Positions 1-64,000 of a stretch of 64,000 bases of DNA are shown here, in pieces. Under the pieces are notes generated by a model, which saw only the letters and a list, made by a program, of their open reading frames with translations, searched no databases and was not told where the DNA came from. This stretch comes from Alloascoidea hylecoeti. Taxonomy: Eukaryota. The stretch covers positions 372,001 through 436,000 of the forward strand of contig BCKZ01000008.1 of assembly GCA_001600815.1 (NCBI GenBank). The letters are read 5' to 3'. Within the stretch, counting starts at the first letter, position 1, and the number at the start of each line of letters is the position of its first letter. Made by a program: the position numbers and the translations under genes.

Positions 1-991
1 CTAATTGTTGTTGTCTTGCTAGTTCAGCTTCACGTTCTTGTTGTAATCGAAGTTGCTCTGCTTCATATTGTTGTTGAGCTTGTTCGGTAGACCAAAAATC
101 CACAACGGGTGCAGGATCAGCAGCCGGTGCAGGTGAAGGAGTCACTTCACGAGAAGATTCTTCATTTTCTCGTCTTTTAGGTAAGCGTGGAGCATTACCA
201 TCATCATCCAAGAATAAATCTGGAGGATCAACAGTCAATCTTGGAATGGTGATGAGGGAAGTTAAATATCTTAAAGATTGACAATCGCTGTAAAAATTAA
301 ACAGTCTATGATGTTGAGAAGCATATCTTGTGCGTAATGGTTCCAAAGCATCATCAGAGCCTGTGACACTATGCATAGCTCGCAACATACTTGTGCAAAA
401 CTTGTAAATTCCATAACTTTCAGCAATCAATGGAGTCAAGGCGGATATTTTGCATTCACTAGCTTTTGTGTGAGTTATGCTGGCAAAGATTAACTTTTGG
501 AGGTCATCAATTGAATCTTGAAGAGACATTAAATCTAAAATAACTTCATATCCTTCATTGGGATCACTTGTAGATTTCAAACTAATGTATTCTTCATACT
601 CGAACATTCCATTAAAAGCAGGGTGAAGTTTGTGGAAATTCAACTTTTGGAGGAGGTATCTGTCGTATTCACGGATAAGCCTACCATAACCCTTAAAACC
701 ATCTCCATGAAAAACCCTTCCGAAAGACTCAATAAAACCAATATTTCTCTGGGCTTCAACCAATGCAGATGGATGGCCTTCTTGAAGAACTTTGTGAATC
801 ATGATTAGAGCCTTGAAGGCCTGGACTTCATCCCCTTGTACCGGTTGAATTTTCAGAGCATTCCATAGGGCTCTGGAGGTTTTGTGGTCCCAAGTATAAA
901 CAATGCAGTTACGGACATGTTTCCGCTTAGGGGCCGACTCTTCTTGACTGGTGGCCTTTTTGACGGCAACAGAAAGGTCTGTGCTGCTCAT
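1..991 (-). CDS. SLA2: Sla2/End4 endocytic adaptor (ANTH domain), 5' part; continues past the window start
   Basis: Not in the ORF track. Minus-strand translation from the ATG at 991 gives MSSTDLSVAVKKATSQEESAPKRKHVRNCIVYTWDHKTS...HKVLQEGHP...FEYEEYISLKSTSDPNEGYEVILDLMSLQD, which matches the Sla2 ANTH domain. Confidence 0.95.
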   Translation of the reverse strand, partial: MSSTDLSVAVKKATSQEESAPKRKHVRNCIVYTWDHKTSRALWNALKIQPVQGDEVQAFKALIMIHKVLQEGHPSALVEAQRNIGFIESFGRVFHGDGFKGYGRLIREYDRYLLQKLNFHKLHPAFNGMFEYEEYISLKSTSDPNEGYEVILDLMSLQDSIDDLQKLIFASITHTKASECKISALTPLIAESYGIYKFCTSMLRAMHSVTGSDDALEPLRTRYASQHHRLFNFYSDCQSLRYLTSLITIPRLTVDPPDLFLDDDGNAPRLPKRRENEESSREVTPSPAPAADPAPVVDFWSTEQAQQQYEAEQLRLQQEREAELARQQQL

Positions 992-1875
992 TTCTCTTAG
1001 TTTAAATTTAATAGGCTTTGGTGTCTGTTGGAGGAGTAGTAGAACCGAAGGCTATGAATCAGGCGTATGGGTGTCCCGGACGCATATGCACGTTAACCTT
1101 GGGTTAGCCTGTATATTTTAATTCTTAATGGTAAAACTACTTCCAAACAGCTTTTCGTAATGATATTCAGCTATTGGAAGTAGCTCATGGCAAGATCAAC
1201 GTTGAAGGTGAGACAAAAAAAGTGGCAAATTTTAAAGGATCATTATGCGACGATAAAATGCAACATGGTTTTGTTTTAAACTTCACTTTCTTGGTTTACA
1301 ATCCAGATCTGTTGTATTTACATGCAACTTAATCTCTTTTACAAACCTTTTTGATATAAACTCCAAATATATATAATATTACCAGCTTAATTTATTGAGT
1401 TTGACAGGAAATGGCCTTCTGATAGCGGAAAGGGCCTAGGCCTGATAAAGTACTATCCAGATCTGTTGAAATGACGTTTTTCAAAGCTTTCAATCTAGTT
1501 CTACTTTCAATTTCAAGGCAATCTATTCATGAACTTTATTTTGTCAGTAATGGTTGTACAAATGATTCATAAATTATTCAAATTTATATATATATATATT
1601 TAAAAATGGCATAAATATTCATAAGTATTTTATAACAAAAGAGAAACATGTATACTAAAAGATTTATAAATTTATAAAAAAAATAACGAAAAAAAAAAAA
1701 AAAAAAAAAATAACAAGAATATATTTAAATTTTAAACATTTCTTCTTTATAACGTACCACAATCATAACTTGACAAAGACATAATTAAGCGAAATAATAA
1801 AAATAATTTAACATAATTAACTAATCAGGAATTTATAACAAAAATAATAATAGTAGGAATAATTTTTTTTAATAA

Positions 1876-3792
1876 TTAAAGATGAAAATCTTTTAATGAT
1901 TCATCTATATCATTATCAATATTTAAATTTCCATCAATACTAGGAGTGATATTATTTATCGAATGAGCTCTGACAAAAGGAGTTTCACCTAAACCATATA
2001 AAACTCCAGGTGTTGTACCACTAAAAGTAGCTCTAACATGACTTGGAGCAGGTGATTCTAAACATGGTTGTTTCATTGAATCTTCATAATTTGGAGGAGA
2101 AAAAGCTTGAACATCTTTATAAGTTGGTGGTACTTCATCATCCCATGCTATACCTAAACCTGATCTTTCAGTTATTCTTAATTTAAATTGCATTCTTAAT
2201 ATTCTTGCAGCACCTGTTGGAATAGCAATTGTACCAGTATCTGAACTTGTAGAAACTGTGTTTTCACTGGTTCGTCTTGTAGATGAATATGATCTGACTG
2301 ATTGATTAGATGTTGAAGGTCCTAAATCACTAAATTGTCCACTAGAACTTGTTCTTTGTTTCCTAGTAGCATAACCAGGACTACCAACAAGTCCAACTTC
2401 TGCATGAATTTTTGTTTTGCTTTGTAAAACTTCTTCTGCTAATATAACTTCAATTATAAGAGCATGTTCAACTTCAATTCCAGATTCTTTATCATCAACA
2501 TCACAACAAACATTAGCAACACCAGGATGTAATTGTTGTTGATCAGGGTTTGAAGATGACGTTTGTGTATAATGTTTAATTAAACCAGATGATAAATTAA
2601 TTAATGAAATATCACCAACTACTTCAATTGATCCAGATCCTGAATAATCTGTTTTCCAACCAGTTTTAATATCTCCATGTGCTATTATTCTAGTTTCATC
2701 AATGTATATAGATTTATCAGGTTCTGTAATTACAGGTTCAAGATCAGGTACAGCAGATGTTGAAGTTGTGGTGGTAGAAGATGAAGTTAACGGTTGAATA
2801 TCTGTATCAAGAGGATGTATAAATGGACTTTGATTTGATGAAGGATATGAATATGCAGGAGAATCACTATTAGTACTACCCATGGCCATAATAGCAGATT
2901 GATTGGATTGAACAGCTGACAAACCATCAGTAGAAGCTCTTTTTTTACCACGACTACTCGTTTTCTTTTGCTTATGTTTATGGGCCCAATTGTTCTCTTC
3001 TAATGATTTTAATTTTTGTGAATGTTTAGGACAAGCATAAGATCTAATCTTAATAATTTCATCTATTCGCCATCCTAAGCGTCGTAATCGCCATCTTTTA
3101 TCATTATCAGCTATTCCATCGAATCGTAGTTCCAAAGAAAAGGAACTTTTAGGGTATACAACAACAGGTAATGAGGCAGCTGCGGTAACATTAGTAGGAG
3201 GAAAAACACGCAAACTTGATCTTTCTGGACCCTTTAAAATTGATCTAGAAACGATTAAAGGTAAGCTTGTTTTGATTGGATTTGAAGATCCAGTTGATGA
3301 ACAATAAGCTACGGCATTTAAAGAGTAATGTATGCCCGCCCCAGAAGTGCTTAAAGAGCAAGTAGGAGGTAGGGAACCTGGTAACAGATGTGAGAAGGGG
3401 TATGCATGATCACCACGAGGGAAAACCGCAGGATTGCTTAAAACGTCCCATCTCGCCAATTCTGTAATCTTCTCGCGACACTTCGCACAAGAAGCAATGG
3501 ATGAGATGGGAGGCATTAGAGGTTTTCTATATTGTATCGTTTGGGTCAGGGATAACTGTACGGCTGTTATTTCAAAATCATTCTGTTGTGAAGTAGATTC
3601 TGGGATTTGAAGTCTTAACAGCCCAGAAATGAGTGCACCAGAAGAATCAGCTGGTAAGCCGTATAACACTATAGGCGGACTTTCAATCTCGATTTTCAAC
3701 GTTAGAAGCTCGTGGCCATCTCCCTGGCCATGGGTTTGAGTGTTTTGGATCTTTGCTATTGTACTTAAACGTCGACGGCTTAACAAGGGCAT
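1876..3792 (-). CDS. LDB19: Alpha-arrestin, Rsp5 adaptor Ldb19/Art1
   Basis: Motifs IEIESPPIVLYG..SSGALISG, HAYPFSHLLPGSLPP, RVFPPT, WRLRRLGWRIDE and TGAARILRMQF..TERSGLGIAWDDEVPPTY, plus a PPNY PY-motif. The likely start is MPLL (ATG at 3792); the ORF extends to 3873. Confidence 0.9.
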   Translation of the reverse strand: MPLLSRRRLSTIAKIQNTQTHGQGDGHELLTLKIEIESPPIVLYGLPADSSGALISGLLRLQIPESTSQQNDFEITAVQLSLTQTIQYRKPLMPPISSIASCAKCREKITELARWDVLSNPAVFPRGDHAYPFSHLLPGSLPPTCSLSTSGAGIHYSLNAVAYCSSTGSSNPIKTSLPLIVSRSILKGPERSSLRVFPPTNVTAAASLPVVVYPKSSFSLELRFDGIADNDKRWRLRRLGWRIDEIIKIRSYACPKHSQKLKSLEENNWAHKHKQKKTSSRGKKRASTDGLSAVQSNQSAIMAMGSTNSDSPAYSYPSSNQSPFIHPLDTDIQPLTSSSTTTTSTSAVPDLEPVITEPDKSIYIDETRIIAHGDIKTGWKTDYSGSGSIEVVGDISLINLSSGLIKHYTQTSSSNPDQQQLHPGVANVCCDVDDKESGIEVEHALIIEVILAEEVLQSKTKIHAEVGLVGSPGYATRKQRTSSSGQFSDLGPSTSNQSVRSYSSTRRTSENTVSTSSDTGTIAIPTGAARILRMQFKLRITERSGLGIAWDDEVPPTYKDVQAFSPPNYEDSMKQPCLESPAPSHVRATFSGTTPGVLYGLGETPFVRAHSINNITPSIDGNLNIDNDIDESLKDFHL

Positions 3793-3984
3793 CTCCAGAT
3801 AAAAAACTTGGTATATTCTTTTTGCCCACCCAAATTTTAAATTTTTAGTGTACGATGCACCATGCATAAACATACCATATCACGCTTCGAGAGCACTTTT
3901 GATGCATGGGTGTCCTGCTAGCGTATAAAAGGCCAAGAATGTACGGTATCTATCACAACTACGTACTGTACCTGTACTTTGGAA

Positions 3985-5235
3985 ATGCCAGAAGAAACAG
4001 TCGTTCCGGACGCGAGAGATCCTACAAATGTCCTTCATAAAAGATTGGACTCTTGGACTTCTGCCTTGAATATTCTCTATGCCTATGTTGAGTCATTAGT
4101 TCAATTACAACAAAATGTTTCAAAATCGTTGGAGAAAGTTAAAAAGACGATCGCTGATAGTCCTGGTTTCGATTCAACAGCAGATTCTTCAAATCCTCAG
4201 ACAACAGGCGGCATCGATGGTGCTTTCAAACTACTCAGGGGCCGGACCGATGTTGCCATAAATAAATCAACTACCACTGAAAATAGTTTAAAAAAAAACA
4301 TCCTTCCGGAATTAAAGAAATTAATCATTGAAGTTGATAAACAAAGGAAAGCTCTTGTTAAATCTGTTGTTAAAATCGGTAAAGACGTTGATCTTGCACA
4401 AGCAGTAACCCAAAGAGATATTGAAAGGTTGGGATCATCAGCAGCTGGATTTGCAACCAGTACAAAAGTTGAACCAAGAACTGATCCTTATATTGCTCAT
4501 AGATTAGTTATTCATGATATTAGCGACCAAGTTGAAAAAGAAAATAATCAAATTGATGCAATTTTATTGGCTGAACAAAACTTTTTAACAATGGAAAGAC
4601 ATCTTGTTTCTACAGTCCAAACATTATTTTCTTCATTAGCTCAAGCTGAAGTTGATTATTTTTCTGCTCAAATTGAATCATTTCCTGCTATTGCTAATAG
4701 TTTTAAATCTATACCTGAAGATTATGAATGGCAAGCCTTTTGTCGTGTACATCAAGATATTTTGATTAAGCCAGATCATCCAAAAAGAAAAGCTGAAAAC
4801 ATTACTTTTAGTAATCAATCTCATGGATCAGTTGAACCTTTAATTGAAGGTGTTTTACAACGTAAAGAAGGAACTTTAATGAAAAAGTATGAAAGTAGTT
4901 ATTTTGTTGTTACAAAATGTCGTTATTTACATCAATTTCAATCACAAGATAATTCAAGGCATTATGATCCAGAAATGTCAATATATTTACCTGATGCAAA
5001 TATTGGTACACCAGGTACTCAAGAATCTGGAAAATATAAATTAAAAATTATTGCAAAAGATTCTTTAAAAACTTTAAAAAAGAAACATACATTTAGTTTT
5101 AAAGCAAGTACTTATGATGAATTAATGAAATGGTATGATGCTATAAAAGAAGCAAGTGGAATTGATCAAAATGGCGCTACTTTTGAAAGAACAAATACAG
5201 GAGCAACAACTAAAACCGCTGGTTCTGAAGCATAA
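3985..5235 (+). CDS. BAR-like plus PH domain protein, Slm1/Slm2-like
   Basis: Helical N-terminus (DPTNVLHKRLDSW...DPY...EW..F) followed by a PH domain (IEGVLQRK..MKKYESSYFVVT..YLHQF...PEMSIYL...FKA...LMKWY). ATG at 3985. Confidence 0.8.
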   Translation: MPEETVVPDARDPTNVLHKRLDSWTSALNILYAYVESLVQLQQNVSKSLEKVKKTIADSPGFDSTADSSNPQTTGGIDGAFKLLRGRTDVAINKSTTTENSLKKNILPELKKLIIEVDKQRKALVKSVVKIGKDVDLAQAVTQRDIERLGSSAAGFATSTKVEPRTDPYIAHRLVIHDISDQVEKENNQIDAILLAEQNFLTMERHLVSTVQTLFSSLAQAEVDYFSAQIESFPAIANSFKSIPEDYEWQAFCRVHQDILIKPDHPKRKAENITFSNQSHGSVEPLIEGVLQRKEGTLMKKYESSYFVVTKCRYLHQFQSQDNSRHYDPEMSIYLPDANIGTPGTQESGKYKLKIIAKDSLKTLKKKHTFSFKASTYDELMKWYDAIKEASGIDQNGATFERTNTGATTKTAGSEA

Positions 5236-5929
5236 TTAAATCAGTCTTTTTCAAGAGATTGATCTTATATTGATGAAGTTTAAACTACAACTCTTAAAGA
5301 AACTTAATTTTCATCTTCTTTCTTTACATTGATAGTATATTTCCTTTTATTTTTATCAGAAAAATTATTATTGTTGAATATTACGAAGAAAATTTACATT
5401 CATTCAATACACATAAAAGTTGTTTTTATTTATTTTATATTTCTCGTTATTAGTTTCATTTCTAGTATTTTTATAAATATATAAATTGGTACGATCTCAC
5501 CATATAATAATTAATCTTTTTTATTTTTCATTTTTCATTTTTCTTGTTAGTTTCATTTCTATTTTTGTTGATATATAATTAGTAGCGATCTGAACATCTA
5601 AATTTATATAACTTTATGACCAATATCATTATTGAAGCTTTTGTTTACTTTTTTCTAATCAGTTAATTACCAATTGTAAACATTTATAAACAAACAATGG
5701 TTAGGTTCTTTCCCCTCTTTTCAAGAAATATTAGCCAATTATTACATGACGCAATATTATTATTTACATTTGACCAATAATTACAGTCAAACAAAATTAA
5801 AAACATAAATTTAAAAAACCTGGGTTAAACTTACGCTCTTTTCGGGAACCACTACTACAACTTAGTACAAAGGCCCACCGCCCTGAGAACATGAATATGG
5901 AACACTTCCGGCACGTTAAACATTTTTTC

Positions 5930-6200
5930 TGGATGATATGGATCAAATGAACAGCAAGATATGGTCTAAAGATAGTGTGGAGAGTACAAGACGTTTGGGA
6001 TGCACGGGATCCAGAAGAGTAGATAGATGCATGATTACAGTCAGGCCATATGATAGGGCCTTTGAACTTCAATATTCTTATTACAGATAAATATAAGGAA
6101 ATTTGGGTGGGTCTGTTTGAAATTCGTAAAGATATCGATGGTCATATTAAGCTGTATAACAATACTCCATGGCTCGTTTGGCGCTAACACTAAATCCTTT
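5930..6200 (-). mobile_element. Possible degraded Ty3/gypsy integrase C-terminus (GPY/F module)
   Basis: The minus frame reads KFKGP...SSGSRASQTSCTLHTIFRPY, loosely resembling the gypsy pattern KFxGPY...LPxxxRxHPxFHVSxLRPY. It lies beside the LTR-like element at 6305. Confidence 0.35.
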
Positions 6201-6304
6201 TGTAGATTAATAGAATCTCTAGAGTTTACAGAACATTGTGCGCTATTTTAAGAAAAGTTTACGTATTAAATAACTGGATGTAAGGTCTTAGAGTGGTTCA
6301 GGAC

Positions 6305-6610
6305 TGTTATGTGGAGTATACCCTATACGGGCGCGGATAGAGAAAGATATATGCATGCCCACAGACTTTAGTACAGACTATACTCTACTACAGAGGGTGG
6401 TGAACTCATATCAATTATTTAGCGATAAGGAATCCTCCTTCCTCATTCTCTTTAAGATTCAAGATCTCTGGTTTCAACTCTACCGTCTTTCCTTAGTTAG
6501 TATGGCCCTTGTCTTCGTCACCTTATTCTTAAGCTTTATCTTCGCGCTTTGCAGTCTAGATATCTAAGAAGAACACCATCACCAGAAGACACCTACTTTG
6601 TATCCACATT
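6305..6610. mobile_element. Solo-LTR-like (or MITE-like) element of about 305 bp with short terminal inverted repeats
   Basis: Starts TGTTATGTGGA and ends TATCCACAT (ATGTGGA/TCCACAT inverted). Both ends and the internal block AGTCTAGATATCT (6553-6565) recur in the same order at 51316-51380. Confidence 0.55.
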
Positions 6611-7688
6611 CGATAGTTACAATGCAACGTTGTTTCACTCTTTCTTTTTTTTGACCTTAAATATAATTTCCAATTAAAGCTTCTAACTACTCCGTAAAAA
6701 CTGTGTGTCTAATACCTCAGAGAAAAAACTTTACAACTTCATATTTAAATCTTTTTGATCACAATACAGAATACTTCGGTTACGGCCATTGTAGGTACCT
6801 TTTTAACTAGTGGTTTTTTGATCTTATCCTTTTATTTCTTATTTGTATTTAAAGGCATATCTCTTATATTAGAAATTCCTCTATCCTTAGGATTAGTGCT
6901 TGTCTGGAGAATAAGAAGTGTGGAGATGAATGATATACCTGTACATAGAAAATGGTAATGTTATCAGAAGAATTTTAAGTTAAATAAGAACAAAGAAGAG
7001 TATGTAAACACCTATCTTAAATTTGCTTAAAAGTGATTTCCTCGAAAGTCTTCTGTTAACTCATGGAGATTCGGCACACGTAGATTAAAATATATTCTCA
7101 ACCCTAAAAGGTTTGGATTCGTTACGTCACAACATCCTGATTTATTTATCTGTTATCTACCTGTTATCCTAGCATTCAGTCCCAGTTTTCACTACTTTTC
7201 CCAATCGATTCCGACTTAACTTCGACTATGTGACTTATAACTTTTCTATGTATGTATACTGTTACATTTTCTTCCCTATTCTTCTCTTAATCTTTTTATT
7301 TTTGGCTCTATTATATTTTCTAACTTTTAAAACTATAGTCTATAGTACTCTTTATATCCTCTCAAGGAAAATAAATTTCCCTGAGAAGCTTGGCTCTAGC
7401 AATCTATTTCATTCTGGTATCCGGTTCTGAGGACTTAAACATTTAAAAATATGCATACAACAATATAAATGTGCCATTGAAGTTGTAAAGTTATGATTAA
7501 TTAAGTTTGTGGACTTCTAATCCAAGATAAGATCAATACACTTTTACTAACTATTAATTATAAGTTATGGCATTTGAATTTATACCGATAATCATTTTTG
7601 GCTATAAATTATTTAATATAAAGTACGGTTAAAACCCGCTCTTTGTCGTTGCTTTTACCTTTTGTTCTTAGAAATTTTAACAATTAAG

Positions 7689-8937
7689 ATGAAACTTCAA
7701 TTCAATTTCCCAATATTTAATTTAATATCAATTGCATCTTTGGGATTGGTTCTAGCTATTGTTGCAGAAGTGGTTAATAATGTTCTGGGTGCACATCAGC
7801 TTGAATTCAGACTTGAACTTAGATCAGAAGATATTATACATGTAACTACAACTGCAAATGAATCAAGAGCGCTAGCTGGTTCGAATTCTGGAGGTGTTTA
7901 TGGGAAACTTACTCTTTCTCAGGGTAATGTATAGTATGGTATTTACATTGAAGTTGGAAATCCTCCTCAAAAGATTACCGTTAATGTCAATACTGGCTCC
8001 TCTGATTTATGGGTTCCTTCTAAAGGAGCCGGAATTGCTAACAACTCATGTGCAGGTGCTTTTGATAAATCGTTATCCAGTACTTATGGACATATTTCAG
8101 ATCATTTTTGTCTAATTTATAATGATAACGCTCTTGTACAAGGCGAGTGGTTTAAGGATGATGTATCCATTACTGGACAAACAGTTAAAGGGTTTACCAT
8201 GGGATTATCAAAAAATCACACTTATAAATATGGGATTTTTGGTCTTGGGTTTGATGGTATTTTTGCTGGCCTGGGAAGTTATGAAATTGGTGGCTCCGTC
8301 AACTATCCACATGCTTTAGTTAACTTTGGAATTACAAAATCTAGTGCTTTTTCTCTTTTTTTTTTGAACTCTACTAATTCATCCACAGGGAATATTATCT
8401 TTGGGGGAGTTATATACTGGTAATTTATACACTCTCCCGTTAACAATACTTCCACCACCATTTTTGACTACCCTGATAGACAGTTTGAGTCTTGAAGGGA
8501 AAACTACTCCAGTTAAAAAATCCTTCATTTTAGATTCTGCTTCTGGTTATACTTATCTACCACTTCCTGCTTTGTTGCCAATATTTGAATCTCTTGGAAT
8601 AAACCACACTCCTGGGACGTTTTTGAAAACCGATTGCACTTTAGCAAATGATCAAAGAGTTATTGAATTTAAACTGTGCTACTATCAATATCAAAATTTC
8701 GGACCTCCTGTGGATTTAATTTTGAATGGACTTCAGTCATATGATGTAAGCAAGGGAGTATATACTCTAGGTGATTCCTTTTTAAGATCAGTCTATCTTG
8801 TTTATGATGTACACAACCTACAGGTTTTAATTGCTCAGTCTAATCATTTAGCAGTTGCAACTGATTCCAATATTCGGGTTATTCCTTCAGGAAAAGGTGT
8901 AATTCCTGGAGCCATGAAATGTCCCTCTAGTTTTTAA
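7689..8937 (+). pseudogene. Secreted aspartic protease (SAP/yapsin-like, peptidase A1) pseudogene
   Basis: Signal peptide from the ATG at 7689, then an in-frame TAG at 7932-7934. The same frame continues YGIYIEVGNPPQKITVNVNTGSSDLWV (catalytic D replaced by N), GIFGLGF, AFSLFFLNS..GNIIFGGV. After a frameshift near 8410 it reads YTGNLYTLP..ILDSASGYTYLP..LGDSFLRSVYLVYD. Confidence 0.9.
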
Positions 8938-9153
8938 TTTAATTTAAAATATACCGGTATATACCGGTAACATTTAACTATGTATAAAAGCGAAAAAAAA
9001 TAAAAATATATAGCCATTATTAAATTAATTTTGAATTTTCTTTCATATCATTAGCAATTATAAATCTATAAGATTATTTCTGTCATTAATATTTTACCAG
9101 TCGGTCATAGTACAATTAATATTTTTTTATCTATTTACTTTCTTTAATTGATT

Positions 9154-11183
9154 TTACTCTTCCTCTTCTTCTTCTCCTTCTTCATCATAACCTTCCTTGA
9201 ATGTGAAATTTTCCATTGAAATATGAGCTTCAGTGAAAATATCATTGTATTCAAGTTTAGTTTCTAATTTTTCTGCAAGTAAATGAATAGAATTAATTGA
9301 TTTAAAATCGATTAATTCAATACCTAATTCAATATCTGTATAAGGTTCATCGGCAACTAACATTGCAGTCTCATCTTTGTCTTCCCTTTTATCTTCGGCT
9401 TCAGCTTTATCTTTGGCCCCATCTTTGTCTTCAACTTTTTCAGAATCATCTACCTTTTCAATTTCAGCCACGATATTTGTACTAGAAGCTTCAACATTGG
9501 CGTCATTAGTTTCATTTGGAATATTATCTGAAACTGCTGAGAGGACAGTATTTGGTTCGGTTTTACTATCAGTGCTTGGGTGATAATCAGTAGGAATTGG
9601 TTCTAAGTTTGAAGTAATTGTATCTGTAGATATATCAGTAGTAACCGAGCCTTCAGTAGGTTCATTTAGAGTCGCACTTATTGGCAGAGTAGGTACACAA
9701 TCTATCATTTCTTCATCAATATGTTCTTGCGAATTGGCTTCATAATTAACCGGTACCTCCTCTATATCTGTTGACATATCATTTTCTGCATTTTCTTCAC
9801 CTTCTTCATTTTCTTCGTTTTCTTTAACTGGAGGCATATATGGTTCGGCCAATTTAACTTTCAATCTATCATCCTGTTTTTCTAACAAAATACCAATCAC
9901 ATTTTGCATAACTGGTTGGACTAATTCTTCATTAAAATGTAATCTATTAAAAACAATTACATTACCAGGTTCTAGATCCTTAAAATTCAATTTTTTTAAA
10001 GCATTCAAATCATAAGATTCTAAAGTAGGATCAAAATCAACCCAATCTTCATCATCTTCTTCTAGAACAACTTGAACTTCTCTATCACCACAAATGATTG
10101 CCCATGGTGCATCTGGTAAATTAAAATCATCATAATTATTACCACATTCTACCTGTTCAAATACAAGTTTTTTCAACCATTTCCCATCATCATCATCTGC
10201 AATTACAGGTAAGTTTGATTCATCAATCGGTATAGGACGAGGACCATAAAAAATAGATAATTGATTTTGACGTTGACTATGATGATTTTGAAGATGTTTC
10301 TTCTTGCGAAGATTTCGTTTTTGGGATTTGGTTAAAGGAGCTTTTACTACTTTTTCACTTTCTGAACCTGAATCTGAATCTGAATCTGAATCTGAATCTG
10401 AATCTGAATCTGAATCCGTATCAGAGTCAATGTTAGTTGAAACCGAAGTAGAGTGGGGCCTATTGTTCAAAGAACGAGAATCTGGTGAAGATTCGGAGGA
10501 GCTTGCTCGCCGTTTTCTCGCACCATCTGAATTATCTTGAGGTTCAACGGACCTTGAAACATCATTTGTGACTGTTAATTGACTTGAGCTTTCTATATCC
10601 ATTGCATCTGTTGAATCTCTAGTACCAGAAACTCCTCTCCCCAATACAATTCTCTCTGGTAAAGGAATACGAAGACCAGTTAAAGTCTCCGAGATACTCT
10701 GTGATGAGTTGGGGGGTTCACGGAGAGCACTAGTACCAGACCTTGAGCTAACTACCGAACCAGCGACACTATATTCTGACACATCAACCGATGCTATGAG
10801 ATCTGAAGGAATGAAAGAAGATGAAGCTTCCTTCTCAACTGGCACAAGCCTAAAAGTAATCGAAGGTTAGGTTCACATTATAAACAAGCTTCATGAGGAA
10901 AATAAAATAGGGGAGTTTCAAAATTTTCTTACACAACAGTATCACCTTCTTCAACAACATCATCAAACTGGTCATCATCTAATAGTTTAAACCTATCTAA
11001 TTGAGCTTCATAAGTTTTAGAACTATCAACTCCTGGAACTTTACTAAAGGAATTGATGAAAAATAAAACAACCTCAGAAACACTTTTAGACGAAATCTCT
11101 GGTTTCAAAGGTCTTCTGGCTCTGACCACTTCTCTATACTTGAGATTGGGGCCCTTGGTCTTTATGATAAGATTGATCTTCAT
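9154..11183 (-). CDS. Coilin/Mug174-like protein, two exons (11183-10933 and 10849-9154)
   Basis: An 83-nt intron joins the two track ORFs in frame (..EEGDTVV-LVPVEKE..). Architecture: N-terminal ubiquitin-like beta-grasp candidate, Ser/Asp-rich disordered region, basic KSQKRNLRKKK motif, and a Tudor-like segment DLEPGNVIVFNRLHFNEELVQPVMQNVIGILL with an acidic insertion. The gene model is well supported; the coilin call is inferred. Confidence 0.65.
10361..10415. repeat. (TCTGAA)n hexamer repeat encoding (DS)n
   Basis: Directly visible tandem repeat inside the coding sequence. Confidence 0.95.
10850..10932 (-). other. Spliceosomal intron (83 nt)
   Basis: On the minus strand it reads GTAAGA ... 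AACCTAAC (branch point) ... TTTTAG. Removing it deletes the exon-1 TAA and restores the reading frame. Confidence 0.85.
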
Positions 11184-11374
11184 TGACACGGTACCGGTGA
11201 AGCAGAATGGAGGTCGAAGAAGGAGAAAGAGGAGGAAGAGTAACCAGCTCTGTTGTGGATTGATCCTGCGATGCCTGTATCAGCAGATATTACCCGGCCT
11301 TTCATCCTCAGATATTAGGTTTTGTGTACGACCTTCTCCAATTTATATTCATATTTATATTCTTTTCTATTAAA
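11184..11374. promoter_or_regulatory. Compact 191-bp bidirectional promoter with a Reb1-type TTACCCG site
   Basis: Divergent ATGs at 11183 (-) and 11375 (+); TTACCCG at 11290-11296. Confidence 0.5.
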
Positions 11375-14300
11375 ATGCCACCTCGGATTGTGAATAAATA
11401 TGGTTCTCGAAGAGGTGTACATAATGATAGTACAATTCAACCCGAATGGACGCGTCATACACCTTCCTCCAGCCTAAAATACCCAAAGACAACTAAAACA
11501 TTTAGCTCTGCTCTTGATGAATATTCAAAAAGATTAAAAAAGCAAGAATATGAACTACAGAAGGAAATCTGTGAAAAATATGGTATTACACATAGTGATA
11601 TGTTAAATCAATTAAAAGAATCTTTAATATCAAACACGGGTTTTACAAAGGAAAGCACTCCAATGACTAATTTTTCAGACAGTCTTGAAACCATTCCTGT
11701 TGTACAACCCTCAGAAACTCTAGATTCCATTAGTGATCCTTCAACTTTTTTTCATGAGGAATTGGATACAAATATTACAGAAAAATTAGATAATTTAAGC
11801 AACAAATTAAAAAATACAAAGATCCAAGTTATTAAAGAATCAATTCCTAAAACTACGAGAATTACGCGTTCACATTCAAATTCACGTGTATTACCCCCTG
11901 CTGAGGATAATATAACGACAGAGAAATTTACCAAAAATATAACAAAAAAGGATAGTTTAATAAATAATGAAAAAACACCTAATATACTGGAAATGGAAAT
12001 TGATAAAATTCCTGTTACACTTCATGGTGAATTTAAATTATTTGTTAATATGCTTGATCTTGAAAATCCAATTGATAAACATATTAAGGATTATATCATC
12101 GATTGTACTTTAAATCATTTAACGCATGCTGATTTTTGTAAAAAGAATAAAATTAATGCAAAAGATTTTCAAAAAAGACTTTCGGTTCTAATAAGTTCAA
12201 ATGATTTCAAAAATTCATACGATAAATTACTGGAAATCAATACTACTGAAAATGAAAATGAATCAATAATTGTTAATAATTTCGAAAACGAAAAAAATAT
12301 AAAACCATTTAAAGACGAAGATGCTTTTAAGTTGCTTGATCTTAGTAGGGTTGTAGATCGTGCCGTATATTCATTTCTGTCTGGAGAATCACATAAGTTA
12401 AGTGAAGCTGCTGAGCGTTACGAAGTGATCACACGATCAATGATCAATACAATCTCACGGTTAAGGAAGAGTGATCAATTTGAATTGTTTTACCAAGAAA
12501 TATTGAAAAGAAAACATATAAAAAAAAGCAATAGAAGAAAGCCTCGGAATCAAAAATCTAAGAATTTAGAGCTTGAGGTATTGAATACAGAATCCCAAAC
12601 AGAAAAAGAAAAAGAAAAAACAGAAAAAGAAAAAGAAAAAACAGAAAAGGAAAAGGAAATTTCCACTATCGAAAATACAATATCTACATCTAATCATGAT
12701 GGGAGCACCAACTTAGAAACTACAACTAAAACCAGCTCTAGGAGAAATCTTCGGAATCGAAAATCTAAAAATTTAGAGCTTGAGGTATTGAATACAGAAT
12801 CCCAAACAGAAGAAACAGAAAAGGAAAAGGAAAAGGAAAAGGAAAAGGAAAAGGAAAAGGAAAAGGAAAAGACGATTTCCACTATCGAAGATACAATATC
12901 TACGTCTGATCATAGCTTAGAAATTACAAATAAAACCAGTTCTAGAAGAAATCTTCGGAATCGAAGATCTAAGAATTTAGAGCTTGAGGTAATGGATACA
13001 GAATTCCAAAAAGAAAAAGAAATTTCTACTTTCGAAGATACAATATCCACGTCTGATCATGAGAGTAGCACCAACTTAGAAACTACGAGTGGAATCAGCT
13101 CTAGATTGAAAAGAAAATGTAGCACCAAAACGCAGACTGAACTCTTTAACCGAAGGGATTACGAGAAAGAAGATGCAATAACCAAATATATAATTGATAA
13201 TATCGTTGAAGATAAAAAATGGAAAAGTCTAACTCCAACGATTTTTAATATGCTTGATTTTAATAATAAGGTAGATTGTTGTCTAAAATCATACTTAATG
13301 TTCGAGTTCGAATCGCAGAAGAGTGCAGCTGAGAGTTTTGAATTAACTCGTGCTTTATTGCAAGATAGAATTAAAAAGCTGGAAAAAAACAAACAGTTTG
13401 TTTTGTATTATTCTGAATTCTCCAAGCGTCGTCGAGGGGCCAGAAATGCCATTGAAGAGCCTCTTATTGATTCACTAGATTTAAATAATGGTATTGATAA
13501 TGATATATTATCAGCTTTCTCAATTAAATATTCAGCCCAAACAATTAATACATCAAAAAGAATTGACGTGAGACAAATTTCCGAAAGGGTAAAAATGCTC
13601 AGAAAGAATGACAAATTTGATGAACTGATGGTTAAATTTATGCATTTAAAATTATGGGCCCCAATTGAACTTGTAAGCAAACCTATAAACGAAATAAACG
13701 AAATCGTATTTGTGAAACCTAACCAAGATCTATCCGAATCCGAAAATTTACCTCTTTTTTATCAACCTATTCTGGTTTATGAATCTAGAAGAACACGGTC
13801 CAGTTTATGCTACAAGCCAAGTGGCTCCCCGCAAATCGAAAAAAGATCAAAGGAAAGTGAGATCAGTAACAGGAGAAAAAGGCGACATATTGAAAAACAT
13901 GATGATACCCAGGTGATTATTGCAAATACTGAAGCCACAGATGTCTCTGGATCAAATTTGGAGTCAAACAATAAAGATTATTTAACGGCTTCTCATTCAA
14001 ATAACAATAACTTATCAGAAACCACAGTTTCACAAAATACTGATACATCACCTCAGTCACCTCTTTCATCTCTTCCAGAATCACCTTCTTCTTATCCAAA
14101 TTCATCATCTCCGTATAATGAATTACAAGAATTAACTCCTATTTCATCACCATCTAGACAACCTCTTTCTACAATAGTACAGGAATATATTCGTACACCT
14201 TCAAATAATACATCGATGTGGGAAGAAAAAGCAATTGTTGATTTTTTCAAACTTCGAGCCGAATTTGGAGTGGAAGAGCCAATTAAACTTTCATTAATAC

Positions 14301-14734
14301 AAACATTTGCTGATTTATTACTAAAATCTCGTCTTTGGTATTATAATAATATGTTAGTAGATGATATAAATATCCAATCAGTTTCAGAAGGTTGGACCAA
14401 AAACTTTGTTTCAAGAAACAATTTTTTATCTGATCTTCAAGAATCAGATAAAATCGATGAAGATGATACAAATGTATCGAATGGCTTAGCAAATGACCTA
14501 GCAAATGTTTTTTATGCCCGTGAAGAATACAATCATATCAATAAAATGGCACCTTTTTTGCGAGGTGATAATGACTCAACGATATTAGGTTTATTCTTAT
14601 TACAAAAGTTAATAATATTATATTTAACTTTATTGAAGATTAAGGCAGAGAATTGTGATAAGGATGTATCATTTTGTATGAATTTAATTAACATGTTAGA
14701 TGGTGATCATAAAAAATTACTTCAATTTGTATAA
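11375..14734 (+). CDS. Multi-HTH protein with psq-type repeats and a C-terminal CENP-B/Tc5-type HTH; probably derived from a pogo/Fot1 transposase
   Basis: Four related units begin LDLENPIDKHIKDY, LDLSRVVDRAVYSF, LDFNNKVDCCLKSY and LDLNNGIDNDILSAF, with HTH-like cores such as LSEAAERYEVITRSMINTI and QKSAAESFELTRALLQDRI. The C-terminus contains EEKAIVDFF...GVEEP..SLIQTFADLLL...VSEGWTKNFVSRN. ATG at 11375. Confidence 0.65.
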   Translation: MPPRIVNKYGSRRGVHNDSTIQPEWTRHTPSSSLKYPKTTKTFSSALDEYSKRLKKQEYELQKEICEKYGITHSDMLNQLKESLISNTGFTKESTPMTNFSDSLETIPVVQPSETLDSISDPSTFFHEELDTNITEKLDNLSNKLKNTKIQVIKESIPKTTRITRSHSNSRVLPPAEDNITTEKFTKNITKKDSLINNEKTPNILEMEIDKIPVTLHGEFKLFVNMLDLENPIDKHIKDYIIDCTLNHLTHADFCKKNKINAKDFQKRLSVLISSNDFKNSYDKLLEINTTENENESIIVNNFENEKNIKPFKDEDAFKLLDLSRVVDRAVYSFLSGESHKLSEAAERYEVITRSMINTISRLRKSDQFELFYQEILKRKHIKKSNRRKPRNQKSKNLELEVLNTESQTEKEKEKTEKEKEKTEKEKEISTIENTISTSNHDGSTNLETTTKTSSRRNLRNRKSKNLELEVLNTESQTEETEKEKEKEKEKEKEKEKEKTISTIEDTISTSDHSLEITNKTSSRRNLRNRRSKNLELEVMDTEFQKEKEISTFEDTISTSDHESSTNLETTSGISSRLKRKCSTKTQTELFNRRDYEKEDAITKYIIDNIVEDKKWKSLTPTIFNMLDFNNKVDCCLKSYLMFEFESQKSAAESFELTRALLQDRIKKLEKNKQFVLYYSEFSKRRRGARNAIEEPLIDSLDLNNGIDNDILSAFSIKYSAQTINTSKRIDVRQISERVKMLRKNDKFDELMVKFMHLKLWAPIELVSKPINEINEIVFVKPNQDLSESENLPLFYQPILVYESRRTRSSLCYKPSGSPQIEKRSKESEISNRRKRRHIEKHDDTQVIIANTEATDVSGSNLESNNKDYLTASHSNNNNLSETTVSQNTDTSPQSPLSSLPESPSSYPNSSSPYNELQELTPISSPSRQPLSTIVQEYIRTPSNNTSMWEEKAIVDFFKLRAEFGVEEPIKLSLIQTFADLLLKSRLWYYNNMLVDDINIQSVSEGWTKNFVSRNNFLSDLQESDKIDEDDTNVSNGLANDLANVFYAREEYNHINKMAPFLRGDNDSTILGLFLLQKLIILYLTLLKIKAENCDKDVSFCMNLINMLDGDHKKLLQFV
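12530..13105 (+). repeat. Three imperfect in-frame tandem units of about 200 bp containing (GAAAAG)n runs
   Basis: The peptide RRNLRNRKSKNLELEVLNTESQ..EKEKE..ISTIEDTISTSDH repeats three times with high DNA identity. Confidence 0.9.
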
Positions 14735-15066
14735 TTATTAATTATTTGTTTTTACTTATAAATTTTTGAATTCAATAGCTATGTATGCATCATCTAGTAA
14801 ATACTTTAATCTATAATTCTGTATCACGAAAGCATACTGCTTCTTCTAAAGTCAATTCATCAATTCAAATTAAATGTAGAGCTCAAGTGTAAAAATCAAT
14901 TGAAAATTAAATTGAATAACGACACAATTGTCAAGTGGTGCATAAATATACCAGTTTGTGTCCTATTATTGAATAGGATTAAAAATTTTATGCTCTAAAA
15001 ATAATACACGATAGCCACGTCTATATGCTCGATTATATTTAATATATTTGTTGTTTTATTTGTTTT

Positions 15067-18000
15067 TTATTTGCTTTCAGTATCAGATTTTTTTGAAGGT
15101 ATTCCGAAAGCAGAAACGGGTGCTCCAAGCCAGCCATTTGAATCAGCTGTGGTTGTAGTTGTAGTTACTATAGAACCAACAGGATTATCAACGGTACGAA
15201 TTCCCTCATCATCGTCATCTAAATCCATATTGTTAACATTTTCTAAGCCTAATGGTGATGATGGAATAGGTGGAGAAATATCAATTGTTTCCGGTTGCTG
15301 CAAATTAATATCAAATAAATTTAATTCAGAATCTAAATGACTAGAACCTGCTATTGAATTATCTGCTGAAGCCGATGGACTCAAAGAACTTGTTGAATAG
15401 TCTGGTGCTGTTAATAACGGAATGATTTGTGATTCTTTTTTAATAATAGTGGTACTGTCATTAGATGCATCATCGGAATCAGTGAAACTGGATAATGGTG
15501 TTGACCCTGACTCTTGACTTGAATCGGGTTCAACATAAAATGGTTCAGCATCAGAAGAATCTAATACCATAGCATTATAATTATCATCAGCATTATCTAA
15601 AATTGAGTCAGAAGCACTATCACTAGTGTCATTAATTGCACGTCTTTTATAAGTACCATCAATTTCCATAACATCTCTTTTATTATGCTTAGGTTTATGT
15701 TTTGATTTTAATTTTCTTGAATTATTATTAGATTTTATCTTTTTAGTTTTTCTTAATTTAATTTCTTCAAGTTTATGCTGTTTTCTTGCTTCATGAATTA
15801 ATTTTTCTTTATCATAAATTTCTCTTTCATTAATAATTCGTTTTATATTTTCATTAATTTCATCTTTTAAATTAATTTCATAATCACTTAAATCTTTTCT
15901 TCTATAAAAAAGTAAATAAGCAGCTTCAGTTACAACACGTTCAGCAGTCACTTTTTTAACTCTTGAATCATCAAAAGAATACCACTCATCATCATCACAG
16001 ATTAAATTTTTAACAAATGCAGTATAATGACCACCACCTAAACCACCGAAATGATTGTCAACGGCAATTAATTCATATTCATTATTATCATGATTTATTG
16101 TATGATTTGACATATCAAGTGTATGAGGGAATGAAATAAAATCATCAATTTTCTCCCTTCTACTAAAACCTCCACCCATATAACTATATGCTGATGCTGA
16201 TGAATTTCCAAATCTTTTTAAATGTATTGTTAAAATTTTTGGTAATGACCAAATTTCTAATGTTTTAGTTGCAGCTTGATGTGTTTTACATTTTGAACAA
16301 TACCATTTATTATTTTCTGACAATTTTTCTGATTTTGTCAAATATGATAAACAATCAGAAAGAGTTATTTGTTTATTTTTTCTTTCATTTAATTTATTTT
16401 TCAAATCATTTGAAATTTTATCATCTTTATCAATTTGTAAATTTGTAATATCAATAAATGAGGTTGATGATGATAAAGAAATAACTAATGAATCTTGATT
16501 TGTAATATTATAGAATATTTGAGAATTGTTAGCTGTTATAGAATCACTGGATGATTCAGTAGATTCTATTTGTTCCTCAATTATTTGTTTATCATTAATA
16601 TGATCATTCATACTTGGTTTTGAAATAGTTACCGAGACAAGGGTATCATCATTTTCATCGGTTTCAACTTTCAAATCACTATTTGATTCGTCATTACGAG
16701 GTTCGTCTTCGCCATATAGGTCTTCGTCATTATCAATATCTTCAAATGATGAATTTTGTATTGACGTATTAGAAGAATCAGTATTCGTAATATATACCAT
16801 ATCACTTTCTTTTTCATTTTCTTTCTCATTTTCTTTTTCATTCAAAGATATTCCTTCATTTTCCTTGTCTGATTCGAGTTTAAAGGCTTCATCTAATGTT
16901 TTAAGCGATGCATTTTCAATCGTTTGACCTGGCAAACTAACTTCAACATTTTTAAAATTAAATGAATCTTGATCTGAAGAATCATCATCATTTCTTTTCC
17001 AATTATATCTTAATGGTCCAAACTTTGTAGATTTCCTGTTTGTATTCTGGGAGATATAAATATTTGAATGATTTATTTCAATTGGATTTCCATTTTCACC
17101 ATCATCATTATGATTGATTAATAATGAGAGTTTTTTAGTTAATTTTTCAAAAACGTCTTCATAAGTAGTATTATCATTCAATGAAATGAAAAAAGGTATA
17201 CCAAAAGGTTTTAAATTTGCCGGACCATATAGATTTGTTTTATCAATACCACTTACTAATTCATGTTTAAATTTATCATCATCTAATAAATAAACAGGAA
17301 TGATATTATTATCGCCTTTATCAATTTTAACATGATATATAATATTAATATCTGAATCTTTTATATCATCAATTGAAAAATTATCATCATTATTATGAAG
17401 TTTAAAAAATTTACCTTTATAAATTTCACAAAATATAAGTGCATCATCATTATCATTTAATTTAAATCTTTTGGAAATTTCATTAAAAATATTATCATTT
17501 TTTGTATCAATTTCTAATAAAATTGGACAAATTCCAAAAGTTTCACTAAAAAAAATTAATTTTAAAATTTTTTTATTAATAATTTTTGGAATTGGTACTG
17601 TTAAATCCATAAAAGTTTCAAAACAAACACTAATATTATCACAATTATTACCTGAATTATTAATATTATCATTTGGACATTTTAAAATTGATCTATATGA
17701 ACCTGAAAATAAATCAACTATAATACTTTGATTTCTTAAATGATAAGTATTTAAACAATCATTTGCAAAATGTACTAGTTTATTATTATTTTTTGGATCA
17801 AGTATATTTGGGATTGTATTTGAATCCGGTGATTCTGTGACTGGTTTGAACAAAACTTTATTTAAATCTTCATGTAACGAATCTAATAAAAATGAAAGAA
17901 ATTCTTGTGAATCTTGTTGGCCAAAACCAGAAAACATTGTAGCATGTTTACCAATAATATACTTAAAATCACCAGGAGAGAAAACCTTATTATCATCATT

Positions 18001-18771
18001 AAAGACATTTTGAATTAAGGAAGAATACGCAACAGCTACTTCTCCCTTATAACCAAGAGGATTGATAAGATTAATATCTCTTTGATGTAATTGTGCCATA
18101 AAATAACAAGTTAATTCAGGAACATGAAGTAAACACTGTAAAGCGGAATTAAAATAACAAGTATTTCCAAGATTGTGTAATCCAGTTGATCCTCTACCAC
18201 GAATAGGTTCTAAAGAATAATCTCTTGGGATTATTGGGGACATTATTAGATGTGTATGTGGTTTATCAATTGTAAAATTCTCATGTATATGAGGTGATGA
18301 ATTGTCGCTTGAAAATAGTGATAAATGAAAATTAAAGGGGATGAACATTCTCCTTTTAATTGAAATAGAAATTTTTTTAATTAATACTGGAAGTTTTACT
18401 TCTAAACCAAAACATAAATCATTAAAATGAATCCAAATAACATTATCACTTTCATCAATTATATCCCGTTTTTCATCTTCATTTACATCCTCATTTCCAT
18501 TTTCAACATTATTTTCAATATTATTTTCACTATCAGTTTCAATTTCAATTCCGGTTTCATTTTCATTTTTATTCCCATTTTTACCATATTTTGCCATTAA
18601 ATGTTTATGAATAGTCCTTGACACATAAACAACTCTTTGTGGTTGTAACGGCAAAACGTATTTTGGATATTCATTCCCACTCACCTCAGCCACCTCCTCC
18701 ATCCACTTGGCACCAACGGGCACAGATCCTTCTGATGGAGTGAAGGAAAAAGGGAAATTTAATGGCGACAT
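15067..18771 (-). CDS. UBP12: Ubiquitin-specific protease, Ubp12/USP4-USP15 family
   Basis: Cys box GLHNLGNTCYFNSALQCL, QQDSQEFLSFLLDSLHEDLN, WYCSKCK, and His box NHFGGLGGGHYTA...WYSFDDSRV...AAYLLFYRR. Confidence 0.88.
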   Translation of the reverse strand: MSPLNFPFSFTPSEGSVPVGAKWMEEVAEVSGNEYPKYVLPLQPQRVVYVSRTIHKHLMAKYGKNGNKNENETGIEIETDSENNIENNVENGNEDVNEDEKRDIIDESDNVIWIHFNDLCFGLEVKLPVLIKKISISIKRRMFIPFNFHLSLFSSDNSSPHIHENFTIDKPHTHLIMSPIIPRDYSLEPIRGRGSTGLHNLGNTCYFNSALQCLLHVPELTCYFMAQLHQRDINLINPLGYKGEVAVAYSSLIQNVFNDDNKVFSPGDFKYIIGKHATMFSGFGQQDSQEFLSFLLDSLHEDLNKVLFKPVTESPDSNTIPNILDPKNNNKLVHFANDCLNTYHLRNQSIIVDLFSGSYRSILKCPNDNINNSGNNCDNISVCFETFMDLTVPIPKIINKKILKLIFFSETFGICPILLEIDTKNDNIFNEISKRFKLNDNDDALIFCEIYKGKFFKLHNNDDNFSIDDIKDSDINIIYHVKIDKGDNNIIPVYLLDDDKFKHELVSGIDKTNLYGPANLKPFGIPFFISLNDNTTYEDVFEKLTKKLSLLINHNDDGENGNPIEINHSNIYISQNTNRKSTKFGPLRYNWKRNDDDSSDQDSFNFKNVEVSLPGQTIENASLKTLDEAFKLESDKENEGISLNEKENEKENEKESDMVYITNTDSSNTSIQNSSFEDIDNDEDLYGEDEPRNDESNSDLKVETDENDDTLVSVTISKPSMNDHINDKQIIEEQIESTESSSDSITANNSQIFYNITNQDSLVISLSSSTSFIDITNLQIDKDDKISNDLKNKLNERKNKQITLSDCLSYLTKSEKLSENNKWYCSKCKTHQAATKTLEIWSLPKILTIHLKRFGNSSASAYSYMGGGFSRREKIDDFISFPHTLDMSNHTINHDNNEYELIAVDNHFGGLGGGHYTAFVKNLICDDDEWYSFDDSRVKKVTAERVVTEAAYLLFYRRKDLSDYEINLKDEINENIKRIINEREIYDKEKLIHEARKQHKLEEIKLRKTKKIKSNNNSRKLKSKHKPKHNKRDVMEIDGTYKRRAINDTSDSASDSILDNADDNYNAMVLDSSDAEPFYVEPDSSQESGSTPLSSFTDSDDASNDSTTIIKKESQIIPLLTAPDYSTSSLSPSASADNSIAGSSHLDSELNLFDINLQQPETIDISPPIPSSPLGLENVNNMDLDDDDEGIRTVDNPVGSIVTTTTTTADSNGWLGAPVSAFGIPSKKSDTESK

Positions 18772-19152
18772 TTTGGAATCCTGTTTTTTAACGTTTGTGA
18801 GACATATTTAATTTTTTCAAGTGTAGGCAAAAGATTTGAACACCCGTACACCAAAGAGGTTTATTATGAAAATGAATATTTTCCTTATCCATCTCATGAA
18901 TATAAAATTAAAATAAATATAATGGAAAGCTTTTTCCGGTGAAATTTAAATGTTGCTATTCTTTTTGCTTTTCTATTAGGCTGAGGGGTTTCCTATTTGT
19001 ATGTAAACGTGAAGTTCTTTTTCTTTTTAAAAAACCTATAAGTTATAAAGGTGATTCTATTATAACTGGCTACTCCAAAGAAAAATATACTAGCTTTATT
19101 ACTATAGTAATACATCTAATTTATATTGATTATCTTCATTGACCTTTAACCG

Positions 19153-19668
19153 TTAATATTTTCGAGAATCTTCATTAACATATTTTTGTCTTGAATTTTC
19201 AATGGCGCTTGAATTATCATTATTATTAATATCTCTTCCTTTATATGGATTATAATTATCTTTATCATTATTGATAATGGCTGTTGTATAGTTATTTCCA
19301 GCCGATGATTGATAATCATCTCGAGGTTTAGATCTGTCACCAATGTTAAATGCACCTTTATCATCTGCAAATTGTCCACCAAACGAATAATTGTCTTGAC
19401 TAACTGTGGTTGCTGGCGGATAATCATATTTCCCTTGAATATTGCTTTTACGTATACCATGGATATAATCATTAAGAGTATTACCTACGCTTCCTGAGTA
19501 TTTACTGCCATTAGTAGATATATCATCTATATGATGTTTTAATTGTACCGAACTTCGCCTGTGATGACGATCTGTGGTTTCCTCACAAGGAGAGTCATCA
19601 TTAACGTCTGTTTCCACTTTCTTTGGAATTTGAAATTGCTGAGGAGTTGCTTCAGTTGTAGAGTTCAT
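19153..19668 (-). CDS. Hypothetical hydrophilic 171-aa protein
   Basis: ATG ORF in an AAAATG context with a TATA-like stretch upstream (about 19748-19760). No family recognised. Confidence 0.55.
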   Translation of the reverse strand: MNSTTEATPQQFQIPKKVETDVNDDSPCEETTDRHHRRSSVQLKHHIDDISTNGSKYSGSVGNTLNDYIHGIRKSNIQGKYDYPPATTVSQDNYSFGGQFADDKGAFNIGDRSKPRDDYQSSAGNNYTTAIINNDKDNYNPYKGRDINNNDNSSAIENSRQKYVNEDSRKY

Positions 19669-20699
19669 TTTTCAATAAATTTTGTATGTGACAGTAATTG
19701 AAATATATTGATACAGATATAAATAAAAAAAGCAGCAAAAACATCTCTTATATAAATATATTAATTGTCATTGGTGAACTATACTATATGACGTTTGATG
19801 ATGGAAGGACAAGCTAACTTACGAGTAACTATAGTGATGCACGTTGAGTCGTACCCACTTCATCAACACAAATAAGTAAACCATCTCACAAAAATTAAGC
19901 CACGATCACAAATTTTATTTTAAAAACTAAATATTTTAAATATTTTAAATATAGATTCTACTTAAAATTATAAATTCTCCTTGTATGTGTAAATTTGGGT
20001 TGGTTCTGTATCTACCAAAACACCCTAGGCCTAAAAAATACTGGATCCAGATGAACTAAATAATAAAGTGTGCACACCGCCGTGTAGCAGTGGAGGAAAA
20101 GCGGGCAATGACGATTTCTGCTCTGCTACGTGCCTCTTTAGTGCAAACGATTGTCTTGATGAAGTTTGCCTTTTTGTGCCATAACTGCCGACTGGTGTGA
20201 ATGATTCTAACGATGTCGCCGTTGCATAGATGAAAGTTGAAACAGAAAACCTAAAGGAACATTTCATCTAAGAATGGAAATTAAAAGCTGAGAAGTAAGC
20301 TATGTAATGATTTAGATATTGAATACTGAGATAGCATATTAAATGATGAAATAATGTAATGTTTTTAAATAATTTTAAAAGTAATGTAGAGTTCTAGATA
20401 TAAAGAGAGGATGATTTTCTAACCGTTTAAGAAAATTCACTTGGAAATAGCTGGCCAATTGATTAATTATCATCGGATTAGTATTATTCTATGTTTCAAT
20501 TTATTTCTTAACTACTACAGTTGAATTAAAGAGTTGATCATCAATACAAAATAAGAATAAAAAGAAAATATGGGTAAGTTTATAACAAAGGCTATTATTA
20601 AACTACGAAAATATATCACCTTACAGCATGTTGAAATTGAATTAGTTTCAAGCCTCAATAATATTTAACAAAAGTACTGTATTTTCACAATAAAATTTC

Positions 20700-21125
20700 T
20701 CATCACATAATGTAAGATGCAGCAGACTTGATTCTTTGCAACTTAATATTGACATTTTTATATTTATAATACACTCTCGAGCTCTCTTAAGAAAAAATTC
20801 TCTGACGTCGATTTTTCATAATAAAATCTAAGAACCTTTAAAAGTTTCTAGGATCTCACTGCATTTGTTGCAGATAAATCATGACACGCTGATAATTTGT
20901 GATAATATTGAGGATTTGAAGCTTGTCGAGACATTACCACATGCAAATATTGGGGTGATTGTTGAAGAATCTCTATTGTTGTCTTCTAGGATAATCCTAC
21001 CACTCAGTACATATTTAGTAGCGCCAATATTAATCACAACTTTCGAATCTCGATAACCTGACTTTATCACAGTATAACCATTTGCTCCAAAATGCTTTAT
21101 CAAGAAACAATTTGAGCAGATGAGG
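20700..21125 (-). mobile_element. Ty1/copia retrotransposon relic (Gag zinc knuckle, protease, pre-integrase)
   Basis: One frame reads C-SN-C-FLIK-H-FGAN-G (CX2CX4HX4C with the last C changed to G), then VVINIGATKYV (cf. WIxDSGATxHM) and IISVS (cf. NLLSVS). LLHLTL (cf. LWHxRLGH) occurs further downstream. Confidence 0.6.
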
Positions 21126-22140
21126 TAAACCTACCGATGTAGCATTATGCCTATCTGTGTTGGATAAATAAACCTACTTTTTTAAAATATTGATTTTTAA
21201 ATGGAAGCATATTAATTAAAAATACGCATCTGCAAGAATACAGGAACAGGCAATTTCAAGCAGATGCATGCGTGAGGCTTGCATCCGAGGCAGGGTAATT
21301 TAAAATTGTATCGGAGTCGACCGCTTCCGAAGTTCCGAGTGGTATCCGGAATAACTATTTTTCGTCCTGCAAGGGTATCTCATTATTCTTACGATAATAA
21401 GACAATATAACAAATAATATTATAATTATAACACATTTTGACATTCTTTCTGTCGTTGCGATTGCCCACCATAGCAAAGTCTAATTATATTTAATAATCA
21501 CGGTCCTATTGGATCCGTATGACGCAATAATATAAGTCATTTTTTATTAATTAAACATATATATGATCAGGTGGTATTCTTTAACAAAATGGTGCTAGAT
21601 TTGGGTTCTCAAACTTCTCATCTACGATATAATTATCAAGGGCCATGCATAATGTGTGCTGATTGGTTTCACATGTTGTATGTGAGTCTCAGAATTATAG
21701 TTATGTAATTGTATAATCAGTCTTCTGTGTTTCATACTCTTGATCGATATCTTATAAAATGGTAAATTTTTAGGTTTCCAATGACTAGAATTATAGTATC
21801 TTTTTATTGTAATAAAGCGCCGGTGCCTGTGATGGAACTTGTCCAATGGTTGTTGAAAGCTTCCTGGTGGGCCATCAAACCGAGACCCTTCACCGATCCT
21901 GATAAGATACGAATGCATAGACAACGGTTTTGAGCTCACCAATCACAATTGCAAGATTTCTGAAAAATAAAACGCGTCCCAGGCTGTGATGAGTTTAACG
22001 CGATAAGGGCCAACCCCCTTTCCTCCGAGTTCTGAAACTTGTATCAAAAAACCACTCCTAGGTCCACGCGTTTGCCGTTTTTTGATTGTGATTTGTCACT
22101 GGCAAATATCGTTCATCTGGACAAAACTTTCAGAGCCAAG

Positions 22141-22290
22141 ATATTCTTCATGCAAGATAATGCTACCATTTCACAAAACTGATGTTTTCATGTCATGGTT
22201 TTGAAAAAGAAATAATATACCGAATTGAAGTGATAGTGTGAGCCGCATATTAGGCCCACATCTGAACTCAATTGGGAAGATGAGCAAAAG
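22141..22290 (+). mobile_element. Tc1/mariner transposase relic (C-terminal half of the DDE domain)
   Basis: IFFMQDNATI, a frameshift, then HKTDVFMSWF*KRNNI...PHLNSIGK. Compare the Tc1 consensus FMQDNAPxH...WF..NNI..WPxxSPDLNPIEN. Confidence 0.7.
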
Positions 22291-23492
22291 TTTATTGGCA
22301 AAAATGAACCAGAATTTTATAAAACTACGAGGCAACCGGAAGGATCAGAAAAAAGAACATGGATCAACTTTGGGAACATACTACAAAGTCTTTCGAGAAC
22401 ATAAGCCCATATTTCTACTCTAATATTACGAAAGTGATGTATCAGAAATTCAGAATGTGCGCGAATATTCATTTTAATATGCTATAAATGACATAATTTA
22501 AGGGGAGATCTAGACTTTTCTTAAAAGTAGAATAAAGGAGCTAGCTGAAACTTTAAAGAAAGACATATCATAGTAAGTTAGCAACCCTTATTAAACCCAA
22601 GCCCCGAAAAATCGTTTAAGCTTATCTACAAAGAAAGTCAATTGCAAATTCTTTAGAGCATATTACTTCATCACGTAGAAACCAATTGCAACCCAGTAAA
22701 AGAGTCTGATCATGAAAAAATGTAAAAGGAGTAAGCATCAGAATCAATCAACCAATATAATTCGACACGCCCACCACACTACTTATAACGAAAGAAAGAA
22801 AGAAATCATCAAAGAAAAAATGTAGACAATACGGTAAACCTAGTCCCAAATGATATCGCGAATATAACATGGGTGTTCTTATTATTTACTAGATATAAAT
22901 CGGTAAACAACGGAATTTATAACTATTATGGACAATTATGATGACCATTGTCCATAATAAACTTTTCCTGAAACAAACATACTGCCCAAACACTAATATA
23001 TGATTTAAGAACTAGAGTCAAATTTAAAGCATTCAAGAAATTCAGATCAAAACTAGAATCCCCAAACTAGAGAATTCAAAAACATACCATGAATTGAACT
23101 TCGAAAGTTCATATTTAAGAGGTACCTTTTACTACCTTATGGCACTATTTAGATGTACTGAATCTTTTAAGACCATATATAGCTCTATCTAAGTATTATG
23201 TATCACTTTTTTTTTTTTTTTAAGAAGATCCTTTAGTGTTGATTCTAATAGCCTGTGTTAAAGTGATCCACTCAAATTCGGTCATCCTGATTAGTTAGTT
23301 AGTTATTTTCTATAGTCGACTTAAAACAAAAACAAAACACATATTTAAAATATATATCTAAAAAGATTTCTAAAATTATTTGATATTCAATAATTATTTG
23401 TAAATTAATATAAATGATTATTGTGTTAGGTACTTCATCTTCTGTGGAGATCCAACTAAACAATAAATATATATAATTTTCGGCTGCATTAT

Positions 23493-23660
23493 TACCGGTA
23501 TTACCCGGTTAATATACATAGAAATGGAATGGCTTCGGGTCACCAAACCCGGACGAACTTAAGTGGAATATATCAATCACATGATACGGACACCCATACA
23601 CCTATCTCTTCATTGAAAAAAAAGTTTTTTTTGGTGAGAAGTGAAAAATAAAAAAAAAAA
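23493..23660 (+). promoter_or_regulatory. UTP13 promoter with a Reb1-type site and RRPE-like A/T tracts
   Basis: TTACCCG at 23501-23507 and TGAAAAA...TTTT tracts upstream of the ATG, as expected for a ribosome-biogenesis gene. Confidence 0.45.
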
Positions 23661-23698
23661 AAGATTTCCAGTTCTCTTTCTTTAATATATAATAAATC

Positions 23699-26149
23699 AT
23701 GTTAAAGACTACATTTTCTCATAGAACAATTGAACCATTTTTTAACCAAGGGATCCCATCATTTACATCATCATCAACAATTAATGATGAATTAATATTA
23801 ACAATTAATGACCAAGATGTTTTTTTAATGAATTTAAAAACAGGTTTTAAGATATGTGATTTTAAAGGAGATGGAGAAGAAATTACATTTATTAATTTAA
23901 CACCAGATGGGAAATATGTTATTATATGTTCAAGATCATATCAAATGTTTATATATAAAGTGAATTATGAAGAAAACAAAAGTCACCTGGTTAAAAAATT
24001 AAAAGCTCATGATAGTTCAATTTTAGTTTGTGCTATTGATTCAAGTTCAAGTTTATTAGCAACTGGTGGAGCAGATGGTATAATTAAAGTATGGGATATT
24101 GAAGGTGGATTTGTAACTCATAATTTTCATGGTCATAAAGGATTAATATCAGCACTTGAATTTTATCAAATTGATAATGAAGAAGAAGGATTAAAGATTG
24201 GATTAGTTAGTTCAGATGATTCATTTCAAGTTCGAGTTTGGGATTTAATTAAAAGAAAATGTATTGTAGTAAATGATGATTCACATGATGGAGTTATAAG
24301 AAGTTTTAAATTTTCAAAAAATTGTTCAAAAATGATTAGTGGTGGAAGAGATCAAATTATTCAAATTTGGGATACAACATCAATTAATAAAAAAAAATGG
24401 AAAATTTTAAAAACATTACCAATTTTAGAAAGTATTGAATCATGTGGGTTTTTAAATGATAATGAAGATATTATTTATACAGGTGGTGAAGATTGTCAAG
24501 TTAAACTATGGTCATTATCAAATGGAAAATTATTAGCATCAACAATTAAAAAATTTAAAACAAATGAAGAAATAAATATAGTTAATATTTACAAAGTTCC
24601 ATCATTAAAAACAACAAGATTATATGTTACATTATCAGATCAAAGAATTTGGGAATTAGAAATTTTTAAAAATGATAATGATAATTATGAAATTAAACTA
24701 ATTCGGAATATTTCAGGAAATCATGGAAATATAATTGATTGTAAATTAGTTTCAAAAAATTTATCAAAAATTGCATTAGCAACAACATCAACAGAGATTG
24801 AAATTATTAATTATAAAAATGATCATACAAATGAAGATACTTCAACAAGTATTAATGATATTGATATTTTACAAGGTCATGAAGATATCATATTATCATT
24901 AGATACAACTATAAATGGTTATTGGTTAGCATCAGCAGGAAAAGATAATAAAGCAATTTTATGGAAATTAGATTTAAAAACAAATAAATTTATTTGTTAT
25001 GCTATTTTCATTGGACATGCAGGATCAATTAGTGGTATTGGATTATCAAAATTACCATTGATTGATGATGAAATTCCAAAATTTTTAATAACTGGTTCAG
25101 ATGATTTAACAATTAAAAAATGGAAGATTCCAAATCCTTATAGCAAGAAAAATAAGAATAAGGAAGAAAATTTTGAATTACCATTTATTGTTAAAGCTTC
25201 AGAATATACAAGAAAAATACATGAAAAAGAAATTAATTCAATTGATATATCACCAAATGATACATTAATTGCATCAGCAAGTTTTGATAAAACATGTAAA
25301 ATATTAGATATTGAAACAGGAGAAACAATTGGGATTTTAAAAGGTCATAAAAGAGGAATCTGGTCAGTTAAATTTTGTCAATATGATAAATTAATTATAA
25401 CAGGTAGTGCAGACAAAACAATTAAATTATGGGATTTAAATAATTTTCAATGTTTAAAAACATTTCAAGGACATTCAAATTCAATTTTAAAATTATCATT
25501 CATTAATTCAAATAAACAAATTGTTAGTTGTGGTGGAGATGGATTAGTTAAAATTTGGGATTTAAAAGAAGATGAATGTATAACAACTTTGGATAATCAT
25601 GAATCAAAAGTTTGGAGTTTAAGTGTTATAAATGATGGAGAAGAAATTATTTCAGCAGATGGAGATGGAGTCATTACAATTTGGAAAGATAATACCGAAG
25701 AACAAGTTAAATTGGATGAAGAGCAAGAAAAAGAAATGATTGAACAAAGACAACATTTAGATAATTTTGTCAATAAACAGGATTGGAAGAATGCTATATT
25801 GTTAGCATTAAAGTTGAACCATCCGTATAAATTGTTTCAAATTTTCCAACAGGTTTTGGTTGAAGGGAAAGAAGAAGTTTTGGAGGATATTGTTGTGAAT
25901 CTGAGCATCGAAGAACTTACGATATTGCTTGGACGGATAAAAGACTGGAGTACCAGCTGGAAGTCGTCACTGATTGCTCGGAAACTGATCAGTTTGGTGC
26001 TGAACAAGATTCCGATCGATAGAGTTTTGCAAGTCGCAGGTATTTCCGGGATGCTGGACTCGATTGTTCCGTACCTGGAAAAGCACTTTGGCAGGGCGGA
26101 TGAATTGTTGGAGCAGACGTATATTCTGGATTATCTCATGTACACGTAA
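23699..26149 (+). CDS. UTP13: U3 snoRNP/SSU processome WD40 protein Utp13
   Basis: Many WD repeats (LLATGGADGIIKVWDIEGGFVTHNF, YTRKIHEKEINSIDISPND, GHKRGIW) and the Utp13 C-terminal domain (AILLALKLNHPYKL...PY.EKHF.R...QTYILDY). Confidence 0.93.
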   Translation: MLKTTFSHRTIEPFFNQGIPSFTSSSTINDELILTINDQDVFLMNLKTGFKICDFKGDGEEITFINLTPDGKYVIICSRSYQMFIYKVNYEENKSHLVKKLKAHDSSILVCAIDSSSSLLATGGADGIIKVWDIEGGFVTHNFHGHKGLISALEFYQIDNEEEGLKIGLVSSDDSFQVRVWDLIKRKCIVVNDDSHDGVIRSFKFSKNCSKMISGGRDQIIQIWDTTSINKKKWKILKTLPILESIESCGFLNDNEDIIYTGGEDCQVKLWSLSNGKLLASTIKKFKTNEEINIVNIYKVPSLKTTRLYVTLSDQRIWELEIFKNDNDNYEIKLIRNISGNHGNIIDCKLVSKNLSKIALATTSTEIEIINYKNDHTNEDTSTSINDIDILQGHEDIILSLDTTINGYWLASAGKDNKAILWKLDLKTNKFICYAIFIGHAGSISGIGLSKLPLIDDEIPKFLITGSDDLTIKKWKIPNPYSKKNKNKEENFELPFIVKASEYTRKIHEKEINSIDISPNDTLIASASFDKTCKILDIETGETIGILKGHKRGIWSVKFCQYDKLIITGSADKTIKLWDLNNFQCLKTFQGHSNSILKLSFINSNKQIVSCGGDGLVKIWDLKEDECITTLDNHESKVWSLSVINDGEEIISADGDGVITIWKDNTEEQVKLDEEQEKEMIEQRQHLDNFVNKQDWKNAILLALKLNHPYKLFQIFQQVLVEGKEEVLEDIVVNLSIEELTILLGRIKDWSTSWKSSLIARKLISLVLNKIPIDRVLQVAGISGMLDSIVPYLEKHFGRADELLEQTYILDYLMYT

Positions 26150-26333
26150 TTATAATTGCCAGCATGCAATGCACTGCAATGCGATGCACGATAAACACAA
26201 TTAATACAATTAAAGTTTCTGATGTCATTGCCGTTTTGCGACTGAGTACGTCATTTTATTGTTATTTTCTGTTATTTGCTATATAAGTACTGAAATATCC
26301 TTCCACACGAGTCTTTTCAGCACTAATACTAAA

Positions 26334-27809
26334 ATGTCCTCTCAGTCTGACATCCACTCGTCCTCCAGTTCAACCCGTACCTTCCCGTCTCTCACGGAGC
26401 TGGACACAAACCTCCCATCCGCCACTTCTGTTAACACTCCTCCATCTTCTATGACTTCTCCGGTCCTCACCAGAAAGTCCAGAGTCTCTTCTCTGTCGCT
26501 GTCCGACATTCACATACAACTACAGCGTGCCCGCTCCGGTAGCAGACCACGCAGCCGTAGTCGTTCTGCCAGTAGAATGAAAAAGTCCATCATTGACCAT
26601 CCAAGAGTGGCCTCATATGCCTTTGCCTTTGATATCGATGGTGTTATCGTCAGAGGCCCTGAAACAATCCCCGAAGCCATCCAAGCCGTCAATTTGTTAA
26701 ATGGTGATAACAGATATAAAATCAAGATCCCTTTTATCTTTGTTACCAACGGTGGAGGCAGATCTGAATTGAAAAGATGTCAAGATTTATCAAAAAGACT
26801 AAACACTGACATTAAAAGAGATCAAATTATTCAAGGCCATACTCCAATGAAAGATTTAGTTGATACTCATAAAACTGTTTTAGTGATTGGTGGTGTTGGA
26901 AATGATTGTAGGAAAGTTGCTCAGGAATACGGTTTTGAAGATGTTGTTACTCCTTTGGATATCATGAGATGGAAACCTTCTGTTACTCCTTATCATACTT
27001 TGACAAAAGAAGAATATGAATGTACTGAAGAACGTGATTTTGACAAAACCAATATTGAAGCTATATTGGTATTTGCTGATTCTCGAAATTGGGCCACTGA
27101 TCAACAAATTATATTAGAATTATTAATGTCAAAACATGGTAGAATGGGTACAGTATCTCCATCATTTAATGAAGGCCCACAGCTTTATTTTGCTCATTCG
27201 GATTTTGTATGGGCAACTAATTATAATTTAACAAGATATGGTATGGGTGCTTTACAAATTTCTTTGGGTGCGTTATTCAAAGCTCATACTGGTAAAGAAT
27301 TAAAAATGATTCGATTTGGTAAACCACAAAAAGATACTTTTAAATATACAACTAAAGTATTATCGAAATGGAGGACTGAAGCTTTACAAAAACATGTTGA
27401 TGAAGGAAATCATGATTCTCCATTAGAAGAAACTGAATATGATTCTGATGAACTTGTTGTTGATGATGATTCTGATGATTATGATGAAGAACCATTATCA
27501 TTACATTTTTCTGCCCATGCTTTAACTTTACCACCAGCTTCAACTGTTTATTTTGTCGGTGATACTCCTGAATCTGATATTCGATTTGCAAATTCTCATG
27601 ATGAATCTTGGTATTCTATTCTTGTTAAAACTGGTGTTTACCAAGATGGTGCAATTCCATCTTATAAACCAAAACATATCTGTGATAATGTTTTAGAAGC
27701 TGTTAAATTTGCAATTGAAAGAGAACATGCTAAAGAATTGGCTGAATGGAATGAACATTCTGTTAGAGATCAAGTACCTGCTGGTTTAACAATGTCATCC
27801 ATTAACTAA
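26334..27809 (+). CDS. HAD-superfamily IIA hydrolase (CECR5/YKR070W-like)
   Basis: Motifs AFAFDIDGV, FIFVTNGGG, QGHTPM, FGKP, YFVGDTPESDI and WYSILVKTGVY. ATG at 26334. Confidence 0.9.
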   Translation: MSSQSDIHSSSSSTRTFPSLTELDTNLPSATSVNTPPSSMTSPVLTRKSRVSSLSLSDIHIQLQRARSGSRPRSRSRSASRMKKSIIDHPRVASYAFAFDIDGVIVRGPETIPEAIQAVNLLNGDNRYKIKIPFIFVTNGGGRSELKRCQDLSKRLNTDIKRDQIIQGHTPMKDLVDTHKTVLVIGGVGNDCRKVAQEYGFEDVVTPLDIMRWKPSVTPYHTLTKEEYECTEERDFDKTNIEAILVFADSRNWATDQQIILELLMSKHGRMGTVSPSFNEGPQLYFAHSDFVWATNYNLTRYGMGALQISLGALFKAHTGKELKMIRFGKPQKDTFKYTTKVLSKWRTEALQKHVDEGNHDSPLEETEYDSDELVVDDDSDDYDEEPLSLHFSAHALTLPPASTVYFVGDTPESDIRFANSHDESWYSILVKTGVYQDGAIPSYKPKHICDNVLEAVKFAIEREHAKELAEWNEHSVRDQVPAGLTMSSIN

Positions 27810-28163
27810 AATTACTCATCTGTTCTCTCATTTTTTTCATTTTATTATACTTTTTATCTTTATTGTTAAATATTACTATTTTTGATTGTTATATATATAT
27901 ATATTGTGGCATTATTTATTTGTTATAGATTTTAGATTAGAATCAGCAGACTTAATAAAAAAAAAAAGGATCTTCTCGGAGATACTTTTTGAATACTAAA
28001 TACTTATTAATTTGTAACGTTTATCCCAACATCCCATATTATCCTATTATATCAAACATTTTCATATGATCAACCCCGATTTTTTTCAAACTTTTACGTC
28101 CGAGGCGTTTTGATAGGTGGTGAATGGATGTTTGTAAAATCATACGTTTTACTTATTATTTGA

Positions 28164-29918
<1,755 letters not shown>

Positions 29919-31579
29919 TCTTTAATATTATATTTGATTTATTGGTTTTACATGAAAGCATATAAAATCACTATGTAGATAAATATAGACTAGAATATAT
30001 AAATGTAATTCTAATATTGTGTTTGAATTCATTATTATCGTAGCTCTTTTTTCGTTTCAAGTTTGTAGTCTATGTTGATGATTGTAGTTCTGCTTCAAAA
30101 TAATTGTGTCTGTGTTAATGTCTGTGTTTTTGTTGTGTGAATAATAATAATATCCGAGAAGTTGTACCTCAGAAAAGCTTCGGGTAATAGATAGTCGAAT
30201 GTACCAGCACGGTAATTTTACGGTGACTGAGTCCATTGGTTTGGTTGTTACCGATGTTTACCCGATAAATGATAAACAATGACCTGAGCATACTGTACTT
30301 TGCTTTTTCGAAACACGCCTCTTCATGGTAGCTAGTCACCCAAAAAATGTTGATAATCCGTGCACCCAAATATACGGAACCATTAAATTTAATTCATAAA
30401 TTGCACAAAATCTATTAGAGTAGGAAAGTACTTTGTATGGTAGAAAATGTGGATCCGAATCCCCTCTTTCCAAATACACCATTTACGTAACATGAAAGTC
30501 TTTAGGTATGACTCAGTCAGTTGCATTAACACCACCATTTTTTCATAGGTTCATTCGCCATCTTCAACATTCAATACATATTTTGGGAGAAGAATTACGG
30601 GTCAATTCTACCGAAACAATTTCCAGTGCATTCACATAATTGAGGAATCATGTTTATTTGCTTCCGCGTAGTTTTATTCGGCTTGTAACTCGAATGTGAT
30701 ACCTGCATAACTATAGAAAGAAGGGATTAAAATTTGTGACAAGCAAAAGTATGAGGAATCATTGAAAATAAATTGAAATTACTTATAAGTAAATACACTG
30801 CGGCTGTCTAAATCTAAGAAATTATACCTGTCATGGGCCCTTAGCCCTTCACGCATACAACACCACTTCTTTTCTGTTTTTGCTAATTAGTTAACTTTTA
30901 ATATACATTTTTTTAGTATTTATAATCAATTATTGTAAAAGTTTCATGTGTACAACTATTACGAAACGAAGTCAATTATTAAAATTAGATAATATCTTAG
31001 AATCACAAACTGATTGTAGACATTCAATATTCGTTATCAAAGTTACAATATTACAATGACTGATTACAATTATTCCAACCAACAAGTCAAGATTGAAATT
31101 AATTCAATTGATCTTACAACATTAGAGAGTGCTAGACAGGCTTGAACAACAGATAATTGTGATATCACACAAAAAGATCGAAGGTTTAGGGTTGGAAATC
31201 AAACATCTTACCAATTTGAACTCTCGGATAATACTTCAAATAGAACAGACCAGAGTAGAATCAACTACACTCAACCGAGAGATAACAACTCTAATGATGT
31301 CATGGAAAAAAAGAAGCTATGCATAGTTAAATTTATTTAGATTAGATGAAAATCTAAAAATAAATAATTTATTCAAGTAAGAAGATGATTGTTAAATGTT
31401 GCACATTTGAGCAGTTCACAGAGGTCAATTGGGTGTAAAGGCAAGATACAGGCACTTTAACATTAAATAATATACATTAAAGCCTAATGGAATTAAACTA
31501 TGGATTCAGAAATATAACTTGTAAATGTATTTATGTCTGTTCATAAATAATTGGTGCTTGATACACTTGGAATCCTCGC

Positions 31580-31760
31580 ATATGATGATGAAGGAATATA
31601 AGAAGAAGCTTAAGGTGCATAAGATGAAGATGGTAAATAAGATGAAGATGGTAAATAGGATGAAGATGGTAAATAGGATGAATAAAATGAAGATGGTGAA
31701 TAGGATGAAGATGGTGAATAGGATGAAGAAGCCGAATAAGATGAAGAAGAAGGAGATGAA
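31580..31760 (-). repeat. 18-bp tandem repeat encoding (SSSY[L/S/A/I]P)n
   Basis: GATGAAGATGGTAAATAG-like units are visible on the plus strand. The repeat continues past the TAA at 31610-31612. Confidence 0.9.
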
Positions 31761-32737
31761 GGATTACCTGATATGGAAAGTAAAATATCTTTCATCTGAG
31801 AAACAAATGATTTCCCACCTTCATTATTTGTAAAAGCTTGACTTGCATCCCATAACATTATACCACCAAAATAAGGATCTGATGAAATTTTTCCAACTGT
31901 TTCTTTAATAGTTGATGAAGGAACATAACCAGAACCAGCAGCAGATGATGAAGCAGGTAAACCAAGGTAAATTCTAACATTTTTATTTGGAGAAGTTTTT
32001 GCATAATCTGACCATTTATCCCAATTAAAATCATTTCCAATTGAACATTGATTATTATAGAATTGTACAAATACCCAATCAATATCAGATTTATCTAAAA
32101 CATCACTTAAATTAGCATCAGGATAAACACATTGTGGAGCAGCACCAATAAAATATTGTTTTTGTGATGTTTTGAAATATTCTCTTAATTTTGAAACTAA
32201 AGCAACATAACCAGTTTGTTTATTATTTTCAATATCTAAATCAAATCCATCAATTATAGCATCATCAAATGGACGTAATGATTTATCATTTCCTTCACCG
32301 AAAAGATTCCAAAGAGTTTCAGCAAAAGTTGTTGCTTCATCATCATTTGAAAACCCATAAGAACCGGTACCTGAAGAACCTCCTAATGATAAAAGTATTT
32401 TCTTACCATGTGATTGACATGTTTTGATATCATCAGCAATTGTTGGGCAATGTAATATAGATTTACCAGAAAAAGATGTTTCACAAGAATTTCCAAAATT
32501 TAAACCTGGATTACCATCTTGACCTTTAGGGAATATATGCATAAACGATAAAATAATAATATCGACGGAATCGGTACAATAGGAAGCTAAATTCTGTTGA
32601 TTTTTGGCTGAATTTTGACCCCAATAGACAACATTATTTGTTTTTCCAAGAGAATCAAAAGCATTAATTGATGTAAAAGAAGTAATTATTAATAAAAGAA
32701 AAAATGTAATATTTAATGAAAATTGAACTGGTAACAT
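31610..32737 (-). CDS. CTS1: GH18 class III endochitinase (Cts1/Cht-like) with a Ser-rich tail
   Basis: Signal peptide, VYWGQNS, KILLSLGG, catalytic DGFDLDIE, AAPQC, FVQFYNN and GGIMLWD. Confidence 0.88.
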   Translation of the reverse strand: MLPVQFSLNITFFLLLIITSFTSINAFDSLGKTNNVVYWGQNSAKNQQNLASYCTDSVDIIILSFMHIFPKGQDGNPGLNFGNSCETSFSGKSILHCPTIADDIKTCQSHGKKILLSLGGSSGTGSYGFSNDDEATTFAETLWNLFGEGNDKSLRPFDDAIIDGFDLDIENNKQTGYVALVSKLREYFKTSQKQYFIGAAPQCVYPDANLSDVLDKSDIDWVFVQFYNNQCSIGNDFNWDKWSDYAKTSPNKNVRIYLGLPASSSAAGSGYVPSSTIKETVGKISSDPYFGGIMLWDASQAFTNNEGGKSFVSQMKDILLSISGNPSSPSSSSYSASSSYSPSSSYSPSSFYSSYLPSSSYLPSSSYLPSSSYAP

Positions 32738-33499
32738 TTTCGTATGACAGATCTATAATTAAAACCCTAATTAAAATATATTAATGAATGTATTCTATAG
32801 ATGAACGAATTTGTGTATTTGATAAAGCATTTTTAAAAGAGGATCATTACTGCTTTATATATTTTTTGATCATTTCATATAAAACGTAATGGATCTTTTA
32901 TTTGATGTTAACATTATACTGTTAAGATAGGTGCGGCTGATAATTAAGGTTGGATACGACACAAGGCATGTCATGCATGTAACCCAATTGGGTGATATGC
33001 CGTTTGTTGAGTCTTAGGGAAGTAGTATTGGAGATTTAGGATTTAAGATTATAAGGAGATTAAGTAATATTGACAATACAATAGAAAAAGATTTTAGATT
33101 TGACGTTAAGATGAAATTATAGCAAATATAACTATTATCTTTTCTTTCGAAAAACAATTCCTTTCTTTATATTAGAGTTTCACGATTTCAGTTTTTTTTA
33201 ATATAATTTCACCTTTTAGTAATTATTAATTCATAACGGGTATCAGAGAATCATTGTTTAGTAGAGCAAATTGACTTATTTTCAAAGGAAAAAGATTCAA
33301 AGAGAAAACTCTGAAGATATTATAGTTTGATTTTTCGATAGAAAAATTATTATTTTATAGAAGAGGTTTTTGGTGTCCCTTACCAGGTGTACTATGCATA
33401 CGTCATAAATATTAATGCATATGTTCTTCGCATAATTCACTATTTCCCGCGATTTCATCAATATTAATGTTAAGAATAGGAAAAACTTTGAAAATTTCC

Positions 33500-34450
33500 C
33501 CACATTTGATGTATATCTAGAACATGGCCCATTCACGTTTTCCAGTGGATTGAGTGCTTTGCGTGGTGCTGACACATGTTTGAATCAAAAATATGCAGCA
33601 GATAAGCAGTCTTTTCGTAAATATTTATCAACAGCCCTTTGAGTGAGACCTCAATATCTAATAAAGGTATTTTCAATCGGTTTGGTTGTATATTTTTAGA
33701 CCAGAAAGTACGTATATTTTTGGAGTTCAATGCCTATTGTAAGCACTTATCATATGTTTCCCAGACTTCAGGGATCTGTTTACTTAATTATCATTAAAAC
33801 TCATCTCGTAGATGCACACTTGTAGACTCTTTGGGCCTCGAAGTTTATATTTTATTTTTTTAAACGTCTATTTTACTAGATTCTCTAACACAAGGAGAAT
33901 TCCGAAAAATAGCTGGTATGCCAATAAAGCATATTCTGTAATGTTTTTGCATATTTGTCAGGTTGTGAACTAATAAGTACTCAAAGTGCCATTTAAACAT
34001 ATTTAACTGCTGCATGAGAATAATCTTACTTGTCTCGTCATTTTCCTCTGGCATCACAATATCTGTAATTAATCAAATTGTTTTTTTTTATAGATAGGTT
34101 TATTAAGTGGTAATTCACCATCTGACCATTTTTAACCTCCGTTTGGACTCTTCTTATTTTCAAGACGAAGTTGATAATAATCCCGTAGCCACCTTTTGAG
34201 CGGTAGCAAACAATTGTTTCCCTTCTATCAACAGCGTAACTGTTCCTTAAATGTGCTCAAATATCGCATCTTCCTGAAAACCGAAAGATTTCGTTCCGTA
34301 GTATTAAATTCATTGATTGGAGGAGTTATAACTAACTTATTCATGAGGGTAGATCAGCGAAGGCTTTTTGTATGCATAATCGATTTACAGGATATGTTAA
34401 AATTCAATTAGGTCTAAATAACGGGGATATTTAATCTCAAACATCGATTG
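33500..34450 (-). mobile_element. L1-clade non-LTR retrotransposon (Zorro-like) ORF2 relic
   Basis: In order on the minus strand: YPRYLD (about 34420; cf. RT domain 7 KYLG), RNLSVFRKMRYLSTF (about 34280; cf. LSxxGRxxLxNT) and IVCYRSKGGYGII (about 34190; cf. ICxPKxxGGLGI). Many stops and frameshifts; the 3' boundary is uncertain. Confidence 0.6.
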
Positions 34451-34764
34451 TATTTTTCCCAATTTAAATTTAAGATGTGAGGTGATGGTAGCATGTCAAC
34501 AACAATGCTAAATTTTCGTTTAAGTATATTATTTATGGTTCTTTTTATAAAGATTTACTTACAATTGGTTAGATTACCTGATTGGGTAATTTCAGCATAT
34601 CTTAAACAAATTCCTGGTAGTATAACATTTATAAAAGTTGGTGATATTATTGAAGTTATTCGAAACAACTTTGCTTTGCGCCAATGTTCTTCCTGACTTT
34701 GGTTAATTTTTCTTATAGTTATCATTAAAAGTTATCGTTGTTGTTGTTGTTGTGGTTGAAGTTT

Positions 34765-35020
34765 TATTTTCTTTTGCATACCAGCAATTGCTTTAGACCT
34801 TTCAAGATTTTCAATAATTATATTATTATCTCTTTTAGCTTGTTCAATTTCAGTCACCATTTTTTCTTGGAATTTCCTCTTTTCAACAGCAATATCTTTA
34901 ACTAAATTCTGCTATTTACATTTATGTAAATACCTTATATTTGATATATCATCATTTTTTACCACCAATTGGATTACCATATTAATTACTATGCATATGC
35001 ACATAAAACATCTTTTTTAC
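34765..35020 (-). pseudogene. ESF2: ESF2/ABT1 pseudogene fragment (3' part)
   Basis: GNPIGGKK, a frameshift, then DDISNIRYLHKCK*QNLVKDIAVEKRKFQEKMVTEIEQAKRDNNIIIENLERSK. This aligns with the Esf2 pattern IGGKK...DDI.N.KYL..FKW..LTEQIA.E.....KL..EI.QA...N..F..NVE.SK. The conserved W is TAG at 34912-34914. Confidence 0.8.
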
Positions 35021-36757
35021 TAAGGATGTATATAGCTTTTGGTGCATAACTAATAATAAATTTTGTAAAACAATAAAGCGTTATTTATACAGTATATCTA
35101 CTTTTGGAAATTCTAAAAATTGGAAAATAAAAATAAACAATTTATAAACTTATTATGCATTTTAATAGATCATCAAGTGGGGAATCAATATATTTAACAC
35201 CTTATAACTGTTAGAAGGAGTATTAGAAGATTAAATTATTCTAATTTTTAATCGAATTTACATATATGGGGTGATTTATATTATTACCCAATTTTTCTTA
35301 TATACTATATAGTTCCCACATTAAATAAGAGAAAGAAAGAAAACACACATTCTTTATAATAAATCTTTACTATGCCTTCCTCCTAAATCTAAGGAATCAA
35401 AATATGAGTCCTTGCCTTTCAGCCAACAATAACTAATTGTTGACTGTTTTCATGAATCAATAATTACATATAACGATCAATCTGATAAACAGTTCAATTC
35501 GTTTAAATATTCTCAAAATTCAATTGAAAACTTGTTTAAAACATTTGAATAACATATTTAAAAGCATATATCAAAAAAGTATATGATAAAATTAACCTAT
35601 AAGACCTTATAGCTATAATATATTGCAGCCGTTATAATTTATAACTATGCTAATTAATACATGATGTATTAATTTGAAGTTTTATGAAATAATTATTATA
35701 GTAAATAATAATCAATTAGATTTAAAAAAACTATGAATTCGAAGAAAACAAAATTAAAATTTAAAAGTATATGTATCTATAACGAATTGAATATTAAGAT
35801 ATATAATAATTTTCATATATTTTTTTGAAAGTATTAAATAATCCTTTTTATAAAATTGATAAATCGAATAATTTGTTAATCAAAAAAAAAAATATAAGAA
35901 AATTTAAACAAAATTTAAAAGTTTCAAATTATATATCGAACGAATAAAATTTAAAATCTCTTTTTTTTTAAAAAAATTGCAAAAAGCTTAACGAACCACA
36001 AATTAAAAAAAATAAAAAAAAATAAAAAAAAAAAATAAAAACGAATTCGAATTCGAAACAAGTAAACAATCAATCAAACAAACAATTAAATGAATAAACG
36101 AATAAATAACTTGATAAATAAATGAACAGATTCATATATGAATAAATAAAAGGGCAAGATAAAATAGGAAATAATAAAATTAATCAATCAATAATTATAA
36201 AGAATATCTTTTTTTTTCTTTTTATTGTAAAATCAGAAGTCAAGTCAAAAATCAAAAACCATAAGCAGAAACAATATATCTTCAACTAAGGAAAGAAAAA
36301 AAAGGAGTAATATTTATAAATAAGTTAATTGGCAAAAACAAAATCAAAAAAATGCGATAATTTTATATACAAAGTAAAGTAAAGTTAACAAAAATAAAAG
36401 AAAAGAAATATATATTTATAAAAGAAAAGAAGGGGGTAATTGAAGAAAGAGGAAAAGTTTTCTTTGAAAACAATAAGGTTAGTTAGTAATAATAATAGCT
36501 AATATTAGAAATGAAAAATAAAATTAATAAAGAGATTTCAAATATGCATAAATAAGTCTTCAAAGTCAGGGGATTCAGAAAAAACAAAAAAACCATCAAC
36601 CAATAATTAAAGAGATATTGCATTATTTTGTGCTTTTCTGTTGTTATTGTTGTTGTAATTATTGATTGAAATCATACCACTTAAAAAATCATAAATCAAA
36701 TTCAATAAGATAAAATAAATAAAAAGGTGAAAATCTTTTTTTTTGTCATTTTTGATC

Positions 36758-36758
<1 letters not shown>

Positions 36759-36799
<41 letters not shown>
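36759..36799. repeat. (AAT)n microsatellite
   Basis: Directly visible. Confidence 0.95.
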
Positions 36800-37463
36800 G
36801 TTTAAAAGTAAAATAAAATAATAATATTTGTATTCATAGATGGTGTATAATAGAATAGAATAGAACCCTTTTAAAAAATAGATCTCTTAAATTTCAGTCA
36901 TGGTAATAATAGTAGTTTAAATATGAAAGTAAAAAACAATTTGCTTGTTTTATTTTTTGTATTTGTATAAATGAAAATTTGCAAAAATTGAAAAAAACAG
37001 TGTATATATATATGTCGTTCCAAACAATAACATAATGTGTAATAGATTTTATGTTATTATGATTCATCACTTTCGAATAATAATATAGTAGTATTAAAGA
37101 GAAAAAAAAAACAAATTTTTATAATAATGTTGTTTGAATATTTATGCTGTGATATTTCATTTCATTTGGTTTTTGTTGTTAGGTTTGGTTTGTGGGTGGG
37201 TATTTTCATCTTTTTCGTAGTTGTGAATTATATACCCAAATGAAATTTTAAAAAATCAAAAATATTATAAAAAGCAAATTTAAACAGATAAATGATAAAT
37301 AAAAGATAAATAAAAGGAAAAATTTATATAAAATAATGTCCATTCATATTATTAAGAAATTTGTATAAAGTATAAATTTTTTAAGATTTGAAGTAATCAA
37401 TCAATTCATTTGATGGATAATGTGATCAAATAAAAATAAAAATTTCAAGATTGATTGATTGAT

Positions 37464-38609
37464 TCAACAAACAACACCTAAACTTCTTCTTTGCCAATCA
37501 ATAGCCACATAAGCTTCATAAGAACAATAATGACAACCACAATAAATTGGATGACCATTTGGTTTTTGATCATAATTATTATTTAAATTAATACTATTAT
37601 GTCTACTATGTGAATGAGAATGAGAATGAGAGTGGGAATGATGAGGGATATATCTTTGATTTCTTGATTGTTGTTGCTGTTGTTGTTGTTGTTGTTGCTG
37701 TTGATATATATTTGGCATTGGCATGGAAATTGGTACCATAGAAGCGGTTGTAACCGGAACTTGGACCGGGAGCGAAACAGGTACCGGGAGTGACATTGGA
37801 ACAGACAATTGTTGTTGTTGATCTTCGTACCATCGAGGGATTGTGTAACCATGTTGAAACCCAACAATATCCGAAAACGCCGGAGATGTTGGACTCGAAC
37901 TTGAACTTGGAGCAGAACAAGTTCCGGGGGTAGGCAAAGTTACTGTGGAGACACACAAGGATTTGCGGGCCATTTTCTTCTTCAACCACATTTCCCAACA
38001 GTCGTTCCAACGCTTCCACCCTTTTCGGCCGTTCTCGTCCAAATGAAGACACCACTGTATTGGAGCTAACCATTCGCGTTCGGCTGTTGTTATTCGTTGG
38101 ACCGGAATCCTGGTTGCATCCGACCATGACCTATTCGTAAACGTATTATCATCGTTAAATTTGTTTGCCAACAACAAGGAAATGATGACAGTTTCAAACA
38201 CTGATTCAGAATCATCACTGATTATATGCTGTTGTGGTGGTTCTGTAACACTTTGCTTCTGAGCCAAATAAACCAGACTTAAAACAAGGGTTGACTTTGG
38301 TAACCTAGTAGCACTAAGAACACCATATAATCTATTTTTAAAAACTTTAGAAGGTTTTATATGAGAATCAGGTATCAAAACTCCATAAGCCATAGTAGCC
38401 AAAAACTTGCTCATTTCAGGCATATCATAGTCAGGCACCGCACTCCCTTCACCTGAAACAGGAGGCAGTAATCTATTTGGTTGATGATTATTGGACCATG
38501 AATGATAATTTGGAGCAGTGTAGCCCATTCCCATCCATGGATTATAAACTGGGTAAGTGTCATAAGCACAAGTGGGCTGGTAACACGTGGTAGTATTTGT
38601 AGAAGACAT
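37464..38609 (-). CDS. CLG1: Pho85 cyclin-like protein Clg1
   Basis: Cyclin box VLSATRLPKSTLVLSLVYL...LLLANKFNDDNTFTNRSWSDAT..P....AEREWL, with a poly-Q/HS tail and a terminal CGCHYC. Confidence 0.88.
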   Translation of the reverse strand: MSSTNTTTCYQPTCAYDTYPVYNPWMGMGYTAPNYHSWSNNHQPNRLLPPVSGEGSAVPDYDMPEMSKFLATMAYGVLIPDSHIKPSKVFKNRLYGVLSATRLPKSTLVLSLVYLAQKQSVTEPPQQHIISDDSESVFETVIISLLLANKFNDDNTFTNRSWSDATRIPVQRITTAEREWLAPIQWCLHLDENGRKGWKRWNDCWEMWLKKKMARKSLCVSTVTLPTPGTCSAPSSSSSPTSPAFSDIVGFQHGYTIPRWYEDQQQQLSVPMSLPVPVSLPVQVPVTTASMVPISMPMPNIYQQQQQQQQQQQQSRNQRYIPHHSHSHSHSHSHSRHNSINLNNNYDQKPNGHPIYCGCHYCSYEAYVAIDWQRRSLGVVC

Positions 38610-41600
38610 GAATATATTCTTTTTCTCAACGACGACTTAGTTAAAAGCTCGTTGGTTGTGAACGAGAAAAATTATTAAAACTGAGGAAAAAGAAATGTAT
38701 TTGAAAACGGATAATTTGAACTTATAATTAAAAGCAACAGATTTCGATTTTGTTTTGTTTTGTCTGTTTTTACTTATTTATTAATTTTTTTTTGATTTTG
38801 ATTGATTTTTTGTTGAGTTTTGGAAAAGAAGTTGTAAAAAACAAATTCCAAAAAAGAAATTATTAAAAAAACAAAAAGATTTGAAGATTTGGGTGTTCAT
38901 ATTTATGGCATAAGTGTGCTTTTTGTCGCGTGCACACTCATGCTGTTAATTACTTCCCCCTGCATAATTCCCGTTTTAAGCTCAATTGACTCCTGTTGTA
39001 GTAATAGGAGTGACCAGAAACCACCACGTTTCACTTACAGACGTGTCTATTTATCTACTTGAAAGTTGCTAATAATTCCCCTACAGAGTGGTGCATTCCA
39101 CAATAATAATATTAATAGCTAAAATACTGCTCCTCCATTGGTATCGTCCATGCAATTTAATTTGTCTGTTGCCACTGGATGTTAGCCGAGAAATTTCTAT
39201 TTCTACAAAAGACGCTAAGGTTTCTTGGGCCAATTGAAAAGCGGTTTTCCAACTCTAATATTCCAACCCTAATAATGTTAGATCTTGAACCTCAAAATAT
39301 TTATAATAGAAGGAGGTCTGGGTCTAGCACTCTTATGGAACGGGCTGGAAATCTTTAGTATGGAAACTGGTCATACAGACTCATACTAGAGTAGCATCAC
39401 ATCAAAATTTAGTTAATCTCTAGACTAATAGGATCACTACAATTTACCAAATATGCACACATTTTAAGAAAGGCATTGTAAGGTCAGTAGTTGGTTATTG
39501 CCTTTTTTTTTGGTGCAATGCGCACTCATGCTGTTAAGTACTTCCCCCCGTGTAAGTTAAATCCTCACTAGAGTGTAGCTAGTAGGTAGTAGCAATATCT
39601 TAACTTTAAAAAAACTAAGAGTCTGGACCAAACCGAATGCTTACTCCATATTATGATCTGAGAAATTATCTCATTGTGTATGAGAGGTTGCCTGATACTA
39701 ACATGAATGATCCGAACTCTCGTGAAGCACTTGTGCAACAGTTGTTGGACTGCAAGTCGGAATCCGCTAACATGACTATTTAGTGGTTCTTATGTTATGT
39801 TATTCCAACTTCTGTTAAAGATATGTTGAAATTTCTTCATGTCTAGTGTAGACAAGGTAAGGGGTTTGTTTACGTAGCTGAGTGCGTTCCAAATGTGATT
39901 AGGATTAGAACGGTAGCTCAAATTTCACTTAAGCTTCAGAAGGTTGATCCATTTTCATGTCACAGATTTCCAATCTTTCAAGTCTTGTGATTGCTAAAGC
40001 AGCTATATCGAATATTACGGTTCTCTGAATAGGTATTCTCAAACACTTTTACCGATGCACCGATTTAATATCCAAATATCTTTGCGTTAACACTGACAAA
40101 AGTTCAAAGATTGAAAATCCATGATTTAAAAAAAAGAAAAACTTCCTGCAACACTTTTTTGTAGCAAAAAAAAGTATAATAGTGAAGTGGTAAAACCAGA
40201 TTAATAAGAAGAAACTATTTAGGACTAAAATCCAAGGCATTTCTGCCCCATTTATATCAGGGTATTGTTGATCGATCTGGAATCTGGACACATCGATCAT
40301 CCTTTTTTTTTTTTTTTTTTTTTTTGTTTACGAACAATTGCGAGTGATCTTCCTTTCAAGTGAATCACTTAATTTGACCCAATATCTTTTCCCCGCGAAA
40401 TTGGACTCGTGAAAAAAGCAACTAAAAATATTACGTCATCAGGAAATATCTCAGTTGCATATGCATTCACGTCTATTTGAGGTAAATGATATCAATATAC
40501 CCACGTTATTATTTCCAACTCCCTATTTCTTAACTATTTGTATGGCCTCGCTTATTGGCCTGTGAAATATGGAGGTGAAGAAAAGGGGTCATAAAATTTG
40601 ACAAAAAATTTGTAAAAATTATTTTTGAACGAAGTCATGATTTTCATTTGCTATTTATCTATCTTTTGTCGTATTTAAAATATGCTTGAGGTGACTTTGA
40701 AGTTGTGGTCACATTTTGAGGGGTGTTTTTTTAATGTTTCTTAACATTGGCTAAATTTAGTGATGTGAACAACATGAGAATCTTAATTATAATACGGAAT
40801 CGATTGTATAATAATAAACCACAACATCACGCCTGCAATAATCCAATAAACCTTCGATTTTTTTTAAAATTTTAATCAATATTATTCAAGGCTGTGTTAA
40901 TATATTTAATTTAATTTCAACCAGTAATGAAGCGGATTACAAGGAGAATAAAATAATGCATATAGGAAATAACATTCATTGAATTAGACCAATTAATCAC
41001 TACATGTAGTACTAGTACGTAGTATTTTCAATTGACTGAGTCAATGTTTGTTGATATTTCACTTTACCGGTTATTAATGTTCTATTTGAAGTTAAGAAAG
41101 ATTGTAAAAGAGTTTTTAAACTCACTAGGAAGTAGGTATTAGTAGCTTTTTAGTACTGTTAACTATCAATAGCTACATTATAACGACGAGTGTAATGGAA
41201 GTTGCAAATAATGTTGTAAAAATAGAACTTGAAGTAGACGTTAACGTTAACGTTAACGTTGTTTTAGTTTTAGTAGGTTTGGATATCGATATTATAGGAC
41301 AACTTCGGGTCCCAAACCCGGCCGAATATTAGTCAGGAGATGACTTGACTAGTAATCAGACTGGCCTAAATTATGGAATGACTGTATCAAGACTTGTTTC
41401 AGAAGCACTATGTGACTAATGAGAGTGAAAATCTATAGCTATGTGTAAAATTGTAAATGTGTGTGGGTTGGGAGCATCAATTGTCCCTTGTCGTACATGA
41501 TCATATAAAATCCATTGCTTATAACCTTGAAAATATTTAACATCAATAAATGATCAGTAGATCACAAACAACGTTGTAGCTTTAAATCTATATAATCATT

Positions 41601-43270
41601 CGAGCTGGAATCATAATTAATGCTTTTTTTTTTGTCTGTTTACTCACTAATTTTGCTCGCCCAAAGATTCTGATCCCTAATATCATTTGTCTGTGATTGT
41701 TGGGAGTTAGAAGGTACTCCTAGGAAGACGATACCAGCGTGTATAATACTTGTTGTGGACCGTAATCCAAACTAAACAAGCAATGAATTATATAGCAATG
41801 TCGACTTTACCGGTACCTTTAATTGTATTGATCATATAAATATTTTTCATATAAATTGATTACATCGATAATACTCGAGCTCACTTTAATTATAAATCCA
41901 ATTTCGAAGCCTAAGTTCTTCACCCCACATTGTCCACAATTTTCGTACTCTTATAATCAGATCGTACATCATGACTGTGCTAGATCTATTAAATGTCTTA
42001 CTTTAATATATTTACACATTAAATCAATCGATGTGTATATAATTATTTAATAAAGTTCTAAGTGCCTGTTTGTATGTGGTATTATAGCCAACATTATTAA
42101 TTCGTATAACTTTCATGGTACCGGTTTAAGATTATAACACTTATTAGATCTACACTACATGCTAATAAATTTCAACGGGCTTTAGTGCCAGCTAATTTCA
42201 AGGGAGATTTTAAAAATTAATTAATATTATAATTAGAAAAACATCCAAACAATATTAGTAAGAGTTATTTTTCTTTTCATATTAAATTTTCTAGAAATAC
42301 AGATCGATATAACTCTTTAAATTTAACAATTTATAATTTTGCCTGAAGAATGAAATGTATAATGATGTATAATAAGACTGTTGAAATACCATCGATCGAT
42401 ATGATGTAATCATTAACCTTCATTTTAATCGGATTGATATCCTTAGTACTCGTTATATAATCTTCCGGTTGCAAGAATATTATATAATTAAGCTTGTGAG
42501 ATAAAGGGATTACAGATGGATTTCCAGTCATGGTACAGTTTTATGTCTCAAAATATTCAAATATCCATCTATCAAAACACATTTAAAATTTAATCATTTG
42601 TTTTAACATGAAGTCTAGTATGGCATAAAAGTTAATGCTGGTCATATTTTCCCATACCATAAGAATTCCTGTATACCTCAACCGTATGTAGATAATGTTT
42701 ACCAAATGGGAGCATACCACTGCTAGCTATGGATGAAATCATAATATAAGATTTTAAAATTAAGATTAATTGATAATACTACAAGAGTGCAAAAATAATT
42801 AAAAATCTCAAGTCAAATGACAAGCGCTAGCGTTATACAATGTTTTCTGTTATTCTCAGAAATTAGAACAGTAACACACTAGTATTCGTCACCAAGATCT
42901 ATATTGATGTGTAAAAAAAGCTAGTGGAGTTTCAATTTTGTACTTATTGAGACGAATGATAATTCATGATATCAGTGTTTAGTGAGTCTGAAACCAATTA
43001 GACAGAAACATAGATAAGACGCAATAGGAGTATTAATAAAATTAAGAGAAGAAAAGCTAAAATTAAACTATATGCAGTGGTTAATTATATGATACCTGGT
43101 TTGGTATCATCATAATTTCTACATCTTTTATTTAGCTTTCTATTTTTTTAACTTTTAAATCACAAAATATCAGATATAAAATAGCCAATCGCCATTGAGA
43201 AATAAATTTAAATTTGTAGAAAATTAAGTCATCGACACATCAAAATAATCATTAATCATAATCATTATAA

Positions 43271-44551
43271 CTAAGCCAATAAAGAGGTCAAATAGAATAA
43301 CGCAATTAGGAAAACGTTCACTGAAGTAGCTGATCCACTACTCGATTGAGTTGAAACTGTTCCATTTGAAGATTGAGAAATAGTCGAGTTACTTTCAGTA
43401 TCTCTTTTCACAACAGAGACAGTAGAAGTCGCAACCGTTGTAGCAAGAGTAGAACTGGATGCAGATGCAGTTTTAGTAGCAGTTATCACACTCACCCAAC
43501 TAATAGGATCACCACAAGGACCTAAATAAACATAGTATACCATATGTCCAATTGGATCACCAGCTGCATTGGTTGTATTTGAGACAACCAAAGATTCTTC
43601 ATAACCATTACAATCTGTTGAGCTTGGATCACAAACAGCAATATTATCAGCAGTTGGATAATCCCCTATTTTAGCAATATAAATTTCCAAACCACCATAG
43701 GCATAATAATCACTAGTCGTTTCAGCAATTGTATCATTCCTATGTTTATTTCTAATATGTCCTGCAATTGGGAATTCCCCAGATTTTAAGTTTTTAAACG
43801 ATTGTTTAATATTAGACACTTTATCGAAAAAATCAATCAATTTTTTATTTCCAAATACTGGACAACCCCATTCAACAATTAATGGATCATAACCAAGTAA
43901 TTTTAAATCAATTTCAACCAATTGTGCCATTACAGCGCCTAAAGAATGTCCTAAAACAACTAATTGATAATCAGGATGTTCTTTCTCCATTTTATTAATT
44001 GTTTTAATTGCAAAATCATAATCTTCTTTATAAGTTTCATAAAACCCATCAGAAATAAAACAATCATCACATGTTAATTTTGCAGCATTTGGATTTGAAT
44101 TACTAAGAGGAGTATATTTGACACTATCATTATAAGTATCCAATAAGAAATTATTTGTTGTTAAACTTCCAACAAATATAAAAACATTTTGTTTCTTTTT
44201 ATGATCATAAATACCAGCCATAAAAGTTGTATTATCAATACTATCATTAGAGACATCAGGCCATGAACCAGCAACAAAAGTTAAACCAGCATATTCCGAA
44301 TTATTGCAAAAGCTTGCTGTACAAGTATCATCAATTACTAAAGGAGTATCGTCTGCTTCATTGGGATTTCTAGTTACATGACAAGTACCTATACCATATA
44401 ACTCAGCATAATGGTAAAGAGTTGGAAGAATTGGGTTTGTTTCTACTCCATGAATTTCCTTGTTTAAATCTGATAATAAAAATGAATTCGCTTTTGCATA
44501 ATTTGTTGCATAAAGCAATGTAAATATTGATATCAATTTTGAAAAAATCAT
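43271..44551 (-). CDS. Class-3 lipase, secreted, predicted GPI-anchored (copy 1)
   Basis: Signal peptide, GFY motif, GHSLG nucleophile elbow, HRND (Asp), GHMVYY (His), Ser/Thr stalk and hydrophobic C-terminus. Confidence 0.85.
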   Translation of the reverse strand: MIFSKLISIFTLLYATNYAKANSFLLSDLNKEIHGVETNPILPTLYHYAELYGIGTCHVTRNPNEADDTPLVIDDTCTASFCNNSEYAGLTFVAGSWPDVSNDSIDNTTFMAGIYDHKKKQNVFIFVGSLTTNNFLLDTYNDSVKYTPLSNSNPNAAKLTCDDCFISDGFYETYKEDYDFAIKTINKMEKEHPDYQLVVLGHSLGAVMAQLVEIDLKLLGYDPLIVEWGCPVFGNKKLIDFFDKVSNIKQSFKNLKSGEFPIAGHIRNKHRNDTIAETTSDYYAYGGLEIYIAKIGDYPTADNIAVCDPSSTDCNGYEESLVVSNTTNAAGDPIGHMVYYVYLGPCGDPISWVSVITATKTASASSSTLATTVATSTVSVVKRDTESNSTISQSSNGTVSTQSSSGSATSVNVFLIALFYLTSLLA

Positions 44552-46704
44552 TAATATAATCTTCCTTAAGCTTTGATTTTAAAATTATGATTTATATTTG
44601 TAGATGATGAAATGTTTAAATATAATTAGAAATATAAACAATTTCAATTCCAATCTTGATAATTTGTTATTAGCTATTGCAATTGAGCTAGGAGAATTAA
44701 AAGGAAATATATTCTTTTTTCATATGTTTATTTTCCCCTATTTTCCGATAATGTAATTATAATATATGAGAATTGTAATGATTGTGTAACGTTAATATAT
44801 GTCATAAATACACAATTCCAAATATACAATTAAATAATATAAGGTTGTACATATATGTAAGACATAAGTGAAACACCAAGGTCACAAAATGAAGAAACTA
44901 TGGAACTACTCTAGAAATAAAATGATTAGCATGCCATCCGATATTGATTATGATCATACTACTACTTAATATATCAATTATGAATGTTGACATGGCAATT
45001 GCAATTAGAAATAGCTACCAATATTCATGATAGGTATTTTTTTTTTTTTATATAAGCTGATTAATACCTAATACTTGGTTTAGAAAATGGTAATCATGTT
45101 ATATGTGGGGTAAACCCCACATTTCCCACAATCGCGATTTTTATAAATATATAAATCATAACTATGAGAAAGGAAAACCGCTCAAACTCTTTTTTTATAA
45201 TTAAAGAAACTGAGATATATTCATACTCTGATCATGAGTTAATATTAGTTTAACTATAACAATTAAACTGGTATTAATATTAATATTATATTTTATTATA
45301 TATTGTAGGATTAGTTAAGAATGACATATATATGCACAGATAGTTATCTGACGATCGGAGTAACACGTTAATGTTCCCCTAAAATCTATAGCACAAATAT
45401 ATAAATATTCTCATTGTACAATTCCGGATATTCATGTTTACTCAAATGAAAAGTTTACAGTCGGCTTGCATCCGATATTATATATATATAATCACGAGCT
45501 CATATATAATAAACCAGCAGTGATAGATAATTTGATACTATATCCGTTTTTATAGCTTTTAAATACAATAATTAATGAGTCTAGTATGATTTGATCATGA
45601 TAGTTAACATTAATTACTGTATTTGAAATAATAATAGTATTGATTGATCGAGACAAAAAAGCATTCGGAAAAATCTGAGTAAAAGATCATAAAAAAGTCA
45701 ATTATAATTAAACGGAACAATTACAATAATAGTATTATGCATATGCATATATGCATGCTTGATGAATTAGGGGATAATTCCGAACTCACACACACACACT
45801 ATATACTATCTTCTCCAGCCTTTTATTTAAAATCCATAGCTATATTTTCAAATTTTTTAATATTATCACGAGTTTTTATCGGCTAATTTCTTACTTATTA
45901 ATCAATTCATTCGCCCTAGTAATTAAAGTTATAACATGTATTATTGCCCACTCAGATTGACCAATGGCATTACAAGTCATACACAATGGGGGGAAAATAT
46001 AAAATATGACAATTTATATAGCAAAAGAAAATTATCTGGTTAATTATCTGGTTAGCTATTGCCACAGTAATGAATCTTGGAGAGGACTATTGGAAAAAGA
46101 TGGCTAACGGAGCTCGAGGATTGTTTTCCTTTCACATCTTTTTAAATTCAGCCCCATGGCTAGCACCATTAACAAATAGCCGTTGGATAAATACTCCTTC
46201 TTCCTTTGGAGGAGAAGAGATCAATCAATGAAAAGGAAAACAAATATTTATTATATATAGCATTACCTATAGTTTTCTCTCAATGTTAATTACACCTACC
46301 AGTTACAGTGAATTTCACTATTACTGCCACTACAAATATTAATATTAATAATTCTGTACTCCATAAAATTCTACTGAAAAAACGTTTAACTACCACGATT
46401 GGTTAAATATATATTAAAAGAATAACAAAGTGCCACTTCAAAGTATATTAAGTAGCTTCATAAAGAAAAGATTATATATATCGAGATACAAATCTGAATA
46501 GAAAAAAAAAAGATAGTATACATAAACATAAAAAACATAACGAGTTGCAATTTCAAATACCAACGTCAACCAATTCTAATAAAAATTCCGAATCATGACC
46601 AAATCCATGGACCATGTTTATAATAAAAATAATAGACCTTTTTTGATATATAACAGGGACAGAATTTATAAAAAATAGACCATTTTAAAGTTTTTGTGAT
46701 CAGA

Positions 46705-46923
46705 TTATTTCATATATGTGAAATCAGTTTCATTTTCTTCATTTGATCTTGAACAAGTACATTGGTTAGTTGGTCTTTTTCCACAAGAGCATGTAGTTGA
46801 TGGTTTGGCATTTTCAACTGGAGCTTTAGAGCAATTGCAGTCCATAGCAGCTCTTTCACCACAAGAGCATCGGGAAGTTTGAGCACAAATGCAGTTATCA
46901 CTTTGTCCGTTACAGCAAGCCAT
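46705..46923 (-). CDS. CRD2: Crd2-like metallothionein (72 aa, Cys-rich)
   Basis: The pattern CICAQTSRCSCG..A..CNCSKA.VEN...CSCGKR....CTC...ETDFT matches Candida albicans Crd2. Confidence 0.88.
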   Translation of the reverse strand: MACCNGQSDNCICAQTSRCSCGERAAMDCNCSKAPVENAKPSTTCSCGKRPTNQCTCSRSNEENETDFTYMK

Positions 46924-47013
46924 TTTGATAGTAGTAATATTAATAGATGTTAATTAATTGAGAGAAGATATAATTGATGAAGATATTTTTTGAGAATAGT
47001 GGGATATTTAATG

Positions 47014-47214
47014 TATTTATACACAATCAGCAAATTTAACGTTTGACATGATCAGCCGTATCGGAAAATCCAGCCTCGCCACCAGCCTCTTTATCAGCCA
47101 ATAAAAAGAGCCTAATTTGTCAGCACATGCAGTATGCTGCGGTCGGTATTACATAATAATGATTTAGAGGACGGCCATTGGTCAGCCAGATTAGTAATTA
47201 ATTTATAATCAGCC
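47014..47214 (-). promoter_or_regulatory. Metallothionein promoter: TATA box plus a cluster of GCTG-core (Ace1/Amt1-like) elements
   Basis: TATAAATA on the minus strand at 47014-47021. Eight (T/C)CAGC sites at 47027, 47052, 47070, 47082, 47094, 47120, 47182 and 47209 all read GCTG on the gene strand. Confidence 0.7.
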
Positions 47215-47373
47215 GTGTGTATTACTTATAAGACTCTGATTGGTTACTAATTTACTTTAGGGAATTGCACCAAATTATAATACTTAAGACACGCCAATCT
47301 CTAAACAATTGATACACACAGTATAAACTTTAAGTGGTTATATTATATTTCTAGTCTAAATATGAGCCATCAA

Positions 47374-48741
47374 CTAAATTAAAAGCGATATCAAAGAAAA
47401 TAAAGCAGCTATAATGCTATTATTCTTATAAATATAACCATCATTTTTTTGTGTAACCGCAGCAGCACCGGTTTCACTAGGAAATCCAGAACTTGTTCCA
47501 CGACCACTATTAACATTAGTGTTAGAAGTTCTGCCCGTAACTACAGTTCTTTGTGTTGAAACAAACCCAGTGCGCGTTAGTGTAGTGTTTCCAGTTATGG
47601 ATGAATTCGAGGTTGAACTAGTTTTTGGCATGATAGCCGCCGCCTCTGGAATCGTCTTTAAGAATTCCATTAAATCTCCAGATGGATCTAAATAGACAAA
47701 ATAAACCATATGTTCAATTGGATTACCGGCTACATTAGTTGTATTAGCTACAATTAATGCATTGTAATATCCTCCACAATCACTTGATGTTGGATCACAA
47801 ATTGCAATTTCTTTAGCTGAAGGATAATCTCCATGTTTAGCGATATAAACTTCAACTCCTCCATGAGAATATGTTTCATTAAATAAAACAATAGCAAAAT
47901 CATTTTTATGATGATATCTAATGTTTCCGGTCATTGATGATAATGGTCCAAAACTGTCAAAAGTTTCTTCTACTTTTGTAACCTCATTCAAATATTTCAC
48001 AAAATTCTTATCACCAAGTGGAGGAGATCCCCAATTCACAATTAAAGGATTATAACCAAGTAAGTATAACTCAAGACCTGCATATTGCGCTGTTACAGCT
48101 CCCAAGGAATGTCCAATAACTACCAATTTATAATCTGGATGTTTTTCAATCATTTTCTTAATTGTTTTAAAACTAAATTCATAATTGGCTTCCCAGGTTA
48201 TATAGAACCCACTGTGGATTTTACAATCAGAACAAGTATTAGTAGTATCATTTTTTGAAATTGATGGTAAAATACTATTTTTCTTTTTTATTAATGGTTC
48301 ATATGTTAATGAAGCATTTGTATAATCTAATTTGAAATTATTAGATGTCTCACTACCAACAAAAACAAAAACATTTTCTTTTCTTTTATGATCATAAATT
48401 CCCATCATGTAAGTACTATTATCTTCACTACCATTGACAATATTTGGCCATTGGGCATCAGCAAAAGATAATTGATCAAATTCTGAATCATGGAAATAGC
48501 CTGCTGTGCAATTATTAGGGATAAGTATATCTGTATCAGCTAGTGTATGTGAATTGCTTGTTATGTAACAAGTTGAAATACCGAAGAGCTCAGCATAATG
48601 GTAAAAGTCATCTAAAACAGGATTGCTTTCATTGTCTTGCGACTTTTTATCAAATTTCGTTAAGAGGTAAGAATCATCAGCCAAACATGAGATGATTGAG
48701 CAAAAGGAAATTGTTACCAGCTTTAATTTAGAAACTAACAT
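47374..48741 (-). CDS. Class-3 lipase, secreted, predicted GPI-anchored (copy 2)
   Basis: Signal peptide, IHSGFY, GHSLG, HKND, EHMVYF, Ser/Thr stalk and hydrophobic tail. Confidence 0.85.
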   Translation of the reverse strand: MLVSKLKLVTISFCSIISCLADDSYLLTKFDKKSQDNESNPVLDDFYHYAELFGISTCYITSNSHTLADTDILIPNNCTAGYFHDSEFDQLSFADAQWPNIVNGSEDNSTYMMGIYDHKRKENVFVFVGSETSNNFKLDYTNASLTYEPLIKKKNSILPSISKNDTTNTCSDCKIHSGFYITWEANYEFSFKTIKKMIEKHPDYKLVVIGHSLGAVTAQYAGLELYLLGYNPLIVNWGSPPLGDKNFVKYLNEVTKVEETFDSFGPLSSMTGNIRYHHKNDFAIVLFNETYSHGGVEVYIAKHGDYPSAKEIAICDPTSSDCGGYYNALIVANTTNVAGNPIEHMVYFVYLDPSGDLMEFLKTIPEAAAIMPKTSSTSNSSITGNTTLTRTGFVSTQRTVVTGRTSNTNVNSGRGTSSGFPSETGAAAVTQKNDGYIYKNNSIIAALFSLISLLI

Positions 48742-49393
48742 ATTTATTTCTGATTCTATAAATTCGAAATCAAGAAGATAATTGGGACATAATATATATT
48801 AAAAATATAGCCCTTCCGAGATTTTCTACTGCAGTTAACACCATCTATATAAAACTCTAAAAATCTCTTATTTCAGCATCCCTGATCCTTGGCCGTAACG
48901 GTTTCCCCATTTATTATGATTATATGTAGGCTATAGAAAAAAAATGATTTTTACAATCTATCAGTGTACCAATGGTAATCAAAAATAGTATGCTTGATCA
49001 GAGACATCACATTACACAGCAGTATCATAGAAAAAATAAACGCTGTGAGGTGAGAAAGGATATGTTGAACTTGTAAAATCTTGCTTCTCTATACTCAATT
49101 CCTGTGTGTATGGTATCCATGCAAAATTTGGTCACCAAAGATATTATCGGATAATCTGGCAAACCCTCTACCTTTATTAATTATAACAGACTAATAATAA
49201 ATAAACTTGGGAAAGTGGAAATAAGTTAGATAATTCTTATTTTAATTTATCAGAAAAGAAAAACCTTATTTGAAGCTGATATTCCATATTTTACTTCAGT
49301 TGCAATTGATGTTTCTTCCCACATTTACTTACAACTTTGTATGTGATTAATAAATCAATATAAGCGGGTTCAATCGACCTTTCTAAAGGGAAG

Positions 49394-49395
<2 letters not shown>

Positions 49396-49462
<67 letters not shown>
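49396..49462. repeat. (GA)n microsatellite
   Basis: Directly visible, about 33 units. Confidence 0.97.
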
Positions 49463-49466
<4 letters not shown>

Positions 49467-49917
49467 AGGAATGTCATATCCAAAAGGCAAACTAATCAAT
49501 AGTTCAAAACTTAAATTAAAAAAATAGTAATCCTAGATTATTTGTTGAAAATATATACAAAATGAAAGCAATTATACTATGCTTTCGTATATTTTATTCC
49601 TCTATATCTTATCCAACCAATAATATTGAGGTCTTAACCGGTGCTGGTTTACTAAGGATGTTTGCTAAAATATATATCTAATAGGCATATAATTGGCCAT
49701 GGAAATCGCTATCGATGTTTTTAAAAAGAGGAGAGATTTGTTTTTATTAAGATTGATTACAAATTATGAAGATATTTTTCTCTTCTTAAGCTTTAATAAA
49801 ACAGTTAAAAAATATTATTATTTTATTTTAAGATTAAATATAATTAATAGAGAATTAAAAAATTAGAGAATTAATACATTAAGAACAATTTACACGTGTA
49901 AGAAGTGATCATCATAC

Positions 49918-51189
49918 TTAAATTAGCAGGGCACATATAGCGAAAAATCCCAATAAAAATCCATTGGATTTTGTTGATATACCTTCAGATTTACCCGAAC
50001 TAGTTGACTTTGGACTAGAAGATTCTGAACTAGATGTAGTAGATTCCGAGGAAGCAGATGAAGGAGAAGTACTTGAGCTTGTGGTTGGTGAGCTTGAACT
50101 GTCTGCTGGAGACCAGGCAATAGTTGATCCTTGATTTACGTACGGTGCTGTTCCACAAGGAACAATATCAACATAATATAATCTATGAGGATTAGAAGTA
50201 CCACCGGGAACAGTGGTATTAGCTGGAACCAATGAATCTGGGTATCCACCACAAGTTCCATCAATATTATAGTCAGGATCACAAATTGCAATATCAGCTG
50301 GAGTTGGATAATCTCCTAATTTTGCAATCCAAACTTCAACTCCACCATGATAGTAAACATTATCTAAAAATTTAGGCACCCGATCAGGTTTATGTTCATT
50401 TCTTATATTTCCAGTTAATGGAAATTTCCCTGATTCAAAAGTTTCAAAAGTATCTTCGGCATGTGTTATGTTATTTAAATAACTAACAAAGGTTTTACTA
50501 CCAATTTGAGGTGCACCGAAAGAAAGAACTAATGGAGAAATTCCCAATAACTGTAATTCAATTGCAGCCAATTGAACAGCAGAACCACCTAAAGAATGAC
50601 CTAAAAGCACAGTTTTATAATCAGGAAATTCTTCTCCCATTTTCTTAACATTATCTAACGTGAAATCGAAATCAGCTTTCCATGTTTCATAAAACCCACG
50701 GTGAACAACACAATCTTCACAAACGTGTTCAGTAGTTGTTAAATTCTTTTCAATAACAAGCGGTGTATATGGAGCTGTTGTTATATCTAAATCCATTTTT
50801 TGATTAATTAGAGTAGTAGTTCCAACCAAAATCACAAAACTTTCTTTTCTATTATGATCGTAGAGACTCATCATAAAGGTAGCATTACTAGTATTATCTG
50901 GCCAGAATCCATCAACAAATTCTAAATGTTGAAATCTTGCATCATCACAGTATCCTTGATCACACTCTTTAACAATTGTTATATTTGTGTCGGATGGTTG
51001 ATTTGGATGTGCTTTGAGGAAACAAGTTGCTATACCATAAACACCAGCATAATAAAAGAATTCATCAAGGACTGGATTTGTTACATCGTTTCCTGAGCCT
51101 TCATTTAATTTCGATAATACAAATGAATCATCAGCAATACAAGATGCTATGATTGAAAGTAGAAACAATACCCCACTGTTTAACAACAT
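49918..51189 (-). CDS. Class-3 lipase, secreted, predicted GPI-anchored (copy 3)
   Basis: Signal peptide, VHRGFY, GHSLGG, SFGAPQIG, HKPDRVP, PHRLYY, Ser/Thr stalk and hydrophobic tail. Confidence 0.88.
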   Translation of the reverse strand: MLLNSGVLFLLSIIASCIADDSFVLSKLNEGSGNDVTNPVLDEFFYYAGVYGIATCFLKAHPNQPSDTNITIVKECDQGYCDDARFQHLEFVDGFWPDNTSNATFMMSLYDHNRKESFVILVGTTTLINQKMDLDITTAPYTPLVIEKNLTTTEHVCEDCVVHRGFYETWKADFDFTLDNVKKMGEEFPDYKTVLLGHSLGGSAVQLAAIELQLLGISPLVLSFGAPQIGSKTFVSYLNNITHAEDTFETFESGKFPLTGNIRNEHKPDRVPKFLDNVYYHGGVEVWIAKLGDYPTPADIAICDPDYNIDGTCGGYPDSLVPANTTVPGGTSNPHRLYYVDIVPCGTAPYVNQGSTIAWSPADSSSSPTTSSSTSPSSASSESTTSSSESSSPKSTSSGKSEGISTKSNGFLLGFFAICALLI

Positions 51190-51315
51190 GATCTATTTTA
51201 GTTGTTGAATAAATCTGTAATTATTATATTATTGAAAATGAGGAAATAAAACAAAAAGAAATATAAATTAGGGAAAATGAGACGCCATGAATGGATCTAT
51301 ATGCGTATGCATGTC

Positions 51316-51380
51316 TGTTATGTGGAGTACCGTACTAGGCAGAGAGTCTAGATATCTGGATCCAACAATATCCACATATA
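51316..51380. mobile_element. Short internally deleted relative of the 6305-6610 element
   Basis: TGTTATGTGGAGTA (51316-51329), AGTCTAGATATCT (51345-51357) and TATCCACAT (51369-51377) are shared with 6305-6610 in the same order. Confidence 0.55.
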
Positions 51381-54300
51381 CTGAAAACAATTTAGTTTTA
51401 TATAGTGAAATCGAAGTGGTTTATAGTAACTTTATACTAGATGAGGCGGCAGCTGAAAATTAGTTGCAGATTAAGGTTTATAACCATACTAAAATGGTAA
51501 ACTTAAGAAGTGAATCCATAGATTATAACCACACATCTGTATTGTACTACATTCAAGATTGCTACGAGTGAAAGAAATATTAATGCAATTGTATAACCCA
51601 ACATTATATTATCCATTAAATATTCTTGATATATAAGTTTATCAGACTTCCCCAATGACAATTAATAACCCTCATCAGGGCTAGGCCTCTGACTAACGAG
51701 GGTGATTGCGCTCTAAATTATATTTGAAATAGTTGTTCAAATTAGAATATTAGATCCTTCATTTTTCAAAGTTTAGTATACTATTTTATGGATTGATGAA
51801 TAGGAATTAATAATCGCATTCTGCCTTTATTCATGATCATATGAAGCAAGTGTGATTTTGCAAATAAAATACCAGTAGTTATTCCATCCACTGAGTATTC
51901 TAGATATTCCCAAAGGGAGTCAAAGTTAGGATGTTGATCTGGCATGAACCGTATGTGATCGCCTCTTTCAACAGATGTGTAGATGAACAATCACTTTGTT
52001 TGCCATTCACTACACGCCTTACCTCTGTTGTAGAATAAATGTAGGTACCTATTGTCCTTTTGAAGAGGCCTAAGAGGATTTTTTTCACTTGTGTTGTGTG
52101 GAATTTGTGGGCCTCATGCTAAGTTGCTAACTGATGAATTCGAAGTGTCTAAGTAAAATGGTTTCAAACTTTTCTATGCATACGTTTTTTTGAGTCGGCT
52201 TTACAATATTATCATATACTCTCATAAGCAACAGTTTCAGCCAAGATTGAATCTTAAATAAGGCATGTATATTTTATAATTAATAAGCAACGACCTCATT
52301 GCGATAGTCATCAATGAAAAATAAGATATATAATTGATATCACGAATTCATTTTATCTTATTATACTAAATTTAGATGCATTAATGTTAAGTATGATCAG
52401 TTACAAATATATTGCAATTGGATTGGTTACTCTACATAAGATCTGTTACATAGAGAGAATGGGGACGGAAATCTATAGCAATCCTTGCAGCATTGTATAA
52501 TAGTGCAAGAATTTACCAAGAACAGAGTAAGATATGCATTGGAGTTAGAGGTTCAATTAGTTGGAAACTAGTTGGCTAGTAGAGATCGAAAGCGATTTTG
52601 TATTTCAATAAGTTTTCTAAAATTGAAACAGTAGGGGGGTAAGCTCACTTTTTTTTAAAAATTCTACAGAAAAACTCAAAATAAGAAACCTAAACTCTCT
52701 TTTCCCAATTAGACAATCAAATCTGCAGAATTTCAGTAGAATTTTTGCAAACTCCCAGACACCCCAATTTGAGCCAGCGGGTTCCCAGGGGTCCGCTTTA
52801 GGCCGGTCACTCGGACCTCAATGTCCTATGCGGTGAGTATCTAAATTGATCCCGAAGGAATCGAAAATCTTGCATGCAAATGAAACTGCCTAATATGACT
52901 CCGGGAATATACATAATTACTATATAAGGATATGCACATGTGAAGACTTACTGTATATGGTATTGCATTGTTGTTGTTTTTTGTTATCAATTTAAGTACT
53001 TAACAAGTTAATAATACAATAGCATGTTGACACGTTGCTAACTATCGATATACTGGATATATCTTAACAAGTATATAATATTTCTATTTTACTTTACTGG
53101 TACATCATCATTGAATAATTAAAATCCAGTCTTAATTACTATAAAAAAATATAAATATAAAGATAATGCATACACAGTATTACAGACATCCAATTTTTCA
53201 CACAATAATGATAATACTTGGTAAAACAGCATTAATTTGTCACCGTCAATATTTACCTAAAACTATGAATAATATATATAACCGTGGTAGCTAGTTCTAT
53301 TTATAACTATAGATTTGATTTGAAGTAATCACCGATAAGGCTTAACCAAATCACTTCTTTGGACTCAAATGTACAAGTGTACGTTTGAAGAAAGTTTAAG
53401 AAGGTCCTCAAATCCATAAAAAGTAACAGAAGTGATTAATTAATTTAAAGTTAGCCCAAAACGTTCAACATAGAAAGTTTATAAGATAGAGAGATCTTGA
53501 AAAAGAGATAAGGTTCCAAGGATATTACAGTTTTACACATTTCTCGGTTACCATCTATATAACTTTTCATTACTTTTAGCATATTTTTGTATAACATTGA
53601 CTTTCGCCGTATGAGTCAATGGAAAAAATATTTTAAGTACTATATGCATAAAACTATATATTTAATCTTTGAAAAACTAATACATTATACTAAAGATACG
53701 AATTGAATCATATGAGGCTTATAGCTATACAGCGTTAAATATAAAACCCATTTATAATTAAGATAGATTGCAATACCCATTGAATATACTAATTTGTATT
53801 GTGGTATACAGTTGGCTATAGATATTTTATTTACATCTCCTTTCCATGTAATTGCGCTGTATGGTAACCACCATGGCCAGATGATCACGTATACTGAATG
53901 TCAATATACCTTATATAATTAAAGCTTAAGCTTAACAGAGGTTACGATTTTTTGTGGTTGTCATAGATCAGGAATATATATCACAGTAATCATAATTATA
54001 TCGAATAATTAAAGTAACGATTTACAACTATGTTCGATTATCTGTATCTAAGAAGCTTCAGTTTTAATTATTATTTATACTTATTCCTGAAAATGTCGGA
54101 AATAACTATTTTATATACATTCATGTAAATGTAGTAAAAAAATTAATGTACTACATAATTTCATGGCTATCAACATAACTGCCATATCTGCAAAAATTTA
54201 CTCATATGCAAAATATTAATCTATACTCATAATGACTACTACATCTAGTTATATGATTAATATTTTAAAATTGGTCTGGGGTTAAATTTCCGCCAGTTGT

Positions 54301-56096
54301 TCTGATAAGCAGGTTGTAAATGTATAATCAAATTTATTCTTATAACCTCATAGGCTCATCCTCCAAAGCATATACTTCTATAGTTATAATTATGATTTAT
54401 GCAATATTATACATGTATAATTATATCTAATTTGACTGATATATATATATATATATATATGTAAATACGAGTATACCATACTCATAATTATAACAAACAT
54501 TCTCCTTAAATTTAAATACAATATATAATTGTTTGTAGTCATAATTCTTTACTTTTGATCTATAATTGTAAGCAATATGTTTAAGCGCATTATGAGGACT
54601 ACAAAAACTCAAGTACCGATATACGTAATTGATATCGATCAAAAGATAAGCTGAATATCGAGTATAATAGTGTTGCAGCTATATTTGTTATATACCGGTA
54701 TATAGTACATGTATATGATATTACCTAGCACCCGTAATCATTAATATTACTGTAGCTCGCTATTTATGAAGCAAGAGTTCTATTTAATGTATGTGCTTAT
54801 CACAATATACAATATAATAAATAGGATAAAAAATATATGCACATGTATGTAGTCTATATTATTACTCTAGTAAATCATTTCCAGTAAGCCGATATATTTA
54901 GTCGTAAAGCAAAAATATATCACAGCAGTTTAAGAGGTTTAGTTTAATCATTATTATCACTTATCAGGCATCGAAATGCCAACGTACTAATTGCACGTAG
55001 TATGTACTATGTGCTGAGAACTCTTGAGTTACCTGTATTATTTATATCGATCCGAAAAAATGTTCAAGCCGCACAATCGCGACGCGTTTAAGATCAATTC
55101 TATTCCCTACAATTGTTTATAAGGTTTGGCTGCAAATTTTCATAAAAACTAATATTGTTTAGCCGCAAACTAATAAAAATGGCATTATTTTAAAAAAGAA
55201 ATAACATACACCATTATATAATCATTTATATCTAATATATTATTTGATCGAAATTGAAATTGAGATTATATTTCTAGTAATATTAATATTTCTCCTTCAC
55301 TGAAAAAATAGTGGTAATTATCGCCGAACTCAATAACTCTTTCCTTTTTGAAACTGAACCCTAATAATGAAGCGCTGATTGAACCTAAATATGATACCTG
55401 ATTGGTTAATTAACGACTTCAATTATAAATGTCTATGAATATGTAGGTACAATTTTCCAAGTGCTTAACGCTAAAAAAACGAAGGTTCGAAATGAGAGAT
55501 AAAAAATTTATAGGTTCTTTTACATTTAAATTTTACCTTGAGGCGGACATTAATTACAACCTCCTCGAAGGTGATAAAAATAATTTTTTCCTGATTTTTA
55601 GTTTCGCTGTTTAAAATATATTCTCAGTAATGCCTATTTATAGCATACAATAACTTTAATAATAATAACTCATGTGCAATTTAATTTAGAGTACATACAT
55701 ATGCTGTAATCCGTTATTTCTGCATAACCTTCCGTAATAACAATAACAACTGGTAAATTGCTGACCAAATTTATTTTCAAATGATTTGGTTCAGATCATT
55801 TGGTTCAGATTCTGAAAAAAAAAAAACCACCAATACAGAATAAAAAATATCTTATTCAACTCATATATATTTCTCAATTAATTTTCAATTAAAGCAGGAC
55901 TGGCTAATCATTCGCATATCAAGAATGTGGTGAAATATCGTGTCATCCCGCCTGTGTAGGAATTAAAAAAAAGGACTCGAAAAAACTTTCTTTTAAATCT
56001 TATTTTCTTTAATATTTTTTTCATATAAAGGTGCCTCTTTTCTTCACTTCTTTCTTTCTTCTCCCATTAACAACTCACTACTTAATATCATTTACA

Positions 56097-56288
56097 ATGC
56101 AATTCAAATCTGTTATCGCCGTCCTTGCTACCGTCTCAATCGTTGCCGCACACAATGGTTCTAATGAAACAGACCACAAGAATGCTACCAATGGTACTAC
56201 CTCTCACTCATCTGGTGCTTCCAGCAGCGTTTTACCAGCTGGTATTGCCGGTGCTTTCGTTGCCGGTGCCGTTGCCTTACTTATCTAA
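56097..56288 (+). CDS. Tiny secreted or GPI-type glycoprotein, Hor7/Ddr2-like (63 aa)
   Basis: Signal peptide MQFKSVIAVLATVSIVAA, four N-x-S/T sequons, hydrophobic tail GAFVAGAVALLI, codon usage typical of highly expressed genes, and TATAAA at about 56024. Confidence 0.8.
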   Translation: MQFKSVIAVLATVSIVAAHNGSNETDHKNATNGTTSHSSGASSSVLPAGIAGAFVAGAVALLI

Positions 56289-58199
56289 GTTTCTTCAACC
56301 TATTATTCGAACATGTTACAATTTAATTAATTTCATTTTTTTTCTGGAAAAAAGCCTGGATAGTGTCGTGATTACATTCACTTAATAAACATTTACTACG
56401 GTGGTCTCTCTTCATTTGTATTTTCAATAATATTAATCAATACAAATACAATTATGCTATAGATGAAATATTTTTGTAGAAGGAAAAGTGTCTTTGGTTG
56501 TTATTTTGTCGATTATATAGCTTGATAAATTTCTGTTATGTTTTAATTTAATATTTTGCTTCATTACTCATGTTAACAAGTAAACGATTCATGATCATTA
56601 GTATTGTAGTTTTCAAATATTCAATCTTTATTTCTCTAAGATTAAATTTTTTCCAATAATATTTTTTTCTTCTAGTCTTTGCTTGTCTATTCTCTTCCTG
56701 TTTTGGTGCGTGCTTTCCTTATTTTGAGAAAAAAAGTACAACTTAAAATATGCTTTGAACCAATCAATGACTCAAGGTGTATTTTTAAACTTTTGTCGAT
56801 CCTGTATGCCTGAAAGAGGTTGTGAGTATAAAAGTTTTTAGAAAGATTAACTAATAGCTCTAGCTATTTTAAAAAGCTTAAGATCGCTATGTGCATAGCA
56901 CTACATGCCATAGTTTTATTTAATCATTGCCGATAAGACCTCACAAGACAAACGTATTTTCTTTAGACTGAACATTGTATATTACATTGTATACAGTAAG
57001 TATCCTCAAAAGGAAAATCATTAAAACTAACAAAAGTGACTACCTAATCTATTTAAAGTACCCACAAATTAACTAGAATCTTCCGATTTATTATCTTTTA
57101 GACATGTTGATTTTAACTCCACCATGAGTTTGTTATATTTATAGCATAGGCTTCGTAACAACCGCAAGTTCAGAAAAACATCCACGCTGAACGACTCCAA
57201 ATGCTTATACGATCTTTAAGAAAACTACCAGGGTTTCTGTTATCTTACCTAAGATGAATACCTTTGATATATATGTAGACTATAAATAATTTTGTTATTT
57301 TTTAAAAAGAGGTTGTAGTTACGCGCTCGTGGTTGTCACATAACTTACTCAGGAAGAAATAAGCACTATTAAATAGGTAACAAGGAAGCGGAAATTTGAT
57401 GTATGAATTTGATAGCTTTGTATTATAAAAAATCATAAGAGCCATTGGATTCACTCCTCAGATAATATACGAACTACATAGAAGAAAAGAATATATACTC
57501 AAGGGTATAAATAGCACATATTCTACTAAGGACAAGGTCGCTATTAAAAGATTGTCTACGAGTCTTCTTTTCTTGTAAATAGGAAACCAATAATTTTCTG
57601 AAGGCCTTCTAATCAATTCATTTTTTATTTTTTATTTAATTGTTTTAACTGCAAAACACTTAGCTGTTCAGCTTTTAATATCGAAGGAATTTGTAGAGAA
57701 CTTCTGTGTAAGATTCATTAAAAGATATGAAATATAACGTTAAGAATATTAATAACGCCCCCTATTATGATTCTATGATACTAACTCGCAATTACAGGTA
57801 ATTATTCAAAAAATCAATACCATTGTTTCTAAACTTTCCAATTCAACATGATTAGCAACATTATGAAATTGTGGAATTTCATATCCCGTGATTACTATAA
57901 CTGACTTTTAAATAATAACAGCTTATTTAAATATATTTTATAAATAGATTATAATCCCTAAAATTAAAACTAAAAACCTAGATATTATTCTTTGCGCTCA
58001 TCCCAAGATCGAGACAAATATTTTGTTTCATTTAGTTATATATTTATTACGAGTTTTTTACTTTAAATTTATCTTCGTTAAAGTTTAAAAAATGAAGTTT
58101 AATGTGAAAGACGAGTGTGGAAAGTGAAATATGAGAAAAGCTTTTATTGCGAAAGTTTAAATTGAAAGAATATAAATTGACAAAATATAAATAAACAAA

Positions 58200-59500
58200 A
58201 CCTTCTTGAGATGTCCGTGCCATGGGGCAGATACAGGGTTACGGCTGTGCCGAAGGACTTGAAGCTAAAACTGAGTTTTTCTTCTTATTCGTAGTTGTTG
58301 AATTTTTTTTCTCGTACGTTTATTTTGACCGGTCTTAATATTATGAGATGTTATTTTCTTTGAATGCTTTTCGTTTTGCTGGGGTTGAGCGACGAGAATG
58401 ATACTCATCTTCATCTTCGTAGACTTCTATAGGTACTGGGTCTTCTAAGTCTTCCAATTTTTCTTCTACCTTATTTACTTACTTATTTTCGTAATTTTCT
58501 TTATTTTCGTCTTCATCGTCTTCATCCTCTTTCATCATCTTTTACCTTATCTTATTATTTTCATCCCCACAATCACCATCATCAACACCGTTGCTGTTAT
58601 TACTTGAGTAATCATGGTCCAAAATTTCAGATACCATATCCCCTTTAGATACCATTTCTTCTTCAGATTCTTGATTTTCTTCTTGATGTTGTTGCTTCTC
58701 TTGATCATTATATTATCCTGGTCTTGTTGTTCATCATTTGATTTATATTGAACTCTTCAAACCTGACGCGTGGAACTTAATCGAACACTCTGATTCCCCA
58801 TTCCTGTGAGTGTAATCTTCTGTAGTCATGTTATCCCCGTCGTAATCATCACCACATATAAATTAACGTGTCCCAAATACCTACATTTAAGTTACGGAGG
58901 TTCCTTCGCGAACCGAAAATCTAAATATTCGAGATAAATTAAAAAAATATAAAACTATGTATTTGAATGAATCATCGAGTGGAGAATCCAGTCATACCTT
59001 CTCCAGGTGCTTTACTATAATAAATCGTTTCGTGGTCGTACTAATGGGCTTTTTTTCACCTCGAAACTTATTTTATTATTTCGGTCATTTCCTTCACTTT
59101 TCTATAATACACGGGGAGATTGTTGTCGGAACAATAGTTAAGCGTCTTGCCTAAGGCTTTATCATGTTTGAAGGTAGATCACTGGTTAAATTGTGATCTG
59201 GTAAGTAAATAAAATTCCTCTTATGCATGCTCCTCCACAAGTTGGGTCTTAGTAGCCTCATCTTTTTCCACTCTACGCGGAAGAATGGTCAACAAAGTAT
59301 CTTGGCACGGAATTGGGGTTAGGTGTCTGCTCCGAAGGTTCATCAGGAGAGATCCAACTGGAAGATCCAACTGGAAGAAGAGGATCTACCAGGTTGTGCG
59401 ATGAGAAGAAATAAGTTGAGAAGGATGTATTAACCCATATGCAGGTACACATGGAACTCAAGCTATCTCCAGAAAAAGACACGTGACGAAGAGCTCATCG
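58200..59500 (-). pseudogene. Decayed ORF of unknown family (pseudogene or transposon Gag-like relic)
   Basis: Protein-like stretches in shifting frames (SSSWISPDEPSEQTPNPNS; NLPVYYRKVKEMTEIIK; acidic EENQESEEE..EDEDDEDENKEN) broken by many stops. Confidence 0.45.
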
Positions 59501-59548
59501 CCATATATTAACAGATCGTATCCAAATGCAGCCAGTCACAGCACACGG

Positions 59549-59607
59549 TCGTTTACTCGTTTAATACAGTACGCAGTCGTTTATTCGTTTACTACCGTCT
59601 TTATAAA
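59549..59607 (+). promoter_or_regulatory. ERG2 promoter: four TCGTTTA Upc2/Ecm22-type elements and a TATA box
   Basis: TCGTTTA at 59549, 59557, 59577 and 59585; TATAAA at about 59602. Confidence 0.75.
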
Positions 59608-59669
59608 GGCACCTGTTATCGTCTTATTTGTGTTTTAATTTTCATCTTCAAATCTTCAAATACTTTACG

Positions 59670-60341
59670 ATGTTGGCTATTTTCAAAGGTACTCCCTTAA
59701 AAGGTTGGGTTGGTCTTTTCTCATTTTTATTCGCTTTCTCAGTTGTCCTTTTTAAGGAATTCTTACCTCGTCACTATATCTTTGATCCCTTGGAACTACA
59801 GGAAATTTCCAAAACCGCGATTGAGAATAATAGAAATGACACTTTAGGCATATTTCAGGAAATCACATCAAGTTTAAAATCCAAATACGGTAGATTTATA
59901 AATGACTACAATGAGGAAGATTGGGTGTTTAATAATCATGGTGGAGCAATGGGATCTATGATTGTTTTACATTGTTCTGTTTCTGAATATTTAATTTTTT
60001 ATGGTACTGCTATTGGTACTGAAGGTCATTCTGGTGTCCATTTTGCCGATGATTATTTCACCATATTGCAAGGCAAAGAAATTGCTCAGTTACCTGGAAA
60101 ATTACATCCTGAAGTTTATCATCCAGGTGACCAACATCATTTAAAGGCCGGTTATTCTAAACAATACGCTATGCCTGGTGAATCTTGGGCTCTTGAGTTA
60201 GCCCAAGGCTGGATTCCTGCAATGTTACCTTTTGGGTTTCTGGATAGTTTTAGTAGTACTTTGGACTTTTATAATTTAGGTAAAACGGTTTATATTAGTG
60301 GTCTTAATATGTTTAGAAATCTAATTAGAGGAAAGTTGTGA
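59670..60341 (+). CDS. ERG2: C-8 sterol isomerase
   Basis: WVFNNHGGAMGSM..LH.S.SEYLIFYGTAIGTEGHSGVHFADDYFTIL..WALELAQGWIPAMLPFGFLD. ATG at 59670. Confidence 0.96.
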   Translation: MLAIFKGTPLKGWVGLFSFLFAFSVVLFKEFLPRHYIFDPLELQEISKTAIENNRNDTLGIFQEITSSLKSKYGRFINDYNEEDWVFNNHGGAMGSMIVLHCSVSEYLIFYGTAIGTEGHSGVHFADDYFTILQGKEIAQLPGKLHPEVYHPGDQHHLKAGYSKQYAMPGESWALELAQGWIPAMLPFGFLDSFSSTLDFYNLGKTVYISGLNMFRNLIRGKL

Positions 60342-61220
60342 TTCAATAATTCATATAATGACACATATATCATACGCGCTTTGTATTTTCTGATGTATTA
60401 AAATAATGCTTACAATTGGCTTTTCAGTTTTCATGCATCAATATTTTATAATATAAGTTGGAGTATTTCTGGATCCACTTTGATTTAGCCATCTTCGAGA
60501 ACTTATTTCGTCGCTTTCGTATGAAACATTTCAGCGTTTCAAAATTTAATAATTGGTTTCCTGAGTGGCCAAATTATCGTTTTATAGCGTTATTTCAGTT
60601 CGCCACTTCGTACATAAGGAAATCCTACAATATTTCGGATGTTTAGTTTCAGATTTCTCAGGTTTGTTTTTGGATCTATATTATTCCAAGTTCAACATCT
60701 TGAGCAGAAATTCCTTTAACAATGTACTTAAGAAGCAGCTTCTTGTTGGGTAAATTTTGAATGTTGATCCTACAAAAATCTTTTTCTATTTCACAAAAAT
60801 CACAATCCACGGTACTTTCCCGAAAGAAGGAGCTATGATAAATTTATATTGAATGATCTTCCAAAAGGCTTGTTATTAATTTGGTATCTTTTTACTTTAC
60901 CATTGTAGATGCCACATTCTAACCGTAATGATTGTATACGACCGTCAAACTTAGCGATTAACCCAAATTTTATTAAAGGTTGAAATACTACAATGTGATC
61001 TAAAATTTACAAGACGTCATTGATTAAAGGTTCACTCTGCAGTTGCGCACTGATTAAAATTATTTTTACAACAACGTTAACAATCTTTTAAACACATGTC
61101 AGTAAAATTTTGTCCTTGAAAAAATCTCTTTTTCTTACACACTTAAACCCTTGGATATACTATACCTTACTTAATTTACGTTAAGTAAGCACATCACCTC
61201 TCCTCGGAACTTTAAAGCAA

Positions 61221-62171
61221 ATGAATCAATCACTCATCATCAACGAAAAAGAAAATTTTGGTTGGCATTTTGAATCAGTACCTGGATATTTTCTTCAAGA
61301 TAACGAATCAACTGATGATTCCACCTTTGATTTTATCGATTCGAATTTTGGTGTTGGAGAAAATAGTTGGAAGACAACAATTGAGAATTTTAAAAGTTTA
61401 GTAGTCAATAATGAAGATAGTTCAGTATTTTACAAGATGCTGTTTCTAGCAAGACACGGTCAAGGATGGCATAACTTTGCTGCTGACAAATATGGTGAAG
61501 CAGAGTGGGACAGAAAATGGGCGTTGTTAAATGGCGATGGGGAAATAACATGGGGCCCAGATCCGGAACTAACCGAGCTTGGGGTGAAGCAAGCTCAAAT
61601 CTGTAATTCTGCTTGGAAGGAACAGTTAAAAAGAGGAGCCCCATTACCACAGAGATGGTACTGTTCACCTTTTACAAGGGCTTTGGACACAATGATTCAC
61701 ACATGGGGTGATATAACACTTAACAAGATTAGCGATGATATATCAGATGGTGATAAAACACGCCCAACTATTGTGGATACTTTACATGAAATGACTGGTA
61801 TTCATACTTGTGACAAAAGACGAACCAAGTCATATGTTCAAGAGGCTTACCCAAAGTTCATTATTGATCCTGATTTAACGGAAGAGGACTTAAGTTGGAC
61901 ACCCGATTATAGAGAAACGGAAATGGAAGTGGCTAAAAGGGCATCGAAATTTTTGGTAGCGTTATTTCGTCTTGAATTAGAGAAAAGAAGTTCAGATGAT
62001 GGTGATGATGTTAGTTCACAAGATCCTGTAGATATTGAGGATCTATTCATCAGTGTTACCTGCCACTCTGGTGTTATTAATGGATTTCTAGCTGCTCTTG
62101 GACATCGACCTTTTGAAATACAAACCGGTGGATTGATCCCGGTGATAGTTAAAGGGCATAAAGCTCATTAA
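61221..62171 (+). CDS. PMU1: Histidine phosphatase / phosphoglycerate mutase-like Pmu1
   Basis: FLARHGQGWHN, WGPDPELTELG, CSPFTRALDT, GIHTCDKR, SVTCHSG and TGGLIPVIVK. Confidence 0.88.
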   Translation: MNQSLIINEKENFGWHFESVPGYFLQDNESTDDSTFDFIDSNFGVGENSWKTTIENFKSLVVNNEDSSVFYKMLFLARHGQGWHNFAADKYGEAEWDRKWALLNGDGEITWGPDPELTELGVKQAQICNSAWKEQLKRGAPLPQRWYCSPFTRALDTMIHTWGDITLNKISDDISDGDKTRPTIVDTLHEMTGIHTCDKRRTKSYVQEAYPKFIIDPDLTEEDLSWTPDYRETEMEVAKRASKFLVALFRLELEKRSSDDGDDVSSQDPVDIEDLFISVTCHSGVINGFLAALGHRPFEIQTGGLIPVIVKGHKAH

Positions 62172-62879
62172 TAATAGATCCAATTAGAAGCAACGAATTT
62201 TTATTACGAAAAACGTGTTTTTTTATAATTCTTAGCTAAAGTATATAACATTAATTTAAGATAGAGAAGAAGAAAGTTCTTGTACGAAATTAATATTTAA
62301 TTTATGATCATTTAGAAATATATTTTCTAGAAACTAATATAAATCGTTTTATATAATTATAGAAAAAGAAATATTACAGACTTAAGATCACTTAAGCATT
62401 GTCATTTTTTACATGCAGAAAATTGGACCAGAATTAAAAACTGGGAATTCGGGCCGATTTTAATATGGTGGTCATGACTTTTTGCAGTAATATTATTTAT
62501 AGGTCTATATATAAGTTATATGGATAAGATAATAATATTTAAATGGCGCTACTGTTTTATGTTTGTGGCGGTAATTGGAGCGGAAATTATAATTAAGCGG
62601 TTGACCAGAAATATTATCAAGTTGCTAAATTTAAATTATGTGGGAAAATTCTTAAAAAGAATGTAAATTATAAATATGGAAAACAAAAAGAACTTTGTTC
62701 ATATAATATCTAATTGCAATATACTAAACTATCATAATTTAACTCAGAAAGGTACCTCCCTTTAGACTTGAAAACCTTTATTTGAGAATATTTCATCGAA
62801 ACCTTAACCATTTTCCACTATTCAAAATATAAATGACCCAACTTTCTACAGAGCTAAAGCCGTATCTCACCTATTTGGT

Positions 62880-63010
62880 AGGATCAGGTCATACATATGC
62901 TGAAACTGGTTTTATTGAGAACACCAAACCAACTGGTGAAAAGCCGAAGTTATCTTCGTGAGATCGCAAGGATCAAATAAGAGAATTATAAAAAAGTCAC
63001 ACGCGGCATT
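62880..63010 (+). mobile_element. Tc1-like transposase N-terminal relic
   Basis: YAETGFIENTKPTGEKPKLSS*DRKDQIREL*K resembles the Tc1 linker YxETGxxxxxxRxGRPxKLxxRDxRxxxR. Confidence 0.5.
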
Positions 63011-63553
63011 CGGCACCGGCTGTTACAGAGACGTTTTAGTGAAAGACTCATTCGTAGGTGTGTATATCAATAAAGTATTATAACCTGTAGCAATATTGAA
63101 TGCATACATTCTACGTATCCCGAAATAAAATTGAGTCAACATCCGGGTCGATTATTACAGCATATGGATGAATATGAATGATTTCCTCAGGTAAATATTA
63201 GTATCTAGATCTATCTAGTTAAAAGTTTTAATGCGAAATCTTATGAAAGGTTAAAAAACTTAAGCTTCGTGCAATATAATTCAATAAATATTCCTATGGT
63301 TCATAAACTGGACAAAAAAAGTTTATAGTAGTTATATCTATCTATTTGAAATAAGGCTGAAATGATATTATGTAATCTATGATCTTCTGGTTGACATTTA
63401 TAAGCAATATTGATTACTGAAAATCCGTTTAGGTCCGTTTATAATTAATATTAATTAGTAAGATGACACACGTGCAGATTACTGCAAATGCGATCTGTCC
63501 ACATCACAAACTTTATTTCCTAGTTTTACCCCAGACTCGGATTTCTAAACACC

Positions 63554-64000
63554 ATGGAAGATTCTAAACCCAAAACGTGTGGTCAATTACAATTAAAAGA
63601 GGATTTTTCATTCAGATTATATACTCATAATATTCGCTACGATAATAAAAATCTTTGGAAAGGAGAATATGATTGGAAAACAGTGCGTAAATATCTTGTA
63701 TCACAGAGTATAAAATTCAATGCACAATATTCCACAATAGTTTGTTTACAAGAAGTTTTAAATAATCAATTAAATGATATATTACATTTACTTAATAAAG
63801 ATAATAATGATGAATGGATTTCATTTGGTGTTGGAAGAGATGATGGCACAACCAAAGGAGAATATTCACCAATTTTATTTAAAAAATCAGAATGGGAATT
63901 AATTAATGGTAAAACATTTTGGTTAAGTGAAACCCCGGATAAACCAAGTAAAAGTTGGGATGCAGCATTAGAAAGGATAGTTACATGGTGTTTTCTTAAA
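63554..64000 (+). CDS. Endonuclease/exonuclease/phosphatase (EEP) family protein, 5' part
   Basis: Not in the ORF track because it is open to the window end. Reads RLYTHNIRYD...IVCLQEVLNNQLNDI...GVGRDDG..KGEYSPILFKK...TFWLSETPDKPSKSWDAALERIVTW. Confidence 0.9.
   Translation, partial: MEDSKPKTCGQLQLKEDFSFRLYTHNIRYDNKNLWKGEYDWKTVRKYLVSQSIKFNAQYSTIVCLQEVLNNQLNDILHLLNKDNNDEWISFGVGRDDGTTKGEYSPILFKKSEWELINGKTFWLSETPDKPSKSWDAALERIVTWCFLK

Follow-up and report, generated by a model that had tools for sequence, protein, structure and literature searches.

A two-exon gene for a candidate, highly diverged coilin/Mug174-like protein in a genome of probable budding-yeast type

A candidate coilin

A split gene on the minus strand of a 64-kb stretch of DNA (hereafter ‘the window’, meaning the whole stretch that was analysed) encodes a very acidic protein that is most likely a highly diverged nuclear-body scaffold of the coilin/Mug174 kind, and we hold its true kinship with that family to be moderately probable. 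Because every alignment-based membership test failed, the protein is put forward as a candidate coilin and is not filed as a proven member. The sole positive link that is specific to coilin is a protein-language-model match of the C-terminal block to the Tudor_Coilin family. The layout of the protein, this C-terminal match and a ubiquitin-like signal from the first exon all point in the same direction, towards coilin, and together they lend partial support to the reading. An earlier note on this DNA had proposed a coilin/Mug174-like identity; the layout and the Tudor_Coilin neighbours of the C-terminal block speak for that proposal, whereas Pfam matches and sequence relatives do not bear it out.

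Published statements are given here as they stand in excerpts of the cited papers. At its N-terminus coilin has a self-associating, ubiquitin-like domain, and at its C-terminus an atypical Tudor-like one that includes two large loops (PMC9556525, PMC3539977), and the plan of the whole protein runs from an ordered domain of ~100 aa through a disordered centre with nuclear localisation signals (NLSs) to the Tudor-like domain and a disordered C-terminus (PMC3539977, PMC9556525). The reported coilin orthologue of Schizosaccharomyces pombe is Mug174 (PMC11347179, PMC11369484), which was first linked to coilin through its predicted structure (PMC11347179, PMC9666668) and whose similarity to human coilin is described as ‘weak homology’ confined to both ends (PMC11347179). 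According to the excerpted text, BLAST finds no Mug174/coilin homologue in Saccharomyces cerevisiae, and the authors who studied Mug174 remark that it would be compelling to find a budding-yeast counterpart of coilin (PMC11347179, PMC11369484). These excerpts agree with what the earlier note had stated as background, both on the ubiquitin-like N-terminus and Tudor-like C-terminus of coilin (PMC9556525, PMC3539977) and on Mug174 as the fungal orthologue, with S. cerevisiae having no recognised coilin (PMC11347179, PMC11369484). Our literature search found no published coilin in Saccharomycotina, most of the extra matches being apparently to other words such as ‘coiling’, as was verified for one paper.

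Gene structure and the predicted intron

The two-exon, intron-containing gene is real, its structure having been computed from the sequence. Exon 1 (11183..10933, minus strand; 251 nt) comprises the ATG, 83 further codons and 2 nt. It is followed by an intron of 83 nt (10932..10850, minus strand) with a GTAAGA donor and a CTAAC branch site (10870..10866); it ends in a TAG acceptor, whose final base is 17 nt downstream of the branch A. Exon 2 (10849..9154, minus strand) completes the split codon and continues for 564 codons to a TAA stop (9154-9156). With 10932..10850 removed, the codon at the junction is split after its second base, and the exons join in frame with no internal stop to give a product of 648 aa. 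The coordinates and anatomy of the 83-nt intron at 10850-10932, claimed from the outset to join an 84-codon exon to a long open reading frame (ORF), are thereby confirmed, and every motif quoted at that stage is present in the translated sequence. The long ORF itself also stands; its length, given as 563 aa, does not, since 564 codons follow the split codon.

An alternative gene model would have no intron, so that the long ORF, then of 482 aa, would have its start at the ATG at 10602, and the upstream ORF of 84 codons would be separate or meaningless. It is at odds with the way in which the two frames meet, as the upstream ORF, with its ATG at 11183, terminates precisely at the donor, in a TAA overlapping the GTAAGA hexamer, and the exon-2 frame is open and ATG-free across the 88 codons upstream of the first ATG at 10602. 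At the stop frequency of the 64-kb window (0.070 per codon), runs of 82-84 open codons such as the upstream extension of exon 2 and the 84-codon ORF have a P of ~0.002 each. Codon usage was scored as a log-ratio, with 12 Pfam-supported genes from the window as the training set; training chunks gave +0.42 ± 0.20 when read in frame and −0.82 ± 0.33 when read off frame. Exon 1 scored +0.23 in the proposed frame versus −0.61 and −1.20 in the others, the 5′ extension of exon 2 scored +0.27 versus −0.72 and −0.87, and the intron was negative in all three frames; coding-like usage is therefore found in just the frames that the split gene uses, and the 83 nt between them look non-coding, which again argues against an intronless gene.

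The splice signals bear on the choice from both sides. There are 74 GT..AG pairs that would keep the frame open, five of which use GTAAGA, the sole consensus-like donor there, and the proposed pair alone among the 74 has this donor together with a CTAAC branch and, as its acceptor, the AG that comes first past the branch; a looser intron pattern has ~70 matches in the window and no discriminating power. In favour of the intronless model, the GTAAGA donor and the ACCTAAC context of the branch depart from the signals of S. cerevisiae, which are a GTATGT donor and a TACTAAC branch, and no second verified intron was found in the window with which the splice signals could be compared. The same model gains from the RNA data, as no RNA run covering 9000-11400 was found and no read spanning the junction was seen in three metatranscriptome runs from the same study as this DNA, in which the only matches were of 33-39 nt, of low complexity and located at 9779-9826. 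The predicted intron is accepted because the open frames are improbable, the codon usage is frame-specific and the combination of splice signals is unique; we regard this computational intron model as almost certainly correct and an intronless gene as very improbable.

Genomic setting

The window is intron-poor and AT-rich (31% GC), and its single-ORF fungal genes include LDB19, a Slm-type BAR/PH gene, Utp13, ERG2 and a P450. From the intron-poor large ORFs, the 31% GC and the LDB19 and Utp13 families, the genome appears to be of budding-yeast type. Among the 6393 codons of the 12 Pfam-supported genes in the window, CTG is rare, with 20 occurrences against 343 of TTA, and the gene for the 648 aa protein has a single CTG, within the region that encodes its acidic insert. 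Neither tRNA genes nor Rfam families were found at threshold across the 64 kb.

The divergent neighbour (11375-14734, plus strand) begins 191 bp from the exon-1 ATG and encodes 1119 aa with no Pfam family, including internal Lys/Glu/Thr-rich repeats and repeated RRNLRNR..KNLELEV units. On the other side, an aspartyl-protease-like gene (7690-8934, plus strand) appears to be disrupted: two ORFs that share a frame have an in-frame TAG (7932-7934) between them, positions 2-159 and 163-314 of the Pfam Asp model fall in different frames, and the frame changes near a T-run at about 8354-8366. Its first catalytic triplet is N-T-G, where pepsin-like enzymes have D-T-G, and the gene could be a pseudogene or the product of an assembly error. 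Further along the window there are three Lipase_3 (class-3 lipase) paralogues in tandem on the minus strand (43271-44551, 47374-48741 and 49918-51189), with a DUF7871 ORF (46708-46953) between two of them. A stretch of ~8.4 kb (51200-59600) has no stop-to-stop frame of at least 100 codons, in unusual contrast to the gene density of the rest of the window; it holds nine ORFs of at least 70 codons, none of the nine with a Pfam match, and its GC content is unremarkable (0.28-0.35).

Architecture of the protein

The spliced protein has a pI of 4.3, with Asp and Glu making up 22% of its residues and Ser 11%, and the three-part layout first ascribed to it, namely a compact N-terminus, a Ser/Asp-rich disordered centre and a split beta-rich C-terminal block, proved to be right. 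The compact N-terminal domain is of ~90 residues and spans the intron, most of it being encoded by exon 1 (10933..11183, minus strand); the composition and hydropathy profile shows residues 1-90 to be hydrophobic-rich, with a basic start and an acidic end. The centre is Ser/Thr-rich over residues 91-180 and strongly hydrophilic over residues 181-270, where Ser/Thr reaches up to 43% and two basic patches are found. An Asp-Ser repeat of residues 225-248 (10357..10428, minus strand) is encoded by a 6-nt tandem repeat, which Tandem Repeats Finder places at 10361-10416 with a period of 6 and 9.3 copies. The basic motif KSQKRNLRKKK (residues 258-268; 10297..10329, minus strand) is a candidate nuclear localisation signal, and the second basic patch is RKRR (10501-10521, minus strand).

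Residues 300-420 are again hydrophobic-rich (331-420 in the profile) and take in beta-rich block 1 (residues 363-421; 9838..10014, minus strand), a candidate for the opening part of a Tudor-like domain. In the composition profile, which is acidic over residues 421-590, this block is followed by an acidic, Thr/Asn/Glu-rich insert of ~165 residues (422-586; 9343..9837, minus strand), and then by block 2 (residues 587-613; 9262..9342, minus strand). Block 2 contains a strand-like segment, ELIDFKSINSIHLL; it may provide the closing strand(s) of the split domain and would then pack against block 1. Residues 601-630 are moderately hydrophobic, and an acidic tail runs on after block 2 to 9157 (minus strand). 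An RG box is absent from the protein. In its ordered N-terminus, disordered NLS-bearing centre, looped C-terminal domain and disordered tail the protein follows the coilin plan, which is a permissive criterion.

Structure prediction by AlphaFold2 was run on single sequences without an alignment, because the homologue searches gave nothing to align, and returned a pLDDT of 48 for exon 1 and of 34 for the C-terminal 370 residues, both models being too poor to establish a fold. In the latter, low-confidence model (pLDDT 34) the three longest strands all lie in block 1, and the acidic insert is without secondary structure.

Profile and sequence searches for relatives

A coilin/Mug174 family match at the level of profiles did not hold up, as no Pfam coilin model fits exon 1 or exon 2. 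Exon 1 (84 aa), queried without the few domain residues encoded past the intron, matched no Pfam family at E ≤ 10 and hence not Coilin_N, which we take to be the Pfam N-terminal coilin model; HMMER filters hide Pfam matches above about E 0.1-0.25. The Tudor_Coilin model (PF23086) matched neither the whole of exon 2 nor any of five sub-fragments at Pfam E ≤ 10, and a model of 105 positions that is split by an insert of ~165 residues would score as two weak halves. The matches that exon 2 and its sub-fragments did give (DUF6910, YhcG_C and TPR_PSMD3_N) were weak, sub-threshold and unrelated.

Searches by sequence gave a similar outcome. No relatives were found by a word-indexed search of 5.8 billion proteins or by two metagenome scans, and a sequence search of the PDB with five queries found no coilin. 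The single phmmer match of exon-2 residues 195-350 among 1.84 billion representative proteins was rejected as a relative; it is a 3764 aa protein of near-identical repeats that scored over 7 stretches, and is put down to chance inflated by the repeats. Sequence relatives that might bridge to known coilins were thus found by none of the word-indexed, phmmer and PDB searches.

These results suit a lineage-restricted, fast-evolving acidic protein of the nucleus or nucleolus that is unrelated to coilin and resembles it in general layout and composition. The lack of a relative in the word-indexed, phmmer and metagenome searches and of a Pfam family counts in favour of such a protein, as does the commonness of a plan in which a disordered centre separates an ordered domain from a second, small one. 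The evidence that tells against it comes from comparison by protein language model.

Protein-language-model neighbours

When exon-2 residues 195-350 were compared with the 7.7 million clusters of the ESM Atlas, the first-ranked neighbour was an Ascomycota cluster (score 0.87, with 184 of 256 features shared) in which Tudor_Coilin is annotated on 31% of the members, under half of them. Third in rank came a cluster from arthropods (0.84), 60% of whose members carry Tudor_Coilin. Nine of the ten best family-bearing matches to the C-terminal query belong to the same family or clan as the top one. In the calibration of the method, at least 170 shared features were seen in nine of ten same-family first matches, versus one or two of ten chance or distant ones. 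Atlas scores under 0.9 are to be read as a lead only, and the Tudor_Coilin neighbours of the C-terminal block fall below that level; the recognition value of the block is likewise low, at 1946 against a mark of 2300, and both figures suit an acidic protein without ties to coilin. Such a protein would, however, hardly be placed by its layout alone so that Tudor_Coilin, a small family among the 7.7 million clusters, is found on two of its three nearest, and the same coilin family had been named independently in the earlier reading from sequence only. Since one of the two clusters is from arthropods, the signal is not due to a composition common to fungi. The C-terminal result is given real weight because of the count of shared features, the small size of the family and the naming of that same family beforehand. 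We accordingly retain an unrelated acidic protein as a substantial though lesser possibility, and continue with coilin as the preferred identity.

For exon 1, every named Atlas neighbour is a small N-terminal domain of the ubiquitin-like type (CIDE-N, TDP-43_N, Par3 N-terminal, DWNN and Ubiquitin_GT-1), with scores of 0.80-0.85, and the best match is an unnamed fungal cluster of 83 aa (0.91). Coilin_N is absent from among these neighbours.

The ubiquitin-like character of exon 1 in the Atlas also suits a third identity, that of a cofactor of the cap trimethylase Tgs1 of the Eas1/Swm2 kind, which would be kin to coilin and Mug174 through its N-terminal domain only and have an unrelated C-terminal part. 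As excerpted, the literature describes S. pombe Eas1 (SPAC18G6.13) as sharing only its amino-terminal region with Mug174 and as working with Tgs1 (PMC13473130), and S. cerevisiae Swm2 as binding the N-terminus of Tgs1 (PMC4466884). The present protein could share with both the type of small N-terminal domain and a role alongside the cap trimethylase. The comparison, made by description, also brings out differences, in that the likeness of Eas1 to Mug174 is limited to the amino-terminal region (PMC13473130) and Swm2 is described, in the excerpted text, as having no known domains (PMC4466884), whereas here a second ordered region bears a coilin-Tudor signal. That sole coilin-specific signal sits in the C-terminal block and not at the N-terminus, and a length of 648 aa with two ordered regions is closer to Mug174 and coilin than to a protein that has the N-terminal domain alone; we consider a cofactor of this kind improbable.

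Comparison with known coilins

The likeness to metazoan and plant coilins extends to the three-part plan, the N-terminal domain of ~90 aa that is first basic and then acidic, the basic NLS-like motifs in a Ser-rich centre, and the beta-rich C-terminal block, which has a long loop, is followed by a disordered tail and has Atlas neighbours that carry Tudor_Coilin. In a line-up with human coilin made by eye, residues of like charge appear to coincide with R8, R36 and D79, a correspondence that we assume rather than derive from an alignment. These three residues of human coilin drive its multimerisation and its binding to Nopp140, according to the excerpted source (PMC9556525). The present protein differs from the metazoan and plant coilins in lying below detection by the Pfam coilin models, in its very acidic overall charge and in having no RG box; plant coilin is likewise described, in the excerpt available, as being without an RG box (PMC3539977). 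Its loop is also far longer than those described for human coilin.

With Mug174 the protein shares a fungal origin and an arrangement of N-terminal domain, disordered centre and separate C-terminal domain (PMC11347179, PMC9666668, as excerpted). The N-terminal domain of Mug174 is reported to be required for its localisation and for its interaction with Tgs1 (PMC11347179, PMC13473130), and the ordered parts of Mug174 are described as two distal subdomains between which, in the excerpted accounts, contact is not predicted (PMC11347179, PMC9666668). What sets the present protein apart from Mug174, as far as description allows them to be compared, is the acidic insert of ~165 residues before the last strand-like segment.

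Proposed mechanism

We give an even chance to the fuller proposal that this budding-yeast-type lineage keeps a true coilin orthologue, which has acquired an acidic loop of ~165 residues in its Tudor-like domain and has drifted beyond detection by hidden Markov models. By analogy with Mug174 and coilin, the N-terminal domain of ~90 residues would be ubiquitin-like, would self-associate and would bind the cap trimethylase Tgs1. Nuclear import would be served by the Ser/Asp-rich centre, which carries two basic patches and could also promote multivalent, charge-driven condensation. The beta-rich C-terminal block would form an atypical Tudor-like domain that docks snRNPs of the Sm class, with the last strand(s) of the domain placed past the long acidic loop.

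Implications

Should the protein prove not to be a coilin, it would be another fast-evolving acidic yeast protein to which no role is assigned. If it is a coilin, it adds a very divergent new member to a known kind of protein, and is a natural variant in which the Tudor-like domain carries a very long loop. Annotation restricted to ORFs would in that case cut off its N-terminal self-association domain. The gene would also provide a handle for tracing when yeasts lost or disguised the scaffold. If the reading is true, a coilin-based, Cajal-body-like scaffold persisted in a budding-yeast lineage, and the reported lack of coilin in S. cerevisiae would stem from extreme divergence or a later loss, and not from an ancient absence.

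Follow-up and report, generated by a model that had tools for sequence, protein, structure and literature searches.

Does the long ORF described here encode a host protein derived from a pogo/CENP-B-like transposase, with amplified helix-turn-helix (HTH) modules and no DDE domain? This was the original prediction, made from the letters of a 64-kb stretch of Alloascoidea hylecoeti DNA, which is called the window below. CENP-B and the fission-yeast proteins Abp1, Cbh1 and Cbh2 are pogo-derived and bind centromere or retrotransposon DNA.

The ORF and its surroundings

The ORF, whose protein is called P0001 here, is located as follows.

11375..14734, + strand: ORF (protein P0001), intact, 1119 codons plus stop, standard code

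The intact frame had been predicted, and the standard-code translation confirmed it. When compared with the remaining 14 long ORFs in the window, the ORF has a codon-usage correlation of 0.87 in frame, as opposed to 0.40 and 0.36 out of frame. The reading frame 3' of the stop codon is dense with stops, and the DNA after it is non-coding. The ORF is a real gene with host-like codon usage. The GC content of the surrounding genome is about 30%, and the protein contains the basic clusters KRK, RRK, KRRR and RRKRR. Two metatranscriptome runs compared with this DNA gave tiny low-complexity pieces or nothing.

The upstream neighbour is a divergent gene for an acidic 482-aa protein located 773 bp from the ORF, and the downstream neighbour is a convergent ubiquitin-hydrolase gene at 333 bp. 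In a second isolate (X4) and in a metagenome (X2), the contigs extend beyond the ORF on both sides and into the flanking genes. A single difference is listed across 10 kb, counting only the covered stretches; the coverage has gaps at the tandem-repeat array described below, and X4 has four further gaps. No second copy of the ORF was found in the 64-kb window, and dispersed copies with TIRs and TSDs were not observed there. The ORF had been predicted to lack terminal repeats, and in agreement with this, no pair with arms on both sides of the ORF occurs among the 25 longest of the 91 inverted pairs at 9000-17500. No transposase or reverse-transcriptase domain was detected in the 15 long ORFs of the window or in its 42 additional ORFs with a length of 70 aa or more. 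The codon usage, the lack of flanking inverted repeats among these pairs, the finding of one copy only in the window, and the contigs that run into both flanks support a host-type, apparently single-locus gene rather than a transposon copy, as had been proposed.

An exhaustive phmmer search against 1,835,955,588 protein representatives gave no match. In the word-indexed protein search, 8000 candidates were scored with aa 1-1119 and none reached E<=0.001; 532 candidates obtained with aa 930-1119 did not match, nor did the 7325 candidates among longer proteins that were compared with the module alignment. The PDB sequence searches gave noise only, and no sequence relative of the pogo transposase lineage was found in the protein searches. 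The exact protein P0001 is missing from the protein collection, yet three of the three neighbouring proteins tested are present. The lack of homologs is weaker than it appears, because the gene may be uncalled on eukaryotic contigs in the collection. The metagenome locus L002, found with the C-terminal 190 aa as the query, was rejected: an 8-residue seed occurs by chance inside an 872-aa ORF on a GC-rich contig, and this ORF reads as a bacterial pyruvate-phosphate-dikinase-type enzyme. L001, whose ORF has identical coordinates and which gave the identical match, was also rejected. TFIIIC tau138, Spt23/Mga2 and PDC2, considered as candidate identities, were discarded on the basis of zero whole-protein Pfam matches and zero homologs.

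Repeated modules and the tandem spacer

Four homologous modules and a possible fifth one near the N-terminus had been predicted. The modules are called M0 to M4, and the scores of each are given together with the coordinates.

11501..11680, + strand: module M0 (aa 43-102); leave-one-out 11.1 bits, independently recovered only at the core, aa 57-91 (11543-11647)
12026..12247, + strand: module M1 (aa 218-291); leave-one-out 16.3 bits; M1-M3 z 4.4
12308..12541, + strand: module M2 (aa 312-389); leave-one-out 26.1 bits; M2-M3 z 14.4
13220..13459, + strand: module M3 (aa 616-695); leave-one-out 40.5 bits
13457..13687, + strand: module M4 (aa 695-771), immediately after M3; leave-one-out 11.2 bits; M3-M4 z 8.0, M2-M4 z 6.1

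The module pairs were scored by Smith-Waterman alignment against 300 shuffles per pair. For each of the four pairs listed above, none of the 300 shuffles reaches the observed score, and the pairs M1-M2 (11/300) and M1-M4 (20/300) are weak. According to the leave-one-out profiles, each module is recovered from the other four, and the next-best site in the protein scores at most -2.8 bits. M1 and M3 also share a 26-nt stretch with 85% identity at the NMLD motif (direct-repeat family D5). The profiles and the shuffle scores both pick out the modules as internal repeats, and the four modules of about 65-75 aa are judged to be truly homologous. The fifth module, M0, is weakly supported, because only M0-M3 scores (z 3.1, 3/300 shuffles) and the remaining three M0 pairs are not significant; what stands of this part of the prediction is the leave-one-out recovery of its core.

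M2 and M3 are separated by a spacer with a repeat of its own.

12521..13104, + strand: tandem array in which a 204-216-nt (68-72-aa) unit occurs three times (by Tandem Repeats Finder, 2.4 copies with a period of 204 and 83% matches)

The copies begin at aa 396, 465 and 533 of the protein. In each unit, a basic stretch of the RRNLRNRKSKN type is joined by a run of E/K residues and by a stretch rich in S/T, and the direct-repeat families D1 and D2 have three copies each. The repeats are recent, and the array is predicted to form a disordered spacer.

In the module alignment, the D, L and F columns are invariant, and a hydrophobic/small pattern recurs along the segment with the sequence QKEICEKYGIT in M0. 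This pattern appears to fit the classical helix-turn-helix spacing. The module core would be composed of a small-residue helix, a turn and a helix ending with R-I/V-x-x-L-x-K, followed by an aromatic residue. These conserved positions would fit a (winged) HTH. In the Pfam scan of the five modules, however, no family is matched by more than one module, and all matches have E-values of at least 0.0087. M3 weakly matches HTH_48 (E 0.052) and HTH_41 (E 0.067), and a module segment weakly matches Rio2_N (E 0.033). In the PDB search, the modules weakly match ribosomal S25 (E 0.7) and an AsnC/Lrp-type regulator (E 0.27). Like the three Pfam matches, these are aligned at the QKEICEKYGIT-type segment, and all five belong to winged-helix or HTH families. 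CCT zeta (E 0.094), FtsH and a viral fusion protein match the modules no more weakly than these HTH proteins, and the HTH-type matches are all at the noise level. The PHROGs scan of the five modules gave five single matches with E-values of at least 0.049, and the protein-language-model (Atlas) search with aa 590-770 gave a best score of 0.76 and no lead. Single-sequence AlphaFold2 of aa 590-772 yielded helices only, with a pLDDT of 33.9 that is too low to use. The HTH fold of the modules is not demonstrable, because this model and that of the C-terminal region are both too low in confidence. As no family is assignable and no Pfam family occurs in more than one of the five modules, the proposal that the amplified modules are pogo-type (psq/CENP-B_N) HTHs was not borne out.

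The C-terminal region

Three features are located in the C-terminal region.

14273..14425, + strand: Tc5/CENP-B-type HTH-like segment (aa ~967-1017), from a sub-threshold hmmscan match to HTH_Tnp_Tc5
14579..14635, + strand: helix of strong hydrophobicity at aa 1069-1087, with 32 aa between it and the C-terminus; Kyte-Doolittle 19-residue mean 2.11
14681..14698, + strand: LINMLD motif, a repeat of the motif that opens the modules; in the C-terminal region, it alone is aligned with the module profile by hhalign

HTH_Tnp_Tc5 (PF03221) is the sole Pfam family matched by the pieces containing the first segment, and it is matched by all five of them (E 0.004-0.052, 14.0-17.5 bits, below the gathering cutoff of 22.2). 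The scan of the whole protein gave no family at E<=10. In the Atlas search with aa 925-1119, the top score is 0.90, and 27 of the 30 matches belong to the HTH_Tnp_Tc5 set. The Atlas match shares 152 of 256 features, to be read against a guide in which 9 of 10 same-family matches share at least 170, compared with 1-2 of 10 chance or distant ones; shuffled proteins score 0.9 or more in 4-10% of cases, and these figures are uncalibrated for protein parts. A Tc5/CENP-B HTH had been predicted at 14216-14430. The family match is reproducible, but it stays below the cutoff and is placed at 14273-14425. The PDB sequence search with the C-terminal region gave no match, and single-sequence AlphaFold2 of aa 925-1119 gave a pLDDT of 46.5, too low to use.

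DDE_1 has no match at E<=10 in the whole protein or in any of 14 pieces, which is consistent with the predicted lack of a DDE domain. CENP-B_N, HTH_psq, BrkDBD and HTH_ABP1_N have no match at E<=10 in any piece scanned, and none of them adjoins the Tc5-like segment; an HTH_psq assignment is not supported. In the canonical pogo layout, a first HTH stands directly before the Tc5 HTH. In P0001 this place is taken by an S/N/P-rich sequence of about 100 aa (63 S/T/N/Q/P/G residues at aa 851-950), and only about 100 aa follow the Tc5-like segment. The missing first HTH alone is not disqualifying, because HTH_Tnp_Tc5 occurs by itself in POGZ and in some of the pogo transposases, according to the excerpts of PMC7386202.

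When the module profile is compared with the C-terminal region by hhalign, a single match of 6 columns at LINMLD results, with a probability of 0.6%. Homology of the modules with the Tc5-like segment is undetectable. The LINMLD site and the start of M1 share a 20-nt stretch with 80% identity (family D9). Of the domesticated-pogo prediction as a whole, the host-type gene, the modules and a sub-threshold Tc5 match stand, whereas the psq/CENP-B_N assignment and the HTH fold are not supported. A pogo/CENP-B origin is plausible for a single domain, and a transposon origin of the protein is possible.

The helix at aa 1069-1087 is prominent in the hydropathy profile, in which the next-best 19-residue window has a mean of 0.81 and none of the six most hydrophobic windows lies before aa 209. 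This region has the top pLDDT of the C-terminal AlphaFold model, yet the values are only 53-60. The helix could be a membrane anchor or the core of a self-association element.

Interpretation and comparison with known systems

The reading that we tentatively prefer is a lineage-restricted single-copy host gene whose long protein would be mostly disordered and probably nuclear, and would carry five private all-helical modules of about 65-75 aa and a C-terminal Tc5/CENP-B-type HTH. Such a protein would probably be a lineage-restricted, multi-module DNA-binding protein of the nucleus. The simplest origin of the Tc5-type HTH would be the capture of a DNA-binding domain from a pogo-type transposase, with loss of the DDE domain. 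Several weak DNA-reading heads on flexible linkers might bind clustered or repeated sites in a multivalent manner, the basic clusters may serve nuclear import, and the C-terminal hydrophobic helix may serve membrane anchoring or self-association. The HTH fold of the modules, the transposon origin, the DNA binding and any biological role are inferred, and a role in centromere or transposon control, which had been suggested, would be pure conjecture. A bolder form of the preferred reading appears very unlikely. It holds that a budding yeast independently domesticated a pogo-type DNA-binding domain and fused it to a new, internally amplified HTH array, giving a protein that, like CENP-B/Abp1, binds repeated DNA (at centromeres or telomeres, or in transposon remnants) and is perhaps tethered to the nuclear envelope by the hydrophobic helix.

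The main rival, which we consider rather unlikely, is a fast-evolving orphan host protein of no transposon ancestry, in which the Tc5 likeness is a chance or generic HTH resemblance and the modules are a private helical repeat for protein-protein or other binding, perhaps with no DNA binding. All family-level matches are indeed sub-threshold, no homolog was found among the 1.84 billion representatives, and neither a DDE remnant nor, in the window ORFs scanned, a transposase or reverse-transcriptase domain was detected; moreover, pogo elements are reported in two Saccharomycotina species only in the excerpts of PMC7386202. On the other hand, two different methods choose HTH_Tnp_Tc5 from about 24,700 families for the same 50-aa segment, the segment and the family had been named beforehand in the original prediction, and the module pattern and the weak matches lean consistently to a (winged) HTH. 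That the ORF is a transposon copy, whether autonomous, decayed or captured, and no host gene is largely refuted and extremely improbable: the weak Tc5-type match is all that speaks for it, against the absence of DDE_1, of flanking inverted repeats among the longest pairs and of a second copy in 64 kb, the contigs of two other samples that continue into both flanks, and the host-like codon usage.

A further possibility is compatible with the preferred reading and refines it, although it seems quite unlikely. P0001 would be a tail-anchored DNA-binding protein, in which aa 1069-1087 cross the membrane of the ER or the nuclear envelope and keep the HTH array at the periphery of the nucleus as a chromatin tether. 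The outstanding hydropathy and the position 32 aa from the C-terminus suit such an anchor. Read by eye, the N-terminus of the translation has no signal-peptide-like look, and the polar residues are not clustered on one face of the helical wheel. However, Q and K are present in the middle of the helix, the low-confidence AlphaFold model draws it as half of a helical hairpin, and a membrane-spanning helix would put the LINMLD motif on the far side of the membrane.

At present P0001 is a well-documented lead, short of a demonstrated system. If the preferred reading is true, a yeast lineage has built a large multivalent DNA-binding protein from a captured transposase domain and a private duplicated module, and the modules form a new helical repeat family that matches no protein or structure library. 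In the weak matches, the HTH segments of AsnC/Lrp-, GntR- and Rio2_N-type winged HTH domains are aligned with the module core; these are prokaryotic or unrelated eukaryotic families with module E-values of at least 0.03, and membership is not claimed.

P0001 resembles CENP-B and Abp1/Cbh1/Cbh2 in its possible Tc5-type HTH and in being a host gene without transposon ends, and its hydrophobic helical C-terminus could act as the dimerisation domain of CENP-B does. In the excerpts of PMC4231638 and PMC7386202, these proteins have an N-terminal CENP-B_N (or HTH_ABP1_N) with HTH_Tnp_Tc5 directly after it, and they retain DDE_1. P0001, in contrast, has the Tc5-like segment near the C-terminus, no adjoining first HTH and no DDE_1. 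A DDE-less protein of this kind has a precedent, because Drosophila CAG (CG12346) shows that DNA-binding-only derivatives exist: the excerpts of PMC4231638 describe it as a domesticated pogo-type DNA-binding domain without DDE_1, the combination that is putative in P0001. CAG has 225 aa and only CENP-B_N together with HTH_Tnp_Tc5, each above threshold, whereas P0001 has 1119 aa, five extra private modules and a sub-threshold Tc5 match. A DNA-binding-module pathway of pogo or Tc1/mariner domestication is also described in the excerpts of PMC13548663, and P0001, if correctly read, would be a further case, from a budding yeast, on the short list of domesticated pogo proteins that keep the DNA-binding part alone. 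As for the overall architecture, vertebrate POGZ, derived from pogo/Passer, is a protein of 1200-1410 aa with a zinc-finger array and a single HTH_Tnp_Tc5, as given in the excerpts of PMC7386202. Like P0001, it combines a host module array with a captured transposase HTH (putative in P0001) in a long protein; according to the same excerpts, POGZ uses zinc fingers and keeps DDE_1 with the DD35D triad, whereas P0001 has no DDE domain and its array is built from an unassigned helical module.

The open reading frame and its locus

P0001 is a single uninterrupted ORF. It lies among the following features of the window.

9154–10602, minus strand: divergent neighbour, 482 aa, very acidic, with an (SD)n run and a poly-E tail
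11375–14734, plus strand: P0001, 1119 codons
15067–18771, minus strand: convergent neighbour, a 1234-aa ubiquitin hydrolase
23699–26149, plus strand: UTP13, 816 aa, present in the public protein collection

The GC content of the genome is 25–37%. Chance stops are thus frequent, and an ORF of 1119 codons is not accidental. Beyond the stop codon, many stops are present in the same frame. The codon usage correlates with that of the 14 other long ORFs of the window (pooled) at 0.87 in frame, and at 0.40 and 0.36 in the wrong frames. The uninterrupted frame and the in-frame codon usage confirm the intact ORF claimed in the original prediction. Three of the six CTG codons are located at conserved hydrophobic positions of the modules (one is the invariant Leu column), which fits standard decoding.

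The window content is fungal and yeast-like. The long ORFs include an LDB19-type arrestin, a BAR/PH protein, the UCH ubiquitin hydrolase, UTP13, a HAD hydrolase, a cytochrome P450, a GH18 chitinase, three Lipase_3 paralogs and ERG2. P0001 is separated by 773 bp from the divergent acidic gene, for which no Pfam family was found, and by 333 bp from the ubiquitin-hydrolase gene. The ubiquitin hydrolase matches UCH in two stretches, the best at residues 195–408 (profile 1–141 of 254), and UCH_1 over residues 760–937. From these split matches, a long N/D/S-rich insert appears to divide its catalytic core.

At 7935–8420 and 8368–8934, two overlapping plus-strand frames encode parts of a eukaryotic aspartyl protease (Pfam Asp), with profile positions 2–159 in the first and 163–314 in the second. 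Such a break suggests that the gene has a frameshift or a short intron, or is a pseudogene. The Lipase_3 (class-3 lipase) paralogs lie in a row on the minus strand (43271–44551, 47374–48741 and 49918–51189) and are apparently a local tandem gene family. A small DUF7871 ORF (46708–46953, minus strand) is located between two of them. The window is compact and yeast-like except for three stretches with no ORF of at least 150 aa (51189–59670, 32737–37464 and 38609–43271). No tRNA genes or Rfam families were found in the whole window.

Three studies, with four runs between them, contain near-identical DNA; a second isolate and a wood-decay metagenome are among the sources. Contigs of a metagenome sample (X2) and of the second isolate (X4) span from the ORF interior into both neighbours, at 10431–12587 (X2 and X4), 12880–19000 (X2) and 14357–18766 (X4); gaps lie at a tandem-repeat array in both, and at four more places in X4. 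The sole difference listed in the 10 kb with contigs is 13653 T>C, a Leu-to-Ser change at codon 760 within module M4. These results indicate that, in the window and in the contigs of two samples, the ORF has the behaviour expected of a host gene fixed at one locus. A transposon copy is all but ruled out. As originally claimed, no inverted repeats bracket the ORF among the best (longest) 25 of 91 pairs. A tblastn search of the window returned only the self-match, and no transposase or reverse-transcriptase domain was detected in the 15 long ORFs and 42 additional ORFs (at least 70 aa). The module profile found nothing beyond the ORF in the six frames of the window (next best 7.9 bits, E 0.07).

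Repeated modules and the C-terminal region

In the alignment of the five modules (M0–M4), a short helix ending in (N/x)(M/L)LD(L/F) is followed by VD or ID, a small-residue helix, a turn, a helix ending in R-(I/V)-x-x-L-x-K, and an aromatic residue. The D, L and F columns are invariant. The predicted homology of M1–M4 is solid by sequence comparison. The pair scores are z 14.4 (M2–M3), 8.0 (M3–M4), 6.1 (M2–M4) and 4.4 (M1–M3), and in each case 0 of 300 shuffles reached the observed score. Leave-one-out profiles gave 40.5, 26.1, 16.3 and 11.2 bits for M3, M2, M1 and M4, respectively, and nothing above -2.8 bits elsewhere in the protein. The suspected fifth module, M0, was recovered over its core only (residues 57–91, 11.1 bits). 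The duplications are old; the amino-acid identity to M3 is 19–29%, and at the DNA level the modules resemble each other only over 26 nt at the NMLD motif (85% identity). Between M2 and M3, three tandem copies of a 68–72-aa unit rich in basic, E/K and S/T residues are of recent origin.

No two of the five modules matched the same Pfam family. The best matches (E 0.009–0.4) belong to mixed families. The (winged) HTH entries are HTH_48, HTH_41, Rio2_N, an AsnC/Lrp-type regulator in the PDB (E 0.27) and ribosomal protein S25 (E 0.7), all aligning the same helix-turn-helix segment. Since CCT zeta, FtsH and a viral fusion protein match equally well, these matches are suggestive of an HTH and are not evidence for it. 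Two AlphaFold models, computed without an alignment because none exists, gave no usable fold. The module profile shows no detectable relationship to the Tc5-like segment. Thus, the original idea of amplified pogo-type HTH modules is not upheld.

An S/N/P-rich stretch (residues ~840–945) precedes the C-terminal region. Besides the Tc5-like segment, this region has an acidic linker and, at residues 1069–1087, a helix of very high hydrophobicity (Kyte–Doolittle mean 2.11 vs 0.81 for the next-best stretch of the protein). The final LINMLD motif resembles a module start. With the whole protein as query, no Pfam family was found at E<=10, in agreement with the predicted lack of a DDE domain. In all five pieces containing residues ~967–1017, HTH_Tnp_Tc5 was the only Pfam family (E 0.004–0.052, 14.0–17.5 bits, all under the 22.2-bit gathering score). 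In an Atlas language-model search with residues 925–1119, 27 of 30 matches fell in the HTH_Tnp_Tc5 set; the top score was 0.90, a value reached by 4–10% of shuffled proteins and uncalibrated for parts of proteins. The match shares 152 of 256 features, where, by the guide figure of the tool, nine in ten same-family matches have at least 170. Because two methods agree on one of ~24,700 families at a site named beforehand, the segment is probably a genuine Tc5/CENP-B-type HTH. The family proposed originally was recovered in this way, at a sub-threshold Pfam score.

Search for relatives

No relatives were found in protein-collection and PDB sequence searches. No annotated protein scored ~41 bits or more, the estimated need for E<=0.001 at this library size. 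Metagenome candidates were rejected as chance seeds in a gene taken to be a bacterial enzyme. The lack of relatives may be partly due to gene calling on eukaryotic contigs. The exact protein is absent from a collection of 15 billion proteins, in which all three neighbouring proteins tested are present. The UTP13 cluster also contains shorter NCBI members (522 and 186 aa), possibly pieces of genes that were split during calling. If so, public gene calls for Alloascoidea hylecoeti would seem patchy, and this may explain the absence of P0001.

Interpretation and comparison with known systems

P0001 is the product of an orphan gene and has an unusual anatomy. The best-supported reading, which we hold tentatively at slightly under an even chance, is a lineage-restricted nuclear protein. 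Disordered linkers would carry its several HTH-like heads, and a single pogo-type HTH would have been retained after the loss of its transposase. The main rival, an orphan protein that does not descend from a transposon, is rather unlikely. The hydrophobic C-terminal helix is the basis for a membrane-tethered variant, which we regard as improbable.

In a literature search of paper listings, no account of a budding-yeast protein of this kind came up. P0001 stands at the level of a lead. Pogo elements (Lemi family) are reported in just two Saccharomycotina species (PMC7386202). P0001 falls outside the CENP-B-related group as usually defined, because it has no adjacent first HTH and no DDE_1, and its Tc5 match is below threshold. 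Retention of the DNA-binding part only has a precedent in the 'DNA-binding module pathway', as described in PMC13548663. In Drosophila CAG, the DNA-binding part alone is kept (PMC4231638), as proposed for P0001. In POGZ, a host array of DNA-binding modules is combined with a single HTH_Tnp_Tc5 (PMC7386202); the arrangement proposed for P0001 is similar, with a sub-threshold Tc5 match.
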